DNA from: an uncultured Planctomycetota bacterium
GTDB taxonomy: Bacteria > Planctomycetota > Planctomycetia > Isosphaerales > Isosphaeraceae
Direction: 5' to 3'
DNA: 64,000 nucleotides
Assembly: GCA_963823665.1 (NCBI GenBank)
Contig: CAWGMQ010000006.1
Span: 256,001-320,000 of the forward strand
Shown here: piece after piece, positions 1 to 64,000 of the stretch
How positions within the stretch are numbered: the first letter of the stretch is position 1
Layout: every line of letters begins with the position of its first letter
Notes under the pieces: model-generated
Seen by the model: the letters and a program-made list of their open reading frames with translations, nothing else
Told to the model about the DNA's origin: nothing
The model's database searches: none
Made by a program: the position numbers and the translations under genes

Positions 1-1
1 C

Positions 2-115
2 CTCAAAGAAAACGCGATCCCGATCGAGATGGTCCGCGCGCTCTTGTCCGATTCCAAGCTCACACCCGACTGGAAGCCGGAGTGGAAGTTCTACGCGAAG
101 ACGGCCACAAAATGA
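2..115 (+). CDS. C-terminal end of a gene entering from the left edge, probably a DUF885 family protein
   Basis: Frame 2 reads LKENAIPIEMVRALLSDSKLTPDWKPEWKFYAKTATK*, resembling the C-terminus of planctomycete DUF885 proteins; TGA at 113-115. Confidence 0.5.
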   Translation, partial: LKENAIPIEMVRALLSDSKLTPDWKPEWKFYAKTATK

Positions 116-160
116 TGTTGAACAAGGAGGTGCTCAGGGTGTGATGCCACTCTAACGAAA

Positions 161-322
161 GAATGCTCGCGCTTTGATTCCCCCCCTTGAGAAGGGGGGG
201 CCAGGGGGGGGTCGAGTGCGGATGACCGCAGATCCTGACTGACAAAGGAATGCTCGCGTTTAATTTCCCCCCCTTAAGAAGGGGGGGCCAGGGGGGGTCG
301 AGTGCGGACGACCGCAGATCCT
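161..322. repeat. Two tandem copies (~75 bp; 161-236 and 248-322) of a palindromic REP-like element
   Basis: GAATGCTCGCG..TTCCCCCCCTT(G/A)AGAAGGGGGGGCCAGGGGGGGTCGAGTGCGGA(T/C)GACCGCAGATCCT occurs twice; internal CCCCCCTT/AAGGGGGG hairpin. Confidence 0.85.
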
Positions 323-377
323 CCTCCTTCGCACAGACAGAACCCAGCAAATCCTTCGAACGCTGGAGCAGCGCACC

Positions 378-2611
378 ATGCCGATTTCACGCCGAACCGT
401 GTTGAAGTCCCTGGCCACCCCGGGAGCAGTGCCTCTTCTCGGCGTGCCGCTCGCCACCACGACCGCCGCCCTGGTCATCGCCGGCAAGCCGGTCGAGCTC
501 ACGGTCACCCCTGTCGGCGACCGCATCGTCCGGATCAGTCTGGTGCCGATCGAGGCCGGCAAGGCGCAGGCCATCCCATCGACGGGCGCTCTGGTCGAGT
601 TCCCCGCCGAGGCCCCTGCCCTTCGCGTCACCGAGCTTCCCGAGCCGGGGGTGGTGGCATGTGCGGACGTGGGGGTCAGCCTGTTCCCCGGCCCGCTCGT
701 GATTCGCGTCGCGCGGGCCGATGGAAGCATCGTGCAAGACTTGCGCTTCGACGAAGCCACTGGGGGTTTTTCTTTTGCTCTGGGATCTGGTCCTGTTCTT
801 GGCATGGGCGAAGGCGGCCGGCAGTTCGATCGTCGCGGCGCCCTTGACCGCATGCGCAGCGGCCAGGGTGGATACAGCCTGCGCACCCATGGCGGCCGGG
901 TGCCCGTGCCCTGGCTGATCGGTACGAGCGGCTGGGCCATGTTCGTGCACCAGCCCGGCGGCACATTTGATTTGACGGCAGACCCGGGAAAATTCGCACC
1001 GATGCGCAGGGCGCAGCGCTCCCGCTCGACATCTTCATCGTCACCGCGATCGAGCCGGAACGCATCCTGGCCGAATATGCGCGCTTGACCGGCTTCCCCG
1101 AAATGCCGCCGCTCTGGTCGCTGGGCTACCAGCAGTCGCATCGCACGCTCGCCAGCCGCGAAGTCGTGATGTCGGTTGCTCGCACGTTTCGCGAAAAGAA
1201 GCTTCCCTGCGACACGCTCATCTATCTGGGCACCGGCTTCTGCCCGTCCGGCTGGAACACCGGCCACGGCTCGTTCGAATTCAATCCACGGGTGTTCCTT
1301 GACCCGAAACTGATGCTCGACGAGCTGCACAAGCAGCATTTTCACGTGGTGCCGCATGTCGTCATCCGCGCCAAATCGGTGAGCGGCCGCGCGAGCGATC
1401 CGTTCGACAAGGACCGTACTGATGAGTCAAAAGCGGGAAGCTACTGGAACGCTCATCGTGGCGTCTTCTCCAAGGGCGTCGACGGCTGGTGGCCCGACGA
1501 GGGCGACCCACTCGACGGTCCATCTCGGCTCGCGCGTATTCGGATGTACTACGAAGGATGCCAGATCGACCGCCCCGACACCCGCCCTTTTGCCCTCCAT
1601 CGCAACGGCTATGCCGGCATGCAGCGCTACGCGGCATTCCTCTGGTCGGGCGATGTCTACTCGACCTGGCCGACCTTGCGAGCGCACGTCTCGGTGGCGA
1701 TCAACACCGGCCTGACAGGAATCTCCTACTGGGGCACGGATATCGGCGGATTCGTGCCGACCCGGGCATTGACGGGCGAGCTATACGTCCGTTGGTTTCA
1801 GTTCGGCGCATTCTGCCCGCTGTTTCGCTCGCACGGCCGCACCTGGATGCTGCGGTTGCCCTGGGGCTGGAATACCGGCACGCTCGGCCCGGACGAGATC
1901 CGCACCTACGGCGACGCCGCCAATCCTGATCCTCGCGAGCTTCACAATGCCGAGGTCGAGCCAATCTGCCGCAAGTTTCTCGAGCTCCGCTATCGCCTGA
2001 TGCCCTACCTCTACAGCGTGGTGCGCGAGGGATGCCAGACTGGGTTGCCGGTGATGCGTGCGCTCTGGATTCACCACAGCGATGACACGAAGGCGGTCGC
2101 TCGGGGCGACGAGTATCTGTGGGGCCCGAACATCCTGGTCGCACCCGTATTCGATACAAGGTTCGTACCCCGGAGCATCTACCTGCCGCGTGGCGTCTGG
2201 TACCACTTCTGGTCCGGTCAACCGGTCCAGGGCGGCCGCGAATTCAGGGTGTCGACGAACCTTTCCATCATGCCGCTCTACGTCCGCGCGGGGACAATCC
2301 TGCCCTTGGGCCCCGTCAAGCAATATACCGGCGAAGTGGTCGATGGCCCCCTCACGCTTCAGATCTACCCCGGCGCCGACGGCAAATTCATGGTGTACGA
2401 AGATGACGGCATCTCGTTCGCCTATCGCACCGGCGATTGGATGGGCCTCGACCTGCGCTGGGACGATAAGGCCAAGCGGTTGTCGATCGGTCTCGCCCCG
2501 GGCTCGCGCATGCGCCCGCCCCTCGAGCGCCCGCTCGAGCTGCTCCTGATGCCCGAAGGCAAGCCCCGCCCGGTCGTATTCAAAGGCGAGAGGCTCGAAA
2601 TAACCTTGTAG
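378..2611 (+). CDS. Tat-exported glycoside hydrolase family 31 (alpha-glucosidase/alpha-xylosidase), frameshift near 1000
   Basis: Twin-Arg signal SRRTVLK; joined frames read ..DAQGAALPLDIFIV..EYARLTGFPEMPPLWSLGYQQS; GH31 motifs WWPDEG, WSGD, WGTDIGGF, RWFQFGAFCPLFRSHG. Confidence 0.88.
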
Positions 2612-2636
2612 GTCAGGCTTTAGCCTGACGATTTCC
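2608..2636 (+). repeat. GTAG-type REP palindrome, copy 1
   Basis: GTAG-GTCAGGCT-TT-AGCCTGAC-GATTT; GTAG overlaps the TAG stop of the GH31 gene; same core at 4114. Confidence 0.85.
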
Positions 2637-2689
2637 CGACTCCAGCCCAAGGGCGTTCGATTCAGTCGGTCCACGAGGAGGTTCTCGTC

Positions 2690-4117
2690 ATGTTCTTCCG
2701 ATCCGCCTGGTCGCTCTTACTCTTCGTGATCTGGCCCTCCCTGCTCCTGGCGCAATCGCCACCTCACCAGACCGATTTCCCGCCCGAGGAGTTCCAGTCG
2801 AGATGGAACATCATCTTCGACCGCATCGGCGATCATGCCGTCGCTATCATTCAGGGCGCCCCCAAGACCAACGGCTTCCTCGTCCCGAGGCAGAGCAATG
2901 AGTTCTATTACCTCTGCGGGATCGAGACACCTCATGCCTACCTGATTCTCAACGGCAAAGAACGCAAGGCAACCGTGGTGCTTCCACCGCGCGATGCGCG
3001 GCTCGAGAGCGCGGAAGGAAAGGTCATTTCCTCAAGCGACGCCGAGCTGGTGAAGCAGATCACCGGTGCCGCGGCTGTTCTCAGCTCGAAGGAAATGACC
3101 GAGGAGTCGATGCGCAACATCGCGGGCGGTTCGGGCACGATCCTTTACACTCCGTTCGCGCCGGCCGAAGGAAACGGCCAGAGCCGCGACGAGCTGCGAA
3201 GTGCCAACACGGCGATCACTTCCGACCCCTGGGACGGCCGCCCGTCGCGCGAGGCCCATTTCCAGACTCTGCTCAAGTCCCGATTTCCTGTCGCGGAGAT
3301 CCGTAATCTCAACCCGATCCTCGACGAGCTCCGCTCGGTCAAGTCGCCCCGCGAAATCGCGCTCATTCGCCGCGCATCCCAGCTCGCCGGCCGCGGCTTG
3401 ATTGAGGCCATGAAGAGCAGCCGCCCGGGCGTGTTTGAATATCAGCTCGACGCGGCGGCCGCGTTACGTCTTCCTCGCCGGCGGCGCTCGCCTCGAAGGC
3501 TATCGCTCGATCACCGCCGCCGGCACGGCCAACATCTGGAACATGCACTACTACCGCAACACGGCCGCGCTCAAGGACGGCGACCTCGTCTTGATGGACT
3601 TCGCTCCGGAATGCGGTTATTACACCAGCGACGTCGCACGCATGTGGCCGGTGAGCGGGAAGTTCAGCCCTGAGCAGCGAGAGATTCTGCAATTCGTTCT
3701 CCATTACCGCAACGCGATCATGACGCGCCTGCGCCCCGGTGTCACGCCACGAGCCATACGCGATGAGGCCAAGGCCGCCATGGAGAAATCTTCAAGCAAG
3801 CGAAGTTTTCCAAGCCGATCTACGAGCGTGCCGCCCACCGGCTGGTGGATACCGGCGGCGGAGTGTTTTCGCACCCGGTGGGCATGGCAGTGCACGATGA
3901 TGGATCTTACGCACGCGGCGTGCTCAAGCCCGGCCACGTCTTCTCGATCGACCCGCAGCTCCGCGTTCCGGAGGAAACGCTCTACTATCGCTATGAAGAC
4001 GTGGTCGTCATCACGGCAACCGGGTACGAGAACTTCACCGATTTCCTGCCCACCGAGCTCGATGAGATCGAGAAAATCGTCGGCCATGACGGGATCGTTC
4101 AACGGTATCCGAAGTAG
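2690..4117 (+). CDS. Secreted Xaa-Pro aminopeptidase (M24B), frameshifts near 3460 and 3788
   Basis: Signal peptide; AMP_N-like RQSNEFYYLCGIETP; LRSVKSPREI; DGDLVLMD..GYYTSDVARMWPVSGKFS; HPVGMAVHD; RYEDVVVIT across three consecutive ORFs. Confidence 0.85.
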
Positions 4118-4143
4118 GTCAGGCTTTAGCCTGACGATTTTCC
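4114..4143 (+). repeat. GTAG-type REP palindrome, copy 2
   Basis: GTAGGTCAGGCTTTAGCCTGACGATTT identical to 2608 and again overlapping a TAG stop codon. Confidence 0.85.
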
Positions 4144-4172
4144 GATTCGTACCGGCCATTCAGGACCAACTC

Positions 4173-5120
4173 ATGCGTATCGCCCGCCGCTGGCTCGTTC
4201 GGCTACTGTCCGTCGTTCTCCTCATCCTCACCAATTTGATCGCTACCGAACCAGCGTTTGCCGACGAGCCGGCACCAGTCACCGCCCCTCCCAAAGACCT
4301 CGGCCTCGACCCGTTCTACACCAAGTACATCAGTGCTCACGGCTTGCCCATCGTCGGCTCGGCCAAGGTCTCGGATTTTGCGCTGCGCGAGGCAGCCTAT
4401 TTGGTGAATCATATGCTCGAGCACCGGCCAGATGTCCGCGACGCGCTGATCAAGAACAAGATCCGCGTCGCCGTGATGGCCTACTCGGAGCGCACGACCG
4501 ATATCCCCGAGCACCGCAACATGGAGCCCAAAGCCTACTGGAACTTTCGGGCGCGCGGCCTGGGTGCCAGCCGGCGAGTTCCGGTTGTCAGTTGCGCCGA
4601 GGAGAACTTGCTCAATTATCGCGGTGATCCTTATTCCACGGAGAACATCCTGATTCACGAGTTCGGCCACGGCATCCACGGTGTCGGCCTGGCGGCGGTC
4701 GACCCGACATTCGCCCCGCGGCTCCGCAAAGCCTACAAGGATGCACAGGCCAGAGGGCTCTGGCGTGGGACCTATGCCGGAAGCAATGCGGGCGAATACT
4801 GGGCCGAGGCTGTGCAATCATGGTTCGATACCAATCGGCAGAACGACTCGCAGCACAACCACGTCGACACGCGCGCAGAGCTCAAAGCCTACGACCCCGA
4901 CGTCGCGAAGCTGTGCAACGAGGTTTTCGGCGATGGCCCGTGGCGCTACGTTCGCCCCGATCGTCGCCAGGAACGCGCCCACCTCGCCGGCTTCGACCTG
5001 AGCAAGGCCCCGAAGTTCCAGTGGGAGCCGGAATTGCTCGAGGCCCGGCGGAAGCACTACGAGGAAGTCGAGAAGAAGAGCAAGAAGGAACGCGAATCAG
5101 CGACCAAGAAGGACCCTTGA
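4173..5120 (+). CDS. Secreted zincin-like metallopeptidase-domain protein
   Basis: Signal peptide MRIARRWLVRLLSVVLLIL..AFA; ENILIHEFGHGIH (HExxH) plus EYWAEAVQSWF downstream Glu ligand. Confidence 0.7.
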   Translation: MRIARRWLVRLLSVVLLILTNLIATEPAFADEPAPVTAPPKDLGLDPFYTKYISAHGLPIVGSAKVSDFALREAAYLVNHMLEHRPDVRDALIKNKIRVAVMAYSERTTDIPEHRNMEPKAYWNFRARGLGASRRVPVVSCAEENLLNYRGDPYSTENILIHEFGHGIHGVGLAAVDPTFAPRLRKAYKDAQARGLWRGTYAGSNAGEYWAEAVQSWFDTNRQNDSQHNHVDTRAELKAYDPDVAKLCNEVFGDGPWRYVRPDRRQERAHLAGFDLSKAPKFQWEPELLEARRKHYEEVEKKSKKERESATKKDP

Positions 5121-5124
5121 TCGT

Positions 5125-6096
5125 TCAGGACGTCGGTTGGCGGATCGGCCGCCTCGCGTGCCTGAGAATTCGTCGAGCGCTCACCAGCGCAATCGCGAGG
5201 CCGGCGAAGGCCAGCGTCGAGCACTCCGGGATCGCGGCTGGAGCCGGCGGCGGCGCCATATCCGACGGAGTCAAAATGTAATCGTGCGAATCCTGCCCCA
5301 CCGCAAGGATCTGGCCGAGATTATTGATCGCCAGCGCGCCGGTAAGAACGATCGGAGGGGCGCCGCTATTGAGCAAGAGGTTCAAGTTATACATTGTGCC
5401 ATTTTCGTAGATAAATGCGTTGCTGAGTTGAGAGCTGTTGGGTACGAGTGGGCTGCCGGCGATCAAAGACCAGCCGACAACCTGTCCCTGATTATTCAGG
5501 CCCAGGGCGGCGGCATTCGCTCCGCCCAGGGTTCCGAGCTCGGTAATGTGTCCGTTCTGGAACAGGAAGGCGTTGGGATGGCCGTTCACGTCGCTAGAGT
5601 GGAATCCCGCGACCTGCCCTGACGCGTTGATCGCCGTTGGCGTCGACGCGAAGTATGGAAACACCGTGAACTGCCCGTTTGAATAGAACCAGCCTGCCTC
5701 GGCACCGTAGTTCGCGCTACTGATGTTTTGATTGGAGATCCCGATTTCCTGACCGGCTGCATTACTCGCCAGAGCGTTACTCCAGGAATATCCCGGCAGC
5801 GATACCTGCTCGGGCAACGCGCCCGTCGGCGTGCTGGCGACGGGAAAAGTCTGCACCGTTCCAGCATCCGGGCCTGAAGTCGTGTACACAAAATTCAGTG
5901 ACGACGAGTACTGGCCGATCAGGTTCCCAGATGCATTGAAGCCCGTAACATTGAGCGGATTGAGAGCGGACAGGTCCGTGACGTTATACGTGACCGGTGA
6001 AATCGGGTCGGCTCGCGCTTGCGACGTGGCCAAACCAATGAAGAAGAGCAGCATCGCGCCATGGGTTCCCCTCGCAAGTGGCCGTGCACGCATCAT
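5125..6096 (-). CDS. PEP-CTERM-type surface protein with HAF extracellular repeats
   Basis: Signal ..[34 protein letters not shown] repeats; C-terminal IPECSTL + TM + Arg-rich tail. Confidence 0.8.
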
Positions 6097-6190
6097 TCCC
6101 CTCCTTGGGTTGGATCGTCTTGGCGAGAGAATTCGAAGGAACGAGCAGGAACGACGGCGCACAAGTCCGTGGTCACGACGCCCTGAAGGC

Positions 6191-7162
6191 TCACGAGTCG
6201 GATCTGGGCACGGACCAATTCCGCTTCCTTAACGCGGCGCGGAAGCCTAACGCGCCGATCGCCAGACCGACGAAGGCGAGCACCGAAGGCTCTGGCACGG
6301 CATCCGGCGGCGGAGGCGGCACGGTCGGCAAATTCGACGGAGTGAGCAGGTAGTCGTGCCCTCCGTTTCCACCGACCAGGATCTGACCGGCATTGTTGAT
6401 CGCAAACGCGCCCTGGAGATAAGGCGGAGTGTTTCCTGGAGCGATCAAATTATTCAGGTTATACATTATGCCATTTTCATAAACGAACGCAGTCGGTTGC
6501 CCACCGAACGGAGCGATGATGCCTGGAGGGGATGAAAGATTGGAAGAGCCCACGACAACCCCGTGATCGTTGATCCCCGAGATCTGGGTCTGAATTCCAC
6601 CGGGCAGCGTTCCAATGTCGGTCACCTGGCCATTGCTGTAGAGATACCCATGGGCATTTCCGCTGATGTCGTTGGCGTTGAAGACGACCTGGCCCACCGC
6701 GTTGATCTGCGGGTTATAGGGGTACTGCTGTGGAAATACGGTGAATTGACCGCCTGAATACTCCCACGCGTAGTAGACGCCCTGCTGTCCGTTACTGAGG
6801 GTCTGGCCGGCGAGCCCGGTAGCCTGGCCGGCCGCGTTCCCGCCGTACTGGGCAGTCCACGAGTATCCCGGTACATTGCCAGGGTTCGTGGGGTCGTTCC
6901 CATTCGCCGTAGTCGTCGGTGCAGTGGACGACAATTGCAGAGATCCCGCGTTTGAACCTGAGGTCGCAAATGTATAGTAGACGTTGTTCCCAGCGTACTG
7001 GCCGACAACGTTTCCGTTCGAATCGAAACCCGTCGCGATCAAGTGCCCCATATCAGTCACGTTGTAAGTGATTGGGTCGGCATGGGCTTGCGAAAGGACG
7101 GTGCCGGTCACGAACAGCAAGCCAGCGCATCGGTATGCAATCGTGAGTGGGCGAATCCGCAT
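6191..7162 (-). CDS. PEP-CTERM surface protein with HAF repeats (paralog of 5125-6096)
   Basis: Signal ..[26 protein letters not shown]-terminal [26 protein letters not shown]. Confidence 0.85.
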
Positions 7163-7269
7163 TTTACCCCTCCGTGGGTAGGAGATGCTCGACGGATGTA
7201 ATAGAATGAAAAAAGTACTCTCAGTTGCCCAAAGCGTCAATGCGTAGTTGTACGAGGATTTATTATCCA

Positions 7270-8850
7270 ATGCAGCCAGCTTCCCGCCTTCACAAGATGT
7301 TCATCATGTTCGCCGGTGCGCTCCTCCTGGTGGCGGGTGCTGCGGCTGCGCCGGCCGAAAAAATGTTTCCCGCTGAGCAGGCTGCCGCTCTCGACCGGAT
7401 CACGGCCGACTCGCTCAAAGGGCACCTCTCGTTCCTGGCCTCCGACCTGCTCGAGGGCCGGGATACGCCGTCGCGCGGGCTCGATCTTGCGGCCGAGTAC
7501 ATCGCCGCCCAGTTCCGCCGCGCGGGGCTGGAACCGATCGGTGACGACGGCTATTTCCAGACTGCCAACTGGGAGCTCGCCGAGACCGCGCCGGGGGGTT
7601 TTGCGTTCGAGCTCGGCAATGGAGAAAACCCGTCCATTCAGGTCGGGAAGGAGCTGGTGAGCTTGCAGCGCCTGCGCGGGTTCAATGTCCGGTCTGCCCC
7701 GGTCTTCAAGATCGACGCCGGCGACACAAAGGTGCTCGAGTCATTGACATCCCAGCAGGTGGAAGGCAAAGCCGTGCTGGCCGTGATTCCGAATGTGGGC
7801 TCCAGAGACAGGGCCGCAACCCGGTCCGTCACTGCGTTCATGGCGCGCCTGGCCGCTCTCAAGCCCGCGGTCGTGGTGAACCTGAGCCGGCTCCCGGGCG
7901 CGGCGACGGGGTTTGCCCCCGGCCGGGCGACCGATCCGGAAAACCCACGGAGGTCCGCGTTTTCCGCAAGCGAGCGCTCCGGACCACCGCTCTTGACCGT
8001 TCACGATCCCAAGGTCCTCGCCGTCTATGACTCGCTACCGCTTGGCCCGGCGAAGAAGCTCACGCTTTCGGTACGCCTCGACGAGCCGGTGAACCGCCCG
8101 GTGAAGGTGCGGAACGTCGTCGGCTTGCTGCGAGGATCGGATCCCGATCTGAAGAATACGTACGTACTCGTCACCGCCCATTATGATCACGTTGGAAACC
8201 ACGGCGCACCCGGTGAGAAAGGCGACCAGATTTATAACGGCGCCAACGACGACGGCAGCGGCACGGTCTCGGTGATCGAGATCGCAAGCGCGCTGGCCAC
8301 GCTCAAGAGCCGCCCGAAGCGCAGCATCCTTTTCATGACCTTTTTCGGCGAGGAGCACGGCCTTCTGGGCTCAAGGTATTACGGCCGGCACCCTCTGGTG
8401 CCGATCAGGGAAACGGTGGCCGACATCAATCTGGAGCAGGTGGGGCGAACCGACGATTCCGAGGGCCCGCGTGTCGGCGCCGCCGCGCTCACCGGCCACG
8501 GCTACTCGAACGTCTCCGACGTCTTCGCTGCCGCGGGCGCGGCCGAAGGGGTCAAGCTCGAAAAGCACCCGAGGTTCAGCGACTCGTACTTCGGCCGTAG
8601 CGATAACCAGGCGCTTGCCGACCTGGGAGTGCCGGCGCACACGCTGTGCGTGGCGTTCGTGTATCCTGACTACCACGGCGCCGGAGACCACTGGGAGAAG
8701 ATCGACTACCCCAACATGGCCAAGATCGATCGCATGGTCGCCCGCGGCCTGCTCCTGATCGCCGACGACCCCGTCGCCCCCAAGTGGAACGCATCAAACC
8801 CGAAAGCGGCGAGGTATCTGAAAGCCTGGAAGGCCATGCAGAGCCCTTGA
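7270..8850 (+). CDS. Secreted M28 family aminopeptidase
   Basis: LASDLLEGRDTPSRG, TAHYDH, NGANDDGSG, GEEHGLLGS, RSDN, DYHGAGD motifs; signal peptide. Confidence 0.9.
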   Translation: MQPASRLHKMFIMFAGALLLVAGAAAAPAEKMFPAEQAAALDRITADSLKGHLSFLASDLLEGRDTPSRGLDLAAEYIAAQFRRAGLEPIGDDGYFQTANWELAETAPGGFAFELGNGENPSIQVGKELVSLQRLRGFNVRSAPVFKIDAGDTKVLESLTSQQVEGKAVLAVIPNVGSRDRAATRSVTAFMARLAALKPAVVVNLSRLPGAATGFAPGRATDPENPRRSAFSASERSGPPLLTVHDPKVLAVYDSLPLGPAKKLTLSVRLDEPVNRPVKVRNVVGLLRGSDPDLKNTYVLVTAHYDHVGNHGAPGEKGDQIYNGANDDGSGTVSVIEIASALATLKSRPKRSILFMTFFGEEHGLLGSRYYGRHPLVPIRETVADINLEQVGRTDDSEGPRVGAAALTGHGYSNVSDVFAAAGAAEGVKLEKHPRFSDSYFGRSDNQALADLGVPAHTLCVAFVYPDYHGAGDHWEKIDYPNMAKIDRMVARGLLLIADDPVAPKWNASNPKAARYLKAWKAMQSP

Positions 8851-8866
8851 GTTGCTGAACGCGGAC

Positions 8867-8888
8867 GGTCCGCAGTGGCGGACCCTAC
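8867..8888 (-). repeat. GTAG-type REP palindrome (second family)
   Basis: Minus strand reads GTAG-GGTCCGC-CACT-GCGGACC, just downstream of the M28 stop. Confidence 0.65.
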
Positions 8889-8942
8889 TTGACGCCTCAG
8901 GCATATTGCCTTACCATCAGCCTAGGCAATATGACTAGGAGG
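8889..8942 (+). promoter_or_regulatory. Sigma70-type promoter with overlapping inverted-repeat operator, probably bound by the BlaI repressor; RBS
   Basis: TTGACG (8889-8894) - 17 bp - TACCAT (8912-8917); perfect inverted repeat CATATTGCCT (8902-8911)/AGGCAATATG (8924-8933); AGGAGG before ATG 8948. Confidence 0.75.
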
Positions 8943-8947
8943 CTGCG

Positions 8948-9388
8948 ATGGCTCGCCGACCTGCTGAGGATGTGACCGACACCGAGCTGGCGATCCTGCA
9001 TGTGATCTGGAACGAAGGCCGGGCCACGCGGCGGCAGATCACCGATGTGCTGTACCCGCAGGGCGGCGAGGCGCACTATGCGACGGTGCAGAACCTGCTG
9101 GGCCGGCTCGAGCGCAAGGGATTCGTCCGCCACACCCGGTCCGAGGGGGTGCTGATCTTCACGACGAGGGTCGGCCGAGACGAGCTGATTCGCCGGCGGC
9201 TGCAGGGCGTGGCCGACAAGCTCTGCGGCGGTGCGGTTGCGCCCTTGCTCATGAATCTGGTCCGGTCTCGCCCGCTCTCCCCGGGTGAGGTCGAAGAGCT
9301 GTACGAGTTTCTGCGTAAAGAGCGCGAGCGGGTGCCAGGGTCAAAGCCTCGTCGTGATCCAGCCAGAAAGGAGCCCCGCGGTGGATGA
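8948..9388 (+). CDS. BlaI/MecI/CopY family transcriptional repressor
   Basis: VTDTELAILHVIW..ATRRQITDVLY..YATVQNLLGRLERKGFV winged helix; overlaps the downstream M56 gene. Confidence 0.9.
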   Translation: MARRPAEDVTDTELAILHVIWNEGRATRRQITDVLYPQGGEAHYATVQNLLGRLERKGFVRHTRSEGVLIFTTRVGRDELIRRRLQGVADKLCGGAVAPLLMNLVRSRPLSPGEVEELYEFLRKERERVPGSKPRRDPARKEPRGG

Positions 9389-11555
9389 CCTGTTCCGGAT
9401 CGCCGTGAGCAACGCGGCGTGGGCCGCCGGGCTGGCGCTTGTCGCCGCGGCCGGGTCTCGCCTCTTTCGGCGCCGGCCGGCGCTCGCGCACACGCTCTGG
9501 CTCTTGGTGCTGCTCAAGCTGGTCACGCCTTCGGTCTTGAACGTGGCGCCGCCGTGGGGGAAAGTGCCGGTCATGGATGCGCGAGCCGGCGATCTGGCGA
9601 TCCATGTGGTTGTCCCGGCGGTGGAAATCACGTCATCCCGGTCGTCGGATGCCGGATCTCCGGAGAAGCGGGTACTCGCTCCGTCTCCGTTGCACGCGGC
9701 GTCAACGCCAACGGCGGGGACTTGGCCATGGCGGATCCTGATCGCTTTGGGCTGGCTGGCGGGTGCAGTCATCTGGTGGGCATGTGTTGTTCTGAGCATC
9801 CGGCGCTTTCGGAAATTGCTCCGCGTGTGCATCGCGGCTCCCGAAGCCCTGCAAGAGCGTGTCAAGCAAATTGCGGCGCGCATCGGGTTGGGCGCGCGCC
9901 GGCTTCCGCGTGTGATGATCATTCCAGCGCGGATTCCGCCGTTCGTCTGGGCTTCACTCACAGGCCGGCCCCGGCTTTTGTTGCCACACGAGCTCTGGGG
10001 CCGGCTTGATGAGTCTCAGCAGAACGCACTGCTCGCGCACGAGCTGGCCCACCTGAAGCGCGGCGATCACTGGGTGCGCTGGCTCGAGGCGATCGTGCTC
10101 GGGTTGTACTGGTGGGATCCGATCGCCTGGCTGGCCCGCCGGGAGCTCGAGCGCACGGAAGAGGAATCGTGTGACGCCTGGGTAGTCTGGTCGCAGCCGT
10201 CTGCTGCCGGTTCCTATGCTGAGGCTCTCGTGGCCACGGCGGCATTCTTGTCCGAGGTCCATCGTCCGCTGCCAATTGGTGGTAGCGGATTTCGAAGCAC
10301 GTCCGCAATCAAGAGGAGGTTGGAAATGCTCCTGTCTGACGCTGCCAAGCCGTCGATCGGCCGGGCTCGATCAATGAAGTTGCTGGTGCTCGCCGCTCTG
10401 TGCTTGCCGCTCCTGCCGGTGCCCGCGGGCGAGAATCGGAGTGTCCGGGCGGGCGAACCGACTGAACAATCGCAGGGCACCAAAGCCCAGGCAGCCGGAC
10501 AACGGGCCGTGGTTCCCGGTACGGTAGTCGGTGCGCCCATCGTGGGCGGACAGTTCGTTGTGATCCGGCCGGTTGTACGCCACGTTGGCGGTCAACTCGA
10601 ACTTGAGCCGTCGCCACTTCAACCAGCGCACCGCGTCGAGCTCAATTCCCCGATGAGTGGAACGCTGCAAAAAGCGCTTTGCAAACCAGGGCAGCAAGTC
10701 AAGAAAGGGGATGTGCTGTTCCAGTTTGACGCAAGGTCTGCCGAGCTCGAGCTGCAAAAAGCGGAGGCCGAGGTGATGCGGATGCAGGCTCGCTTGACCG
10801 GATTCGACCTGCAGCCCGGATCGAGACGGTCCGGCGAGGGACAAGCGCGGTTCGGCGAGGCGCAAGCAACCTTGCAAAGTGCAACGGCTGACCGAGATCT
10901 GATGAAGCTCAAGCTTGAGTCGACGCGGGTCAAAGCACCGTTTGACGGCGTGATCGCGCGCGTCGTCGGGTCCGAGGAGAGCTTCATCCAGGCAGGTGCG
11001 GCCCTGACAACGCTCAGGTCCGACGCGATGCTTGCTCTCGACGTCTACATTGAGGAACGCACCGCTCGCCGGTTCGACGCCCTCTTGCAGGACGGTAAGA
11101 ACGGCGCGGCCGACGTGGTTCGTATCGCTGTGAGAGACGAACGGGACTTTCCGCGCAAAGGCTTGATTGACTTCATTGATCGTGAAGTCCAGCCGCTGGG
11201 CCAGGTGCGACTGCGCGTGCTTGTCTCCAACGTCGATCGCTCACTCAGGCCAGGGCTACTGGCTCGAGTGCAGATTCAGGCGGGCGCGCCCGAGGATTCG
11301 ATCGTCGTGCCGGACTCGAGTCTCATCGAGAACAACGGCCGGCGATACGTATGCGTGCTGGCAGAAGACAACACGATCGTTCGCCGGTTTGTGGAAGCGG
11401 CCGAGCGAGTTGACGATTTGCGAATGATCGAACGCGGTTTGAGCGTGAACGACTGGGTGCTCGAAAGCAGAATCAATCCTGCGCTGATCGGCTCCAAGCT
11501 CTCCGAGCAGGCCATACTGCGCGTCGACGCCGCGGCGAAGCCGCCGATACCATGA
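9381..11555 (+). CDS. M56 (BlaR1-like) membrane metalloprotease fused to an RND periplasmic adaptor (MFP) domain
   Basis: GTG start overlapping blaI stop; TM helices, LAHELAHLKRGD (HExxH), EEESCD; C-terminal lipoyl/coiled-coil MFP motifs VKKGDVLFQFD, VKAPFDGVI, LRPGLLARV. Confidence 0.85.
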   Translation: MDDLFRIAVSNAAWAAGLALVAAAGSRLFRRRPALAHTLWLLVLLKLVTPSVLNVAPPWGKVPVMDARAGDLAIHVVVPAVEITSSRSSDAGSPEKRVLAPSPLHAASTPTAGTWPWRILIALGWLAGAVIWWACVVLSIRRFRKLLRVCIAAPEALQERVKQIAARIGLGARRLPRVMIIPARIPPFVWASLTGRPRLLLPHELWGRLDESQQNALLAHELAHLKRGDHWVRWLEAIVLGLYWWDPIAWLARRELERTEEESCDAWVVWSQPSAAGSYAEALVATAAFLSEVHRPLPIGGSGFRSTSAIKRRLEMLLSDAAKPSIGRARSMKLLVLAALCLPLLPVPAGENRSVRAGEPTEQSQGTKAQAAGQRAVVPGTVVGAPIVGGQFVVIRPVVRHVGGQLELEPSPLQPAHRVELNSPMSGTLQKALCKPGQQVKKGDVLFQFDARSAELELQKAEAEVMRMQARLTGFDLQPGSRRSGEGQARFGEAQATLQSATADRDLMKLKLESTRVKAPFDGVIARVVGSEESFIQAGAALTTLRSDAMLALDVYIEERTARRFDALLQDGKNGAADVVRIAVRDERDFPRKGLIDFIDREVQPLGQVRLRVLVSNVDRSLRPGLLARVQIQAGAPEDSIVVPDSSLIENNGRRYVCVLAEDNTIVRRFVEAAERVDDLRMIERGLSVNDWVLESRINPALIGSKLSEQAILRVDAAAKPPIP

Positions 11556-11570
11556 TCGCGCGCGCCACGC

Positions 11571-13439
11571 TCAGACCGCGTGCGACCAGCCGGGCGGCCA
11601 CACCGTTTCGCGTGGAGCGCTCGAGGCCGGATCATCGACGTCAGCCGGTTCGAGGAAAAGCCAGCACGGAACTCGCTCCGGCTCGTCGAGCCGGAGCAGC
11701 CAGTAACCGATGCCGGCGGTTCCCGAGAAAAGCGATGGGTTCGGTCCGCCGCCGGGAAAGCCGGTCGGCCAGTTGTCCTGTTCGGAATAACGATCGATCA
11801 AGGTTTGAGCGAGGTCGCGCGAGCGGTCGAGATATGAGCGATCATCGAGCGCATGGACAGCCGTCAACAGCACCGCACCCAGCCCGGCGAGCCCGTCGCG
11901 AATCGTCGCGTCAAATCGTGGAACGGCGATGCGTGCATCGATCGCGCCGAGCACCGCAGTGAGCGCCGTTCGCGCCTGCACGAGGTGGCGTTCCCTGGAT
12001 TCAGCGTCTCGCATTGCGGCGCGCAGCAGGAACATGGCCGCTTCACGCGCACGGCCAGGGCCGTTCCGGATCGGGTCGCTGCTTGTCCGCTGCGGGCCGC
12101 TTACCGGCAGGCGCGATCGAGCCATCGCCCCCTGCGCAGTGCGCCGGAACTCTTCGTGACCGGTCACGGCGTGAAGATGCGCAGGAAGAGCGCGATGCCG
12201 GCGGAGCCTTCGCGCAGCCCGGGCCCGAGCGCCGCCGCGACCACGCCGGTTGGGCTCTTGCGCTCCGACTCGCCCATGCGCACTCGGCCGATCCAGTTGC
12301 AATAGCGCCCGGTCGAGTCCCAGACGGCTTGCCGGCAGAGCGACTCGCCGATCCGGATCGTGGCATCTCTCGCGGAGATGGTGCGTCGGCTTGCGCTAAC
12401 GCGAGCATCGGAAAGCGTCGTGCCCCGCGCCGTCGCTTCACACGCGATCGGCAGTTGAAAATGATCGATCGAGCCAGCTTGCAGATAGGGAAATCGCGGG
12501 TCGAGACCTTCCGCTTTGTAGACTGCTGCGAATGTGGCGGCGCGAGCCGCGCGGTCGCGGTCGCCGCGCAGAAACGACCGCCAGAGGGCACGCGCGGACA
12601 GGTTGCATCGGTGGTCTCCGAAGCTCACCGGGCCGGATGGGCTCTCGGCCGCGCCCAATCCTCTCGCGATGGGCTTCGTGAAGAGCGGCACGCTCTCCCG
12701 CAGCCCGGACTCGACGGCCGCGTGAATGTGCGCGATCGCATCGCGGGCCCGCGCGTCGTAGCGCCGCGCAAGAAGATCAAGCCCGCATCGGCGCGCCGAA
12801 CGCATGCGGGTCCGCAAGTACCTTGAGGCAGAATGGCACGTCGTCCGCATTGAGCCGCTCGGTTGCCGCGGCGATGAATGGAACCGCGGCCTCGCTGGTC
12901 AAGTGCCAGTAGTACCGGATGAGCGGCGTGGAATCGTCTGGACCGCACTCGTCCAGCGCCTCGCCGTCGGCAAAATAAAAACCAGGAACGCGAATCCGCA
13001 GCTCCTTGCCGACCCAGACGAAACACGTCTGGCCCGGCTCGAGTTTTCCGCACGGAGTGTAAACCTCCTGCGGCGCGGCCCAGATTGTGAGACCATCCTT
13101 GCTGAGCGTGGGGTGCCCCTGCGCATCCACTTCGCGCACGACCCAGCCGCTATGCCACGTTCCGCGCCCGGTATTGGCCGCGTGCAAGGCACATAGCCGC
13201 TGCCGCGAAGTCGGCTCACCGGAGGGGAACGGCTCGCGAAGGCGGCTCGGTCGAATGTAGAGCACGCGATACAGGACATCCGAGAGCGCGAGCTCCCACG
13301 GCGGGGCCGCCTCGCCGGGAAAGTCGTCCGCGGCTGGCGTGGCGAGCTCGCGATGTTCGCCGAGAACCGTGAAGCTCGCGGGTGAATCGATTACCACCGC
13401 ATCAAGCACGCTCCATAGATCGGGATGCAGCTCGGTCAT
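11571..13439 (-). CDS. HopA1-like phosphoSer/Thr lyase (LanY-like) fused to a shortened, degenerate LanC-like domain; frameshifts near 12797, 12767 and 12183
   Basis: HopA1-type segments ANTGRGTWHSGW, PGFYFADG, IRYYWHL, PFCLKVL, RRADAG, PLFTKPIARGLGAAE, SFGDHRC; LanC-type segments IGESLCRQAVW..CNWIG, GSAGIALFL, PSLFSGTAGIGYWLLRL. Confidence 0.75.
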
Positions 13440-14559
13440 CAGTGCGCCGCGCCCCGTGGATGCCGAATAGCCGCGCGCGGGCGAGCTCCGGTTGTGAGAG
13501 CACGTTCGCGCTCAGTTGAAGCATGATCACCGATCGCGGATCGAGGACACTCAGCTCGCTTGAGATTTCGTACGCCGACTGGATCAATCGCACCGCCGAG
13601 AGCTTCACGGCCCGATCGAGCAAGAGCCGCAGTTCGATTTGATCTGCTTCCACCGCGACCTGATAGCCTTTCCACAGCGACCGGCTCAGAGCCTGGACGG
13701 TCTCGAACGGGAACTTCGCCAGCGCGGCGCGCTCGTCAATCGACAGATCGGCCGTCATCGGTATCGAGACGACCCAGGATTTCACGAAGGCCATCAAGGC
13801 GCCGGCCAAGTCCCACGCGGGGTCGCCGAGCTGGACCATCTCCCAGTCGATGAGCCGGATTTCCCAGGGCCCTTCGGTGCCACTGTTCTTGACGAGGACG
13901 TTGTCCGGCCGGAAGTCTCCGTGAATAACCGTCTCGGCGCCGCAACCCTCCAGCAGCGAATCAAGCTCCCGAGCGCAGCCCTCCTCCGTTTGAAGCACGC
14001 GGATCAGCTCGGCATTGGCCGGGCTGAGGATCGAGAGCACCTGGGGGGTGGGCCGATGGAGCGCCATCGCCCAGGGCGCCGCGCGTGAAAGCCAGGCCAG
14101 GCGCGGGCATTGCGCGAGCTCCGGCGTGCGGAAGGTCCGATGAACGGTGGCCAGGGCGCCTCCGATCGCGCCGGCGACTGCGATCGCCGATCGTTGGTCG
14201 GCATTTGGCTTGAGGAATGCGGATAGGGTCACCGCTTCACTCAATAGCCCAAGCGCGAGCACGGGGCCCTCGCCGTCATAAGCGATCAGCCGAGGTGCGA
14301 TCGCGGCCACGCGGGCGGCTGCGGGCTCGGACTGGCAGTATTGATAGAACGAAGCTTCGGCGCCGAGCGTTTCCCGGCTGCGCGCCTCCGCCTCGCCGGG
14401 TCGTTTGATCAAGAGCCCTGCTCCGCCGGGCCCCTCGATTAACAGGTTGGCGTTTCGTCTCGCGGCGTGTCGTATCGTGAGCGACCCGCCGATGATCCAG
14501 TCGGGATCGATCAGTCGCCGCGCGAGCAAGTAAGGCGCCGCATCGTCGAGAGAGAGCAT
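13402..14559 (-). CDS. Aminoglycoside-phosphotransferase-fold kinase (LanK-like)
   Basis: RRNAN, LLIKR (catalytic Lys), IHGDFRPDNVLV, LIDWEMVQLGDPAWDLA; true stop probably the TGA overlapping the downstream ATG near 13439. Confidence 0.82.
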   Translation of the reverse strand: MLSLDDAAPYLLARRLIDPDWIIGGSLTIRHAARRNANLLIEGPGGAGLLIKRPGEAEARSRETLGAEASFYQYCQSEPAAARVAAIAPRLIAYDGEGPVLALGLLSEAVTLSAFLKPNADQRSAIAVAGAIGGALATVHRTFRTPELAQCPRLAWLSRAAPWAMALHRPTPQVLSILSPANAELIRVLQTEEGCARELDSLLEGCGAETVIHGDFRPDNVLVKNSGTEGPWEIRLIDWEMVQLGDPAWDLAGALMAFVKSWVVSIPMTADLSIDERAALAKFPFETVQALSRSLWKGYQVAVEADQIELRLLLDRAVKLSAVRLIQSAYEISSELSVLDPRSVIMLQLSANVLSQPELARARLFGIHGARRTDDRAASRSMERA

Positions 14560-14662
14560 CGCGCGATCGCCTCAGCGAACGGTGTGAGAGCTCGATTGAT
14601 CGGCAAATAAGACAACCGAATGGCCGCGGCCGGCGGCCGGCGCGGGGCTTTTCCCGATTGAT

Positions 14663-15163
14663 CTACTCGGGCGGCTTGGGCCGCCGCGCCGCACGGTGAA
14701 GGTGGATGGGCTCCGTCACGACGCCGTGTGGCGGCGGAGGTGGAGGCGGAGTCTTTTCGACTACTGCCGGGGCCGAAGCCGATTCGATCGACCGTGCCAG
14801 GAATGATGCGACCAGGTGCCCCTTCAAGAATGACGCGGCCGTACTCGAGAGGGTCGTATGAACCACGAGGTGCGGCTGCGCCGCGGCGACGATGCCGACA
14901 TTCACCGGCTCGGTGGTATCTTCGCCGATCTTGGGCCAGATGTGCCGGATATCTTTGGTCTGGAGCTCGTAATAGGATTGAAAATCATGGTGGAGGTAGA
15001 GCCGGATATTTCCATCAATACTCGAGTGACCGGGGTAGCCGGTCAATGTAACCAGATGCTCGTGCTGATCTGGGTCTTCGTGGAGATTCGCCGCCAGCGG
15101 ATGCTCGAAGATGTCTTCGCCATCGGGGGTCTGCCCGAGATGGTGAACGTCTTTTTTCGCCAT
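14663..15163 (-). CDS. Putative RiPP precursor/substrate with a large structured leader; His-rich, poly-Pro C-terminus
   Basis: GGAGG RBS; first gene of the kinase/lyase/LanC run; DP..LTGYPGHS..GNIRLYL..YYE..DI..FLKG pattern recalls proteins preceding APH-HopA1-LanC genes. Confidence 0.6.
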   Translation of the reverse strand: MAKKDVHHLGQTPDGEDIFEHPLAANLHEDPDQHEHLVTLTGYPGHSSIDGNIRLYLHHDFQSYYELQTKDIRHIWPKIGEDTTEPVNVGIVAAAQPHLVVHTTLSSTAASFLKGHLVASFLARSIESASAPAVVEKTPPPPPPPHGVVTEPIHLHRAARRPKPPE

Positions 15164-15325
15164 TCTGACCTCCGCCCGTGCCAGCGTTCGTCGACTGACC
15201 TGGTTCTGGGAGTTTGCCGCTTTGCACCAGTATCTTGGCAGTGCCTGGGGTCGCGGTCAAGGATGTGATGCCCCGGCCAGAGGGTCGCGGCAATCCGCGG
15301 ATGCGGCCAGGCGCAGGCCCGGCCG

Positions 15326-18300
15326 CTACGGAGAAGGGAGCGACCTGGCCACGCGGAAGCCGATCGTGAACTCGGAAACGCCCGGCTCGTACTTGGCGCG
15401 CACTGCCGACTGAGCGTCGGGCGGCCGGCTGCGATACGACCCCCCGCGCATCACGCAGTAACGGCTGTTGAGTATTTTATTGAAAATATAGTCCGATGAT
15501 TGGTCGTTGGCGAGGGCCTTGTAATCGTAGTCGGCGTCGTGGCACCACTCCATCACATTTCCGAGCATGTCGAAGAGGCCCAAGTCGTTGGGCAGCAGGC
15601 TGCCGGTCTTGAGCAAGCTCACCTTCTCCCAGTCGGTGAGCCGGGCATACTGCCGCAGGAGTGCCAGTGAATGACCGTAGTACCGACTGGTTTCCGTGCC
15701 GGCGCGGCATGCGTATTCCCACTCGGCTTCGGTGGGAAGGCGGTAGCCTCCGTTATCGAAGGCCCGGACATCGCAGCGCATTCCTTCGGCGAATTTGCCG
15801 TCGTCGTTCCTGGCGTACACCGGTTGCTTACCTTCTTTCTCGCTCAGCCAGTTGCAGTAGGCCGCCGCCATGTACCAGGTCACCCCGGCCCGGGGCAGGT
15901 CAAAGTCAGAGCCGGGGCCGAATTGCGGTTTGTCAAAACTCGCGGAATGGGTCTTCCAGAATTCGTCGAATTCCGAGATGGAAACCTCGGTCGCGGCGAT
16001 GGCAAACCGGCGGGGAATCCTCCGCTGGTGCTCGACCTCGTTCTGGTAATCGGGGTCGTTGCCCGCAACACCCATGCGAAACTTGATCGGGCCGTCCAGG
16101 TGCACCATCGTTTGACCGCTCGAATTGACCGACCAGCGTCTGTTTCCGATCTGCTTGCTCTGTGCCAGTGCGGAATCGATCTGCCGCAATTGTTCACCGA
16201 GATGCCAGCGCGAGAGGGTGTATCGGGCCGCGCCATGAATCCCGGGATCCTGATCGGTGCCGTAGAACTCGACCAGCATCTGGATGGCTCGCTCGCGATC
16301 CGGTGCCGGCAGGTGCGACGGGTCGTACTGCCCCACGATCAGGATGAGCGCACGGCGGATCGAAGTGTCCCCGTCGAACAGGGCCTTTCGATTGGGATCA
16401 CCCAGCGGCTGCTGCGCTTTGCCGGCGGGTGCCTCAGGCGGCGCATGGGCCGTGCCCGCGATGCCCGCGAGGCAAGCCTGCAACGTGCGCGGATCGTCGC
16501 CAAGCCGGGCGAGCCAGTGAATGAGAAAGCTCCGTAGCCGCGGATCACTCTTGTGTGCCAGGAGGGGCCAGACTCGCTCGGCCTCGCCCAGGCGGAAGAG
16601 GGCCACGGCGGCCCTGGCCTGGCGCTCGGCGCGGCGGTCTTTCTCGACTTCGCCTCGCGGCGGCTGGTCTGGGTCTTCGCGGATCGCGCGCTCGAGCAAC
16701 GGGAGCGACTGGTCCGGCCGCCGTGCGATCTCGGGGAAAACCAGGGCAAATTCCTTGGCGCCGGCTTCCTGGAGCAGCTCGACCAGCTCGTCGGGGTTTT
16801 CCGAGGCGTAGTCGACCAGAAAGTTCATCGCGTGCATGCGATCGGTCTCATCGCGGCCGTCGCTGCGCAAGATTTCCCGAAGCGCGGCTCGAAGCTGCTC
16901 CTTGACGGGCCGGAAGATCTCGAGCCACTGGCTCACATGGATCGGGTTCACCGAGACCATGGCACCGGCGACCTTGTTCGCAACGCCCTTCCACCGCGGG
17001 CTCGCGTGATCGAAACGCGCCAGCGCCCCGAGGCGCCCAGGATGCGCGTGTCGTCGGGGCCGTTTTCCTCGACCATTGCCCAGAGCCGCGGGCTCAGGGA
17101 ACTGGCGTGGCCCTTGAGGAATTCACAAAGTACAGCAAGCTCGACCGGGCCGGCATCGATCAATCTGCTCGACAGGTAATCGACTTGCGACGGATCTTCG
17201 CTCAGCAAGGCGAGGCTCGCCCGCAGCTTCCGATCCGGGTCGCTCGCTGAGCGCGCGAGCAGCTCTTGCAGCGCGGGGTCCGTCCACTTGCGATAGCCGC
17301 GCATCTCGGCGATGCTCTCGGGCACCCGGGCGATCTCGGCGCTTCGCAGCCGCAGCACCAGGTCCATTGCGTGGTTGCTTTCGTACGCCTCGTTGTAAAA
17401 CAGGCGAACCTGGAGGCCCGCGACCACGAGCGCGCAGATTGCAACGGCCGCGGCGATGCCGCGGATAGCGACTTTGCGGTCGGACTGCTTCATCATTCGC
17501 CGCTCGTGCTCGCTCCATGCGGCGGGCTTAGTGAACAGTCGTATAGAAACCCATTCTCGGGCCAGGGGAAGCTGACGGCTCTCGGGCTTCGCGTTCCAGA
17601 GAGAGGACCGCTCGGCCAGCAATAGCTCGGCCCGCCCACGACGCGTCGACTTCTGCTTGCGCGTCAACCATTCGCGCAGCGAATGCACGAGGTAATCGTG
17701 CGTGAGCTGATAGCAGCGGCCAGCCTGAGGCGACGGCGTGCTGGCGTCGTCCAGCGGATCCACCGGTGTGATCAGCCGGAGGTCGCTGTCGAGGATGCGG
17801 ATCAGATGGTCGAAGTCGTCCAGCCGGTCCTTGTAGCCGGAGGCGAGCCGGAGCTCCTCACTCGAACGCATGCGGCCCTTGATATCCGAGTTGCTCTCGG
17901 GAAGCAGCGATTTCAGCACCGCCTGCGCGGCAAGAGCGTGATAGCGATGTTCGGGATTGGAGCGGGCCGAGCCGAACGTCTCTTCCAGGAACCGCACGCC
18001 CACGCCGTCCATGCCGCCAACGTCGCGGAGCGTGGCCGGAGTCCAGGGCTTGCCCTTGACCATCTCGGCGAAGAGGGCCAGGCGCACCGGCACGATCCAG
18101 CCGTCCTGTGCCAGCCCAGGCGTCGCCTGGTCGAGGAACGCGTTCTGTTCGCGGCTCATGGTGGTGGGTTCCGTGGGCAAGCTCTCGTACGCGCGGCCGA
18201 ACGCCGCGAGTACCCGGCGGGCGTGCTTGACGTCAAAGAGGTCGACCGCAGCCACGTTGCGATGCGGGACCAGGTCGACTTCCAAGTCCCTCATGAACCG

Positions 18301-20010
18301 GGTCGCCGCCATCCAGAAGTCATCACGGACGAGGCAGAGAGCCTGGATGTGCTCGCCGTCGCACTGCCGCAGCGCGGTGATCAGCTCCGAGCCTGATTCA
18401 CGCCCGCGCGCGAAGAGCCACTGCTCGAACTGGTCGAGCACCAGGAGCAACTTGCGCTCGGCAAGGAGCGAATGGTTGCGCCTGAGGAATGCCATCGCCT
18501 CGAGCAGGCCGAGCATTAAGGGCAGCTCGGGAAACGCCTTGCGCAGCCCGCGCAGCAAGCTGGCCTCGGTATTCGCGGCGGTCGACTCGATGTACACGGG
18601 CTTGACGCGGGGCGAAAGCAGAGGCAAGAGCCCGGCCTTGAGCAGCGACGATTTGCCGCATCCCGAAGGCCCGTAGATGAGGCCGATGCGAAACGTCTTC
18701 TCGGCCTCGGGCGCCTCGATGCGGGTCTTCCAGAACCGGAGGCCGTCCGGCAGGCCGTCGCGGTCGCGAGGTCCGGGCAAGAGCTCGAGAAAGAAATCGG
18801 CGTCGTGCTCGTCGAAACAGCCAAGCCCGCGGGGAACAACCTTGATCGGACGCGGGGCCAGGTCGGATTGGGCCGAGGCCGGTGGCGAGGAGGGCGCTGG
18901 CTCGGCGGCGGGTGCAGCCGGAAGCAGCGGCAAGGGCGTGAAGGGCGCGAGCGCACCGCGGTCGCTTGAGATTGTGCTCAGATAGTACCTGAGGTCTTCG
19001 GCCATGTCGCGCGAAGTCGAGTACCGCTCGGACGCCCGCTTGGCGATCGCCTTCAGGCAAATGCGCTCGAGCTCACGGGGAATCGTGTCGTCGATCTGGC
19101 GGGGTGGACGCGGCTCGGTGCTCGTGATCTGGCGCAGGACGTGCTCGGGCAAATCGCCGCGAAACGGCCGGCGGCCGGTGAGCATCTCGTAGAAAACGAC
19201 CCCGATGCTGAAGATGTCGGACCGGCCGTCGACCAGGTGCCCCTCGCCGCGGGCTTGCTCGGGGCTGGTGTAGGCAATGGTGCCGGCGAACCGCGGGCCT
19301 TTGCCGTAGTCTTCGTCCTTCATCGCCAGCCCGAAGTCGGCGAGGTAGGGCACGCCGAAGTCGTCGATCAGGATGTTGGCGGGCTTGATGTCGCGGTGGA
19401 ACAGGTCGCGAGTGTGGGCGTAATGCATCGCGTCGCAGATGGCGGCGATCAGCCTGGCCGATTCCAGAAACGGCGGGCGGCCCAGCTTGAGCCTGGCTGC
19501 AAGATCGCCGCCCGCTACGAACATCGACACGACGTAGCCGCGGCCGTCGTCGGCGCGGCCCACGTCGTGCACCGGCACGATGTTGGGGTGGGAGAGCCGC
19601 GCGAGCACGCGCGCTTCGTTCAGGTAAAGCTCGAGATCGACGATCGCGCCGGCCCCGCGGGTGATCGGCACCTTGATGGCGACCTGCCGCTGTAGCTCGG
19701 CGTCGCGTGCCAGGAACACACGCCCGAACGCGCCTTGACCGAGCCGGCGAATCACCTGATAGCGGCCGATGGAGGCGGGATCGGCATCGGAGGGCCCGGA
19801 GGCGGGCCCTCGCCCCGGCGCACCGCCTGCCCCGTGCGCAGCGGCGGCCTCCGTGGGCAGGGTGCTGTACTCCTCCGCGGCGTGATCGAGCAATTCAGCC
19901 AGCCAGTCGTCCGCCCTTCCGGTGCCGCGGGCGGCAGACTGGTCCTTTCCGGCCCCGCCGGCGCCGGGACGCCGGGGGTGTTCAACAGGGTCCGGTAGGT
20001 CGGCTGACAT
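15326..20010 (-). CDS. Ser/Thr protein kinase - nSTAND1-type P-loop NTPase - TM - FGE-sulfatase (SUMF1) domain protein; frameshift near 17030
   Basis: LGQGAFGRV, VAIK, HRDIKPAN, LADFGLA; GPSGCGKSS Walker A, LLLVLDQFEQW Walker B; C-terminal YRLPTEAEWEYACRAG, PNDLGLFDMLGNVMEWC, RGGS, GFRVAR. Confidence 0.88.
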
Positions 20011-20021
20011 CGTTCAGGAGC

Positions 20022-22073
20022 TCACCAGATTCGCACGCGATGCTCCGGCGCCAGCCAGAGCTTGTCTCCCTCCTTGACGCCGAAGGCCGCGTAGAACTCC
20101 GGCAGATTCCGCAGCACGCCGTTGCAGCGAAACTCGGCCGGTGAGTGCGGGTCGGTGGCGATCCGCCGCGCCAGCTCGGCGTCACGGAATTTGGTGCGCC
20201 ACGCAAGGCCCCAGCCGATGAAGAACCGCTGATCGCCGGTCAAGCCATCGATCACCGGCGCCTCCTGGCCTTTGAGCGACCGCCGGTAGGCCTTGTATGC
20301 GATCGAAAGCCCGCCCAGGTCGCCGATGTTCTCGCCGATGGTCATGGCGCCGTTGACCTTCTGCCCGGGCAACTGCTTGGGCTCATACGTGTTATACTGC
20401 TCGATCAGCTTCTTGGCGCGGCTTTCGAATTCCTTGCGGTCGGGGCCGGTCCACCAGTTGACCATGTTGCCGTCGCCGTCGAACTTTGATCCCTGATCGT
20501 CGAAGCCGTGGCCGATTTCATGGCCGATGACCGCGCCGATGGCGCCGTAGTTGAATGCGTCATCGGCATTCATGTCGAAGAATGGCGGTTGGAGGATCGC
20601 AGCCGGAAAGACGATCTCGTTCATGCCCGGGTTGTAGTAGGCGTTGACGGTCTGCGGCGTCATGCCCCATTCCTGACGATCGACCGGCTTGCCCAGCTTG
20701 GCGAAGTTGCGTGCCCGCTCAAACGAGGCCGCTCGGCGCACGTTGCCAACCAGATCGTCGGGGTTGATCTCGAGCTTGGTGTAGTCACGCCACTTTTCGG
20801 TGTAGCCGATCTTGGGGGTGAACTTGGCCAGTTTCTCGAGGGCACGTTTCCGTGTCTCGGCGGTCATCCAGTCGAGAGATCGGATGTCTTCGCGGTAGGC
20901 CTCGATCAGGTTGGCGACCAGCTCCTTCATCCGCTCCTTGGCCGCAGGCGGGAAGTGCTTGGCGACATACAGCTTGCCCAGCGCTTCGCCCAGACAGGTC
21001 TCCGCGATCGCCACACCGCGCTTCCACCGCGGCTTCATCTCCGGCGAGCCGGTCAGCGTCTTCTGGAAGAAATCAAAGTCTTCTTCCACGAACTGCTTGC
21101 TGAGCAAGCTCGCCGCGTCGGTCAGGACCTGCCACTTGAGCCAGGCCTTCAGGTCGGCAAGCGGCGTATCGTTAAGGATGGTGCTGAGCGCCTTGAGGTA
21201 GTCGGGCTGGCGCACGACCACCTCGTCGACTTTGACGTCACCCACGGCGCTGAACCAGGCGTTCCAGTCGATGCCGGGCGAAAGCGAATCGAGCGCCTTG
21301 CGGTCCATCTTGTTGTAGGTGAGGGTGCGATCGCGGTTTTTCACGCGGTCCAGGTGGTGCTTGGCCAGAGCAGTCTCGACGGCCATCACCCTGGCCGCTT
21401 CGGTCTTCGCGTCGGCAATTCCAGCAAGCTTGAACATCTTCTCGACGTGAGCGAGGAACTTCTCGCGGAGCGGCTTGAATTTTTCTTCGCGATAATAGGC
21501 CTCGTCGGGCAGGCTGATGCCGCTCTGATTCAGGTAGAGGATGTACTGGTCGGACTTCTTCTGGTCGCTCGTCACGAATGCCGCGAAGAGCCCGGTGATT
21601 CCCTCGCGCTGAAAGCTCGCGATGGTAGGAATCAAGTCGGCCTTGTCCTTGATGGCGTCGACCTTCGCCAGGTCGGCTTCGATCGGCTTCATTCCAAGCT
21701 GCTCGACCCGCGCCTCATCCATGAAGCTCTTGTAGAAGTCGCCGATTTTCTTCGCTTCTGATCCCGGAGCGCTGCCAGTGGCCGCGGCGGCTTCCTCGAT
21801 GATCGCCCGGAGGTTGGATTCGCTCTTGTCTCTGAGCTGATAAAACGAGCCGTCAGCCGGCTTGTCCGCGGGGATCTCGGTGGTCGCGAGCCAGCGGCCG
21901 TTGACGTGGCGGAAAAAGTCGTCCTGAGGGCGAACCGAAGGATCAAAACCTTCGTGGCCTGCGGCCGCGCCGGCGGCCTTGGCCTTGCGATCGTCGGCGA
22001 CTGAGCTGGGGACGACAACCGCGGTGAAAAGAGTGGCGGCGAGGAGTGCCACGCTGGTCCGATTCGATTTCAT
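20022..22073 (-). CDS. M13 family metallopeptidase (neprilysin/PepO-like), secreted
   Basis: DDFFRHVNG, VNAYY, VIGHEIGHGFDD, GENIGD, DPHSP motifs; signal peptide. Confidence 0.93.
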   Translation of the reverse strand: MKSNRTSVALLAATLFTAVVVPSSVADDRKAKAAGAAAGHEGFDPSVRPQDDFFRHVNGRWLATTEIPADKPADGSFYQLRDKSESNLRAIIEEAAAATGSAPGSEAKKIGDFYKSFMDEARVEQLGMKPIEADLAKVDAIKDKADLIPTIASFQREGITGLFAAFVTSDQKKSDQYILYLNQSGISLPDEAYYREEKFKPLREKFLAHVEKMFKLAGIADAKTEAARVMAVETALAKHHLDRVKNRDRTLTYNKMDRKALDSLSPGIDWNAWFSAVGDVKVDEVVVRQPDYLKALSTILNDTPLADLKAWLKWQVLTDAASLLSKQFVEEDFDFFQKTLTGSPEMKPRWKRGVAIAETCLGEALGKLYVAKHFPPAAKERMKELVANLIEAYREDIRSLDWMTAETRKRALEKLAKFTPKIGYTEKWRDYTKLEINPDDLVGNVRRAASFERARNFAKLGKPVDRQEWGMTPQTVNAYYNPGMNEIVFPAAILQPPFFDMNADDAFNYGAIGAVIGHEIGHGFDDQGSKFDGDGNMVNWWTGPDRKEFESRAKKLIEQYNTYEPKQLPGQKVNGAMTIGENIGDLGGLSIAYKAYRRSLKGQEAPVIDGLTGDQRFFIGWGLAWRTKFRDAELARRIATDPHSPAEFRCNGVLRNLPEFYAAFGVKEGDKLWLAPEHRVRIW

Positions 22074-22334
22074 GGGATCTCTTCTGCTCCTGACCAATGA
22101 AGTTCCAGCGGTCTGACGCGATGTGCGCGTCAAACCCGACGGCTTGACCGACTCCGTTCGGCCTGTCTCCCGGTGACCGGCGGAGGATCGATGCTTTTTC
22201 TCATCCAGAACAGCTTCGATTAATAGCGGCGATTATGCAAGGTATATCCAGGGCGCGGGCGCTGGTGAGTCGGGCTTCCGGCCTGACATCCGCCGCGGAA
22301 GACGCGGATGATACGACCTGCCACTCGGCGCCAG

Positions 22335-23120
22335 TCAGCGCCGCTTGCGCCGGGACTTCCGCTTGCCGTTGGGCGGCCTGGCATCGGTCAGAATCTCTTG
22401 CAAGAAGGCGGGCACCGAATCCCAGGCCCTGTTGTACGTCTCTTCGAGAGGAATGTAGACGTAGTTCTCCGAGCTGAGGAAAAGCGGCATGTCGGGCAAG
22501 GTGTCGCCCACGGCGACAGGCTCAAGAAATACCTCGACTCCGGGGTACCCTACGTACGAGACACACGTGAGCGGCTTGTCTTCCGGCAGAGCGAAATCGC
22601 CGTCGCGACCCTGGCCCCAAATCGCGCGATGGATTCCCTCCGGATCGCGAGGCGTTGGAGGATACAAGTCGACGATTACGAGGTGAACGCCCGCCAGGAT
22701 CGCTTGGTCCGCTTTTCGCACGAACGCCGCGAACTCGGTCTGGCTGTTCTTGTTCCCCTGCGAGACGATCTCGATCATGGCGATGATCTGGTGATTGGTG
22801 GAGTGGCGGATCACCACCGTCTTCGCTTTTGCGGCATACATATCGACCTCGGTGCGCGCGTGGAAACGTGTCTTCGGGGGCGATTCGGCGACAGCGATGC
22901 CGCCTGCTGCGCCTGTTTGATCGCCGGCGAGCGACCCGGAGACTCGTTTGCAGAGCGTAAGCACATCCGGACCAATGCTGCCTGCAAATTGTTCAGCGAG
23001 CGCGTAGTATGCCGGCGGCAGCACACCTTGGTTCAACGATCGCTTGATCTCGGCGATCCATGAGAGGTGGAAGTCGTGGAAAATCCCCGCGCTCACTCGA
23101 GTCCAATCGTGGACCGGCAT
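22335..23120 (-). CDS. DUF4058 family protein (planctomycete restriction-endonuclease-like fold)
   Basis: MPVHDWTRVSAGIFHDFH..W, IEIVSxGNK, GVHLVIVDL, LPDMPLFL, LEETY. Confidence 0.75.
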   Translation of the reverse strand: MPVHDWTRVSAGIFHDFHLSWIAEIKRSLNQGVLPPAYYALAEQFAGSIGPDVLTLCKRVSGSLAGDQTGAAGGIAVAESPPKTRFHARTEVDMYAAKAKTVVIRHSTNHQIIAMIEIVSQGNKNSQTEFAAFVRKADQAILAGVHLVIVDLYPPTPRDPEGIHRAIWGQGRDGDFALPEDKPLTCVSYVGYPGVEVFLEPVAVGDTLPDMPLFLSSENYVYIPLEETYNRAWDSVPAFLQEILTDARPPNGKRKSRRKRR

Positions 23121-23189
23121 GATTCGTCTCCACCCAAATCTCATCGCTGCCGACGAACCATCGTAGCATGTTCTGGCCGTCCTCGCTAA

Positions 23190-24788
23190 TCAAAGCTCCG
23201 CCGCAGCCATTGCCAGGTCTTCGTCATCGAAGTCTTCGGGCTCAGGCTCACCAGCCTGCGTTTTGGCGAGGGTCGCCCGCCGGCCCGGCAGCCAGAAAGC
23301 GCAGATGAACGAGATGGTCGCGAACAGCGTGATCAGGATGTAGACGTCGCGCAGAGTCGGGCCGAGATTGGCCTGCACGAGCTTGAGCTCGCTCGGTGCG
23401 AGATTCTTGTGCGTCTCGGGCCGGAGGGCCGACGACACGTCAATTCCCCCGCTGCCGGCCGCGCTCAGCCGCAGACCCAGACCGGTGGCGAGCACAGCGC
23501 CCAGCACGCCCACGCCGACAGCTCCACCGATCGTGCGGGTGAACGTCGCGGCGCCGGTGGCCACGCCGCGCTGGCCCCACGTCACCGCGTGCTGGATCGC
23601 CAGGATGAAGCTGATCGAAGTCGGCCCCATGCCCGTTCCCACGATCGCCAGACCCACGATGAAGAGCGGCCGCGACCATTCCGGCCGCGTTGCGCCGACC
23701 ACGAGCATCAGCATTCCCAGCACCACCAGGCCCGAGCCGATCAGCCCCGCACGGCGGAATCCGTGATGCACGAGAGCCCGGGCCGCCACGGCGACACTCA
23801 CCGCCCATGACACAAAGAGCGGCATGAGCGCCAGCCCGGAAGACGCCGCGTTACCCCCCTGCACTCCTTGAACGAAGAGCGGAACGAACGACTCGAGGCC
23901 GAAGAGAATTCCGCCGAAGAACAGGCTGCCGATCAAGCACGAGCCGATCACCGGGCGCGTCATCAGGTCAAGCGGAAGAATCGGATCGGCCGCATGGTGC
24001 TCGCGAATCACGAACAGAATCAGCAAGATGAGTCCCGCGGCGGCCAGCGTCACGTTCACGATCCATCCCCGGCGCGTGCCGTCCAAGACCACCCACAAGA
24101 GCGATGTCAGGCCCGCGGTCAGCAGACTGGCCCCCTGCCAATCGATGGGTGCCACCGATCGCTTGACGGCCGGCTCGGAGACGTAATACACGAGGAGCAG
24201 GATGGCCGTGACCGCGAACGGGACGCAAAGCAGGAAAACACAGCGCCAGCCCAGGTATTCGGTCAGATACCCGCCGACCAACGGTCCGCCGATGCTCGAG
24301 AGTCCCCAGACCGAGCTGAAAACCGCCTGAACCTGAGCCCGCTCCTTGAGCGTGAACATGTCTCCGAGCATGGTGAGGACGACGGGCCCCACCGCGCCTG
24401 CGCCCAGGCCCTGGATCGCCCTCATGGCGATCAATTGAGGCATGCTCATCGACGTGCCGGAAAGGACCGATCCCACGCTGAAGAGCCCGAGACCGAAGAG
24501 CAAGACCGGCTTTCGCCCGAAGAGATCGGCGAGCTTGCCGTAGATTGGTGTGCTCACGGTCGCCGCCAGCAGATAGGCGGATGCCACCCACGGAAAGATC
24601 TCGAACCCCTTCAACTGGGCGATGATGGTCGCCATCGCCGGCGACACCACGAGCTGCTCGACCGCCGTGACCATCATCGCGAGCAGGAGAGCCAGGATCA
24701 CCATCCGCCGCCCCCCGCTCCCGGAGGATATCCCTGGCGCACCGTCAGACTCTGTTTTCCTCTCCTCCGCTACGCTGGCTTTCTCCAT
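23190..24788 (-). CDS. MFS drug:H+ antiporter (14-TM, DHA2 type)
   Basis: YGKLADLFGRK motif A, RAIQGLGAG, GPLVGG motif C; many TM helices. Confidence 0.92.
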   Translation of the reverse strand: MEKASVAEERKTESDGAPGISSGSGGRRMVILALLLAMMVTAVEQLVVSPAMATIIAQLKGFEIFPWVASAYLLAATVSTPIYGKLADLFGRKPVLLFGLGLFSVGSVLSGTSMSMPQLIAMRAIQGLGAGAVGPVVLTMLGDMFTLKERAQVQAVFSSVWGLSSIGGPLVGGYLTEYLGWRCVFLLCVPFAVTAILLLVYYVSEPAVKRSVAPIDWQGASLLTAGLTSLLWVVLDGTRRGWIVNVTLAAAGLILLILFVIREHHAADPILPLDLMTRPVIGSCLIGSLFFGGILFGLESFVPLFVQGVQGGNAASSGLALMPLFVSWAVSVAVAARALVHHGFRRAGLIGSGLVVLGMLMLVVGATRPEWSRPLFIVGLAIVGTGMGPTSISFILAIQHAVTWGQRGVATGAATFTRTIGGAVGVGVLGAVLATGLGLRLSAAGSGGIDVSSALRPETHKNLAPSELKLVQANLGPTLRDVYILITLFATISFICAFWLPGRRATLAKTQAGEPEPEDFDDEDLAMAAAEL

Positions 24789-25468
24789 CGCCTGAACTTC
24801 CTTCGTGGGTGCTCACTGATCCGCGCAATGTGGCATTGTACCCGAACCGGCAAGACGGACACGAATGCCACGTTCACGGATCGCGCGCTCCCCGCCGCAA
24901 TGGTCAACTGCCATGATCATGATTGCCACTATCGAAGCAATACTCCATTCAGGTACAAAGGCGCCACCGACGCGAAAGTTCAGCCTACACGATGTGTGGA
25001 TTTAGAAAGCTATATTAAGGCTTAAAATGGCGTATTAATCGGCATCGAGGGTTCGGACTCCGAAAGCTATTAGAATGCGCGCAAATGGCCGGATTCGGAG
25101 AGCAGCCAGCCGCGCCCGTTGTGGCGCGACCGTTATCTGACCACGGTCTTCGGCCACTCGGAGTCAGTCTTCGGAGCCACATCCTCGTGCTTCGAGGTCG
25201 ACGGCAGTTTAACCGCGAAGCGTGCGATTCGCGCCACACCCTGCGATATCGCGCGGTCAACTAAACCGGTAGACTGGACCAGCCAGGTTATTGGCGGTTT
25301 CACGTGGGCGGTACCGTCGTCACGAATCCGATCGCTTTCTCAATCGAAGGCGGGGACCGAATCGCGATCGCATCGGGGTATGCGATCTTTGTGTTTGGGT
25401 TGTGAGCGAGGTATCGCGGAAGGTGGGATTTGCAAGTGAGAGATCGATCTTTTCGAGAGGACTCAGCC

Positions 25469-26788
25469 ATGAGATTCTGGAAACGTGCGATTCGACAGGA
25501 TGACCGGTCTCACCGCGACTTCGCAAGGGCTCGGGGTCCGAGCCGTGAACGCCGACCAGAACTCGAGAATCTCGAGGAGCGGACGCTACTCACCCCGGCC
25601 TCGAACGCGCGACCGCAGGGCGGGGTGGTGGCGGGCGGTGCGGCGAGCATCACCACGACGCCTGCGGCGGTCGACATCAATCAGTCCTCTCAGTTTGCCA
25701 TCATCGACTGGAGTTCCTTCAATATCGGATCGCAGCAGAGCGTCATCTTCAACCAGACGAGTGATTCGGCGATCACGCTCATCCGCGACGACAGCAGCAA
25801 TGCCTCGCAGATCGCGGGCAACGTTGTAGCCAACGGTCAGGTCTTCATCGTCGACTCAAATGGTGTGCGCTTTTACGCTGGCTCGCGGGTGAATGCTTCC
25901 GGGCTGATCGCGACCACGGCCGGCATCACGAACGGCGATTTCATGGCCGGCAATATGAACTTCAGCCAGCGCGGCGATACGAGTGCGTTGATCGTCAACG
26001 ATGGCACGATCACTTTGAATTACGGTGGGGAGCTGGTGGGGCTCGTCGGGCCGACTGTGGAGAATGCCGGGGAAATCGCCGCAAGATTGGGCGACGTAAC
26101 GCTCGCGTCGGGCCACACATTCACGCTCCGCCTGGCGGGCGCGAACTCGATTACGGCGGCGGCGAGCAGCGATCTCACGGCGCAGCGGGTGAGCAACAGT
26201 GGCGAGATCGACGCGGATGGCGGCACGGTGACGCTCTCGACCGCGGCCGGCGGGGTGGTTGACAGTCTGGTCGCCAACACAGGCACGATCCAGGCCAAGA
26301 GCGTGGGGACCCAGAATGGCAAGATCATTCTCGCGGCGGCAAGCACAGGCGGCAGTCATGCCACCAACAGCGGCACGCTGACGGCCAGCGGCGCGGCCAT
26401 CGGCACCACCGGCGGCGCGGTGACCGTCACCGCCGATGATGTTGTGCTCGAATCGGGCAGCATGATCGATGTGTCGGGCAAAACTGGCGGCGGCTACGTC
26501 AAAATCGGCGGCGATTTCCACGGACGGGCCGGAACGCAAACTGCCCTCGATACGACAATGCAATCCGGCGCGACGATCAACGCCAGCGCGATCACCTCGG
26601 GCGATGGCGGCAGGGTCGCCGTTTGGTCCGACCAAAAGACGGTTCTCGACGGCGCCATCACCGCCCGCGGCGGCGCAAACTCCGGCAATGGCGGCGATGT
26701 GGAAACGGCCGGCCATTCTCTGACCTTGCACGGCACCGTTGATGTCTCCGCGCCGAAGGGAAAAGCTGGCACCTGGCTCAAGACTTGA
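25469..26788 (+). CDS. Planctomycete export-motif protein carrying a filamentous-haemagglutinin (TPS) N-terminal beta-helix domain
   Basis: RPELENLEERTLLT motif followed by PQGGVVAGG, IIDWSSFNIG, SQIAGNVVANGQVF, GG.V.IGGDF.G, GG.VAVWSD, GG.VETAG. Confidence 0.8.
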   Translation: MRFWKRAIRQDDRSHRDFARARGPSRERRPELENLEERTLLTPASNARPQGGVVAGGAASITTTPAAVDINQSSQFAIIDWSSFNIGSQQSVIFNQTSDSAITLIRDDSSNASQIAGNVVANGQVFIVDSNGVRFYAGSRVNASGLIATTAGITNGDFMAGNMNFSQRGDTSALIVNDGTITLNYGGELVGLVGPTVENAGEIAARLGDVTLASGHTFTLRLAGANSITAAASSDLTAQRVSNSGEIDADGGTVTLSTAAGGVVDSLVANTGTIQAKSVGTQNGKIILAAASTGGSHATNSGTLTASGAAIGTTGGAVTVTADDVVLESGSMIDVSGKTGGGYVKIGGDFHGRAGTQTALDTTMQSGATINASAITSGDGGRVAVWSDQKTVLDGAITARGGANSGNGGDVETAGHSLTLHGTVDVSAPKGKAGTWLKT

Positions 26789-26869
26789 CGAACTTCCGCC
26801 GCTGTGGGCGGCGCTGATGTCGGCCGCCCGCGGGCTCCTGCCTGGCTTGCCTCGTCCTCTAAGTTGACG

Positions 26870-27712
26870 TTATTGGTCCCAGCCGCGAGGTAATTGCTCT
26901 TTGCCTGAGATGGTCGAAATTGCCTCGAAAACCGTGGGGTCGATCGTCTCGGAGAGAAAGCGGACCGATCCGTCTGCAAAGGCGATGTTCGCTCCACCCC
27001 GGTGGTTGCCGCCGAACTGACGCGTCCGGCCGATGTAGGGCTTGCGGTTTGGGTCTAAGCTGCGGACGGTCGCGGGTCCGCCTGCCGTCCATGGGCCGCT
27101 GGCTGTGGCCGTCTCGGCAAGCATCATCGTTGTGGATGCACCGTCAGTGATGTCCTCCATGCGAGTCACGCGACCGTATCCGAATACCCCTGCCCGCGGA
27201 TGCGGCGGTGCCAGGGTGACTCCGTCCGTGCCGAGTCCTGAGATTCCCGCGAAGGCTGATGGTGCCGGTGCGCTCGATGTTGCCGGGACGCGGTGCGACG
27301 GGCATTCGAGGAGATTGCGAGGACATTCCATCGCTGGTGTCGTGTACTCAAAACGGTCGTCGAGTGTGCTCCAATGTCGATAGAGCGGGCGGAGATTTGC
27401 AGGCGAGTCCCACGGCTCCTTGTAGTCGACGATCAGGCTCAAGCCTTGCGCAAAGTAGAGAAATACGACCACCGTCCAGCTCAGGCGGCGGTCTGGCGGC
27501 AAATTGATGTTGCCCACCGTTGCCGGCGGAAAACTGCCGTAGGCTGAATGATAGTTCGCGAGCGCCAAACCGACCATTTTGAGATTGTTGACGCACTCAC
27601 CGCGTCGCGCGGACTCGCGTGCACCGGCGATCGAGAGCGATGCTGTTGTCACGACGGCGATCACGGCCACCACGATCATCCACCGCCTGGTTGTCATTCT
27701 GAGCCTTTGCAT
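26870..27712 (-). CDS. DUF1559 domain protein with C-terminal H-X9-DG motif
   Basis: ARESARRGECVNNLKMVGLALANYHS, DITDGASTT, HRGGANIAFADGSV. Confidence 0.88.
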   Translation of the reverse strand: MQRLRMTTRRWMIVVAVIAVVTTASLSIAGARESARRGECVNNLKMVGLALANYHSAYGSFPPATVGNINLPPDRRLSWTVVVFLYFAQGLSLIVDYKEPWDSPANLRPLYRHWSTLDDRFEYTTPAMECPRNLLECPSHRVPATSSAPAPSAFAGISGLGTDGVTLAPPHPRAGVFGYGRVTRMEDITDGASTTMMLAETATASGPWTAGGPATVRSLDPNRKPYIGRTRQFGGNHRGGANIAFADGSVRFLSETIDPTVFEAISTISGKEQLPRGWDQ

Positions 27713-27926
27713 GGCTGTGACCTCGGCAAGTATGACTAGACCATTGAGTGAGAACATCGTACAATTGTCGTTGATCAAGGTACCGCGCTATGCGAGGCGT
27801 TGCAAGGACGAACAGAGGGATGGGGCATCATCCGCCCTAGAAGGGCGTGCGTTCCGGTCGTGAACCCGATAACGTGGCGTCTAGCGAGCAACTTCATGAT
27901 CCAGGCTTCGGCGCGGCGAATCAGGA

Positions 27927-28709
27927 ATGACCTCCATGTCAGCCGAATTCGAGAATGATCCGGAATTCAACGATGACATCCCGAAGGCAAAGCCGACGCC
28001 GAGGCGGAGAAACCGGCTGCTCGAAGCTGTCATGGTCGTCGGCATCATCTTGTTCCTGATCGCACTTCTGTTACCGGCCGTTCGTAGCGCTGGGCCCGCC
28101 GCACGCCGCGCCCAGTGCACCAACAACCTCAAGCAGATTGCGCTGGCTCTTCACAATTATGAACAGCTACACGGCGCCTTTCCGCCCGCTTACACCGTGG
28201 ATGCGCATGGCAAACCGCTGCACAGTTGGCGCACGCTGATCCTGCCGTATCTCGAGCAGGACGCGCTCTACCGGACGATTGATCTGTCGAAACCCTGGAA
28301 CGATCCGGCGAACGCGAAGGCGTTTGAAACCCTGGTTTCCGTTTATCGTTGCCCCGAGGCGGCTGGGCCATTGAACACGACGACCTACCTGGCGATCGTC
28401 GTGCCGAACGGGTGCTTCAAGCCCGGGGAGCCTAGACGCCGTGCAGACATCACGGACGATCCGAATTCGACGGTGATGGTGATCGAGGCCGGCGAAGAGA
28501 ATTCGGTCCCGTGGATGGCGCCCGTGGACGCGGACGAAGCTCTGGTGATGAGGCTTGGATCGACGAGCAAGCTTCATCATGTGGGAGGCATGAACGCGTG
28601 CTTTGTCGATGGCAGCGTGCATTTCTTGAAAGCCAGCACGCCGTCCTACGTGCGCCGCGCGCTCATGTCGATTGCCGGAAACGACGGACCGCGCACGGAT
28701 GAGTGGTGA
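27927..28709 (+). CDS. DUF1559 domain protein
   Basis: IALLLPAV..ARRAQCTNNLKQIALALHNYE, HSWRTLILPYLEQ, HVGGMNACFVDGSV. Confidence 0.9.
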   Translation: MTSMSAEFENDPEFNDDIPKAKPTPRRRNRLLEAVMVVGIILFLIALLLPAVRSAGPAARRAQCTNNLKQIALALHNYEQLHGAFPPAYTVDAHGKPLHSWRTLILPYLEQDALYRTIDLSKPWNDPANAKAFETLVSVYRCPEAAGPLNTTTYLAIVVPNGCFKPGEPRRRADITDDPNSTVMVIEAGEENSVPWMAPVDADEALVMRLGSTSKLHHVGGMNACFVDGSVHFLKASTPSYVRRALMSIAGNDGPRTDEW

Positions 28710-28767
28710 TGTGAGCGGTTACTGCGCCCGTTGGCCAGCGATCCAGGCTTCGGCGGGGGTAAGAGGA

Positions 28768-29553
28768 ATGAGGTCGACGCCAGCCAAGCCAGACAATGAC
28801 CCCGACTTCAGCGCATTCGCCGCCAAGCCAAACCGAATCGGCCGATTGACGTTCATCGAAGCTGTCGCGATCATCGGCGTCATTGCGATCATGATCGGAC
28901 TTCTGTTGCCGGTGTTGTGCTCCGATCTAAGGTCTGCCCACGACCACCTTCGGTGCCCGAATAACCTCAAGCAAATTGCGCTGGCGCTTCACAGCTATGA
29001 ACAGGCGCACGGCGTTTTTCCGCCGGCCCACAGCGTTGATGCGAACGGCAAGCCGCTGCACAGTTGGCGCACGCTGATCCTGCCCTATCTCGAGCAGGAC
29101 ACACTCTACCGGACGATTGACCTTTCGAAGCCCTGGAACGATCCGGTGAATATGAAGGCGGTCACCACCGATGTATCCGTTTATCGTTGTCCCGAGTCGC
29201 GGCGACCATCGAACATGACGACGTACGTGGCGATCGTCGGTCCAAATGCGTGCTTCAAGCCCGAGGGGTCTCGGCGCCGGTCCGAAATCACGGACCATCC
29301 GCATTCGACATTGCTGGTAGTCGAGGCCGCGGACGAGGAATCGATCTACTGGATGGCGCCGGAGGATGCAATCGAATCGCTGGTGACTAACATTGGCCTG
29401 GGACCGAAGACCCAGATCCATCATGACGGCTTCACGAATGGGTGTTGCGTTGACGGTAGCGTTCGATTGCTGAAGTCCAACACCTCCCAGGAAGTGTGGC
29501 GGGCTCTCGTCTCGATTTCCGGAAACGACGACGAGATCACGAAGGATTGGTGA
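28768..29553 (+). CDS. DUF1559 domain protein (tandem paralog of 27927-28709)
   Basis: CPNNLKQIALALHSYE, HSWRTLILPYLEQD.LYRTIDLSKPWNDP nearly identical to the upstream gene. Confidence 0.88.
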   Translation: MRSTPAKPDNDPDFSAFAAKPNRIGRLTFIEAVAIIGVIAIMIGLLLPVLCSDLRSAHDHLRCPNNLKQIALALHSYEQAHGVFPPAHSVDANGKPLHSWRTLILPYLEQDTLYRTIDLSKPWNDPVNMKAVTTDVSVYRCPESRRPSNMTTYVAIVGPNACFKPEGSRRRSEITDHPHSTLLVVEAADEESIYWMAPEDAIESLVTNIGLGPKTQIHHDGFTNGCCVDGSVRLLKSNTSQEVWRALVSISGNDDEITKDW

Positions 29554-30196
29554 CGGGTGCACCCATCCTGCCTGTAAGCCGCCGCAGCTCGAAAGCAGCC
29601 AGCGGAACGAGCCAGCTTACCCAGACCGCGGCCGGGTCGAACCAGGAGGCCGTCACTCCGGTGACGGTTGCCAGCCCGCCCATCATCCTGAGCACGACGG
29701 CTGAGCATAGCAAAAGATAACAGCGCCACATCCAGCGTCGATGAGCCCCAAACCGCCGCGTTATGGCGCACCAGAAGCCGACAGAGACGCACGTCGCCGT
29801 GGCGACTGCCAGGCTCGCCAATCCAACTGCCGCGATGGGACCCGCGGCGGCGTGGTAGGCCATCGACAGTCCGCTGGGGGTCACCAGCAACAAGACAACT
29901 GCGACTTGAGCCCGGCCGAGATAACGATGCCAGGTCGGAAAACGCGCCCGAAAGCGCTCACCGATCAAGATCAACCCCAGCACGAGCGAAATGGGGCCGG
30001 AGACGATGTGAGTGTAAAACGTCCATTGATAGGAGCCGAAGAAATAGCTCTCTCGTCCGCGCAGGAAGTCAGACTCGAAATTGGGCGGGAAGTAGTCGGA
30101 GTACTTGGATAGGGCGCTTGCGGTCACCTTGAGGATCAACACGGCTGCGAGCAGAGTCAGGATACGACCAGGAAAAGTGTAATGATGTGGGCGCAT
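29537..30196 (-). CDS. DUF2306-like membrane protein
   Basis: FY.HIVSGP, HRYLGR, AI..R.F..HRRWM.RCY pattern; about 6 TM helices. Confidence 0.7.
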   Translation of the reverse strand: MRPHHYTFPGRILTLLAAVLILKVTASALSKYSDYFPPNFESDFLRGRESYFFGSYQWTFYTHIVSGPISLVLGLILIGERFRARFPTWHRYLGRAQVAVVLLLVTPSGLSMAYHAAAGPIAAVGLASLAVATATCVSVGFWCAITRRFGAHRRWMWRCYLLLCSAVVLRMMGGLATVTGVTASWFDPAAVWVSWLVPLAAFELRRLTGRMGAPVTNPS

Positions 30197-30559
30197 TCGT
30201 GCGTTGTCCCTTGACCGCATTCGGCTCGCATCTTCTCATTCTACTTCTTCTTCGTTGTCTTTGTTGCCTTCTGTTCAAAGCTGTTCTGCGGGCGGGCGGA
30301 AACTCGAGATCTCGTCAGCGAGTTCTACAAAGTAGAGGTTCGAGAGCGGTCCCTGATGAGACGAGCTCACAAGTGAATCGATCGGCTTTGGCGAATCAGG
30401 ATTGGAACAGAAGACGGCAGATGAGTTCGACGGAGAATTGATCGGAGTTGGGAAAAGAGATTGGAACAGAAGGTAATGGAGGAAACGAAGAATTCAGGGA
30501 GCTGTCAGCCGTCCTGCGCAGGTGTTGGGTCCGGCGGCGGAGGCGGTTGGCGAGAGGTT

Positions 30560-30790
30560 CGTCAGAGCTCCTTCCTGTGCAATGGGCCCGCTCGGCTTTT
30601 TCCACCAGGTCGCGGACCAGCGATTCCAGTCGATCGTGATTAAACGGGCTCACCGATCCGATCATGCTACCATCCCGATCGATCACGAAGCGGCTGGGAA
30701 AACCCGTGACGCCGTAGCGCTTGATCGTCGTTCCCTTCCCCGCTGGAGCCCTCGGCCGTATCAGGATCGGGCCCGTCGAGCAATAGTCGA
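30560..30790 (-). pseudogene. C-terminal fragment of a TlpA/thioredoxin-like protein
   Basis: TTIKRYGVTGFPSRFVIDRDG matches the cis-Pro loop region of redoxins; no CxxC or start upstream in frame. Confidence 0.5.
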
Positions 30791-30801
30791 ATGGGAGCGG
30801 G

Positions 30802-31143
30802 TTACGATCCACAGGCTCCGGAAGAAGAACCAGAATCCCAGTGGCATCGTATGGATAGCGGCAACGGATTCGTCGAATTGCCATAGAGCGTGTCGACCAC
30901 GACCCCTTCGTCCACCCAGCCGAACACCGAACCGCAGAGGAAGAGAGGCGAGAACGAGGCGACTTTGAAGCGTCGCACGAGATCAAGGAAGATCCAGCCC
31001 AGCAGGCAATATGCAAACCAGGTGATCAGGAATTCCGGGAGCGTGTCCGCCGGTCGCCAGAAGGACCAGAAGACCCGTTCCGAGAAGAAAAACAGGATGT
31101 AGCCGTTGGCGAGGATGATGGCGGCTTTGCGGAGGAGGTCCAT
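30802..31143 (-). pseudogene. Truncated hypothetical membrane protein
   Basis: Three hydrophobic segments and GWVDEGVVVDTLY, then abrupt loss of coding character after PLPLSI. Confidence 0.45.
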
Positions 31144-31343
31144 GCCCCAGGAGTCTCCTCAAGTATTCGCGATGGCGCTCTTCGTCGGTCCAGTCAGGGT
31201 GAAGTTGCCGGATGCGACTCTGAATCATGATTCGCGCGGATCGATGCGCGGAATCAGCCACGCCGACTCGTTCCGCAGGCGTCTTGGCCGCCAGGATGGC
31301 CGCATCAGCGCGATCGATCACTTCGATCCGAGGTTTCTGCACC
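31130..31343 (-). CDS. Small helical protein of the type often paired with nucleotidyltransferase-like toxins; stop lost or run into the next gene
   Basis: IEVID.ADAAILAAKTPAERV..IRQLHPDWTDEERHREYLRRLLGHG pattern. Confidence 0.45.
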
Positions 31344-31633
31344 GGCGCTCCTCCGAGTGATTCCTCAAGTGGAATTATAATGCGAGACGCCAAACACGTC
31401 ACTTCTTCTCCGAAGGCTTGGCCTCGGGATACTCCACGACGTGCCGGCAACGCCCATAACCAGCGTGAGCTCGACCAGGGCATGCGTTGGCCTCAGAGGG
31501 GAATCTTGTTACGTTCAGGGTTGCTCGGACAGGCGTCAAGCGAGTCGGTCTGCGTAAGAGTTCGCGTGGCTGGTGCGCCTGTTCGTTAGTCGGACGGGCA
31601 GGCGTTTGAGCCAGCGGAGAGGAATGCAGAAAC

Positions 31634-32029
31634 GTGTCGTGGTTGGTTGTATCCATCTTCCTGGTCGTTTGGGTCTGGGCCTGGGCTACTTCTATGCGCT
31701 TTCTCTACCACGTCGCTTCGCGTGCGCTCGCAAGATGGGCCGCCGAGAGTGGACACAGTATCGAAGAACAAAGGGCTTCATTCTGGCTACATGGACCTTT
31801 CGCCTTCGAACGCGATGGATGGCAAAGGGTCTATCGCGTCAAGGTGCGCGAAAAGAATGGAGTATTGAAGGACGGCTGGGTACGCGTCGGGAGACGGTGG
31901 TGGCCTTGCTTATCGATCGCGGATTGTCCGGTCGAGGTTCGATGGGACGGAGACGAGGCACAGCCGGAACCAGCCATTCCGCCGGCACCTCCCGTGAATG
32001 ATCCGTTATGGGATCGGGAATTGGATTGA
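31634..32029 (+). CDS. Hypothetical membrane-anchored protein
   Basis: N-terminal TM; GPF..VYRVKV..GWVRVG..VEVRWD; ends DPLWDRELD, a C-terminal motif I associate with Isosphaeraceae proteins. Confidence 0.6.
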   Translation: MSWLVVSIFLVVWVWAWATSMRFLYHVASRALARWAAESGHSIEEQRASFWLHGPFAFERDGWQRVYRVKVREKNGVLKDGWVRVGRRWWPCLSIADCPVEVRWDGDEAQPEPAIPPAPPVNDPLWDRELD

Positions 32030-32094
32030 GACGGCGTTGGACGAGGAGAGCATCGTCGAATGCCGACAAGACGATTCAACCCGATTGGTTGCGC

Positions 32095-32385
32095 TTGCTC
32101 GAAGAGCCGCGGGATATCCCGGGCTCCCTGGATGATTCGGATTAATTCAATCCCGTCTTTGATGGGTCGATAGAATACGGCGTAGTTCCACACCGCGAAA
32201 TGCCTGAGATTCGGTGCATATTCCTCAGAACGTGCTCCGATTTGAGGATGCTCGGCGTGAAGCTCGCATGTCCGCTCAAACTTGGTCGCGAAGCGGTCCG
32301 CGGCGTCGGTCCGCTGGCTGTCCAGATATTCGAGGATTCCTTCCAGGTCTTCCTGGGCCTGTTCCGAGCGGATGACTCGGGCCAT
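32095..32385 (-). CDS. parE: ParE/RelE family toxin; expected stop reads CAA so the ORF runs on to 31831
   Basis: RSEQAQEDLEGILEYL..A..F..HPQIG..LRHF...YAVFYRP....ELIRIIQGARDI; start overlaps the antitoxin stop. Confidence 0.85.
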
Positions 32386-32654
32386 CACACTCCTCCGCTG
32401 CCGTTCCGTCGGCGACTGCGGACCTTCGCAAGCGTTCCCTGGACATCCAACGGCGCGACTTCGCCGCGGTCGGCCTGGTCGATGCCGATTTGAATTGTTC
32501 TCCGAACCTCGTCGAACTTCATCGCCTGAAGCTTGTCACGCTCCTCAAGAAGCCGAAGGGCCTCCCGCACGACTTCGCTAGCCGAGAGATACAAGCCGGT
32601 CTCGACCTTCTTGTGAATCAATTGTTCGAGCTCTGGTGTGAGTGACACATTCAT
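32385..32654 (-). CDS. parD: ParD family (ribbon-helix-helix) antitoxin
   Basis: MNVSLTPELEQLIHKKVETGLYLSASEVVREALRLLEERD; GGAGG RBS. Confidence 0.92.
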   Translation of the reverse strand: MNVSLTPELEQLIHKKVETGLYLSASEVVREALRLLEERDKLQAMKFDEVRRTIQIGIDQADRGEVAPLDVQGTLAKVRSRRRNGSGGV

Positions 32655-33447
32655 GGGATACCTCCTTCGCTGGTCGGAGTCGAACCTCGACTCCACAATA
32701 GCCGGAGTAGCGAACTTTGTCAAAGTTCGCTATCGACGAGGCGAGTTGGCACTGAGATCCGGCCACGTTCCGCTTGCGCAAGAAGTCGGCGATGGGGGCA
32801 TGGCGCCGGCCGGTTGAGCAGCCTTGCACAATGGGAGCTCAACGGCGCCGCACGCCGCCGGGACGGTGCGCGTGGTTACCAGGCCCACGCCAGCGCGGCT
32901 CGGCGGAAGCCTCGCACTTCCGGTTGCCCACTTGCCGGCATTTTCTTCACTCGGCGGGGCGAGCAACGGGGACGTGAAGCGCTCTTCAAAGACAGCAATC
33001 GTCTTGTCAGGTTTCTCATTGTTAAGCTCGGCACTCTTCGACCCGGTACGGGCGAGTGCAGCATTAGATGTAAATGTCAACACGAAAAAAAAGAGCCTAA
33101 TTCCTTTGCTCGCCTGGATGTGCGATTTACGGAAATTGGAAAATCGCGCATTGAAGTTGCCGGAGCGAAAAACCGGTGCATACTCTTCATTGGGAAAAGT
33201 GCGGCCCGTGCGCGGGCCGGGCTGGTGGCTTCGCGATGTTGCGAACTGTCGGGACCAACTAGCCGGTTGGCTCCTGGCTCAAGACCCCATCCCATCAGAG
33301 TTCAGGTCTTCAAGCCTCTTTCATTCCAGAGTGTGCAAGCCAGTGCAGTATTGTCTCGAAAACCCGCCGCGCTTGGCGTATCGTAAGCGGATCGGGGATT
33401 CACACGCCCCTGGCCCGCGGTTTCACTATTGATCGAAGGAACAGGCG

Positions 33448-34392
33448 ATGAGCCCTATGTCGCAGAATGATAAACAACCGGAACAGACCAATCGCAGGGC
33501 GATGCTCAGGAGTTCGGCCGGCGCGGCCGTGCTGGGCATGACGGCCCTTTCCAACAACAACCTGCGCGCGCAGGACCAACCACCCGCGGAGCACATCGTG
33601 AAAAACGGCCGTATCAAACAATCGATCGTCTACTGGTGCTTCGAGAAGCACTGGACCATGGAGCAGGCGGCCAAGGCGGCCAAGGACCTGGGCTGCCTGA
33701 GCATCGAGCTGGTCGCCCCCAAGTTCTTCCCGACACTCAAGCAGAATGGGCTCACGTGCGCAATTGGCACCATCGATATGGGCGCGGACCCGCCGTTTGT
33801 GAAGGGATTCAATAACCCCAAGTACCGCGAACAAGTGGTCAAGGCGACCACCGACGCCATCGACGCCTGCGCTGACTTTGGGTGCAAGAACGTGATCTCG
33901 TTCACCGGCATGCGCGAAGGCATTCCCGACGACCAGGGCGCGGCCAACTGTGTCGAGGGATACAAGCAGGTCGTGGGTCATGCCGAACAGAAAGGCGTGA
34001 CGCTCTGCCTCGAGATGCTCAACTCGCGCGTGAGCACGCACCCCATGAAGGGCCACCCGGGCTATCAGGGCGACCATACCGAGTACTGCATCGACATCAT
34101 CAAGCGCGTGGGCTCGCCCAACCTGAAGCTGCTCTTCGACATTTACCACGTCCAGATCATGGACGGCGACGTCATCAGCCGCATTCGCCAGCACAAAGAC
34201 TTTATCGCGCATATCCACACCGCCGGCAACCCGGGCCGCGGCGAGCTGGATGGCGATCAAGAAATCAACTACCCGCCGATCATGAAGGCCCTGCTGGAAA
34301 TCGGCTATAGCGGCTTCGTGGGACAGGAATTCATACCCACGAGAGACCCGCTGGACGGGCTGCGGCACGCTGTTGCGCTCTGCGACGTGTGA
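33448..34392 (+). CDS. Tat-exported hydroxypyruvate isomerase family (AP endonuclease 2 TIM barrel) protein
   Basis: NRRAMLR Tat signal; CLEMLNS, LLFDIYHVQIMDGD, HIHTAGNPGRGE, GQEFIP. Confidence 0.88.
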   Translation: MSPMSQNDKQPEQTNRRAMLRSSAGAAVLGMTALSNNNLRAQDQPPAEHIVKNGRIKQSIVYWCFEKHWTMEQAAKAAKDLGCLSIELVAPKFFPTLKQNGLTCAIGTIDMGADPPFVKGFNNPKYREQVVKATTDAIDACADFGCKNVISFTGMREGIPDDQGAANCVEGYKQVVGHAEQKGVTLCLEMLNSRVSTHPMKGHPGYQGDHTEYCIDIIKRVGSPNLKLLFDIYHVQIMDGDVISRIRQHKDFIAHIHTAGNPGRGELDGDQEINYPPIMKALLEIGYSGFVGQEFIPTRDPLDGLRHAVALCDV

Positions 34393-34606
34393 CGAGCACC
34401 CGCGCGGTTCGCGGCCGGCCCGGAGATTAGCTCCACGGCTGGTCCGCGGACGCGGGAGCGTGGGGCCCTGGCGCGTGCTCGATTGTGCTCACGCTGCGGG
34501 CCACAACTCTGGTCACAAAAGATTTCGCTCCCTGGTGCTGTTTCGTGATTACACTACGGGATGTCTTGCGCGCTGTGCATGTTCAATCCCCGGGCGGGAC
34601 TCTGAG

Positions 34607-36292
34607 ATGGCCAAAAGAAAACCGAAGGAACCCGAGCCGGGCGATGCGGAGCCGGTTTCGGCGGAAGAGGAGGCGGCTTCGCGCGGCGATCACCCAGACG
34701 AATCCGCGACCAAGCCTGGCGAATCATTCGACGACTCCACCCAGCAAGGCAGGCTGGATAAGAGTGACCCCGGCGAGAAAGGATTCACGCCGGAAGTCCT
34801 CGACAAGACGATCATCGCGATTCCGCTCCTCAAGGACCTCAAGAAAGAAGATGACGAAGCGAAGAAAACCGGTCAAACCGCGGCGACCAAGGCCGCGCTG
34901 CATCCGGTGATCATCGACCTGAATCTCCTGTATCCGGTCAACGGGCGAAAAGGCGCGCGAAAGAGGGTGGAGGAGCTTGTCCCGAAGGCGGTTGCCCTTA
35001 CCGGGGGAGACTCGGACGAGGAGGGCATCAACGTCGATAAGAGCAAGCTCAGCGAGCAATACCTCTTCTGCCGTTTGTCAGGCGCGACCATTCGCAAGCT
35101 GGTGGTCCTCGATAACCCTCCGAAACGCAGCGCCGGCGCGGGTGCGCACGGAAATGCGATCTATCACATCTGGCCGGACTTTCGCATCAAGGGGCTCATC
35201 AACAAATCGATCAGCACGGTGAAGGCAGACGCGGCCCATCGGTCTTTCTCGGCACTGGGCGAGAACATCGTCTGGGCCGTGATTGATTCGGGGATCGACT
35301 CCAAGCACCCCCATTTTGCGAAGCACGGCAATTGCACGTTCGATGAAACGATCGAAGCCATAGACTTCACGACTGTCGGCAAGAAAAAAGGCAATGCATA
35401 TCGCGATGTCTACGGGCACGGAACTCACGTCGCCGGCATCATCGCCGGTTGGAGCGGCGCGTCGGAGCAAGAGCCCATCAAGGTCACGTGCCGGCACCGC
35501 GACGAGCGAGGTGAAGTCGCGAGAGAAAGCCAGACGATCAAGTCTCCCATCTCGGGAATGGCGCCGCACTGCAAACTGCTTTCACTCAAGGTGCTGGACG
35601 ACAAGGGGAACGGTGAGGTCAGCAGTGTGATCGCGGCGCTCGAGCACATTCAGGAGATCAACGGTCACGGCCGGCGCATCCGGGTGCACGGGGTGAATCT
35701 GAGCGTCGGATACGACTTCGAGCCCGAGTGGTTTGCGTGTGGTCAAAGCCCGCTTTGCGTCGAAGTCAACCGGCTGGTCAAGTCGGGCGTTGTTGTGGTG
35801 GCCGCGGCCGGCAATTCGGGATATGGCTCAATCCTGCCGCAATTCCCCGGCCGTGTGAACTCGGCCGGAATCGAGCTGACGATCAACGACCCGGGCAACG
35901 CCGACCTGGCGATCACCGTCGGCTCCACGCACCGCGACATGCCGCACATCTATGGCGTCTCGTATTTCTCGTCGAAAGGGCCGACCGGTGACGGCCGTTA
36001 CAAGCCCGACATCGTTGCGCCCGGCGAGAAGATCATTTCGTGCTGCTCCAAAGACGAGGATTTGGGCGAACACCACAAAGGCGAACACTACAAAGAAGAA
36101 AGCGGCACCAGCATGGCCGCGCCGCACGTCTCGGGCGTGATTGCCGCGTTTCTTTCGATACGCAGCGAATACATCGGCTCGCCGGAGGAGGTGAAGCGGA
36201 TCTTCCTCGCAACGGCCACCGACTTGAATCGCACCCCGTACTATCAGGGGAAAGGATTGGTGGACCTGATGCGGGCTATCCAGTCGGTCTAG
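34607..36292 (+). CDS. S8 (subtilisin-like) serine protease, no signal peptide, with an N-terminal pro-region
   Basis: Catalytic triad VIDSGID / YGHGTHVAGII / SGTSMAAPHVSG; oxyanion AAAGNSG; charged N-terminus. Confidence 0.92.
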   Translation: MAKRKPKEPEPGDAEPVSAEEEAASRGDHPDESATKPGESFDDSTQQGRLDKSDPGEKGFTPEVLDKTIIAIPLLKDLKKEDDEAKKTGQTAATKAALHPVIIDLNLLYPVNGRKGARKRVEELVPKAVALTGGDSDEEGINVDKSKLSEQYLFCRLSGATIRKLVVLDNPPKRSAGAGAHGNAIYHIWPDFRIKGLINKSISTVKADAAHRSFSALGENIVWAVIDSGIDSKHPHFAKHGNCTFDETIEAIDFTTVGKKKGNAYRDVYGHGTHVAGIIAGWSGASEQEPIKVTCRHRDERGEVARESQTIKSPISGMAPHCKLLSLKVLDDKGNGEVSSVIAALEHIQEINGHGRRIRVHGVNLSVGYDFEPEWFACGQSPLCVEVNRLVKSGVVVVAAAGNSGYGSILPQFPGRVNSAGIELTINDPGNADLAITVGSTHRDMPHIYGVSYFSSKGPTGDGRYKPDIVAPGEKIISCCSKDEDLGEHHKGEHYKEESGTSMAAPHVSGVIAAFLSIRSEYIGSPEEVKRIFLATATDLNRTPYYQGKGLVDLMRAIQSV

Positions 36293-36388
36293 CGGCTGGA
36301 TGGTCAGGAGCTTGCGAGCGATCACATATTGCGGCCGGGTGCGGCCCAGGTGATCAAGCCGTTCTTTGATGGACTAAAGGAGATCATC

Positions 36389-37809
36389 ATGCCTGCAGTC
36401 GCGAATTTATCAGGGTTTCCATGTTATGAAGTTCAGTTCAAGAAGGACGGCAGCTTGAACGACGGCGCTGACCTGGACGGGCCTGTCGCGTTTATCAAGA
36501 ACAAAGAAATCACCGATCTATTCGTGATCTCTCACGGGTGGAACAACGATATGAAGGATGCCCGGGCGCTTTACAAGAACTTCTTCGCCGTCCTGCGAAA
36601 GGCTCTCGACGGCGACCAGGCGCCGCTCGAGCGCGGCCGGAAGTTCGGCGTGCTCGCGATACTCTGGCCGTCGAAGCGATTTGCCGAAAAGGCGCTCATC
36701 CCGGGCGGCGCGGCCGCGGCGAGCTCGAAGGCGAGTGCGAAGCTCGTCAAGGAACACATTGATTCACTTAAAGGATTCTTCGACGCGCCCGGGGCCGACC
36801 TTGCCCTCGAGAAGGCGAAGGAGCTGGTGCTCGATCTCGAAGACAGCGCGAGAGCTTGCGCGAATTTGCTCGCCTGATTCGCTCGGCCCTGCCGGCTGCC
36901 GGCGACGATCCGGAAGGAGCCCTGGATCACTTCATCGCGGCGGAGGGTGACTCGCTCATGGTGCGGCTCAAAGAGCCGATCGTGGTGCTTCAGGGGAAGC
37001 AAGCCGGAAAGGGTGGCGCTGCGAATCTTCTGGGGGACGCGGCGTGCGCGGCGGGCAACGCAATCGTCGATGCCGGCAAGGGGATGGCTGCCGCGGCGGG
37101 CCGGCTGCTCAATCTCACCACCTATTATCAGATGAAGGAGCGCGCAGAGATCGTCGGTCGGGGTGGCGTCTACCAGATTCTGCGGAAGATTCGCGACGCC
37201 AAGTTGAAGGTCCGTCTTCATCTTGCCGGGCACAGCTTCGGTGGGCGGCTGGTGACCTCGGCGGCGCTCGGGCCGCCGGGCGGGCCCGCGATCAAGCCGG
37301 AGACGATGATGCTCATGCAGGCTGCGTTTTCCCATAACGGTTTTGCAGCGAAATATGATGGAAAGAACGACGGTTTCTTCCGGCAGGTGGTCGCCGCGAA
37401 GCGAGTGAACGGCCCGATCTTGATCACGCACACCGCGAATGACAAAGCGGTGGGAATCGCGTATGCGCTTGCCTCGCGAATCTCGGGCGTGACGGGCGCG
37501 GCCCTGGGGGATGCGAGCGACATTTACGGCGGCATCGGCCGCAACGGGGCCGTCAAGACGAAGGAAGCAAAGTTCCTCGAGCTCGGCGAGGTCGGCACCG
37601 ATTATGATTTCGCCCCCGGAGTTCTCTATAACCTGCACGCCGACGTCATAGCCGAGCACAGCGACATCTGCAAGGCACCGGTCGTCGCCGCTTTGCTCGC
37701 GGCGGTTGCGAAGAGCGGGCCGCTTGCAAAGAGCGCACCAGCCGCGGCCTCCGCGCCCAAGAAAACAAAACCGCGAGCGACCAAGCGCGCTTCGTCTGCA
37801 ACCCGTTGA
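36389..37809 (+). CDS. Alpha/beta-hydrolase fold protein with a helical insertion; frameshift near 36857
   Basis: GGAG RBS; ISHGWNND (oxyanion HG), ILWPSKRF, TYYQMKERA, HLAGHSFGGR nucleophile elbow, QAAFSH, NDKAVG..Y, EHSDI. Confidence 0.8.
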
Positions 37810-37897
37810 GTCGGTGGTTGCCAGGACTTATGATCAGTGTTTGGTCCGATTCATCGGTGCGCGTGTTCTTCGAAGCCAAAGTTGAGATCGAGTTGCC

Positions 37898-38908
37898 ATG
37901 AAGCATCCGGAGTCGAAATCAGACTACAGGATGGTGCTGGATCCGTTGCTCGAAGGAAAGGTTGTTCCCTTCATCGGGGCGGGCGTCAACCTGTGCGGAA
38001 GGCCGCGCGACCCGGATGACGAGACGAAATTTGTTCCGTGGGAGGGTAAGTATATCCCGAGCGGCTGGGAGCTCACGGAGTACCTGGTCGAAACGTACAA
38101 CTATCCCAGGGACGAGCCACGTGATCTGTTGCGCGTGTCGCAGTACGTGGCTGTCAAGAACGGTACCGGGCCGCTTTATGAAAGGTTGCATGACGTGCTG
38201 GTGAAGGGAGACTTTCCAATCACGGCGGTGCATCAGTTCCTGGCGCGCTTACCTGCCGCGAGTAGTGCGGCGAGAAACAAGAGGCGCGACCCCAAGAAGG
38301 TGTATCCTCTGATCATCACGACCAATTATGACGACGTGATGGAGCGCGCGTTCGACGAGGTGGGCGAGCCTTATGATCTGGTGTTTTACGCGGCGCAAGG
38401 GAACGAGAAGGAGAGGTTCTTGCACCGCGCACCAGGTGAGGAACCTCGTCCGATCCTCATAGCGAACAACTATCAAATCGAAGTCGACGGCCGAGCGTGC
38501 ATTCTGCTGGACCAGCGTCCGGTGATCCTCAAGATCCACGGGGCGGTGGACCGGCGGTCCCCGGACCGGGACAGTTACGTGATCACCGAGGATGACTACA
38601 TCGACTACTTGACGCTGCCCCCTCTGACTACCTTGCTGCCCGTTCCCTTACCCGCGCGGTTGGCTCACTGCCATTTCCTGTTCCTGGGCTACAGCCTGGC
38701 GGACTGGAACATGCGCGCGTTTTTCCGCCGGATCTGGAAAGACGCAAAGCTCAGCTACAGGTCGTGGGCAGTGGAAATCCTCAACCGGAAGATCGATCAG
38801 ATGTTCTGGAGAGAGCGGAACGTGGACGTGATCGTCTCGAGTCTGGAGGATTATTTTGCCGATCTGACGGAGCTTCTCGAGTCCCCTGCGGCGGGTCCAA
38901 CTCCATGA
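37898..38908 (+). CDS. Stand-alone SIR2-like (SIR2_2) protein, predicted NADase effector
   Basis: VPFIGAGVN, IITTNYDD, ILKIHG, YVITEDDY, FLFLGYSLADWN motifs. Confidence 0.88.
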   Translation: MKHPESKSDYRMVLDPLLEGKVVPFIGAGVNLCGRPRDPDDETKFVPWEGKYIPSGWELTEYLVETYNYPRDEPRDLLRVSQYVAVKNGTGPLYERLHDVLVKGDFPITAVHQFLARLPAASSAARNKRRDPKKVYPLIITTNYDDVMERAFDEVGEPYDLVFYAAQGNEKERFLHRAPGEEPRPILIANNYQIEVDGRACILLDQRPVILKIHGAVDRRSPDRDSYVITEDDYIDYLTLPPLTTLLPVPLPARLAHCHFLFLGYSLADWNMRAFFRRIWKDAKLSYRSWAVEILNRKIDQMFWRERNVDVIVSSLEDYFADLTELLESPAAGPTP

Positions 38909-41900
38909 CGGACACGGGAAGTGCTGGCACCGTTGAGAGGCCCTTCGTCGGGCTGGCGCCATTCGCCGAGGGTGACGCGCGCTACTTCTTCGGCCGTGAC
39001 ACGGATCGGGCAGTGATCACGTCAAACCTGGTTGCCTCGCGGTTGACTGTACTCTACGGGCCCAGCGGGTGCGGCAAGAGCTCGTTGCTCGACGCGGGTG
39101 TCGTGAACCAGGTCAACAACATGGTCGTGCCGCGGCAGACTGCCGAAATAGGCAAGCCCGAGTTTGTGGTCGTGAGCTTTCACGAGTGGCGCGACCGCCC
39201 GCGGGATGCGCTGCTCGAGCGATTGCGGGCGCGCATCGAAGCCGTGGTGGGTCGAGCCATCGAGCCGCCGGGGCAAGACTTGCTGGCCGATGTTCTCGCT
39301 TCATGGTCGAGTGAGGTCAGCGGGGCGCTTTTGCTCGTGCTGGACCAGTTCGAGGATTACTTTCTTTATCACGGGCGGAAGGTGGTGGAGGGGAAGTTCG
39401 CGCACGAGCTCTCTGGCGCGATCAACCGCAGCGGTCTGCGGGCAAACTTCCTGATTTCGATTCGCGAAGACTCTCTGGCACAGCTCGACGCCTTCCAGGG
39501 GCACGTACAGAATCTGCTATCGAACACCCTTCGCCTCGACCGGCTCGACCAGAAGCGGGGCCGTGAGACGATCGTCGGGCCGATCGAGCGGTACAACGAG
39601 CTGCGCGGGAACGGCGCCCCGAAGATCACGATCGAGCCGGAGCTGGTTAACGCCGTGCTGCACGCGGTGAAGGCGGGGTCGATCAACCTCGATACCACGG
39701 GCCGCGGACGTGTGGACCAGCGTGATGAGTCGGGTGAAGATGCCGGCTCGATCGAGACAGCCTACCTGCAACTCGTCATGAGGCGGCTGTGGGAGGCCGA
39801 GATCGCCGCCGAATCACACGTGCTGCGAATGGCGACGTTCGATGCCTTGGGCCGTGCGCAACGGATCGTCGGAACGCATCTTGATACGGTGATGAAGTCC
39901 TTCGACACCGAGCGGCGCGGCATTGCTGCGGAGCTTTTTCGCTACCTGGTGACGCCGACGGGTACCAAGATCGCGCTCTCCTTGAACGACCTGGCGGGCC
40001 TGACCGGGCTGTCGGGAGAGGCCGTCGCTCCGGTGCTGGAGCAGCTTGGCTCGCCGCGTGTGAGAGTGCTGCGCGAGGTCAAGGGACCGATCGACGATCA
40101 GGCGACGCACCGGCACGAGATCTACCATGATGTCCTGGCGGGTGTGGTCCTCGACTGGAGGCGGAGGTATTCGACCGAGCGGGCCAAAAAAAGAGTGCGC
40201 CGGAACATTCTGCTTGTCAGCTCGGGCGTGCTGGTGGCATTGATCCTGCTCTTCAGCGTCCTCGAGGCAAGATACAAGGAACGAATTGCCGAGGAGAGAG
40301 CGACACTCGACGCGAAGGAGCGGGAGCTGACGGCCGTCGCGAACACGAGAATTGCCAAGGCCGAGTCCGAGGCCGCACAATCGAGCGTGCTCGCGACGGG
40401 TGCCGCGCTCGTCCTCGGTGACGACCCCGATCTGAGTCTGGCGCTGGCGCTGGCCGCAATCGGGTCTCACAGGTCTCCGACTGCGGAACGCGCCTTGCGG
40501 CAGGCGCTGGCAGCGGCTCGCGTGCGCCAGGTCGTGGGCAAGGCCGGCGGAAGCAAGCTGGTGTCGGTCGCGTACAGCCCGGATGGCCGGCAATTCGCCA
40601 CGGCGGGGGAGGATGGCAAGGCCGAGCTCTGGGACACGGCCTCCGGCGCTCCGGTGGGAAGAATCGACAACGTCGCGATCAGAGGCGCGAGCCTCGCAGC
40701 GCTTCAGTTTGTCGGCGAGGGCCAATACTTCGCCACCGTTGACGTCGGCGGGAACGTGGCTGTCTTCGACCTCTCTTCGCCGGGTATGAAGCTCGAAAGA
40801 GTCATCGGGCCTCCGAAGAGCACGAGGATGCTTGCGCTTTCATTCGCCGGCGCCGCAGCCCGAGTTGCCGTAGCGACTGATGACAAGGCCATCCGTTGCT
40901 GGGAACTTCCGTCGGGAAAGCCGCTTGTCGACAAGATTCACCCGAGCGATTCGGTAAAGGCGCTCATGCTCAGTCCGGATGGCGAGAAGCTCGCGATCGG
41001 ACTGGAAGCAGCCGCCGCGAATGGACCTGGGCACCCGGGCGGCGCGCGGGTTGGCACCGGCGACGGCGCTGGCGTGGGCGACTCGCACACGGGCGATCGA
41101 TCGACTGTGCGGATCGTCGAGCTTTCCGATCCCGATGCAGGGGCGAGCCTGAGCGAGACGGCGACAGTCACCGCCCTGGCCTTCGACCCAGACGGCAAGC
41201 GACTCGCGGTGGGCACACGCGTGGAGCAGTCGGGCGTGACGGCCCTCTCCCCCTTGCGGCTCTGGAGTTTGCAGAACAAGGCATGGCGCCACGGAGCGAA
41301 CATCCAGGGCCGGTTTGAACCCGCGGTCGTCGAATTCAACCCAACGGGGACGCTCCTGGCCACCGGCGGCAAGGATGGGTTCGCACAACTTTGGGACGCG
41401 AACCTCGGCTACCCTCGGGGCACGCTGAACTGTCAGTCTCCGATCACGCAGGTGGCATTCAGCCCGGACGGTGAACGAGTTCTCCTCGCGTCCGAGGATT
41501 TGTCGGTACGGATCTGGCCCGTCGGCACGAACGGCTCGCTGCTGGTGCTTCGTGGGCACAGGAACGATGTTCTGGATGCGGTGTTCGCGCCGGACGGTCA
41601 GACGATCGCGACCGCCAGCGCAGACGGAACTGCGCGAATATGGAATGCGTCTGCTGAATCTCCATCAATCGCACTCCCCGCCCCGGCAGCGCCGTGGACT
41701 AACGCCGTCTTCACCCCCGACAGCAAGCGCGTGATCCTGGCGGGAGCCGACAATCAATTGCGGATGGTGGAAACGACCACGGGCCAGGTCGTCGGCGAGC
41801 CGCACCCGCACCCCGCGCCGGTGATCGCCATGGACCTGAGCACAGATGGGTCGAGGCTGGCCACGGCGGGTGGTGACAGGATTGCACGGGTGTGGAATCT

Positions 41901-44865
41901 AGCCGCCTGGCAAACTCCGATCGAGTTTTCCGGGCACACAGCCGCCCTTGCGGCCGTGGCATTTTCCCCGGACGGGCGCCGGCTCGCGACGGCATCGTAT
42001 GATCAGACGGCCCGCGTCTATGACCTCGCGTCGGGCCGAGCGCTTGCGGCGCTCGAGGGTCACTCCGCGGCTGTCACCGGCCTGGCGTTTCGGCACGACA
42101 GCGCGCGGCTCGCGACAACGGGGCTCGACAACACGGTGCGCCTGTGGAACACGGCAACGAATCGGGAGATATGGAATCAAGCGGGCTACACGGCCCACCT
42201 GAGCAGTGAAGTGTTTGGCCCCGACGGCCTCGTGATCACGCCTAACATGGGGATTGGAGCGAGCCGGGAAACGAAGACCGACATGGCTCAAGTGATCGAC
42301 GTGGCTACCGGCAGCACCCGCAGACTTCGGGGCCACGCGGGGACCGTCGCGGCCGCAGCCTTCAGCCCGGATGGCAGGACGGTGGCCAGCTCCGGGTTCG
42401 ACAGGACGGTCCGGTTCTGGGAAGCAGCGAGCGGCCAGCCTGCCGGCCAGCCTCTTTACGGACACACCGCCCGTGTCGGCAACGTTGTCTTCAGCCCCAA
42501 GGGGACGTACCTCGCGTCGGAAGCGTTCGATGCTACAGGGATCATCTGGGATGCCCGGCGCAAAGTCGAGTTGTTTCGTCTTTCCGGTTTGACAAGCGCG
42601 GTTTCGATCCTGGCGTTTGATCCCGACGAGAAGGTTCTCGCAACGGCGGACCGCAAATTCAGCGTGAATCTCTGGGATGTCGCGCAGGGCCAGATCGTGC
42701 GAATGCTGGAAGGCCACACCGGGGCGATCAGTGCGTTCGCCTTCAGCCCCGACGGCCGTTTCGCCGCTACGGCGAGCAACGACGGCACGACCCGAATCTG
42801 GAATGTGAGCACTGGCGGACTGGTTAATTTATTCAAGCTCCAGAATCGAGTAGCTGTTACACCGATCCAGTTCGCCGTCGACGCCAAGGGAGAGCTCATT
42901 TTCACGTATGCTGATGAGGCGGCCCATTTCTGGACAGTGCAGGGCGGCTCGAAGGACCCACGGGTCGTTCCAGTAGGAGCGCATGGTACCGCGCTGGCTT
43001 TCGACAAGGAGGGAAAGAAACTGGCCATCGGTTGCTCGGACGGGTCAGTGCATCTGGCAGATACAACCACTATGGGAATCACTTCTCGACAGCCGAGCTG
43101 GTACATGTCGACTGAGAACCTGCCTGTTTTCAGTCCGGACGCCGGACGGCTCGTCACGGCCGACCTGAACGGCCTGGCACACGTCTGGGACACCAAGACC
43201 GGGTCTGTGATCCACGATTTGCCGCATGAGGGCCAGCGCGTGTTAGCCGCCACGTTCAGTTCCGACGGCCGCCTGCTCGCCACGGCGACGGATCGTGCCG
43301 TCGTGCGGCTCTGGAATACGGCGATGGCGAATGCCCCACTCTTCCGCCATGTCGTCAAATATCCACAGGTGCTCCTCGCCTTCAATCCTGCCGGCACGCT
43401 TCTGGCCACCGGTAGTGGATCGGAAAACACGGTGCTTCTGTTGAACTGCGACAAAGGCGTCGAGGCCGCCAGGCTCACGGCCAGCGGAAGTGGTTTGAGT
43501 AAGATCGTCTTCAGCGCAGACGGTCAACAAATCGCGGCGAGCTGCCGCGACAATGCGACGCACGTATGGGATGCCCAGACTTTCAAGGCCGGGCGGCCGC
43601 TGCTGTGCGATGCGAGCGTCAATCAGCTTTCCTTCAGCCCCGACGGGACCAAGCTGGCGACGGCAGGAGGATTGAAGGCACGCATCTGGGACCTGAAGAC
43701 ACGGACGCCGAGGGATCTGCCTGTCCAGATGCCGGGCGTCGTCCGCTGTTTGAAATTCAGCCCGAGCGGAGAGCAGCTTGCCTCCGCGGGCGACGATCCG
43801 GTGGTCCGGGTCTGGGACGCGCAGACACTCAAGCAAGTCGCCGACCTGCCGGGCCTTCGCTATCCTGTGAATGAAGTTGATTTCAGTCCCGACAGCAAGT
43901 GCGTCGTGGCGGCATCCGGCGATGTTTCGGTTCGGAGCTGGGAAGTCGCGACGGCCAAGCTGGTCGCCGAGATGCGCGTCGGTGCGGCGACTCCGGCCGT
44001 TGCATACACCAAAGATGGGGCATTCATCACGACCGTCGACTACGCGAACGGGGCGAAAGTCTGGGATGCGAAGTCTGGCAAGCTCCTTTCCGCGCTCGGA
44101 AATATCGCCCACTCGCCCGTCAAGAGCCTGGCATTCAATCGTGACGGCAAGTCAATCATCGCCGTTCTGGGCGACGGCACGGCATGGGTCCGGGACGCAG
44201 ATACGTTGCGGTTCAAAGACGTTGTCGGCTCAGCCGAAGCGTTCACCAACGTACTTCAGATCGATCGCGACGGCGCCCGCGTGGTGATTACCCACGGCGA
44301 GGCAGGCTGGAACGATTCCGATCAGAAGCCGTTTGCTCTGATCGTGCATGAGGACAACACGCCCGCCGAGCACGTGCGCGATCGGACCACCTCCGCGGTG
44401 ATCGAAGCAGGGTTCAGCCGCAGCGGCAAGCTCGCGTTCACGCTCAGGCGTGACGGTACAGCGACCGTGTGGGAAACTTCCTCGAGGAAGTCGCTAGTCA
44501 GGACGGGCGATTCGTCGTTTCGGCCGGGCGTGACCGCGTTCCCGGATGTGGACATCAGCCCGAATAACAAGTTCCTGGCGATCACCAGTTTGTCGGGAAA
44601 GATCAGCGTGTGGGATCTCGATTCCGGCAAAATCCTGACCACATATACAGGGCCATCGGCCAACATCCAGTGGATCGGCTTCAGTCCCGACAGCGCAATC
44701 TTGATGGCGCTTTACGACGACGGAATTGGACGTCTTTTTGGCGCCGACATGTTGGGTCCCATCGACGACGTTGCCAGGAAGGCGCAGGCCATCCTTCGCA
44801 AGGTGGGGCGGGAATTGACGGAATCCGAGCTACAGAAGTACCTGAAACAATCTCTGATCGATTGA
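38905..44865 (+). CDS. nSTAND1-type STAND NTPase - TM helix - very long WD40 repeat array (~1986 aa)
   Basis: ATGA overlap with SIR2 stop; PFVGLAPF.E.D..YFFGRD, YGPSGCGKSSLL, LLLVLDQFEDYF, LQLVMRRLW, EIYHDVL; TM ILLVSSGVLVALILLFSVL; roughly 25-30 WD40 repeats (GH..V..AFSPDG..LATAS.D.T.R.W). Confidence 0.92.
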   Translation: MTDTGSAGTVERPFVGLAPFAEGDARYFFGRDTDRAVITSNLVASRLTVLYGPSGCGKSSLLDAGVVNQVNNMVVPRQTAEIGKPEFVVVSFHEWRDRPRDALLERLRARIEAVVGRAIEPPGQDLLADVLASWSSEVSGALLLVLDQFEDYFLYHGRKVVEGKFAHELSGAINRSGLRANFLISIREDSLAQLDAFQGHVQNLLSNTLRLDRLDQKRGRETIVGPIERYNELRGNGAPKITIEPELVNAVLHAVKAGSINLDTTGRGRVDQRDESGEDAGSIETAYLQLVMRRLWEAEIAAESHVLRMATFDALGRAQRIVGTHLDTVMKSFDTERRGIAAELFRYLVTPTGTKIALSLNDLAGLTGLSGEAVAPVLEQLGSPRVRVLREVKGPIDDQATHRHEIYHDVLAGVVLDWRRRYSTERAKKRVRRNILLVSSGVLVALILLFSVLEARYKERIAEERATLDAKERELTAVANTRIAKAESEAAQSSVLATGAALVLGDDPDLSLALALAAIGSHRSPTAERALRQALAAARVRQVVGKAGGSKLVSVAYSPDGRQFATAGEDGKAELWDTASGAPVGRIDNVAIRGASLAALQFVGEGQYFATVDVGGNVAVFDLSSPGMKLERVIGPPKSTRMLALSFAGAAARVAVATDDKAIRCWELPSGKPLVDKIHPSDSVKALMLSPDGEKLAIGLEAAAANGPGHPGGARVGTGDGAGVGDSHTGDRSTVRIVELSDPDAGASLSETATVTALAFDPDGKRLAVGTRVEQSGVTALSPLRLWSLQNKAWRHGANIQGRFEPAVVEFNPTGTLLATGGKDGFAQLWDANLGYPRGTLNCQSPITQVAFSPDGERVLLASEDLSVRIWPVGTNGSLLVLRGHRNDVLDAVFAPDGQTIATASADGTARIWNASAESPSIALPAPAAPWTNAVFTPDSKRVILAGADNQLRMVETTTGQVVGEPHPHPAPVIAMDLSTDGSRLATAGGDRIARVWNLAAWQTPIEFSGHTAALAAVAFSPDGRRLATASYDQTARVYDLASGRALAALEGHSAAVTGLAFRHDSARLATTGLDNTVRLWNTATNREIWNQAGYTAHLSSEVFGPDGLVITPNMGIGASRETKTDMAQVIDVATGSTRRLRGHAGTVAAAAFSPDGRTVASSGFDRTVRFWEAASGQPAGQPLYGHTARVGNVVFSPKGTYLASEAFDATGIIWDARRKVELFRLSGLTSAVSILAFDPDEKVLATADRKFSVNLWDVAQGQIVRMLEGHTGAISAFAFSPDGRFAATASNDGTTRIWNVSTGGLVNLFKLQNRVAVTPIQFAVDAKGELIFTYADEAAHFWTVQGGSKDPRVVPVGAHGTALAFDKEGKKLAIGCSDGSVHLADTTTMGITSRQPSWYMSTENLPVFSPDAGRLVTADLNGLAHVWDTKTGSVIHDLPHEGQRVLAATFSSDGRLLATATDRAVVRLWNTAMANAPLFRHVVKYPQVLLAFNPAGTLLATGSGSENTVLLLNCDKGVEAARLTASGSGLSKIVFSADGQQIAASCRDNATHVWDAQTFKAGRPLLCDASVNQLSFSPDGTKLATAGGLKARIWDLKTRTPRDLPVQMPGVVRCLKFSPSGEQLASAGDDPVVRVWDAQTLKQVADLPGLRYPVNEVDFSPDSKCVVAASGDVSVRSWEVATAKLVAEMRVGAATPAVAYTKDGAFITTVDYANGAKVWDAKSGKLLSALGNIAHSPVKSLAFNRDGKSIIAVLGDGTAWVRDADTLRFKDVVGSAEAFTNVLQIDRDGARVVITHGEAGWNDSDQKPFALIVHEDNTPAEHVRDRTTSAVIEAGFSRSGKLAFTLRRDGTATVWETSSRKSLVRTGDSSFRPGVTAFPDVDISPNNKFLAITSLSGKISVWDLDSGKILTTYTGPSANIQWIGFSPDSAILMALYDDGIGRLFGADMLGPIDDVARKAQAILRKVGRELTESELQKYLKQSLID

Positions 44866-44931
44866 GCTTCAGCTTGAAGCGCAAGATCGCCTGACACGAT
44901 ACCGACCGGAGCGCAGGCTGCCGGAGAAATC

Positions 44932-46266
44932 CTACGCCTTGGCGAGCCGCGCCGCATGCTTCTGCACCTTGCGGACGGCTGCGGCGATTTCATCCATGTC
45001 TGATCGCGGGCCCAGGAGCATCGTCTGGGTGAGCCAGACGGCCACTTCGCAAAGTGCGTCGTTCGCCGGGCAGCGAGTCTTTTCCAGGTAGCTCGCGATG
45101 CGGCCCGCTCCGTAAATCGCCTGGAACCCGCGCGACTGGAGCGTGTTCTTCAAGAACGGCTCCTTTTCGAGCGGCTGATAGCCGCCGGAGGCGGGAATTC
45201 CCTCCGCCACAAGCGCCTGGAGAAACTTGCCGCGAGGCAAGCCGTCGAATTGAGCTTGATCATAGCGGAACATGTAAAGATGATAGGCATTGCGAGTGCA
45301 GCCCTCGTAGATCCGCGCCGGCGCGATGCCCTTGATCTCGCGCAGGAGCTCGGTCAAGTACGCGGCGTTCTGCTCGCGGCGGCGGGATTGTTCTTCGAGC
45401 CGCGTCAGTTGTTGCAGCAAAAGCGCGGCCTGAAACTCGGTCATGCGCAGGTTGGCGCCGTTGCGCACGTAGGAGAAGCCGGCGGTCGAAGAGCCGCGGC
45501 CGTTGTTCTGAAAGCTCTTGCATTGCTCGATCAATTCGTCGCTGTTCGTGAGGATCGCGCCGCCTTCGCCGGAATTGAGGTTCTTCGATCCCTGAAAGCT
45601 GAAGCAGCCCAGATCGCCGAGCGTGCTCACCTTGCGGCCGCGCCACTCAGCCAGGTGTGCCTGGCAGGCGTCTTCGAGCACGGGGATCTTGTGCTTGGCG
45701 GCGATGACGGCGATCGTGTCCAGATCGGCAGCCGCGCCACCCAGGTGCACGGGGATGATGCAGCGGGTTTTCTCGGTGATGGCCCCCTCGATCTTGCGGG
45801 CGTCGATCTGGAAAGTTTCTGGATCGGTGTCGACGAAGACGGGAAGAGCGTGGTGCATGAGCACGGCGTTGACGGTGGCGACGAAGGTATACGGCGGCAC
45901 GATCACCTCGTCGCCGGGCCCGACACCGAGTGCGGCCAGCGACGTGATGAGCGCGCTTGTGCCGTTGGCGACGGCCAGGCAGTGCTTGGCGCCCAGGGTT
46001 TTTGCCCAGGCTTGCTCGAACTCGTTGGCGTAATCACCGCCGAGGCGGCACCAGCGACCTTTGCGGAGGACGTCACCCCAGGCCTTCTCGTCGTTTTGGC
46101 GGATGATGGGCCACTCGGGGAACGGACGATTCCGCACGGGCTTGCCGCCCAGGATGGCGGGAGTCTCGTCTGTTCGCGCTGCCGCGTGCCGCGGAGCGAG
46201 GCCGATGGCACCGGCGGCCGAGGAGATCGCACCCAGAAACCCGCGACGCGAACGGGGCTCTCGCAT
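44932..46266 (-). CDS. DegT/DnrJ/EryC1/StrS PLP aminotransferase with a Tat signal
   Basis: [53 protein letters not shown]. Confidence 0.92.
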
Positions 46267-46293
46267 GGTCGGTCCTTTCTTTCCGTATCGTTT

Positions 46294-47782
46294 TCAGATC
46301 AACTGGCGGATGGGCTCGGCGCCTTCCACGCCGACGAGCTTCTGATGCAAGCCGGCGTAAAAATAGTTGAGTCCGTTGGGGTCGAGGCCGAGCTGGTGCA
46401 GGATCGTGGCATGGAGGTTCTTGACGTGGAATCGATCCTCGACGGCCGCGCTGCCGAGCTCGTCCGTTTTGCCCACGCTGGTTCCACCCTTGATGCCGCC
46501 GCCGGCCATCCACATGGTGAAGCCGAAGGAGTTGTGGTCTCTCCCGGTGCCCTGGGCGAACTCGGCGGTGGGCTGGCGGCCGAACTCGCCGCCCCAGACG
46601 ATGAGGGTTTGATCGAGGAGGCCGCGCCGCTTGAGGTCTTTGATCAGGCCCGCGATCGGTTGATCGGTGTTGCCGGCGTGAAAATTGTGGTTGGCCATCA
46701 GATCGGCGTGGGCATCCCAGTTGTCGTCGTTATGGGCGCCGCCGGAGTAGATCTGGACGAAGCGGACGCCGCGCTCGACCAGCCGCCGGGCGATCAGGCA
46801 CTTGCGGCCGAAGTCGGCCGTACGAGGCTGGTCGATGCCGTAGAGCTCTCGAGTCTCGGCCGATTCCTGGCCCAGGTCGACGGCTTCGGGCGCGGACCGC
46901 TGCATGCGAAAGGCCAGCTCGTAGCTGGCGATTCTTGCGGCGAGCTCCGAGTTGTCGGCGCGAGGCGAAGTGGGCGTCGTTTTTCTCTCGAAGGCGATCG
47001 AGCAGGAGTCTCCGCGTGGCGCGGTCTGCGCCCGGTGGCGAGGCCAGGTCATGGATCGGCACCGAATCGGCGCGCAGGACGGTTGCCTGGAACGCCGCGG
47101 GCATGTAGCCGCTTGACCAGTTCTTGGCCCCGCTGATCGGCCCCCCCTTGCGGTCGAGCATGACGACGAAACCGGGCAGGTTCTCGTTTTCGCTGCCGAG
47201 TCCGTAGGTGACCCACGAGCCCAGACAGGGGTGGCCTGAAAGCAGGCGCCCGGAATTCATCATGAGCATGGCCGACCCATGGATCGGTGATTCAGCATAC
47301 ATCGAATGGATGAAGGCGATGTCGTCGACGCAAGTCGCCAGGTGGGGGAAGAGCGTGGAGACTGGCTTGCCGCACTGCCCAAACTGCTGGAAGCTCCACT
47401 TGGGGCCGACGATTCGCCCCTGATTTTTCTTGCCGCCGCGGCCGAAGGTCTTGACCGCGATCGTCTTGCCGTCCAGAGGGTAAAGGTCGGGCTTAAAGTC
47501 GAAGGTATCGACGTGGCTCGGACCGCCGTACATGAACAGGAAGATGACGCTCTTCGCCTTTGCCCGAAGCGGCGGGACCCTGGGAGCGAGCGGATTGACG
47601 AAGGGCGTGACGCCGTCGGCCGCGACGGCCTGACGTGCGAGGAAGCCGTCGGACTGCATGAGCCCTGCAAGCGCCGCCGACCCGAAGCCGCCGCCGATCT
47701 GCCAGAGGAATTCGCGGCGGGTGCGGCCACAGAACGAGCCGGGTGGCGGACGGTCCGGACGGAACAGAGAACGTTCATCCAT
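46294..47782 (-). CDS. DUF1501 domain protein (Tat); frameshift near 46965
   Basis: TRREFL, AKSVIFLFMYGGPSHVDTFD.KP, ARRLVERGVRFVQ, WGGEFGR, GRDHN, LHATILHQLGLD. Confidence 0.92.
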
Positions 47783-48026
47783 GGTGGATCGTCTCGCGGC
47801 GAATGGGGTTCATGCAGGCGAACTCGGAGGAAACGGAAGGCGGGGGCAAGCTGTTCGCGACCGGGCGCGATCCTTGACATTCACAGTATGCGGAAATGTG
47901 CGAGGTGACGCAATGGAGCGCGGCCCGCGGGCGACGCTGGGCTCTCGACGTATGCACGCGTGGTGTTGTCGGTTACGATGTTATTGAACGTTTCCGCGCA
48001 CGCTTTTTTCAGGTAAATTCAGCGAC

Positions 48027-48645
48027 ATGGCGTCGGCATCCAGCAATCACACGATTCAAATTCAAGGCTGGCTCGACAGGCTGCGCGACGGGGACGAAGC
48101 CGCCCGCGAAAAGCTGCTGCAATTCTCCTGCGAACGGCTCAGGCGATTGACTCGCAAGATGCTGCGCAGGTTCGAGCGGGTGCACCGCTGGGAGCAAACC
48201 GACGACGTGCTTCAAAGTGCGATGCTCCGATTGCATCGAACGCTTCAGGACGTGCGGCCGGATTCGCCGGCCGATTTTTACCGGCTCGCCGCGCTGAACA
48301 TTCGCCGCGAGCTGCTTGATCTGGCCAAGCATTACTTCGGCCCGTGCGGGCTGGGAGCCAGGCACGCGAGTGTGGAGGGCACGGCTGACTCGCTCGGCGG
48401 GCGCAGGAGCAGCGGGCGGCTGCGCCAGACGATGCTCCCGACCAGCTTGCGCGATGGACCGAGTTCCACGAAAAGATCGCGAGCTTGCCCGCGGACGTGC
48501 GAGATCTGTTCGATCTATTGTGGTATCAGGAGCTCCGGCAGGCCGAAGTCGCGGAGATTTTGGGCGTATCGGAGCGCACCATCAAGAGGCGCTGGGCGGC
48601 GGCTCGGCTCCAGTTGCACGAGCTCTTAGGCGGCGAATTGCCTGA
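48027..48645 (+). CDS. ECF RNA polymerase sigma factor (planctomycete kinase-associated type); frameshift near 48400
   Basis: GDEAAREKLL..RLRRL..DDVLQ..IRRELLDL region 2; second frame LP...R.LFDLLWYQEL.QAEVAEILGVSERTIKRRW region 4. Confidence 0.85.
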
Positions 48646-48660
48646 AAGTTGATTCTGCCC

Positions 48661-51600
48661 ATGACGTCGTTAAAAAGCCTTGCCGACCTGCTTGTCGAGT
48701 GGGAAGAGCAGACGGAGGCCGGCAAGACGGTGGCACTCGAAGAGCTTTGCCGCAATGCTCCCGAGCTGCTGGATGTGCTGCGCGGAATGATCGATAAGCT
48801 CCGCGCGGTGAACTCGGCCATGGCGACCCAGAGGCTCGAGCGGAGCGAGGGGAACATCGAGTTCCGTACGGTCGCGCCGGCCGAAGCGATGACGGGCACG
48901 GTCTTGCCTTCCGTTCCGGGCTACGCGATCCAGCGCGAGCTGGGCCGCGGCGGGATGGGGGTTGTTTACCTGGCGCGCCAGGAGGGGCTCGAGCGTCTGG
49001 TGGCGATCAAGATGCTACCCCAGGGGGCAGAAGCCGAGCGCACGATGCAGCGGTTTCAAACCGAGGCGGAGGTCATCGCGCGGTTGCAACATCCCAATCT
49101 CATTCAGATCTATGAAGTCGGGACGGTCGAAGGCAGGCCGTTTTTCTCGATGGAATATGTGCCGGACGGCACGCTGGAGGAGCAGCTTCGGCGTCAACCG
49201 CTGGCACCGCGTGAAGCGGCGCGGCTCATCCAGATCCTGGCGACCGCCATGCACGAGGCCCATCGCTGCGGCGTCGTGCACCGCGATCTGAAACCGGGGA
49301 ATATTCTGCTGAGACGAGAGGGCGATGGAACGGAAGATACGACGCTCGAGAGCGGCGTGTGGCTCGCCACGGCGGCCGAGGCTCCGGGGTCGTTCTGTCC
49401 CAAGATCACGGATTTCGGGTTGGCAAAGCGGCTGGGCGAGGCCGAAGGGCTGACGCTCACGCACAGCGTTCTGGGCACACCGTGCTACATGGCGCCCGAG
49501 CAGGCGCGGGGCGACTCGAAGAATGTAGCAGGGACCACCGACATCTACTCGCTGGGCGCGATCCTTTACGAGCTGCTCACCGGCCGCCCTCCGTTCAAGG
49601 CAGCAACCGTGTGGCTCACGCTGCAGCTTGTCAGCAGCGCCGAGCCCACGCCGCCGCGCTCGCTCCAGCCGAGTGTGCCCGGCGATCTCGAGGTCATCTG
49701 CCTGAAGTGTCTGGAAAAGAGCCCGGCGAAGCGTTATCCCCGGGTCATCGATCTGGCCCATGATCTGCGGCGCTTCCTCGAGGGGGAGCCTATCCTGGCG
49801 CGACCAACGCCGTTGCTGGAGCGCGGAGTCAAGTGGGCGCGACGGCGGCCGGGCCCGGCGGCTGCGATTGCCGTCGGCGTGTTCGCACTGGCGGCGCTGC
49901 TTTGCGGGGATCGCGTATCACAATGTGAAACTACAGAGCGCGCTTCGGGCCGAGCAGGCCAGCGCCACGGAGAGCCGCCGGAGGCTCGTGCGTCTGGAAG
50001 TGGCGCAGGGAAACCATGCTCTCGATCGCGGTGACAGCACACTCGCGATGCTCTGGTTTGCCGATGCCTTGCGTCTGGATGATCCCGCCCATACCCGGGC
50101 TCATCGCCTCCGGCTGGGAATGGCTGCTGCTCTTGCTCCGCCGTTGCGGCAGATCTGGTTTCATGGCGACGCGGTGCGGCAGGCCAGCTTCGATTCAGGC
50201 GGCGCGCGGGCTTTCACATTCAGCGAGGACGGGACGGTCAGGATCTGGGATGTGGAAACCGGAGCGGCGATCGGCAAGCCGCTCGTCCATCCAGCTCCGG
50301 TAGTCGACGGAGCACCCGGCGCCTCGGGGCTGGTCGTGACGGCTTGCACGGACGGATCCGGTCGAGTATGGGACACGGGCCGAGGAGAAGTCAGCGCCTA
50401 TCTCGGGCACCAGGGCCCGCTCACGACCGCGCGGTTTGACCGGGCTGGCCGAAAGATCGTGACGGCATCGCGCGACGGGACGGCCAAGCTGTGGACGGCC
50501 GATGGCAAGCTGATCGCGATCTTGAAGCATAGCGGTCCGGTGAACGATGCCGCGTTTTCTGCGGGCGGGCAGCTCGTCGTCACGGCGGCCGAGGACCGCA
50601 CGGCACGGGTCTGGGAGACCGAACATGGCGCGCCGGTGACTCCCCCCCTGCTCCATGACAGTCGAGTTGTCCAGGCGGCGCTATCGCCAGACGGGACGCT
50701 CGTCGCGACGGCCAGTGACGACGTGGTGGCGCGGATCTGGCAAGTCAGCAACACGCCGGCTGCCCCCAAGATTCTCAAACATGCGCTTCCGGTAACATGC
50801 GTATTGTTCAGCGGCGACGGCGGACGGCTCGCCACCGGCAGCCACGACGCCACCGCACGGATCTGGGACCCGCGTGATGGCAAACCGGTGGGCTCGCCGC
50901 TACGGCACGAGAGCGGTGTGCTAGGGGTTGCCTTCCATCCCGACGGCAACCGCGTTGCCACGTGCAGCGACGACAACACCGCGCGGCTGTGGGACGTGGC
51001 AACCGGCGAGCCCTTGACCGCACAGCTCAAGCACGGCGGAAATGTGCAGTGTGTCGCGATTGACCCGCGGGGGCGCTTCATCTTGACCGGCAGCATCGAC
51101 GGAACCGCGCGGCTCTGGGACATCTTGCCGGCGCGCGACAAACCGTCGGTCGAGAGGGAACCGGCGTCAAAGGTGGTGCCGCGGGAAGAGACCAAGGTTT
51201 GGTGGAGCGCTGACCGCAAGTATTATGCGACACCCGAAGGCAGTCACTCGGCGCGAATTCACGACGCGGGCGGTAAGCCGGTCGGGCCGGAGCTGCGTCA
51301 TGGCAGCCTGGTCAGCTTTGCGGCGTTCAGCCCGGATGGAGCGCGCCTGGTCACAACCAGCGAGGACTGCACGGCGCGGTTCTGGGATGCGGCGACGGGA
51401 GACCTGCTCGCACCGCCGTTGCGGCACCTGGGAAGCGTGCGCTGCGCCGCGTTCAGTCCCGACAGCCGCTCGTATGTGATGACCGCGAGTACGGACGGCA
51501 CAGCACGGATCTGGGATGTTGCGACGGGGGAGCCCGTGAGCCCGGCGCTGCGATTTTCGGGTGCACCGGTGAGTGTGGCGTTTCCTTCTGCAGAACGGGT

Positions 51601-51808
51601 TCAGGTGAGGACCGTTCAAGGGAGCGAGACCTCGACCTGGACGTGGCCGCTCGTGAGCACTCGTTTGGCCGCCGGAGTGTTGCTTTCGGAAGCGGAGGTT
51701 CTTTCGAATTGTCGCATCGATGCGGACCGCGGTCTGACGCCGCTCGATATTCGCACGTTGCGGGAGGCGTGGGTTGAAGGTGGGCGAGTGCGAGCGGGCG
51801 GTAAGTAG
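48661..51808 (+). CDS. Ser/Thr protein kinase with TM and C-terminal WD40 repeats; frameshift near 49905
   Basis: LGRGGMGVVY, VAIK, HRDLKPGN, KITDFGLAK, GTPCYMAPEQ; WD40 repeats H...V..AAFSPDG..TAS.D.TAR.WD. Confidence 0.9.
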
Positions 51809-51899
51809 GCGTCGTGAAGACGGGGCGAGCCCACGCTTTACAAACAGGATGACGGGGCTTGGAATCCCTGATCGCCCGCCCTAAATCATCGCGATCAGG

Positions 51900-51935
51900 A
51901 AGCTTCGCCACCGACGAATCCAGGACGTATTTCAT
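51900..51935 (-). pseudogene. N-terminal remnant of a PIN/VapC toxin
   Basis: MKYVLDSSVA (PIN-domain first strand with conserved Asp) coupled by ATGA to the upstream gene, then similarity stops. Confidence 0.5.
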
Positions 51936-52150
51936 TCAGGAAGGTCGCCCCGGAGCTCGCGGATGGCCGGCACACCGATATCGAGCAGACCGTGTTGCCG
52001 GTACGTCTCTTCCCGCATTTTATCCATCCGCTCGGCAGCCCTGCGCATCGATTCCGGATCCCGCTTCGAGGACATAGCTTGCTGGACGGCCGCTTGAAAC
52101 TCGGCTTCCAGTTCTGGCGTTATGGCCGATTTGTTCGCCTGCTTAATCAT
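51932..52150 (-). CDS. Small helical protein, putative antitoxin of the truncated PIN toxin
   Basis: 72 aa, GGAGG RBS; RDPE.MRRAAERMD.MREE....G..DIGV..IRELR. Confidence 0.6.
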   Translation of the reverse strand: MIKQANKSAITPELEAEFQAAVQQAMSSKRDPESMRRAAERMDKMREETYRQHGLLDIGVPAIRELRGDLPE

Positions 52151-52312
52151 GGGTACCTCCAGAAGGATTCTAAATCACCTCGCGCGAATAGGAAACGCCG
52201 ACTTTACCTCTCGAATGTTGCGATTCACGTTCAATTTGGCGCAGCTCAGCGACTCGAACTGCGTCCAGGCCGACACGGTCATGGGTGTGATCGCGAAACA
52301 ATTCCTAACGGA

Positions 52313-52618
52313 TCACTTGGTCTGGCGCTCATTAGTGCTTTCCAGGGTTTCCTGCTCGGCGCGATATGTCTCCACTGCCGCCAACCAGGCGTCGAACAAG
52401 GGGTTTTGCGGTAATGGTAGAACCGGGATTGGGGGCCAAGGCGGATGGACGGGATGATCGATGAGAATCGCCCCGCGCTCAAGCCGGCTAGCGAGCTTCT
52501 CGTCAAGGGCATTAAAAGCCTCCGCAGCGGAGGCCGCTTCCGCCGAGAGCTCCAGCGGCCCACCCGTCGTCGCGCGAAACCCAATTTGGCTGGGTTCGAC
52601 CAAGATCGGAATCGTCAT
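52313..52618 (-). CDS. Hypothetical small protein (HicB-like/antitoxin-like)
   Basis: GGAGG RBS; IPILVEP...GFRA..G.PL.LSAEA....EA, ..NPLFD.W..AVE.YR. Confidence 0.55.
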   Translation of the reverse strand: MTIPILVEPSQIGFRATTGGPLELSAEAASAAEAFNALDEKLASRLERGAILIDHPVHPPWPPIPVLPLPQNPLFDAWLAAVETYRAEQETLESTNERQTK

Positions 52619-52647
52619 GGCAGCCTCCCACGATAAGTCGTTCGCCT

Positions 52648-52890
52648 ATGCCGAAATCGAAAACGCCGACGCGACCCGGTACCACCCTCGTCCTGAAGGG
52701 GCATACGGGCGCAGTGTGGGGCGTGGCGGTGACGCCGGACGGCACTCGGGCCGTCTCGGGGTCGCAGGACGCGACGCTCCGCGTCTGGGATCTCGCGACC
52801 GGACAGTCCCTCGTCTCCTTTGAGGGACACACGAACGGAGTGACTGGCGTCGTGGTGACGCCGGGCGGCACTCGGGCCGTCTTGAGCCGC
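52648..52890 (+). pseudogene. Truncated WD40-repeat gene fragment
   Basis: LKGHTGAVWGVAVTPDGTRAVSGSQDATLRVWD then EGHTNGVTGVVVTPGGTRAVLS; breaks off after ~1.5 repeats. Confidence 0.65.
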
Positions 52891-52915
52891 ATGCGTTTCA
52901 CATGCACGACACCAC

Positions 52916-53241
52916 TCAAAGAGCCATTGCGGTCCCGAGACTCGCCCGGACAGCCAGCCAGTCCTGGTCGGAGAGATGGCCCGCGACCTGGTATATGGCG
53001 GTCCTCGGCACGGTCACAACGAAGTTGCGAAACAGCGACGGAACCCGCAATCCGGCGGCGGCCCACTCCGCGAGCGCGTAATGGGTCGCGCCCGTCGGAC
53101 CAGCGATCTGGCTGGTGATAAGACCGAGGATCGCGTCAGGCCGGGTTGAGTGGTATGCGTCAGAAGACACAACTACTGCGGGCCTGCACTTGATACCGGT
53201 CACGCCGGGGAAATCGACGAGACGTCACCTGGTTTCAGCAA
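52916..53241 (-). CDS. PemK/MazF family toxin; frameshift near 53220
   Basis: MLKPGDV..VDFPGVTGIKCRPAVVVSS..Y....PD.I.GLITSQ..W..AGL..PS. Confidence 0.8.
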
Positions 53242-53443
53242 GGTTTTCTCCCTCGGTGCATTCCGCTGCGAATAGCCGCGCGGAATAGGCGGTAACATCC
53301 CGCGTGTCTTCTTCATCCCAGGAGTCGCGGATGTCCACGACGCTCTGCGGTGCGATTTCGTTGAGTATGAGCGTGGCCAACCGAAACCGCTCTGACGGCG
53401 GCAACGGTTTGATGGATTCTTGGTAAAGCTGTTCGATCGTCAC
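53225..53443 (-). CDS. Putative antitoxin of the PemK/MazF toxin
   Basis: IEQLY...IKPLPPSERFRLATLIL..I..acidic tail; overlaps the toxin start. Confidence 0.65.
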   Translation of the reverse strand: MTIEQLYQESIKPLPPSERFRLATLILNEIAPQSVVDIRDSWDEEDTRDVTAYSARLFAAECTEGENLAETR

Positions 53444-53610
53444 TTTAGTCGGTCTCGTCAGGAACGGAGGCGTTCGATGAAGTTCCTCCATTCACAGTAT
53501 TCTAGCGAATGAGCCTCCTCGAGCCAATCAGCGCCGTCCTCGCATGGCAACGTATCGAGGCTACTTGCTGTTGCTTGCCTGGTTTTGGCTGTGGACATTG
53601 CGTCATTCGC

Positions 53611-56600
53611 TCATCGCTTCTGGGCTCCTTCTTCCGGAGCAGACTTGATCGCCTCCAGTTCCTTTCGCCATTTCGCGACATCGTCTTTCTTGTTCGTCGC
53701 CTCATACAGTTGCACCAGCCGCTCGCCTGCCTCGATCAGGCGGGGTTTGCTGCGCGGCGGGATCGTCTTCTCACGCTGCTTCATGCCCTCGTAGGCTTGC
53801 AGCAGCAAGGGTTCGGCGTCCGTGTATTTCTGCTGACCGAGCAGAGCGCCGCCGAGCAGGGACCTGGTGTTGAATGTGGCCCAGTCGTCGGACTGCGTTT
53901 TTTCGCGGATCGCCAAGGATTCGCGGAGGGGGGGCTCGGCATCGACCGGCTTGTGCCGCCTGAGGAGGTTCGAGCCCAGCGATTCGAGGTCACCGGCGAG
54001 GATGGGGCTATCGGGACCGACCGTGTCGTGGCGTCTGGCCACGATCTCACGCCAGAGGGGCTCGGCGCGATCCCATCTGCTGAGGGATTCGTGGGCCGTG
54101 GCCAGCGTCGCTGAGGTCTTGAGCGTGGCGGCGTGACGCGGTCCGGAAACTTTGCGCAGGGTCGGGAGCACCTCCTCGAGGATGGCGACCGCCTCGGCTA
54201 TCAGGCCGGTGTCGTGGTAGGCGGCGGCGAGGTTGCTGCGGACGGTGAGCGTCGAGGGGTGTTTGGGGCCTAGCTTCGCGTTCATCGAATTGAGCGTCGC
54301 CTCGAGCAGCGCAATAGCCTCGGCGGTGCGGCCGGCTTCGCCGAAGGCGACGGCCAGGTAGCCGCGGTTGTTGAGCGTGATGGGATTGTCGGACCCGAGG
54401 GATGACTCCATCTGCTTGACGACGGTTTCGTCAAGCGCGATCGCATCGCTGGTGCGACCGGCGGCGCGGTAGGCGCCGGCGAGGTTGCTGCGGACGATGA
54501 GCGTGTTGGGGTGGTTGGGACCGAGCACCGACTGCACGTTCTTCACCAGCGCCTCGTTGATGGCGATCGCTTCGGCCGTGCGTCCGGCGGCGCGGTAGGC
54601 CGTGGCGAGGTTGTTGCGGGCGGCGAGCGTTGCGGGATTGTTGGGGCCCAGCGCGGATTCATTCTGTTTCGCCGCCGTCTCGAGCAGTGGGATCGACTCG
54701 GCCGTGCGTCCCGCGTCCTGGTAAGCGGCCAGGAGGTTGCTGCGGAGAGTCAGCGTGGTGGGATGGCCGGGACCGCGCCTGGCCTCGGCCAGCTTGAACG
54801 CTGCCTCGAACACGGGAATCGCGTCGGCCGGGCGGCCGGCGGCCATGTATGCGGCGGCCAGGCTATCGCGGGCTGTGAGTGTTTCGGGATCATCCGGTCC
54901 CAGCAGCCGCATCAGGCCCTCGGCTCCGGACCGCGCCAGCTCGAGCGTCTCGTCATCGACGCGGCCGCGATGCCGGAGGACATGGGCCAGTCGAACCTGG
55001 GCCTGGTACAACGAGGCTGGGTCGGCATCTGGCCGCCGCGCCAGGTCGAGCGTCGCCCGGAATTCTCGTTCGGCCTTCTCCCACGACGCCAGGCCGTGGA
55101 ATGACTCGGCGAGCGCCTGGCGCACGGCCGCCTCCACCGCCGGCTTGCCGGCGAACCGGCCGCCGACCTTCGGGGCTGCACGATCGAGAACGTCGAGCAA
55201 GGTCACGCGGTCCTCGACCGCGTTGTTGGACGGCTCGGCCTGGGTGAGCAAATCATTTGTGAGGAAATCGTTGATGGCCCGGGCCTTGTCGGCTTCGGCG
55301 CGGGCCTGGCGCTGGGCATTCACAGCGCGGTCGCGGTCGGCGCGAGCCTGCTCTTCGGCGAGCAATGCCCGGCGGGCCTCGGACGTCGCATTGCCGGCCT
55401 CCGTCTTGGCGCGCGCCTCGGCCTTGATCGCGCGGAACGCCTGCCAGGTGCTCACGGCTGTGGCGAGCGCGAGCAGCAAGGCGAAACCGGCCGCCGTGGC
55501 CAGAGCCGCAGCGTGCTTCCAGGCGAATTTCCGCAGGCGATAGGATGCGCTCGGCGGGCGGGCCTCGACGGTGTTTCCTTCGAGGTAGCGCTCGATGTCT
55601 CTGGCCAGGCCGCTGGCAGTTTCGTACCGGCGCTCACGCTCTTTCTCCAGGCACTTCATCACCACCCAGTCCAGATCACCTCGCAGCATTCCCATCAGCT
55701 TGCGTGGCTCGGTCTGGCGCAGGGCTGCCAGCGAGGGTAGTGAGTCGTCCGCTGAAAGACGCGTGCTCGGCTTCGACGGCTCTTCCTCGCGGATGATCCG
55801 GATCATCTCGGTGATCGCCGCCTTCTTGAGTCGTTTTGCGTCGATCGGCCGCAGCCCGGTCAACAGCTCATAGAGAATTACTCCCAGCGAATAGATGTCG
55901 GCTCGTGTGTCAATATCCACGCCCGAGAATCCAGCCTGCTCCGGCGACATGTATTCCAGAGTGCCGATGATCGAGCCGAACTGCGTGGACATCGATTCGT
56001 CGGTGATCTTTCCGGCCGTCGCCTTGGCTACACCAAAATCGATGACCTTGGGCACGGGGCGGCCATCGAAGGTTGTCACGAGAATATTGGCCGGCTTCAG
56101 GTCGCGGTGCACGATGCCCTTCTGATGCGCGTGCTGCACTGCGTGGCAGATCGGAACGAACAGCTCGAGGCGCTCCCCGGGCGTGAGCATCGCCTCGTCG
56201 CAGAACATCGTGAGCGGAACGCCGCTCACCAACTCCATGACGAAGAAGGGCTGGCCGGCGGGCGTCATGCCGCCGTCGAGGACCCGCGCAATGTTGGGGT
56301 GATCCATCATGGCCAGCGCCTGCCGCTCTTGCTCGAAGCGCTGGAGCACAGCTCGGGAATCCATGCCGGGCTTGATGAGCTTGAGCGCGACCTTACGCTT
56401 GACGGGCTCGGTCTGGTTGGCGAGCCACACCTCGCCCATGCCGCCTTCCGCGATCATTTCTTCCAGTGTATAACGGCCGGCGATCACCGCGCCGGCTGCG
56501 AGCATGCCGCCGTGCTCAGTCGCGGGGGTCGCCGCGGCCGCGGCGCTCGTGTGCTTTGCCCCTGCGGGGGCGGGTGTGAACTCTCCGGTTGCGTCGCCGC

Positions 56601-56802
56601 GCCGAGCTGCTGGAGCGGAATCGACGGTTGCTTCCGTGCCGGCGAGTGGTTTACCCAGGAGGTCTGACGTGTCATGCGCGGCAAGGAGGGCTTCGACGGC
56701 GGCGCGAAGCTCCGGCTGGCCGGCGCATGCGGTATCGAGGAACGCGGCGCGCTCGGCGGGTGGTCTCGAGAGTGCTTCGTGAAAGAGCGTCTCTTCGGTC
56801 AT
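53611..56802 (-). CDS. Ser/Thr protein kinase with TM and TPR repeats
   Basis: ERAAFLD.AC..ELRAAVEALL N-terminus; EGGMGEVW, VALKLIK, HRDLKPAN, VIDFGVAK, GTLEYMSPEQ; LGP.HP.TL..R.NLA.AY...GR..EAI TPR repeats. Confidence 0.93.
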   Translation of the reverse strand: MTEETLFHEALSRPPAERAAFLDTACAGQPELRAAVEALLAAHDTSDLLGKPLAGTEATVDSAPAARRGDATGEFTPAPAGAKHTSAAAAATPATEHGGMLAAGAVIAGRYTLEEMIAEGGMGEVWLANQTEPVKRKVALKLIKPGMDSRAVLQRFEQERQALAMMDHPNIARVLDGGMTPAGQPFFVMELVSGVPLTMFCDEAMLTPGERLELFVPICHAVQHAHQKGIVHRDLKPANILVTTFDGRPVPKVIDFGVAKATAGKITDESMSTQFGSIIGTLEYMSPEQAGFSGVDIDTRADIYSLGVILYELLTGLRPIDAKRLKKAAITEMIRIIREEEPSKPSTRLSADDSLPSLAALRQTEPRKLMGMLRGDLDWVVMKCLEKERERRYETASGLARDIERYLEGNTVEARPPSASYRLRKFAWKHAAALATAAGFALLLALATAVSTWQAFRAIKAEARAKTEAGNATSEARRALLAEEQARADRDRAVNAQRQARAEADKARAINDFLTNDLLTQAEPSNNAVEDRVTLLDVLDRAAPKVGGRFAGKPAVEAAVRQALAESFHGLASWEKAEREFRATLDLARRPDADPASLYQAQVRLAHVLRHRGRVDDETLELARSGAEGLMRLLGPDDPETLTARDSLAAAYMAAGRPADAIPVFEAAFKLAEARRGPGHPTTLTLRSNLLAAYQDAGRTAESIPLLETAAKQNESALGPNNPATLAARNNLATAYRAAGRTAEAIAINEALVKNVQSVLGPNHPNTLIVRSNLAGAYRAAGRTSDAIALDETVVKQMESSLGSDNPITLNNRGYLAVAFGEAGRTAEAIALLEATLNSMNAKLGPKHPSTLTVRSNLAAAYHDTGLIAEAVAILEEVLPTLRKVSGPRHAATLKTSATLATAHESLSRWDRAEPLWREIVARRHDTVGPDSPILAGDLESLGSNLLRRHKPVDAEPPLRESLAIREKTQSDDWATFNTRSLLGGALLGQQKYTDAEPLLLQAYEGMKQREKTIPPRSKPRLIEAGERLVQLYEATNKKDDVAKWRKELEAIKSAPEEGAQKR

Positions 56803-57068
56803 GGTGGGGCCCTTCTGATCCGGCTCCGCTCGATCGCCGAGAGGATCTGGGTGACTTCATTCATCGTTGGTCAGCTTCCAGGCGCTGGCTGCGCCTTCGG
56901 TCTGCGAAGAGGCGCCGTTGTCACGCCACGCCAGTGTAACCGGGCTTCCCCGGGCGAGAAAAGCAGTCGAACCGTGTCCCCTGCGGCGGGGCTCTCTCGC
57001 TAATCCCCGTATCAGCGACGCGAACGACGTCGCGGGACCTGACCCGGAATCCTTTGAGGAGGCACACC

Positions 57069-57488
57069 ATGTTTGCAAAACAGAACTTTTGTCCCACCGG
57101 TGAAGAGCTTGAATCCCGGAGCTTGCTGAATATCGGAACACCAGTGCTAGGCGCGTTTCTCGGGATAGAAAGTCTACACGAGTCCGAGCACCGCGCGATG
57201 GTGCAGCAACGAGTGCATGCCCGAACACTACCGAAGACTTCTGAGCACTCCTCGACGACCACTGTCACGCCGCCTACATTTTCCCGGCAGATACCCGCCG
57301 GTTTGGAGCTGAATTTCACGCCGATGGTGCATCCACACGCGATCCAGATACGGATGTACACGGCGGCAGATCACGTTACGACTGGGTCGGTTCAACAGCT
57401 CGTGCACACGGGCCAGCAGACGCCCTTGACGCTCACCCCTGCCGCGAGCCTGCCTGCCGGCGTGATCGGGGCATTCAACCGTGGATGA
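57069..57488 (+). CDS. Small hypothetical protein with a planctomycete export-like N-terminal motif
   Basis: GGAGG RBS; F.PTGEELESRSLL motif. Confidence 0.55.
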   Translation: MFAKQNFCPTGEELESRSLLNIGTPVLGAFLGIESLHESEHRAMVQQRVHARTLPKTSEHSSTTTVTPPTFSRQIPAGLELNFTPMVHPHAIQIRMYTAADHVTTGSVQQLVHTGQQTPLTLTPAASLPAGVIGAFNRG

Positions 57489-57594
57489 TCAACCGCACGA
57501 GCGGCATGATCGGGAGAAAAGCGGACGGCACACGGAGTGTGCCTGCTACACCGACAGCCGGGCGCATCCGTTGTGGCGACTGTCGGGCGTGGTT

Positions 57595-59865
57595 TCAATC
57601 GAGGTACAAGAACGCGTTCGTATTCAGGGTCAACAGGCAGTACTGCGTCAGTGCACCTGCGGCGTTCAGCCTGCCGTGGGATGCGAGTTGCTTCACGAAG
57701 GCGACATCGCGCGTCACCTCGAGCTTTTCCGGGTTGCGCGAGGTCGTCAGCTTGAGTGCCAGTCGGACCTGGTCCTCGACGCCCTGGGGTGCCTCACGCA
57801 TCAGGCGCTCGGCGAAGCGGGCGGCTTGCTCGTTCGCGAACGAGCCGTTCAAGAGACCGAGGGCTTGCGTCGGCACAGTTGTCGTGTAGCGCACCGGGCA
57901 ACTGAGATCGGTGTCGGCCGAGTCGTGCGTGGCCAGAATCGGCACCAGGAGCGAGCGCTTCACGTGCACGAAGATGCTGCGCCGGGCCGATTCGAGCGGC
58001 GAGGATACCGGCCAGCCCTGTCCGGGCACGGATTGGCCGGCCATCACCTCGGCTGGAATCGGGGGATAGACCGGCGGGCCGCCGGCTTTCAGGTTCAGAA
58101 TGCCGGCGACCAAGAGGATCGAATCGCGAACCTCTTCAGCGGTGAGGCGGCGCATCGGAAATCGCCAGAACCAGCGGTTGGAGGGGTCGCGAGCGAGAGC
58201 GGGCTCGCTTCCCTGCGACGACATCCGATAGACGCTCGAGAGCGCGATCATCCGGTGCATTCGTTTCAGCGTCCAACCGCCGTCCATCAAGTCGGAAGCG
58301 AGCCAGTCGAGCAGCTCGGGATGCGTGGCCGGCTCGCCGAGGCCGCCGAACTCATTGGGTGTGGGCACGATTCCCCGGCCGAAGTGGTGCTGCCAGACCC
58401 GGTTGGCGATGACGCGGGCCGTGCGCGGGTTGCGCGCGTCGGTGAGCCACTCGGCGAGTGCGCCGGCGGCGAGACCGAGGATCATTAACTGCGAACGACG
58501 AGCCGCCCAGGATTTGGGGCACGCCGGGCTCGACGCGGTCGCCGTGGAGCGAGGGATTTCCGCGCAACAGGACGTGGGTCTCGGCCTGGCCGCGCTCGGC
58601 GACCGACATCACCTCAATCGGCGATCCGTCGGCCGCCTTCACCTTCTTCAAGTCCTTGCCGTTCGAATGGGTGACGTTGTGAAAGACGGCGAGCAGGCGA
58701 TAGTAATCGCGCTGAGGAATCGGGTCGACCTTGTGGTCGTGGCAGCGCGCGCAGTTGATCGACATTCCCAGCACGACCTGGGCCGTAGTGGCGAGGACGC
58801 CGTCCAGGCCGTCGTAGCGGGCAAGCTGGCGATCGGCGGGTTCGTCGTCCCAGATGCCGAGGCGATAGAAACCGGTTGCGATCAGCGGACCGGCCGCGCC
58901 GGGAGCGATCTGGTCGCCCGCCAGTTGCTCGCGGACGAACTGGTCGTACGGCTTGTCGTGGTTGAGCGAGGCGATGACGTAGTCGCGATATCGCCAGGCA
59001 AAAGGTTTGGCCGAATCGCGCTCGTAGCCGTTGGTCTCGCCGTAGCGGACCAGGTCGAGCCAGTGGCGGCCCCATTTCTCGCCGTAGTGCGGGCTGGCCA
59101 GAAGGCGATCGGTGAGGCGTTCAAAAGCATCCGGCGCCGGATCGGCGACGAACGCGTCGACCTCTGCCGGCGTGGGGGGAAGACCAGTGAGGTCATATGT
59201 CAGCCGGCGAATCAGTGTTGTTCGATCGGCGGGGGGAGCGGGGGTGAGCCGTTCGGCCTCGAGGCGAACCCGGATGAACGCGTCGACGGGCGTGCGGCAC
59301 CAGGCGTTGTCCTTGACTGGCGGAACTGCTGGGCGGACCAAAGTGCGGAGGGACCAGTCGTCTCGCGGCTTCGGCTTCGCCGGCGTGACGCCGGGCAGGC
59401 GCGCGTTCGACGCTGGGGCGGGGCTATCGTTGGCTGGCGCGAGCCAGCGCTCCAGGGCAAGCCCTCCTTCACCCAGCGCGTGAGGATTTCGATCTCGCGA
59501 GCCGGCAGCTTGCCCGCGGGCGGCATTTCGAGCTCGTCATAGTTGATCGCCTTGACGAGCAGGCTGTGCGAGGGATCTCCGGGCGTGGCGGCTGGGCCGA
59601 GATCACCGCCGCGCAAGATCGCCTCGCGAGTGTCGAGGCGAAACCCACCGCGGATCTTCGGTCCGCCGCCGTGGCATTTGAGGCAATGCTGGGTGAGGAT
59701 CGGCTTGACTTCGGATTCGTAGAGGCGAAGCTGGTCGGAGGTGAATGTCGTGGATGTGCGGCTCTGTTCATCGCCAAGTGCGAGAGAACCGAGGACGACC
59801 AATCCCATGAGGACGGCCGGCGAGGCGATCACGAGGAATATCCCAAGGCCGGCTGAGCCATTCAT
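57595..59865 (-). CDS. PSD1/planctomycete cytochrome c protein (PSCyt1 + DUF1549 + DUF1553); frameshifts near 59400 and 58490
   Basis: CLKCHG and CARCHDHK haem motifs; [68 protein letters not shown]. Confidence 0.9.
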
Positions 59866-59944
59866 TCTCCCGCGAAACGAAAGACAGAACACCATTTCAC
59901 GATTTTAGTTCAACCTAAGATGGAAGACAATCGGTGCAGGAAGT

Positions 59945-60865
59945 CTATGGGCTCGCAGCGCTCAGCTCGTCGGCGATTGCGATACTCGATTTCGTCCGGT
60001 TTCTTGACCAGAACGGCCGGATGATTTGACCGCTCTGGACGGCGCGAACCATCAAGTAGATGGCCACCGAAGTGCAAACGACGACTGCGAAAATCGATGC
60101 CTCCGCCCCGAACTTGCCGCCTGAGAGAGTTTCCGGCCCCGTGAGCGACGACTCGAGGAGTCCGCGAACAGGCCCGCCCGAAACGGGGACGCCGAAGATT
60201 CCGCCCTGGGTGAAGTTCCAGGCGAAGTGCAGCCCGATCGGCAGCCAGAGCCGGCGGGTCGTGATAAAAGCCGCCGCCAGCAGGATTCCGGCTTCCACGG
60301 CGATGCACAGTGCGGCGAACCAGCTCGATTCCGGATTGAGGATATGAGTAAGACCGAAGAAGGCTGCGGAGATCGCCACCGCGAGCCAGGTCCCGAGTGA
60401 TTCCTCGGTGATCCGAAAAATGACGCCGCGGACGATGATCTCCTCCAGGAAGGCCGAAGCGAAGCCTAACTGCATCAGCGTTGCCGCCGACGGGATTCGC
60501 CCGATCCCCTGCACCCGATAGTACCCGCCCACCCAGAGACAGGCGACCGTCGCGGTAAAGAGACCGAAGCCGATCGCGGCGCCCGTCGCAAACTCGCGAA
60601 GTGCGTTTTTCTTCGAGAGCTCCATGATCGGTCGCCGCTCGAAGAGTCGCACATAGCCGGCGTAGACGAGTATACCCGAGACGATGATGATCAAGGTCGA
60701 AAGAACCACGTACCAGGCTTGCCTCGTCAAGCCGTAAGCCTCGCCGATCGTTCGCGCGGCCACGGATTCCCGGAACGCGACGAGCGCGATCGCAAAAACC
60801 GCGATGATTATCCGGGTCAGCGGGAAGAACAAGATTCTCAAGAAGATTCGCGCGAGGAAACTCAT
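59945..60865 (-). CDS. CPBP (Abi/CAAX) family intramembrane glutamic endopeptidase
   Basis: EEIIVRG, FGLTH, LHFAWNF motifs; multiple TM helices. Confidence 0.9.
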   Translation of the reverse strand: MSFLARIFLRILFFPLTRIIIAVFAIALVAFRESVAARTIGEAYGLTRQAWYVVLSTLIIIVSGILVYAGYVRLFERRPIMELSKKNALREFATGAAIGFGLFTATVACLWVGGYYRVQGIGRIPSAATLMQLGFASAFLEEIIVRGVIFRITEESLGTWLAVAISAAFFGLTHILNPESSWFAALCIAVEAGILLAAAFITTRRLWLPIGLHFAWNFTQGGIFGVPVSGGPVRGLLESSLTGPETLSGGKFGAEASIFAVVVCTSVAIYLMVRAVQSGQIIRPFWSRNRTKSSIAIADELSAASP

Positions 60866-60882
60866 TCCGATCGTCTCCTTCG

Positions 60883-63002
60883 TTATTTCTCAATCCCCAC
60901 CTGGCTCATCAGCCAGGCGTATTCGAACGCTGTTTCGCGCAAGCGGTCATACCGGCCGGAGGCGCCTCCGTGGCCGGCGCCCATGTTGCACTTGAGAAGG
61001 AGAGGATTGTTGTCGGTTTTGAGCGACCGGAGCTTGGCCACGTACTTGGCCGGTTCCCAGTACATGACCTGGCTGTCGTTGAGACTCGTCGTCACCAGGA
61101 TTGCTGGGTAGACCTTTTTTTCGAGGTTATCGTACGGGCTGTACGAGCGCATGTACTCGGCGGCGGCCTTCTCATTGGGATTGCCCCATTCGAGATATTC
61201 GCCGACGGTCAGCGGCAGGCTCGAATCCATCATGGTGTTCATCACGTCGACGAACGGCACGGCTGCGTGGACGGCCTTGAACAAGCCGGGCTCGAGGTTG
61301 GTCACGGCGCCCATCAAGCAGCCCACCGGCGCTGCCGCCTTCGATCACCAGTCGGTCGGGGCTCGTCCACTTGTTGGCGATCAGCCATTTCGCGCTGTCG
61401 ATGAAATCAAAAAACGTGTTCTTTTTCTTCATGAGCATGCCGTCGTCGTGCCATGCCTCGCCCATCTCGTTGCCGCCGCGAATGTGGGCGATCACGTAAA
61501 CCATGCCTCGATCCAGGAGACTGAGCCGGTTCGAGTTGAAGCTCGCTTGCATGCCCGCGCCATACGAGCCGTAACCGTAGAGGAAAAGCGGGGCGGAGCC
61601 GTCTCCCTTCATTCCCTTACGAAAGGCGATGGACAGTGGAATCTTCACACCATCGCGCGCGACGGCCCATGCGCGCTCGGTGGCGTAAAGCTCCCGGTCA
61701 AATTGGGGAACTTCCAGACGCTTGCGCAGCACTCGCTCGCGGCTCGCCATGGTGTAGTCGTATACGCTCAGCGGTGTGATCATGCTTTGATAGCTGAAGC
61801 GGAACGTGGGCGAGGTGAAATCGGGTGTCTCGGAGGCGAAAGCCGCGTAGACGCTTTCCGGCAGATTGACGTCATGCCAGAGGCCGGTTTCGAAGTCGAG
61901 CACGCGGAAGTGATTGAGCGCCGCGGATTTTTCGGACGCGACCAGGTTGTTCTTGAATATCTCGATTCGTTCCAGAAGCACATCTGTACGGTGGGCGAGC
62001 AGTTCTTTCCAGTTCTCCGGCGACGGGCTTGCGACCGGTACCGTGACCAGGCGGAAGTTCTTGGCGTCTTTATTGGTGCGCAGGTAGAAGAGTCCGTCGC
62101 GGTGCTCGACGGTGTACTTGTGGCCCTTCTGGCGCGGCAGCACGACTTGAAAGGGCGCGTCCGGCTGATCCCTCATCAGATGGCGAACTTCGTAGGTATC
62201 GGTGCTCGTTGATCGCAGGAAGAGCATCTTTTTATCTTTGCTGGCTCCCAGGTGAATACTGAACAGCTTGTCTTTTTCCTGGTAGATCGGTTCGCTCTCG
62301 TCAGCGAGCGTATGCCGCCAGAGGATGTTGGTCCGCTTGGTGACGGGGTCTTCCGTCGTGTAGAAAAGAGTTCGGTTATCCGCGGCCCATTCCACTGAAG
62401 TGACTCGCTCGACGGAATCCGGCAGCGTGGCTCCGGTGCGGAGGTCTTTGACGTGCAGGCGATACTGGCGGAAGCCGGTGGTATCGACGGTGTAGGCGAG
62501 TAAGTTCGCATCGTCGCTAACTTCGAAGGCGCCCACTGAGAGGAACTTGAGGTCCTTGGCGAGCTCGTTGGCGTCCAAAAGAACTTCCTCGGGGCCATCG
62601 CCGCCGAACGCGCCTCCAGGCGTGGCCTTCTTGCGGCAGCGGATCGGGTATTGTTTTCCTTCCTCGGTGCGCGACGTAGTAGAAGTAGTCACCGAGGCGA
62701 ACCGGGACGTCTTGATCGGTCTGCTTGATGTGGCCGAGCATTTCCTGATAGAGGGTCTCGGCGGAGGGCTTCAGTCCCTTCGTCATGGCCTCGGTGTAGG
62801 CATTCTCGGCTTCGAGGTACTTGACGACGGCGGGGTTGGTTTTCTCTCGGAGCCAGAAGAACGGGTCGTTCACTTTTTCGCCGTGCCAGACGGTGATGTG
62901 CTCGACCTGCGGGGCCGCGGGTGGCTGAGATGGGCTTTGAGGGTGGGCCGTGCTCGAGAAGGCGACGAATGCGGCCATGAAGACACCTGAGTAGAGACGC
63001 AT
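60883..63002 (-). CDS. ptrB: Oligopeptidase B (S9A), with signal peptide; frameshifts near 62675 and 61320
   Basis: DPFFWLR, YLEAEN.YT, YGYGSYG, HIRGG.EMG..W, GGSAGGLL, VPFVDV, EWGNP, DSQV.YWEPAKYVAKLR, AGHGGASGR. Confidence 0.9.
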
Positions 63003-63254
63003 GGAACTTTCCTTTCGCAAAGCCGCAACGGGCAGATCCGAGACCGAGCGTCCTGCAAACGCGGCTCGATTGCGTAGTAGTATTTCCGGTTTTCAGCCGC
63101 CACGCTAGCCGAGTCGTAGAGGTCGGTCTGATGGGCGACCGAATCTGGGTTGAGGATCCCAAGAATTCGCGGCTCCCGCCCGAGGCCCGAAACAGTTTCC
63201 GAATCAATGGGAAAGGCGGCGAGGGTCCGACCGGCATTCTTATCCCGGGTGGGC

Positions 63255-64000
63255 CTATGGCGTGTACGAAACGCCGCGCGACTTGCTTATATTGACATTG
63301 CCCTCGGAGTTCACGGCGATCATGTTGGATTGCACCACGGTGCCGGTGCAGACGCCGGCGGCAAGGACGCCGAAGCCAGCGTTGCTGACGATCTGATTGC
63401 CGGCGCCGGAAGCGATTCCGCCGACAGTCGCATTGCGGGAACCAATGATCGTCACGCCGTCGCCGCCGTTGCTCATGATCTCATTGCCGGACAGCTTGTT
63501 GCCGCTCGAGGATCGCATCATCACGCCTGATCCGCCGCTGTCGTGGATGATATCCTGGAACGGGGCGGACGATCCGCCGATCGTCGTCGACGACGAACCC
63601 GGGCCCAGATAGATGCCGCCAAGCTGGTTGCCAAGGTCGCCGACCCCCAGATAATTCGTTCCGATATAGGTGTGAACGATCAGGTTATCGTGGGCGGAGC
63701 CGACGACCGCGATTCCGTACCCGTCGTTGTCCGAGATGGTGACTTGCGGCTCAACGGATGGCTGGAAGCCGCCGATTGCGTTACCGTGCGCCCGGCCGTC
63801 GATCTTGATTCCGTTCTCCAGGTTCGGGATTTCAAGGATTCCCGTATTCGTCACCTCCAGCCCAACCGTGGTGTCCGTCACCTGTACGCCGGTTGCGCTG
63901 CCGCCGAGCTCGATTCCGTTACGAAGATTGCCGTTAATCAAGCAGGTGCGTATCTGATTGTTGCCGCCGCTGGACGTGATCAGGATCCCATCGCCTTTGT
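63255..64000 (-). CDS. C-terminal part of a right-handed parallel beta-helix repeat protein (runs off the window edge)
   Basis: Repeated I.GN...GI, N.IGG, YIGTN..G...LGN..GGI, N.I..N...GV motifs. Confidence 0.75.
   Translation of the reverse strand, partial: KGDGILITSSGGNNQIRTCLINGNLRNGIELGGSATGVQVTDTTVGLEVTNTGILEIPNLENGIKIDGRAHGNAIGGFQPSVEPQVTISDNDGYGIAVVGSAHDNLIVHTYIGTNYLGVGDLGNQLGGIYLGPGSSSTTIGGSSAPFQDIIHDSGGSGVMMRSSSGNKLSGNEIMSNGGDGVTIIGSRNATVGGIASGAGNQIVSNAGFGVLAAGVCTGTVVQSNMIAVNSEGNVNISKSRGVSYTP

What the first reader, a model, noticed from the sequence alone, without database searches (positions are those of the whole stretch)
11571..15163. Class V lanthipeptide-like RiPP cluster in a planctomycete (precursor - LanK-like kinase - HopA1/LanY lyase fused to LanC-like domain)
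Seen: three co-directional genes, with kinase and lyase overlapping. Known: an APH-fold kinase plus a HopA1-like lyase form the split Ser/Thr dehydratase of class V lanthipeptides and thioamitides, characterised mostly in Actinomycetota. Unusual here: the planctomycete host, the lyase-LanC fusion, a 166-aa protein-sized substrate, and no LanD decarboxylase, methyltransferase or dedicated transporter in the cluster.
Basis: partly seen in the sequence, partly recalled or inferred. Interest (0 to 1): 0.8.

Follow-up and report, generated by a model that had tools for sequence, protein, structure and literature searches.

The report
Lanthipeptide machinery that lost its sulfur
This planctomycete gene trio descends from sulfur-ring peptide (lanthipeptide) machinery, but its small protein has no cysteine and its ring-closing domain lacks the zinc site, so it likely only dehydrates a threonine beside a proline run, probably as the output of the receptor-like kinase encoded just upstream.

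Summary
The trio is real: a 166-aa protein, an APH-fold kinase and a HopA1-LanC fusion. The fusion has three single-base breaks, probably assembly errors.

It cannot make a lanthipeptide. The small protein has no Cys. The LanC part lacks about 180 residues, all three zinc ligands and the catalytic-His motif. Eight intact homologues (605-647 aa) share this deletion and form one clade with the window copy. Where a partner can be paired, it has a Cys-free tail; Thr-x7-His-Gly over a proline run holds in 28 of 29 such tails. Sister loci keep a full zinc LanC and Cys-bearing tails.

The small protein is a folded beta-barrel plus an FLKG helix predicted to dock on the kinase (score 0.81, best control 0.00).

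HopA1-LanC fusions and planctomycete hosts were already noted in print, and this scan saw the full-LanC form on other DNA. I found no description of the sulfur-free offshoot or the receptor link.

Verdict: new variant, interest 0.6.

The parts
14663..15163 (-). Small substrate (precursor) protein, 166 aa, no Cys, no Pfam family; single copy in the genome
   Evidence: (0 of 89 family members match Pfam); dN/dS 0.22 vs G001
14858..15058 (-). Predicted folded beta-barrel (residues about 36-102), weakly SH3/Sm/Hfq-like
   Evidence: AlphaFold2 pLDDT 90-97 over residues 31-100; best Z only 3.0-3.4; no Foldseek hit at E<=0.001
14777..14848 (-). Leader-like helix, residues 106-129, with the family motif (F/Y)LxGxI (here FLKGHL); predicted kinase-docking site
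   Evidence: L113 and G115 near-invariant or invariant in 89 rows; interface
14723..14752 (-). Tail motif T138-P7-H146-G147
   Evidence: T138 and H146 14 of 14; T-x7-H spacing in 28 of 29 Cys-free homologues
13402..14559 (-). APH-fold LanK-like kinase (K52, E68, H213-G-D215, N220, D238-W-E intact); true 3' end probably near 13440
   Evidence: PF01636 1e-17; LxmK NF038156 68 bits, far below its 315 cut-off
12400..13439 (-). HopA1/LanY lyase domain; Arg, Lys and Arg at CaoY-like spacing; Phe at the CaoY Tyr236 position; breaks near 12798 and 12765
   Evidence: catalytic residues from PMC9486802, mapped by spacing
11571..12399 (-). Mini-LanC: about 180 residues deleted, GxxHG and WCxG segments missing, CHG replaced by RDG; break near 12182
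   Evidence: 8 helices in the model of the G001 orthologue versus 14 in LanC (PMC9889658)
15326..20010 (-). Receptor-like Ser/Thr kinase - nSTAND1 NTPase - transmembrane helix - HEAT - FGE-sulfatase-like domain, split into two ORFs by a slip near 17030; ends 163 bp upstream of the small protein
   Evidence: intact 1501-aa homologue in L053

Best explanation
The trio is a cysteine-free, cyclase-gutted offshoot of LanK/LanY/LanC (class Vb-type) machinery: the kinase is predicted to grip the small protein's FLKG helix and likely phosphorylates Thr138 (perhaps also nearby Ser), and the HopA1 domain would eliminate the phosphate to leave dehydrobutyrine, with no thioether ring. Shown from sequence: gene order, intact kinase motifs, lyase Arg/Lys/Arg, no Cys, no zinc site, and a deletion shared by a whole clade. 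Predicted: kinase docking. Inferred: phosphorylation, elimination, the target residue, and a structural, non-catalytic role for the mini-LanC. The trio probably works as the output of the upstream receptor-like kinase. In relatives that kinase often follows an ECF sigma factor, so the simplest link is signal, kinase, ECF sigma, operon expression. The window's breaks are probably assembly errors (about 70%).
For: All 15 small-protein matches in 121 genomes of the order lie at trio loci. Complex model: score 0.81, best of 3 controls 0.00; the mark is reached by 116 of 157 solved and 2 of 215 mismatched pairs; contact agreement at least 49%, partner pLDDT at least 64. Residues 106-129 sit on the kinase C-lobe, and residues 141 and 143-147 are among the interface residues, as are kinase M241 and Q243 beside the DWE motif. 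CaoK binds its leader in a C-lobe pocket in the published model (PMC9486802). Eight intact mini fusions share one deletion breakpoint and lack the motifs, while 33 of 35 full-length fusions (740-849 aa) keep WCxG and 32 of 35 keep the second CHG. The mini clade has support 100 and sits among full-LanC forms whose tails have polyPro plus Cys (L050a; P0170 paired with P0017). Of 129 family representatives with the motif, 123 have Cys in the tail; of the 6 without, 5 are the polyPro type and 1 is a 13-aa stub. dN/dS is below 0.45 in every segment and the segments contain no internal stops. Receptor: 21 of 22 precursor-bearing loci, 17 nSTAND-FGE and 4 of another kinase type, WD40 by Pfam in 2. 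Trio-linked FGE domains form two clades (support 99) that exclude 17 unlinked paralogues of this genome. Kinase and lyase trees split by the same receptor groups. An ECF sigma lies upstream in 11 of 21 (4 by Pfam, 7 by eye).
Against: No activity was measured. The lyase has Phe at the Tyr236-equivalent position in all minis, though also in 6 of the full-length forms aligned; elimination may be weakened. dN/dS of the enzyme segments (0.18-0.43) exceeds the flanking controls (0.15-0.16). Three breaks in 1.9 kb is denser than the background of 4 of 18 receptor paralogues with a frame change, and no contig bridged a break, so a young pseudogene is possible. The complex pass may echo likeness to class V complexes. 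The window and G001 copies have an M13 peptidase, not an ECF sigma, upstream of the receptor. This genome has at least 150 Ser/Thr kinases, and all neighbourhood data come from one family, so the loci are not independent. One full-LanC locus (L050b) has no Cys in the tail frame printed.
Confidence: 0.6

Rival explanations
1. His has replaced Cys: the mini-LanC, possibly as a dimer, adds His146 to Dhb138 and makes a histidinobutyrine crosslink within or between molecules.
For: T-x7-H spacing is kept in 28 of 29 tails although spacer letters vary (G, V, Q, A, T). The two nearest full-LanC relatives with a proline-run tail read S-x7-C (L050a; P0017). The mini-LanC is kept in 8 intact proteins with conserved blocks. 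His-to-Dhb addition by a zinc-free cyclase is known (noursin, PMC10206099).
Against: In noursin the link is Dhb8-His11 (i+3), needs an intact cyclase and is not spontaneous. Seven prolines would hold the two residues far apart (general knowledge). The mini domain lacks about 6 of 14 helices. P0017 can equally be aligned on its own His (Cys simply lost). Two examples of S-x7-C could be chance.
Confidence: 0.12
2. The system is a decaying relic or a phosphorylation-only switch: the kinase marks the Thr, the lyase-cyclase is weakened or dead, and this genome's copy is a true pseudogene.
For: Three breaks in the fusion, denser than background. Tyr-to-Phe in the lyase. Raised dN/dS. Long stem branches to the window/G001 pair.
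Against: Eight intact mini fusions at 55-84% identity keep Arg/Lys/Arg. All breaks are single-base deletions with no nonsense codons. Neighbouring genes here and in G001 are also broken, as are 11 of 25 HopA1-LanC genes in related assemblies.
Confidence: 0.18
3. The modified tail is released and is the ligand of the upstream receptor's outer HEAT-FGE domain, forming a peptide-hormone-like feedback loop.
For: Receptor and trio are co-inherited, including paralogous pairs within G001 and G475. A hydrophobic helix separates the NTPase from the FGE half in the window and 6 relatives. An M13 peptidase lies upstream in this genus.
Against: No signal peptide is evident by eye, and no exporter or conserved protease was seen at these loci. 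An unrelated WD40 receptor serves some loci. Co-inheritance follows from physical linkage alone.
Confidence: 0.12
4. It is an ordinary class V(b) lanthipeptide cluster making thioether rings.
For: Sister loci with full zinc LanC and Cys-bearing tails fit this well.
Against: The window's substrate has no Cys, and no frameshift hides one: close homologues end the same way. The zinc ligands and catalytic-His motif are absent. The genome's only LANC_like match is this gene, and it has one precursor match.
Confidence: 0.03

Closest known systems
Class Vb lanthipeptide system (LanK + LanY + LanC; mSmoA, Pei et al. 2022, known to me only through passages of PMC11186320)
   Same: Stand-alone APH kinase, HopA1-type lyase and a LanC-derived domain; no LanD.
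   Different: Lyase and LanC fused; LanC deleted and without zinc site; substrate without Cys, with a folded barrel; receptor-like kinase upstream.
HopA1-LanC fusion clusters, families 11/20 and 22 of Eyles et al. 2021 (PMC8153245, passages and supplement search)
   Same: Kinase plus HopA1-LanC fusion, proposed there as an uncharacterised synthetase; family 11 peptides carry FLQG/FLKG.
   Different: Their short-peptide table has no RLYL, RLYA or YYEI hit, so the barrel precursor seems absent there; family 11 cores shown are Cys-rich.
Class Va dehydratases LxmK/LxmY and CaoK/CaoY (PDB 9dk1-3; PMC9486802, part 2 and passages)
   Same: Lyase fold (TM 0.74-0.76 on target), Arg/Lys/Arg at like spacing, leader helix modelled on the kinase C-lobe.
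   Different: Kinase far below the LxmK cut-off (68 vs 315 bits); Phe for Tyr236; no LanD/LanX, no AviCys motif.
Noursin, LanKC-Hbt (PMC10206099, abstract, section 13, passages)
   Same: A conserved Thr and His pair and a zinc-free cyclase-type domain.
   Different: Noursin uses a class III enzyme, i+3 spacing and a Cys-based labionin; here spacing is i+8 over prolines and the domain is truncated.
ECF sigma factors regulated by Ser/Thr kinases (PMC7826278, passages)
   Same: ECF-kinase gene pairs head 11 of 21 receptor-linked loci.
   Different: A RiPP-type trio as downstream cargo was not found in my searches; the window's own locus lacks the ECF.

Membership tests
Class V lanthipeptides (Va, Vb) | Stand-alone LanK kinase with catalytic motifs | tested here: met
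   PF01636; K52, E68, H213, D215, N220, D238 conserved; below the LxmK equivalog cut-off
Class V lanthipeptides (Va, Vb) | LanY/HopA1 lyase with catalytic Arg, Lys, Arg | tested here: met
   PF17914; LxmY fold; R175/K206/R216 in the G001 orthologue, mapped by spacing; Tyr236 position is Phe; window copy broken
Class V lanthipeptides (Va, Vb) | Core with Cys to form (methyl)lanthionine | tested here: not met
   0 Cys in 166 aa; 0 tail Cys in 29 of 29 close homologues
Class Va (lanthidins) | LanD/LanX and C-terminal (S/T)x4C for AviCys | tested here: not met
   No such Pfam match among the neighbours scanned; no C-terminal Cys
Class Vb / zinc LanC cyclase | Cys, Cys, His zinc ligands and catalytic His (NisC C284, C330, H331, H212; PMC9889658) | tested here: not met
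   WCxG and GxxHG segments deleted; CHG is RDG. Met in most sister full-length fusions
Class Vb / zinc LanC cyclase | Complete 14-helix toroid | tested here: not met
   About 180 residues missing; 8 core helices in the model
RiPP (leader-directed modification) | Leader bound by the modifying enzyme | tested here: inconclusive
   Model supports binding (0.81 vs 0.00) but does not show it
RiPP (leader-directed modification) | Modification and release of a core | not testable with these tools
   Needs mass spectrometry; no conserved protease or exporter seen at the loci
Thioamitides | YcaO/TfuA and LanD in the cluster | tested here: not met
   None among the neighbouring ORFs scanned; the rest of the genome was not searched
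LanKC-Hbt (histidinobutyrine) | Enzyme-catalysed His addition to Dhb | not testable with these tools
   Conserved Thr/His present; spacing and enzyme differ
Type III effector HopA1 | Stand-alone secreted effector rather than a kinase-paired biosynthetic lyase | tested here: not met
   Fused to LanC and paired with an APH kinase; LxmY matches better (E 1e-17 range) than the Pseudomonas effector structures (E 1e-5 range); secretion system not searched
Sm/Hfq or SH3 barrel (precursor domain) | Significant fold match | tested here: inconclusive
   Z 3.0-3.2 to several Hfq chains, within background

The most novel reading that the evidence does not exclude
A lanthipeptide lineage has swapped sulfur for histidine: a half-barrel LanC staples His to dehydrobutyrine across a fixed proline spacer, or crosslinks neighbouring molecules, and the product is the signal or effector of a dedicated eukaryote-like receptor kinase. 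That would be a peptide-modification circuit wired into planctomycete receptor-kinase signalling.
Probability: 0.12. Interest if true: 0.88.

Novelty: new variant of a known kind. Interest (0 to 1): 0.6.

Why it matters
It shows, with near relatives on either side, how a ring-forming pathway can lose the substrate's Cys and the cyclase's active site together while keeping kinase, lyase and a fixed Thr-x7-His motif. That points to a non-lanthionine product from lanthipeptide enzymes. The full-LanC sisters give a ready test of the HopA1-LanC synthetase proposed in 2021; I found no characterisation of it in my searches. The link to receptor-like Ser/Thr kinases suggests these modified proteins serve signalling rather than antibiosis, and it offers a concrete candidate output for a few of the very many planctomycete receptor kinases. 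The folded-barrel precursor family (679 matches among 50%-identity representatives, a few of them spurious; no Pfam) is too long for short-peptide mining.

Tried and rejected
- A hidden Cys-rich tail in another frame: rejected, since close homologues share the same C-terminus. One short-read variant (P0257) shifts near the end.
- A cyclase or second precursor elsewhere in the genome: none found.
- Reads to settle the breaks: four soil runs held small near-identical pieces, none bridging a break. No RNA holder was listed.
- Fold searches for the barrel gave only background-level matches. Atlas hits at 0.86-0.90 to small proteins auto-named 'pyrophosphatase Ppa' are leads only.
- Promoter and terminator scan matched shuffled levels.
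- A phylum-wide sample found the precursor in 2 of 401 genomes, this one included, so neighbourhood evidence is limited to one family.
- Pattern scans returned 1 genome locus and 4 metagenome loci. Two of the latter (L017, L018) gave no tblastn match to my queries and were dropped. G533 (short contig) was not fetched.
- The careful FGE tree did not finish; the quick tree is used. In the lyase tree group A has support of only 3.
- I had recalled noursin's link as i+7; the paper says Dhb8-His11, which weakened the His-crosslink idea.
- Pei et al. 2022 could not be read. Supplementary figures S28-S30 of PMC8153245 (families 11/20/22) were not seen and may bear on novelty.
- Eight earlier scan notes on free HopA1 plus kinase-LanC concern a different layout.
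Full report
Observation. Three minus-strand genes lie at the stated place: a 166-aa ORF (15163-14663), a 385-aa APH kinase (14559-13402) and a HopA1-LanC gene (13439-11571) that reads in three listed pieces. The same-genus genome G001 has the orthologue in one 610-aa frame. Alignment to it places single-base gaps in the window near 12798, 12765 and 12182, with further probable slips near 13452 (kinase end) and 17030 (upstream gene). The breaks are probably assembly errors: all are one-base losses, there are no nonsense codons, dN/dS is 0.18-0.43, and 11 of 25 related HopA1-LanC genes are also split. Against that, only 4 of 18 receptor paralogues in this genome show a frame change and no contig bridged a break. 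The host is a planctomycete, most likely Isosphaerales (names).

Enzymes. The kinase keeps its catalytic motifs but scores 68 bits against the LxmK cut-off of 315. A model of the intact G001 fusion (pLDDT 84) matches LxmY best (E 4e-17). It has Arg175, Lys206 and Arg216 at nearly the spacing of CaoY Arg187, Lys219 and Arg229 (PMC9486802 part 2). The Tyr236 position is Phe in all mini forms and in 6 full-length forms.

The LanC part is a mini domain. Among 90 homologues, 35 are full-length fusions of 740-849 aa; 33 keep WCxG and 32 keep the second CHG. Eight are 605-647 aa (one of them the C-terminal 610 aa of P0162) and lack the GxxHG and WCxG segments, with CHG changed to RNG, RDG, RAG, SEG or CNG. 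All eight share the breakpoint, and the window has the same form. These motifs carry the zinc ligands and catalytic His of LanC (PMC9889658, passages; the mapping of motif to residue is my own knowledge). The minis form one clade (support 100, including one truncated relative), nested among full-LanC forms. The genome has no other LANC_like match.

Small protein. It has no Pfam family (0 of 89 members). The profile search gave 679 matches, and one named member is from Blastocatellia. AlphaFold2 gives a confident beta-rich domain, two helices and a disordered tail; fold matches are at background level. Of the 150 listed representatives, 129 have the (F/Y)LxGxI motif and 123 of those have Cys in the tail. 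The window's subfamily has none: 29 of 29 tails are Cys-free and 28 of 29 read Thr-x7-His-Gly over prolines (these include close cluster members, so they are not independent). Where pairing is possible, Cys-free tails go with mini-LanC: window and G001 on DNA, and P0012/P0168 and P0260/P0163 by equal contig length. G001's second copy 16 kb away has a Cys-rich tail and a full zinc LanC. Of the 20 full-LanC loci with a precursor, 19 have tail Cys; L050b does not in the frame printed. All 15 matches in 121 genomes of the order lie at trio loci. The kinase-small protein model scored 0.81 against a best control of 0.00 (mark reached by 116 of 157 solved and 2 of 215 mismatched pairs; contact agreement at least 49%; partner pLDDT at least 64). 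The FLKG helix sits on the C-lobe, and the Pro-His-Gly segment is also in the interface. This supports binding but may reflect likeness to class V complexes.

Surroundings. HopA1-LanC matches occur in 23 of 121 genomes of the family. I examined 26 loci from 22 of them; 22 loci have the barrel precursor. In 17 of these the gene directly upstream, on the same strand, is a Ser/Thr kinase-nSTAND1-membrane helix-HEAT-FGE protein. In 4 it is another Ser/Thr kinase (WD40 by Pfam in 2, by eye in 1, unchecked in 1). One has none. A metagenome contig with the Cys-free tail also has the FGE gene upstream; another with a different tail does not (L016). Trio-linked FGE domains form two clades (99) that hold none of 17 unlinked paralogues from this genome but one tandem unlinked copy from a relative (quick tree). 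Kinase and lyase trees separate the same three receptor groups. An ECF sigma gene precedes the receptor in 11 of 21 loci, but not in the window or G001's orthologous copy, where an M13 peptidase sits. ECF activation by Ser/Thr kinases is known (PMC7826278, passages). Caveats: kin are not independent, and this genome has at least 150 kinases and 87 ECF matches.

Mechanism. Most likely (0.6) the kinase binds the helix and phosphorylates Thr138, the lyase eliminates phosphate, and the product is a protein or peptide bearing dehydrobutyrine next to a proline run and a His/Arg-rich end, with no ring. The mini-LanC would be structural. Rivals are decay or phosphorylation only (0.18), a His crosslink (0.12), the tail as receptor ligand (0.12, partly compatible with the best reading) and an ordinary lanthipeptide (0.03). 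The His crosslink is prompted by the fixed spacing and by S-x7-C in two sisters. It is weakened by noursin's i+3 link, which needs an intact enzyme.

Known and new. HopA1-LanC fusions were proposed as an uncharacterised synthetase (PMC8153245, passages). Planctomycete kinase/HopA1 pairs were noted (PMC7794033, passages). LanK/LanY/LanC defines class Vb (PMC11186320, passages). Earlier scan notes saw the large-precursor, full-LanC form elsewhere; a word search for the Cys-free, truncated form returned nothing. Ten literature searches (listings, plus the passages named) showed no description of the Cys-free mini-LanC clade, the barrel precursor or the receptor link. The library lacks most subscription papers, including Pei et al. 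2022.

Verdict. It works like a class V dehydratase but is not a lanthipeptide cluster. It is a new variant of a known kind, interest 0.6.

Noticed in passing
P0177, P0201 (full-length fusions); P0235, P0239, P0242 (stand-alone LanC): Full-length LanC domains that have also lost zinc ligands, apparently separate from the mini clade; their substrates are unknown.
   Followed up: no
P0036, P0059, P0064, P0072: Giant members of the barrel-precursor family (446-518 aa, 29-39 Cys in the tail, repeated cores); P0059 is named from Blastocatellia.
   Followed up: no
L069:5360-7605: Kinase plus HopA1-LanC with a different repeat precursor (TIFPPC units) and an S8 peptidase directly upstream.
   Followed up: partly
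L054, L055, L064: HopA1-LanC loci with no barrel precursor found; L054 also lacks the APH kinase; L054 and L055 lie near an ECF plus kinase pair (TPR by Pfam in L054).
   Followed up: partly
L057:3643-5173: About 1.5 kb interrupts the HopA1-LanC gene, possibly a mobile element.
   Followed up: no
   Followed up: no
window 5125-7270: Two tandem related proteins with a proline linker before a PEP-CTERM-like end (weak Pfam match in one).
   Followed up: partly
window 8948-11555: BlaI-type repressor and an M56 peptidase fused to a HlyD-like domain, converging on the trio; G001 has two M56 copies there.
   Followed up: partly
window 38764-44865: A 2033-aa ORF with an nSTAND1 match.
   Followed up: no
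small-protein residues 1-125: Atlas neighbours are 93-132-aa proteins, some auto-named 'inorganic pyrophosphatase Ppa' (mostly Spirochaetota); they may be stand-alone versions of the barrel.
   Followed up: no
G000 whole genome: 16.5 Mb assembly with at least 150 Ser/Thr kinases, 87 ECF matches and 37 nSTAND1 matches.
   Followed up: partly

Follow-up and report, generated by a model that had tools for sequence, protein, structure and literature searches.

Locus organization and host genome

The DNA between positions 34607 and 44865 of the window (the whole stretch of 64,000 nucleotides analyzed here) carries what we read, on balance, as two separable cell-death modules that have been kept as neighbors within one planctomycete lineage. 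Module A is formed by the genes for an S8 protease and an alpha/beta-hydrolase, and module B by those for a SIR2_2 protein and a 1986-amino-acid (aa) nSTAND1-WD40 protein, all four co-directional. Since each pair was also found without the other, two stacked defense modules seem a better description than one machine. The features of the locus are the following.

34607 to 36292, plus strand: S8 subtilisin-like protease, 561 aa (PF00082, E 3e-47; PADLOC "subtilase"; alignment of 30; structure model)
36389 to 36877, plus strand: N-terminal piece of the hydrolase, 162 aa (motifs HGWNN and WPS; first of the conserved GAA loops)
36850 to 36877, plus strand: hydrolase frameshift in a GCGC context (intact relatives; indel comparison with G256)
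36856 to 37809, plus strand: C-terminal piece of the hydrolase, open frame of 317 aa (second GAA loop, GHSFG, NDKAVG, HSDI)
37806 to 37834, plus strand: sigma-70-like promoter site, TTGAGT-17-TATGAT, located 92 bp ahead of the start of SIR2
37898 to 38908, plus strand: standalone SIR2_2 (ThsA/DSR2/FAM118-like) putative NADase, 336 aa (PF13289, E 3e-23)
38905 to 40203, plus strand: NTPase module of the nSTAND1 type, lacking an N-terminal effector (PF20703; SIR2 is predicted to dock on helix 32-48)
40207 to 40263, plus strand: predicted transmembrane helix, residues 435-453 (Kyte-Doolittle 2.85)
40525 to 44865, plus strand: diverged WD40 repeats, about 1450 aa, probable sensor (profile matches, divergence)
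34525 to 37775, no strand: approximate stretch missing from the syntenic locus of G256, a genome of the same genus (synteny comparison)

The initial annotation had described four co-directional genes with gaps of about 100, 90 and -4 bp, unrelated metabolic flanks, intact catalytic motifs and no signal peptide in the first three products. The S8, SIR2_2 and nSTAND1-WD40 genes stand as described, but the hydrolase, taken there for a single open reading frame (ORF), lies in two frames, a frameshift near 36860 having been overlooked. The gaps measured 96, 88 and -4 bp in locus order, and the locus is bordered by a xylose-isomerase-like gene and one for a DegT aminotransferase. The catalytic motifs were all located (S8 D/H/S, GHSFG, SIR2 GAG/TTNYD/KIHG, Walker A and B). 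Judged from hydrophobic stretches alone, the first three gene products also seem to lack a signal peptide, with no strong stretch and a best 19-residue window of only 0.9 to 1.5.

The host is a soil bacterium whose genome assembly (G000) totals 16.5 Mb over 12 contigs, and the nearest named homologs come from Isosphaeraceae planctomycetes. It gave 37 profile matches to nSTAND1 and 13 to SIR2_2, together with a single copy of a hydrolase of this type. The four-gene set had been put forward as not being a named system, and no PADLOC or NCBIfam model names it: the PADLOC run gave matches at the domain level only (subtilase, ThsA and WD40, with the hydrolase unmatched), and the NCBIfam matches of the locus proteins scored far under their cut-offs.

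The S8 protease and the hydrolase

The catalytic residues of the protease are D227, H271, N403 and S502. Its model starts with a disordered stretch (1-61), followed by a propeptide-like alpha/beta region (about 62-196) and the catalytic domain; it matched pro-subtilisins in Foldseek and shows no sensor domain. The IetS equivalog model gave 29.6 bits against a cut-off of 900 and IetA was unmatched, so the gene is not assigned to IetAS. The same genome encodes a paralogous S8, 44% identical to that of the window over 312 residues, that is followed by the gene for a partner MBL protein matching LmuA (4e-49) and Avs1a (1e-28), as is its counterpart in G216. Module A and the S8-MBL module are thus alike in their protease and differ in their effector. 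The partner of the paralog was also considered as a hydrolase and rejected, with an hhalign probability of 0.4% against the hydrolase of the window.

The C-terminal piece of the hydrolase carries the GHSFG nucleophile, the Asp in NDKAVG, the His in HSDI and a Lys/Ala/Pro-rich tail common to close relatives. The model of an intact relative has the alpha/beta-hydrolase fold, which together with the motifs indicates a Ser-Asp-His enzyme; its best VIA match had Z 13.1 and rmsd 4.7 with 240 aligned, further alpha/beta-hydrolases matched at Z 10 to 12, and Foldseek returned zero matches at E 0.001. A large helical insert is modeled between two low-confidence loops (100-113 and 210-232). The GAA of loop 1 (pLDDT <50) is 96 to 100% conserved among 120 homologs. 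GAA-type motifs occur in loop 1 of 41/48 and loop 2 of 36/48 S8-linked hydrolases, versus 0/13 and 2/13 of those not linked to S8, a contrast that runs along clade lines. PF05990 (DUF900) did not match the pieces in the window and is carried by 5 of the 120 homologs (atlas leads, 0.87 and 0.79). By analogy, the possibly DUF900-like hydrolase is probably a lipase-like enzyme activated by proteolysis. The family comprises 1,276 clusters at E 1e-30.

The frameshift near 36860 was judged a probable assembly artifact, likely a long-read error, because relatives 89 to 94% identical (P0006 and P0513) are intact; P0004 (78%) is also a single ORF, and the C-terminal tail is common to them. Over 28,103 aligned bases, the window and G256 are separated by 37 frameshifting indels; 3 could be attributed to the window and 11 to G256, with the other 23 unclear. 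Eight of the 14 assigned indels fall at GCGC (11% background), as does the break in the hydrolase, and the sister assemblies contain further broken ORFs. A truly broken gene, either in a module A that is decaying (compare its loss in G256) or encoding a natural two-piece protein, would account for a break that is, after all, present in the assembly, that falls within the insert predicted to be excised and that is followed by an internal ATG at 36958 with GGAGG upstream. P0512, a piece that comes from a different assembly and is 87% identical, stops at the same spot; this end point fits a recurrent error, although it may also reflect a real split. With unbroken relatives, the GCGC signature and all motifs kept across the two pieces on the other side, we regard a real break as quite improbable, independently of how the rest of the locus is read. 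Across the 45 homologous loci described below, the hydrolase is mostly one ORF of 434 to 462 aa; it is likewise split in 2 of the 45 loci (L042 and L045) and cut by a contig end in 3.

A scan of species genomes recovered these 45 module A loci from many phyla. In 43 of them, the gene immediately upstream of the hydrolase is S8, and the other two contigs start inside the hydrolase. Of the 150 best representatives of the hydrolase family, 4 are hydrolase-S8 fusions, and fusions also occur in L046 and L047, so that the linkage to a protease appears constant. The protease-activated hydrolase arm proposed initially is thus borne out, by analogy, by two inseparable and sometimes fused neighbors. No sensor is visible in any module A locus; nSTAND1 was found in 0/45 loci outside the window by tblastn and local profile, and G112 has module A without a close SIR2 or nSTAND1. 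Pfam searches of 130 immediate neighbors (45 loci plus G112) gave mostly housekeeping or metabolic genes, which makes the surroundings weak evidence for a defense role. Seven loci taken from the 30 plasmid matches comprise four with S8 upstream and three with CHAT or C25 genes downstream. Distant hydrolases from planctomycetes have a fused trypsin or stand opposite CHAT-nSTAND1-WD40 genes, and viral contigs yielded no relative of the hydrolase. Wider sampling found module A in 2/251 genomes of one phylum and 1/201 of one family, each count including the genome on which the sample was centered, too rarely to add statistics. Given that the 44%-identical S8 partners an MBL of the Avs1a/LmuA type, module A appears to be an S8 counterpart of the protease-activated hydrolase zymogen already described (see below).

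The SIR2 protein and its putative receptor

The SIR2 protein has the motifs GAG (27), TTNYD (141) and KIHG (212) and matched the profiles of ThsA (7e-25), DSR2 (8e-22) and FAM118B (3e-8). Its N143 and H214 align with N112 and H152, given as ThsA's catalytic residues in the accessible text of 10.1101/2024.09.18.613514, which places it by sequence among the SIR2_2/SIRim proteins. The subfamily is large: of the 8,000 candidates scored, 5,531 fall in it at E 1e-20. The NAD-depleting arm of the initial annotation seems well founded in these respects, with ThsA/DSR2-type catalytic residues kept and a steady link to an nSTAND1 partner.

The hydrolase stop codon lies inside the -35 box of the promoter-like site that precedes the SIR2 gene. 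The same boxes occur at -91 in G256 and -92 in the diverged contig L069, and a similar site at -91 in L070; the site was not found in G216 or L071. A terminator scan stayed at chance level (9 versus 8.3).

The nSTAND1-WD40 gene (38905 to 44865) matches PF20703 over residues 13-433 (E 1e-40; 141 bits against a cut-off of 27.1). Walker A (GPSGCGKS at 52) and Walker B (LLVLDQFE at 143) are invariant or nearly so in 11 homologs. As the nSTAND1 module starts at residue 13, any effector must act in trans. The predicted transmembrane helix is a feature of some homologs only, a hydrophobic helix of at least 1.9 being found in 5 of the 10 STAND proteins tested. The WD40 region diverges much faster than its surroundings, with 45 to 48% identity to G256 versus 75% for nSTAND1, 82% for SIR2 and 74 to 96% for four flanking genes. 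Highly conserved internal repeats of the fungal HET-E type were looked for and rejected, only short repeats of 62 to 87% identity being present.

Co-folding of SIR2 with the STAND N terminus, a check proposed in the initial annotation, gave a complex score of 0.75, versus 0.00 for the best of three controls. The mark for a complex was reached by 116/157 solved complexes and 2/215 mismatched pairs (counts that apply only approximately here, our own alignments having been used). The model places SIR2 residues 190-205 and 244-257 against nSTAND1 helix 32-48, with at least 95% contact agreement between runs and a partner pLDDT of at least 82. It supports binding between the two proteins, although the pass may stem from their resemblance to SIR2-STAND proteins already solved, Avs5 for instance.

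An nSTAND1 gene comes next after SIR2 in 5/5 genomes (G256, G216, G208, G800 and G805) and in 8/15 metagenome loci; of the remaining seven, five end inside SIR2, one ends 135 bp after it and one is a SIR2-STAND fusion. The order thus recurs wherever the DNA extends far enough, and the conflict or immunity role suggested earlier for the locus is supported. The C termini of the SIR2-linked STAND proteins vary (WD40, TPR, GMC oxidoreductase or a second SIR2), and the pair is present on 1 of 32 viral contigs (L118). Module B is best read, with the complex model in mind, as an NLR-like receptor whose SIR2 effector is encoded by a gene of its own.

One system or two modules

Module B occurs without module A in G256, G216, G208 and 14/15 metagenome loci, two of which have <250 bp upstream. 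In G256 (84% complete), the upstream gene runs straight to SIR2, module B is intact, module A is missing and the spacer equals the left and right flanks of the window joined. A long direct repeat flanking module A was considered and discarded, the two extra overlaps being nonsignificant (p 0.12 and 0.55). The sequence of L069 starts within the same hydrolase, after which come SIR2 (69% identical) and nSTAND1. In a 26-row SIR2 tree, L069 belongs to a 13-row clade (98/96) from which G216 is excluded and falls outside the group that the window forms with G256, a position that makes loss of module A in G256 likelier than a fresh insertion. A recent insertion into the lineage of the window was dropped in view of L069 and of relatives on shared contigs. 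The latter are near kin: a close S8, SIR2 and an intact hydrolase are present on each of the contigs of 55,138 and 130,014 bp, pieces of S8 and SIR2 on one of 702,760 bp, and pieces of hydrolase and SIR2 on one of 45,570 bp. A further contig of 35,184 bp has S8 and hydrolase only. Proteins were placed on shared contigs by equal size in base pairs, which gives presence and not gene order. The sequences thus indicate that the adjacency of A and B is old and not accidental.

In the initial annotation, the locus was a single sensor with two effector arms, a proposal that was to fall if the S8/hydrolase pair never occurred with SIR2-nSTAND1. They do occur together, as hydrolase-SIR2-nSTAND1 recurs in L069, yet the proposal itself fares poorly. 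In such a four-gene system, the WD40-STAND protein would activate SIR2 as well as the S8 that has no sensor, either directly or by way of NAD+ loss or ADP-ribose. Gene order preserved across a split of 69% SIR2 identity, the same-contig relatives and an S8 with no sensor of its own speak for it, as does an excess of SIR2_2 proteins of other types within 10 kb of module A, in 5/45 loci (three lineages) versus 0.16 expected, a figure derived from 50 SIR2_2 matches in 237 Mb and an excess inflated by kinship and island clustering. In G216, moreover, a SIR2-SIR2-nSTAND1-WD40 locus on the other strand lies immediately next to an S8-MBL pair. However, nSTAND1 is missing from all 45 outside loci and from the surroundings of module A in G112, module B stands alone in G256, G216, G208 and most metagenome loci, G256 retains an intact B but has lost A, SIR2 comes with a promoter-like site of its own, no S8-STAND link was found, and the SIR2 proteins near module A elsewhere belong to other subfamilies. 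The co-occurrence pattern fits stacking of defense modules as well as real coupling, and we consider a single system unlikely. The same doubt applies to its most elaborate form, an inflammasome-like device with two death outputs, in which a membrane-anchored nSTAND1-WD40 protein would recruit free SIR2 and, within this lineage, also license a subtilisin with no sensor to activate a lipase-like zymogen by cleavage at two GAA loops, the S8 family swapping effectors (MBL nuclease or hydrolase) and borrowing sensors in trans.

A further alternative is a role other than defense against phages. Module B might be a membrane-anchored receptor for signals from the envelope or from neighboring cells that triggers regulated death or dormancy, and module A a stress-activated protease/esterase pair. 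The transmembrane helix could place the WD40 region outside the cytoplasm, a genome with 37 nSTAND1 and 13 SIR2_2 matches and the metabolic genes around module A would suit such a role, and in the accessible part of the literature covered, nSTAND1 systems have been predicted computationally only. Hallmarks of an arms race point the other way, namely a fast-diverging sensor, a SIR2 of the ThsA/DSR2 type and an S8 family that swaps effectors, as does the SIR2-nSTAND1 pair on L118, and we think this alternative improbable.

Proposed mechanism

In the preferred reading of two stacked modules, each could work alone. STAND proteins oligomerize. In module B, the WD40 propellers would bind the trigger and the nSTAND1 protein would oligomerize in turn, clustering the SIR2 proteins that the model docks on its N-terminal helix; the clustered SIR2 would then destroy NAD+ and lead to arrest or death, as may be expected from ThsA, DSR2 and Avs5. 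Subtilisin is kept inhibited by its propeptide. In module A, the propeptide would likewise hold S8 off until a signal frees it, and the freed protease would cut the hydrolase in the two flexible GAA loops, near residues 107-109 in the first and 210-230 in the second. Cleavage would release the helical insert and leave a toxic lipase-like enzyme, by analogy with the caspase-activated LcHydrolase.

Relation to known systems

The accessible text of Evans et al. (PMC12642450) describes a caspase-linked alpha/beta-hydrolase as a zymogen cut twice and names an S8 clade for MBL only; the pairing of hydrolase and caspase was first noted, as far as the accessible text indicates, by Kaur et al. 2020 (PMC7159879). 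Module A resembles the LcHydrolase-LcCaspase pair in the helical insert before the nucleophile elbow, the adjoining protease and two candidate cut sites, a likeness in topology and a family link that rest on comparison by eye. It differs in that the protease is an S8 with no fused sensor instead of a caspase, in the length of the hydrolase (about 445 versus 296 aa), in its motifs (GHSFGG/LLQAAFS versus AHSLG/TLGSP) and in its candidate cut sites (GAA versus R-G).

For module B, the closest parallel is Avs5, a SIR2-STAND-sensor protein with SIR2-NOD contacts in the accessible part of PMC11897194. Both couple a SIR2 NADase to a STAND NTPase, whereas module B, against that partial description, has a separate SIR2 gene (as do its homologs, with no effector fused to the N terminus), belongs to the nSTAND1 clade and has a predicted membrane helix followed by a giant WD40 region. 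The 1986-aa protein was unmatched by the Avs models of PADLOC and NCBIfam (libraries of 2023 and 2026). The nSTAND1 clade has been described computationally (PMC8195603; 10.1101/2023.09.22.558884; 10.64898/2026.10.19.760177, accessible portions). Module B shares a variable C-terminal sensor and occurrence in bacteria with large genomes with the conflict systems in the first two of these, but the forms described in the accessible text have fused effectors or EAD adaptors, often with FGS sensors, and module B has no fused effector. The accessible text of those two papers does not mention a standalone SIR2 docking on nSTAND1. WD40 sensors are listed among 198 defense-associated STAND clades in the accessible part of PMC12803255. 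The SIR2 of the window keeps the catalytic Asn and His of ThsA, DSR2 and FAM118 (SIRim) but lacks a sensor domain (SLOG, Macro or TPR) and a TIR gene next to it; with a SIR2 domain only and TIR absent among the locus genes, it is not a Thoeris system. Our literature search found no account of the four-gene set, of SIR2-nSTAND1 docking or of an S8-activated hydrolase, which may nonetheless be contained in the supplements of PMC12803255 (589 STAND clades) and PMC12642450, outside its coverage.

A widespread SIR2 subfamily appears to be a nonfused effector of nSTAND1 receptors, one for which a docking helix is modeled. A large uncharacterized hydrolase family is tied to an S8 lineage that elsewhere partners an MBL nuclease, and the S8-hydrolase pairing would, by analogy, extend the logic of caspase-activated hydrolases to subtilisins, with candidate cut sites now named. 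The locus, with its natural deletion in a sister genome, is well suited to asking how a sensorless S8 is switched on.

SIR2 variants and tandem SIR2 genes

Several loci carried SIR2 domains in arrangements that involve fusion or duplication. At L066:9838-13654, on contig C10 of the same genome as the window, a standalone SIR2 precedes an nSTAND1 protein that carries a SIR2 domain of its own at the C-terminus, in which Phe takes the place of the catalytic His. Tandem SIR2-SIR2 genes were found at L067:9666-17069 (contig C3 of this genome), L151, L152 and L110, and in the first three of these loci they lie upstream of nSTAND1 and/or WD40 genes. One copy of the L110 tandem has Asn at the position of the catalytic His, reminiscent of an active/inactive pair. 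On contig C6 (L068:7017-9522), a piece of a family-4 glycosyltransferase is fused to SIR2, and the ORF next to this fusion matches GT4-conflict. Two related assemblies contain second SIR2 copies, P0285 and P0289, which form long branches in the SIR2 tree and share contigs with the main copy.

Other combinations of sensors, proteases and effectors

At L080:10899-14135, the gene immediately 3' of SIR2 encodes an nSTAND1 protein with a C-terminal GMC oxidoreductase, with a SIR2-TPR gene located upstream on the other strand. A SIR2 and nSTAND1 pair was also present on a viral contig (L118:9500-12854).

Distant homologs of the hydrolase adjoin CHAT-nSTAND1-WD40 genes at L088 and L094 and an nSTAND1-TPR gene at L091. 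A SIR2-Macro gene lies immediately 3' of the hydrolase at L032:10945-12669. In three related betaproteobacteria (L018, L026 and L037), a SIR2 protein of 600 aa, the C-terminal half of which has no domain assignment, is encoded one to two genes downstream of the hydrolase. At L010:4301-7650, the S8-hydrolase pair is followed directly by metallophosphoesterase and trypsin-TPR-S genes, a putative second protease-effector module stacked on the pair.

An S8 protease gene followed by an Avs1a/LmuA-type MBL gene, with no sensor, was found at L154:7999-11304 (contig C5 of the window's genome) and at L151:13927-17403 in genome G216, where the pair adjoins the SIR2-SIR2-nSTAND1-WD40 locus, which runs on the opposite strand.

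Split genes and other genes in the window

Other genes of the window are split or frame-shifted (46294-47782, 48027-48645, 48649-51808, near 58462 and near 61316), among them a DUF1501 gene, an ECF-sigma-like gene and a kinase-WD40 gene; these probably reflect assembly indels. The STAND-WD40 gene of the same-genus genome G256 (L103:9120) reads as two ORFs of 1653 and 389 aa overlapping by 4 bp.

At 31834-32654, some 2 kb 5' of the S8 gene, a ParD-type antitoxin with a Pfam match sits beside an ORF identified by eye as a probable ParE-type toxin, for which the Pfam search of the tested stretch returned no match. Further upstream (26873-29553) is a run of three adjacent paralogs, presumably DUF1559-like; rows of such paralogs are typical of planctomycetes.
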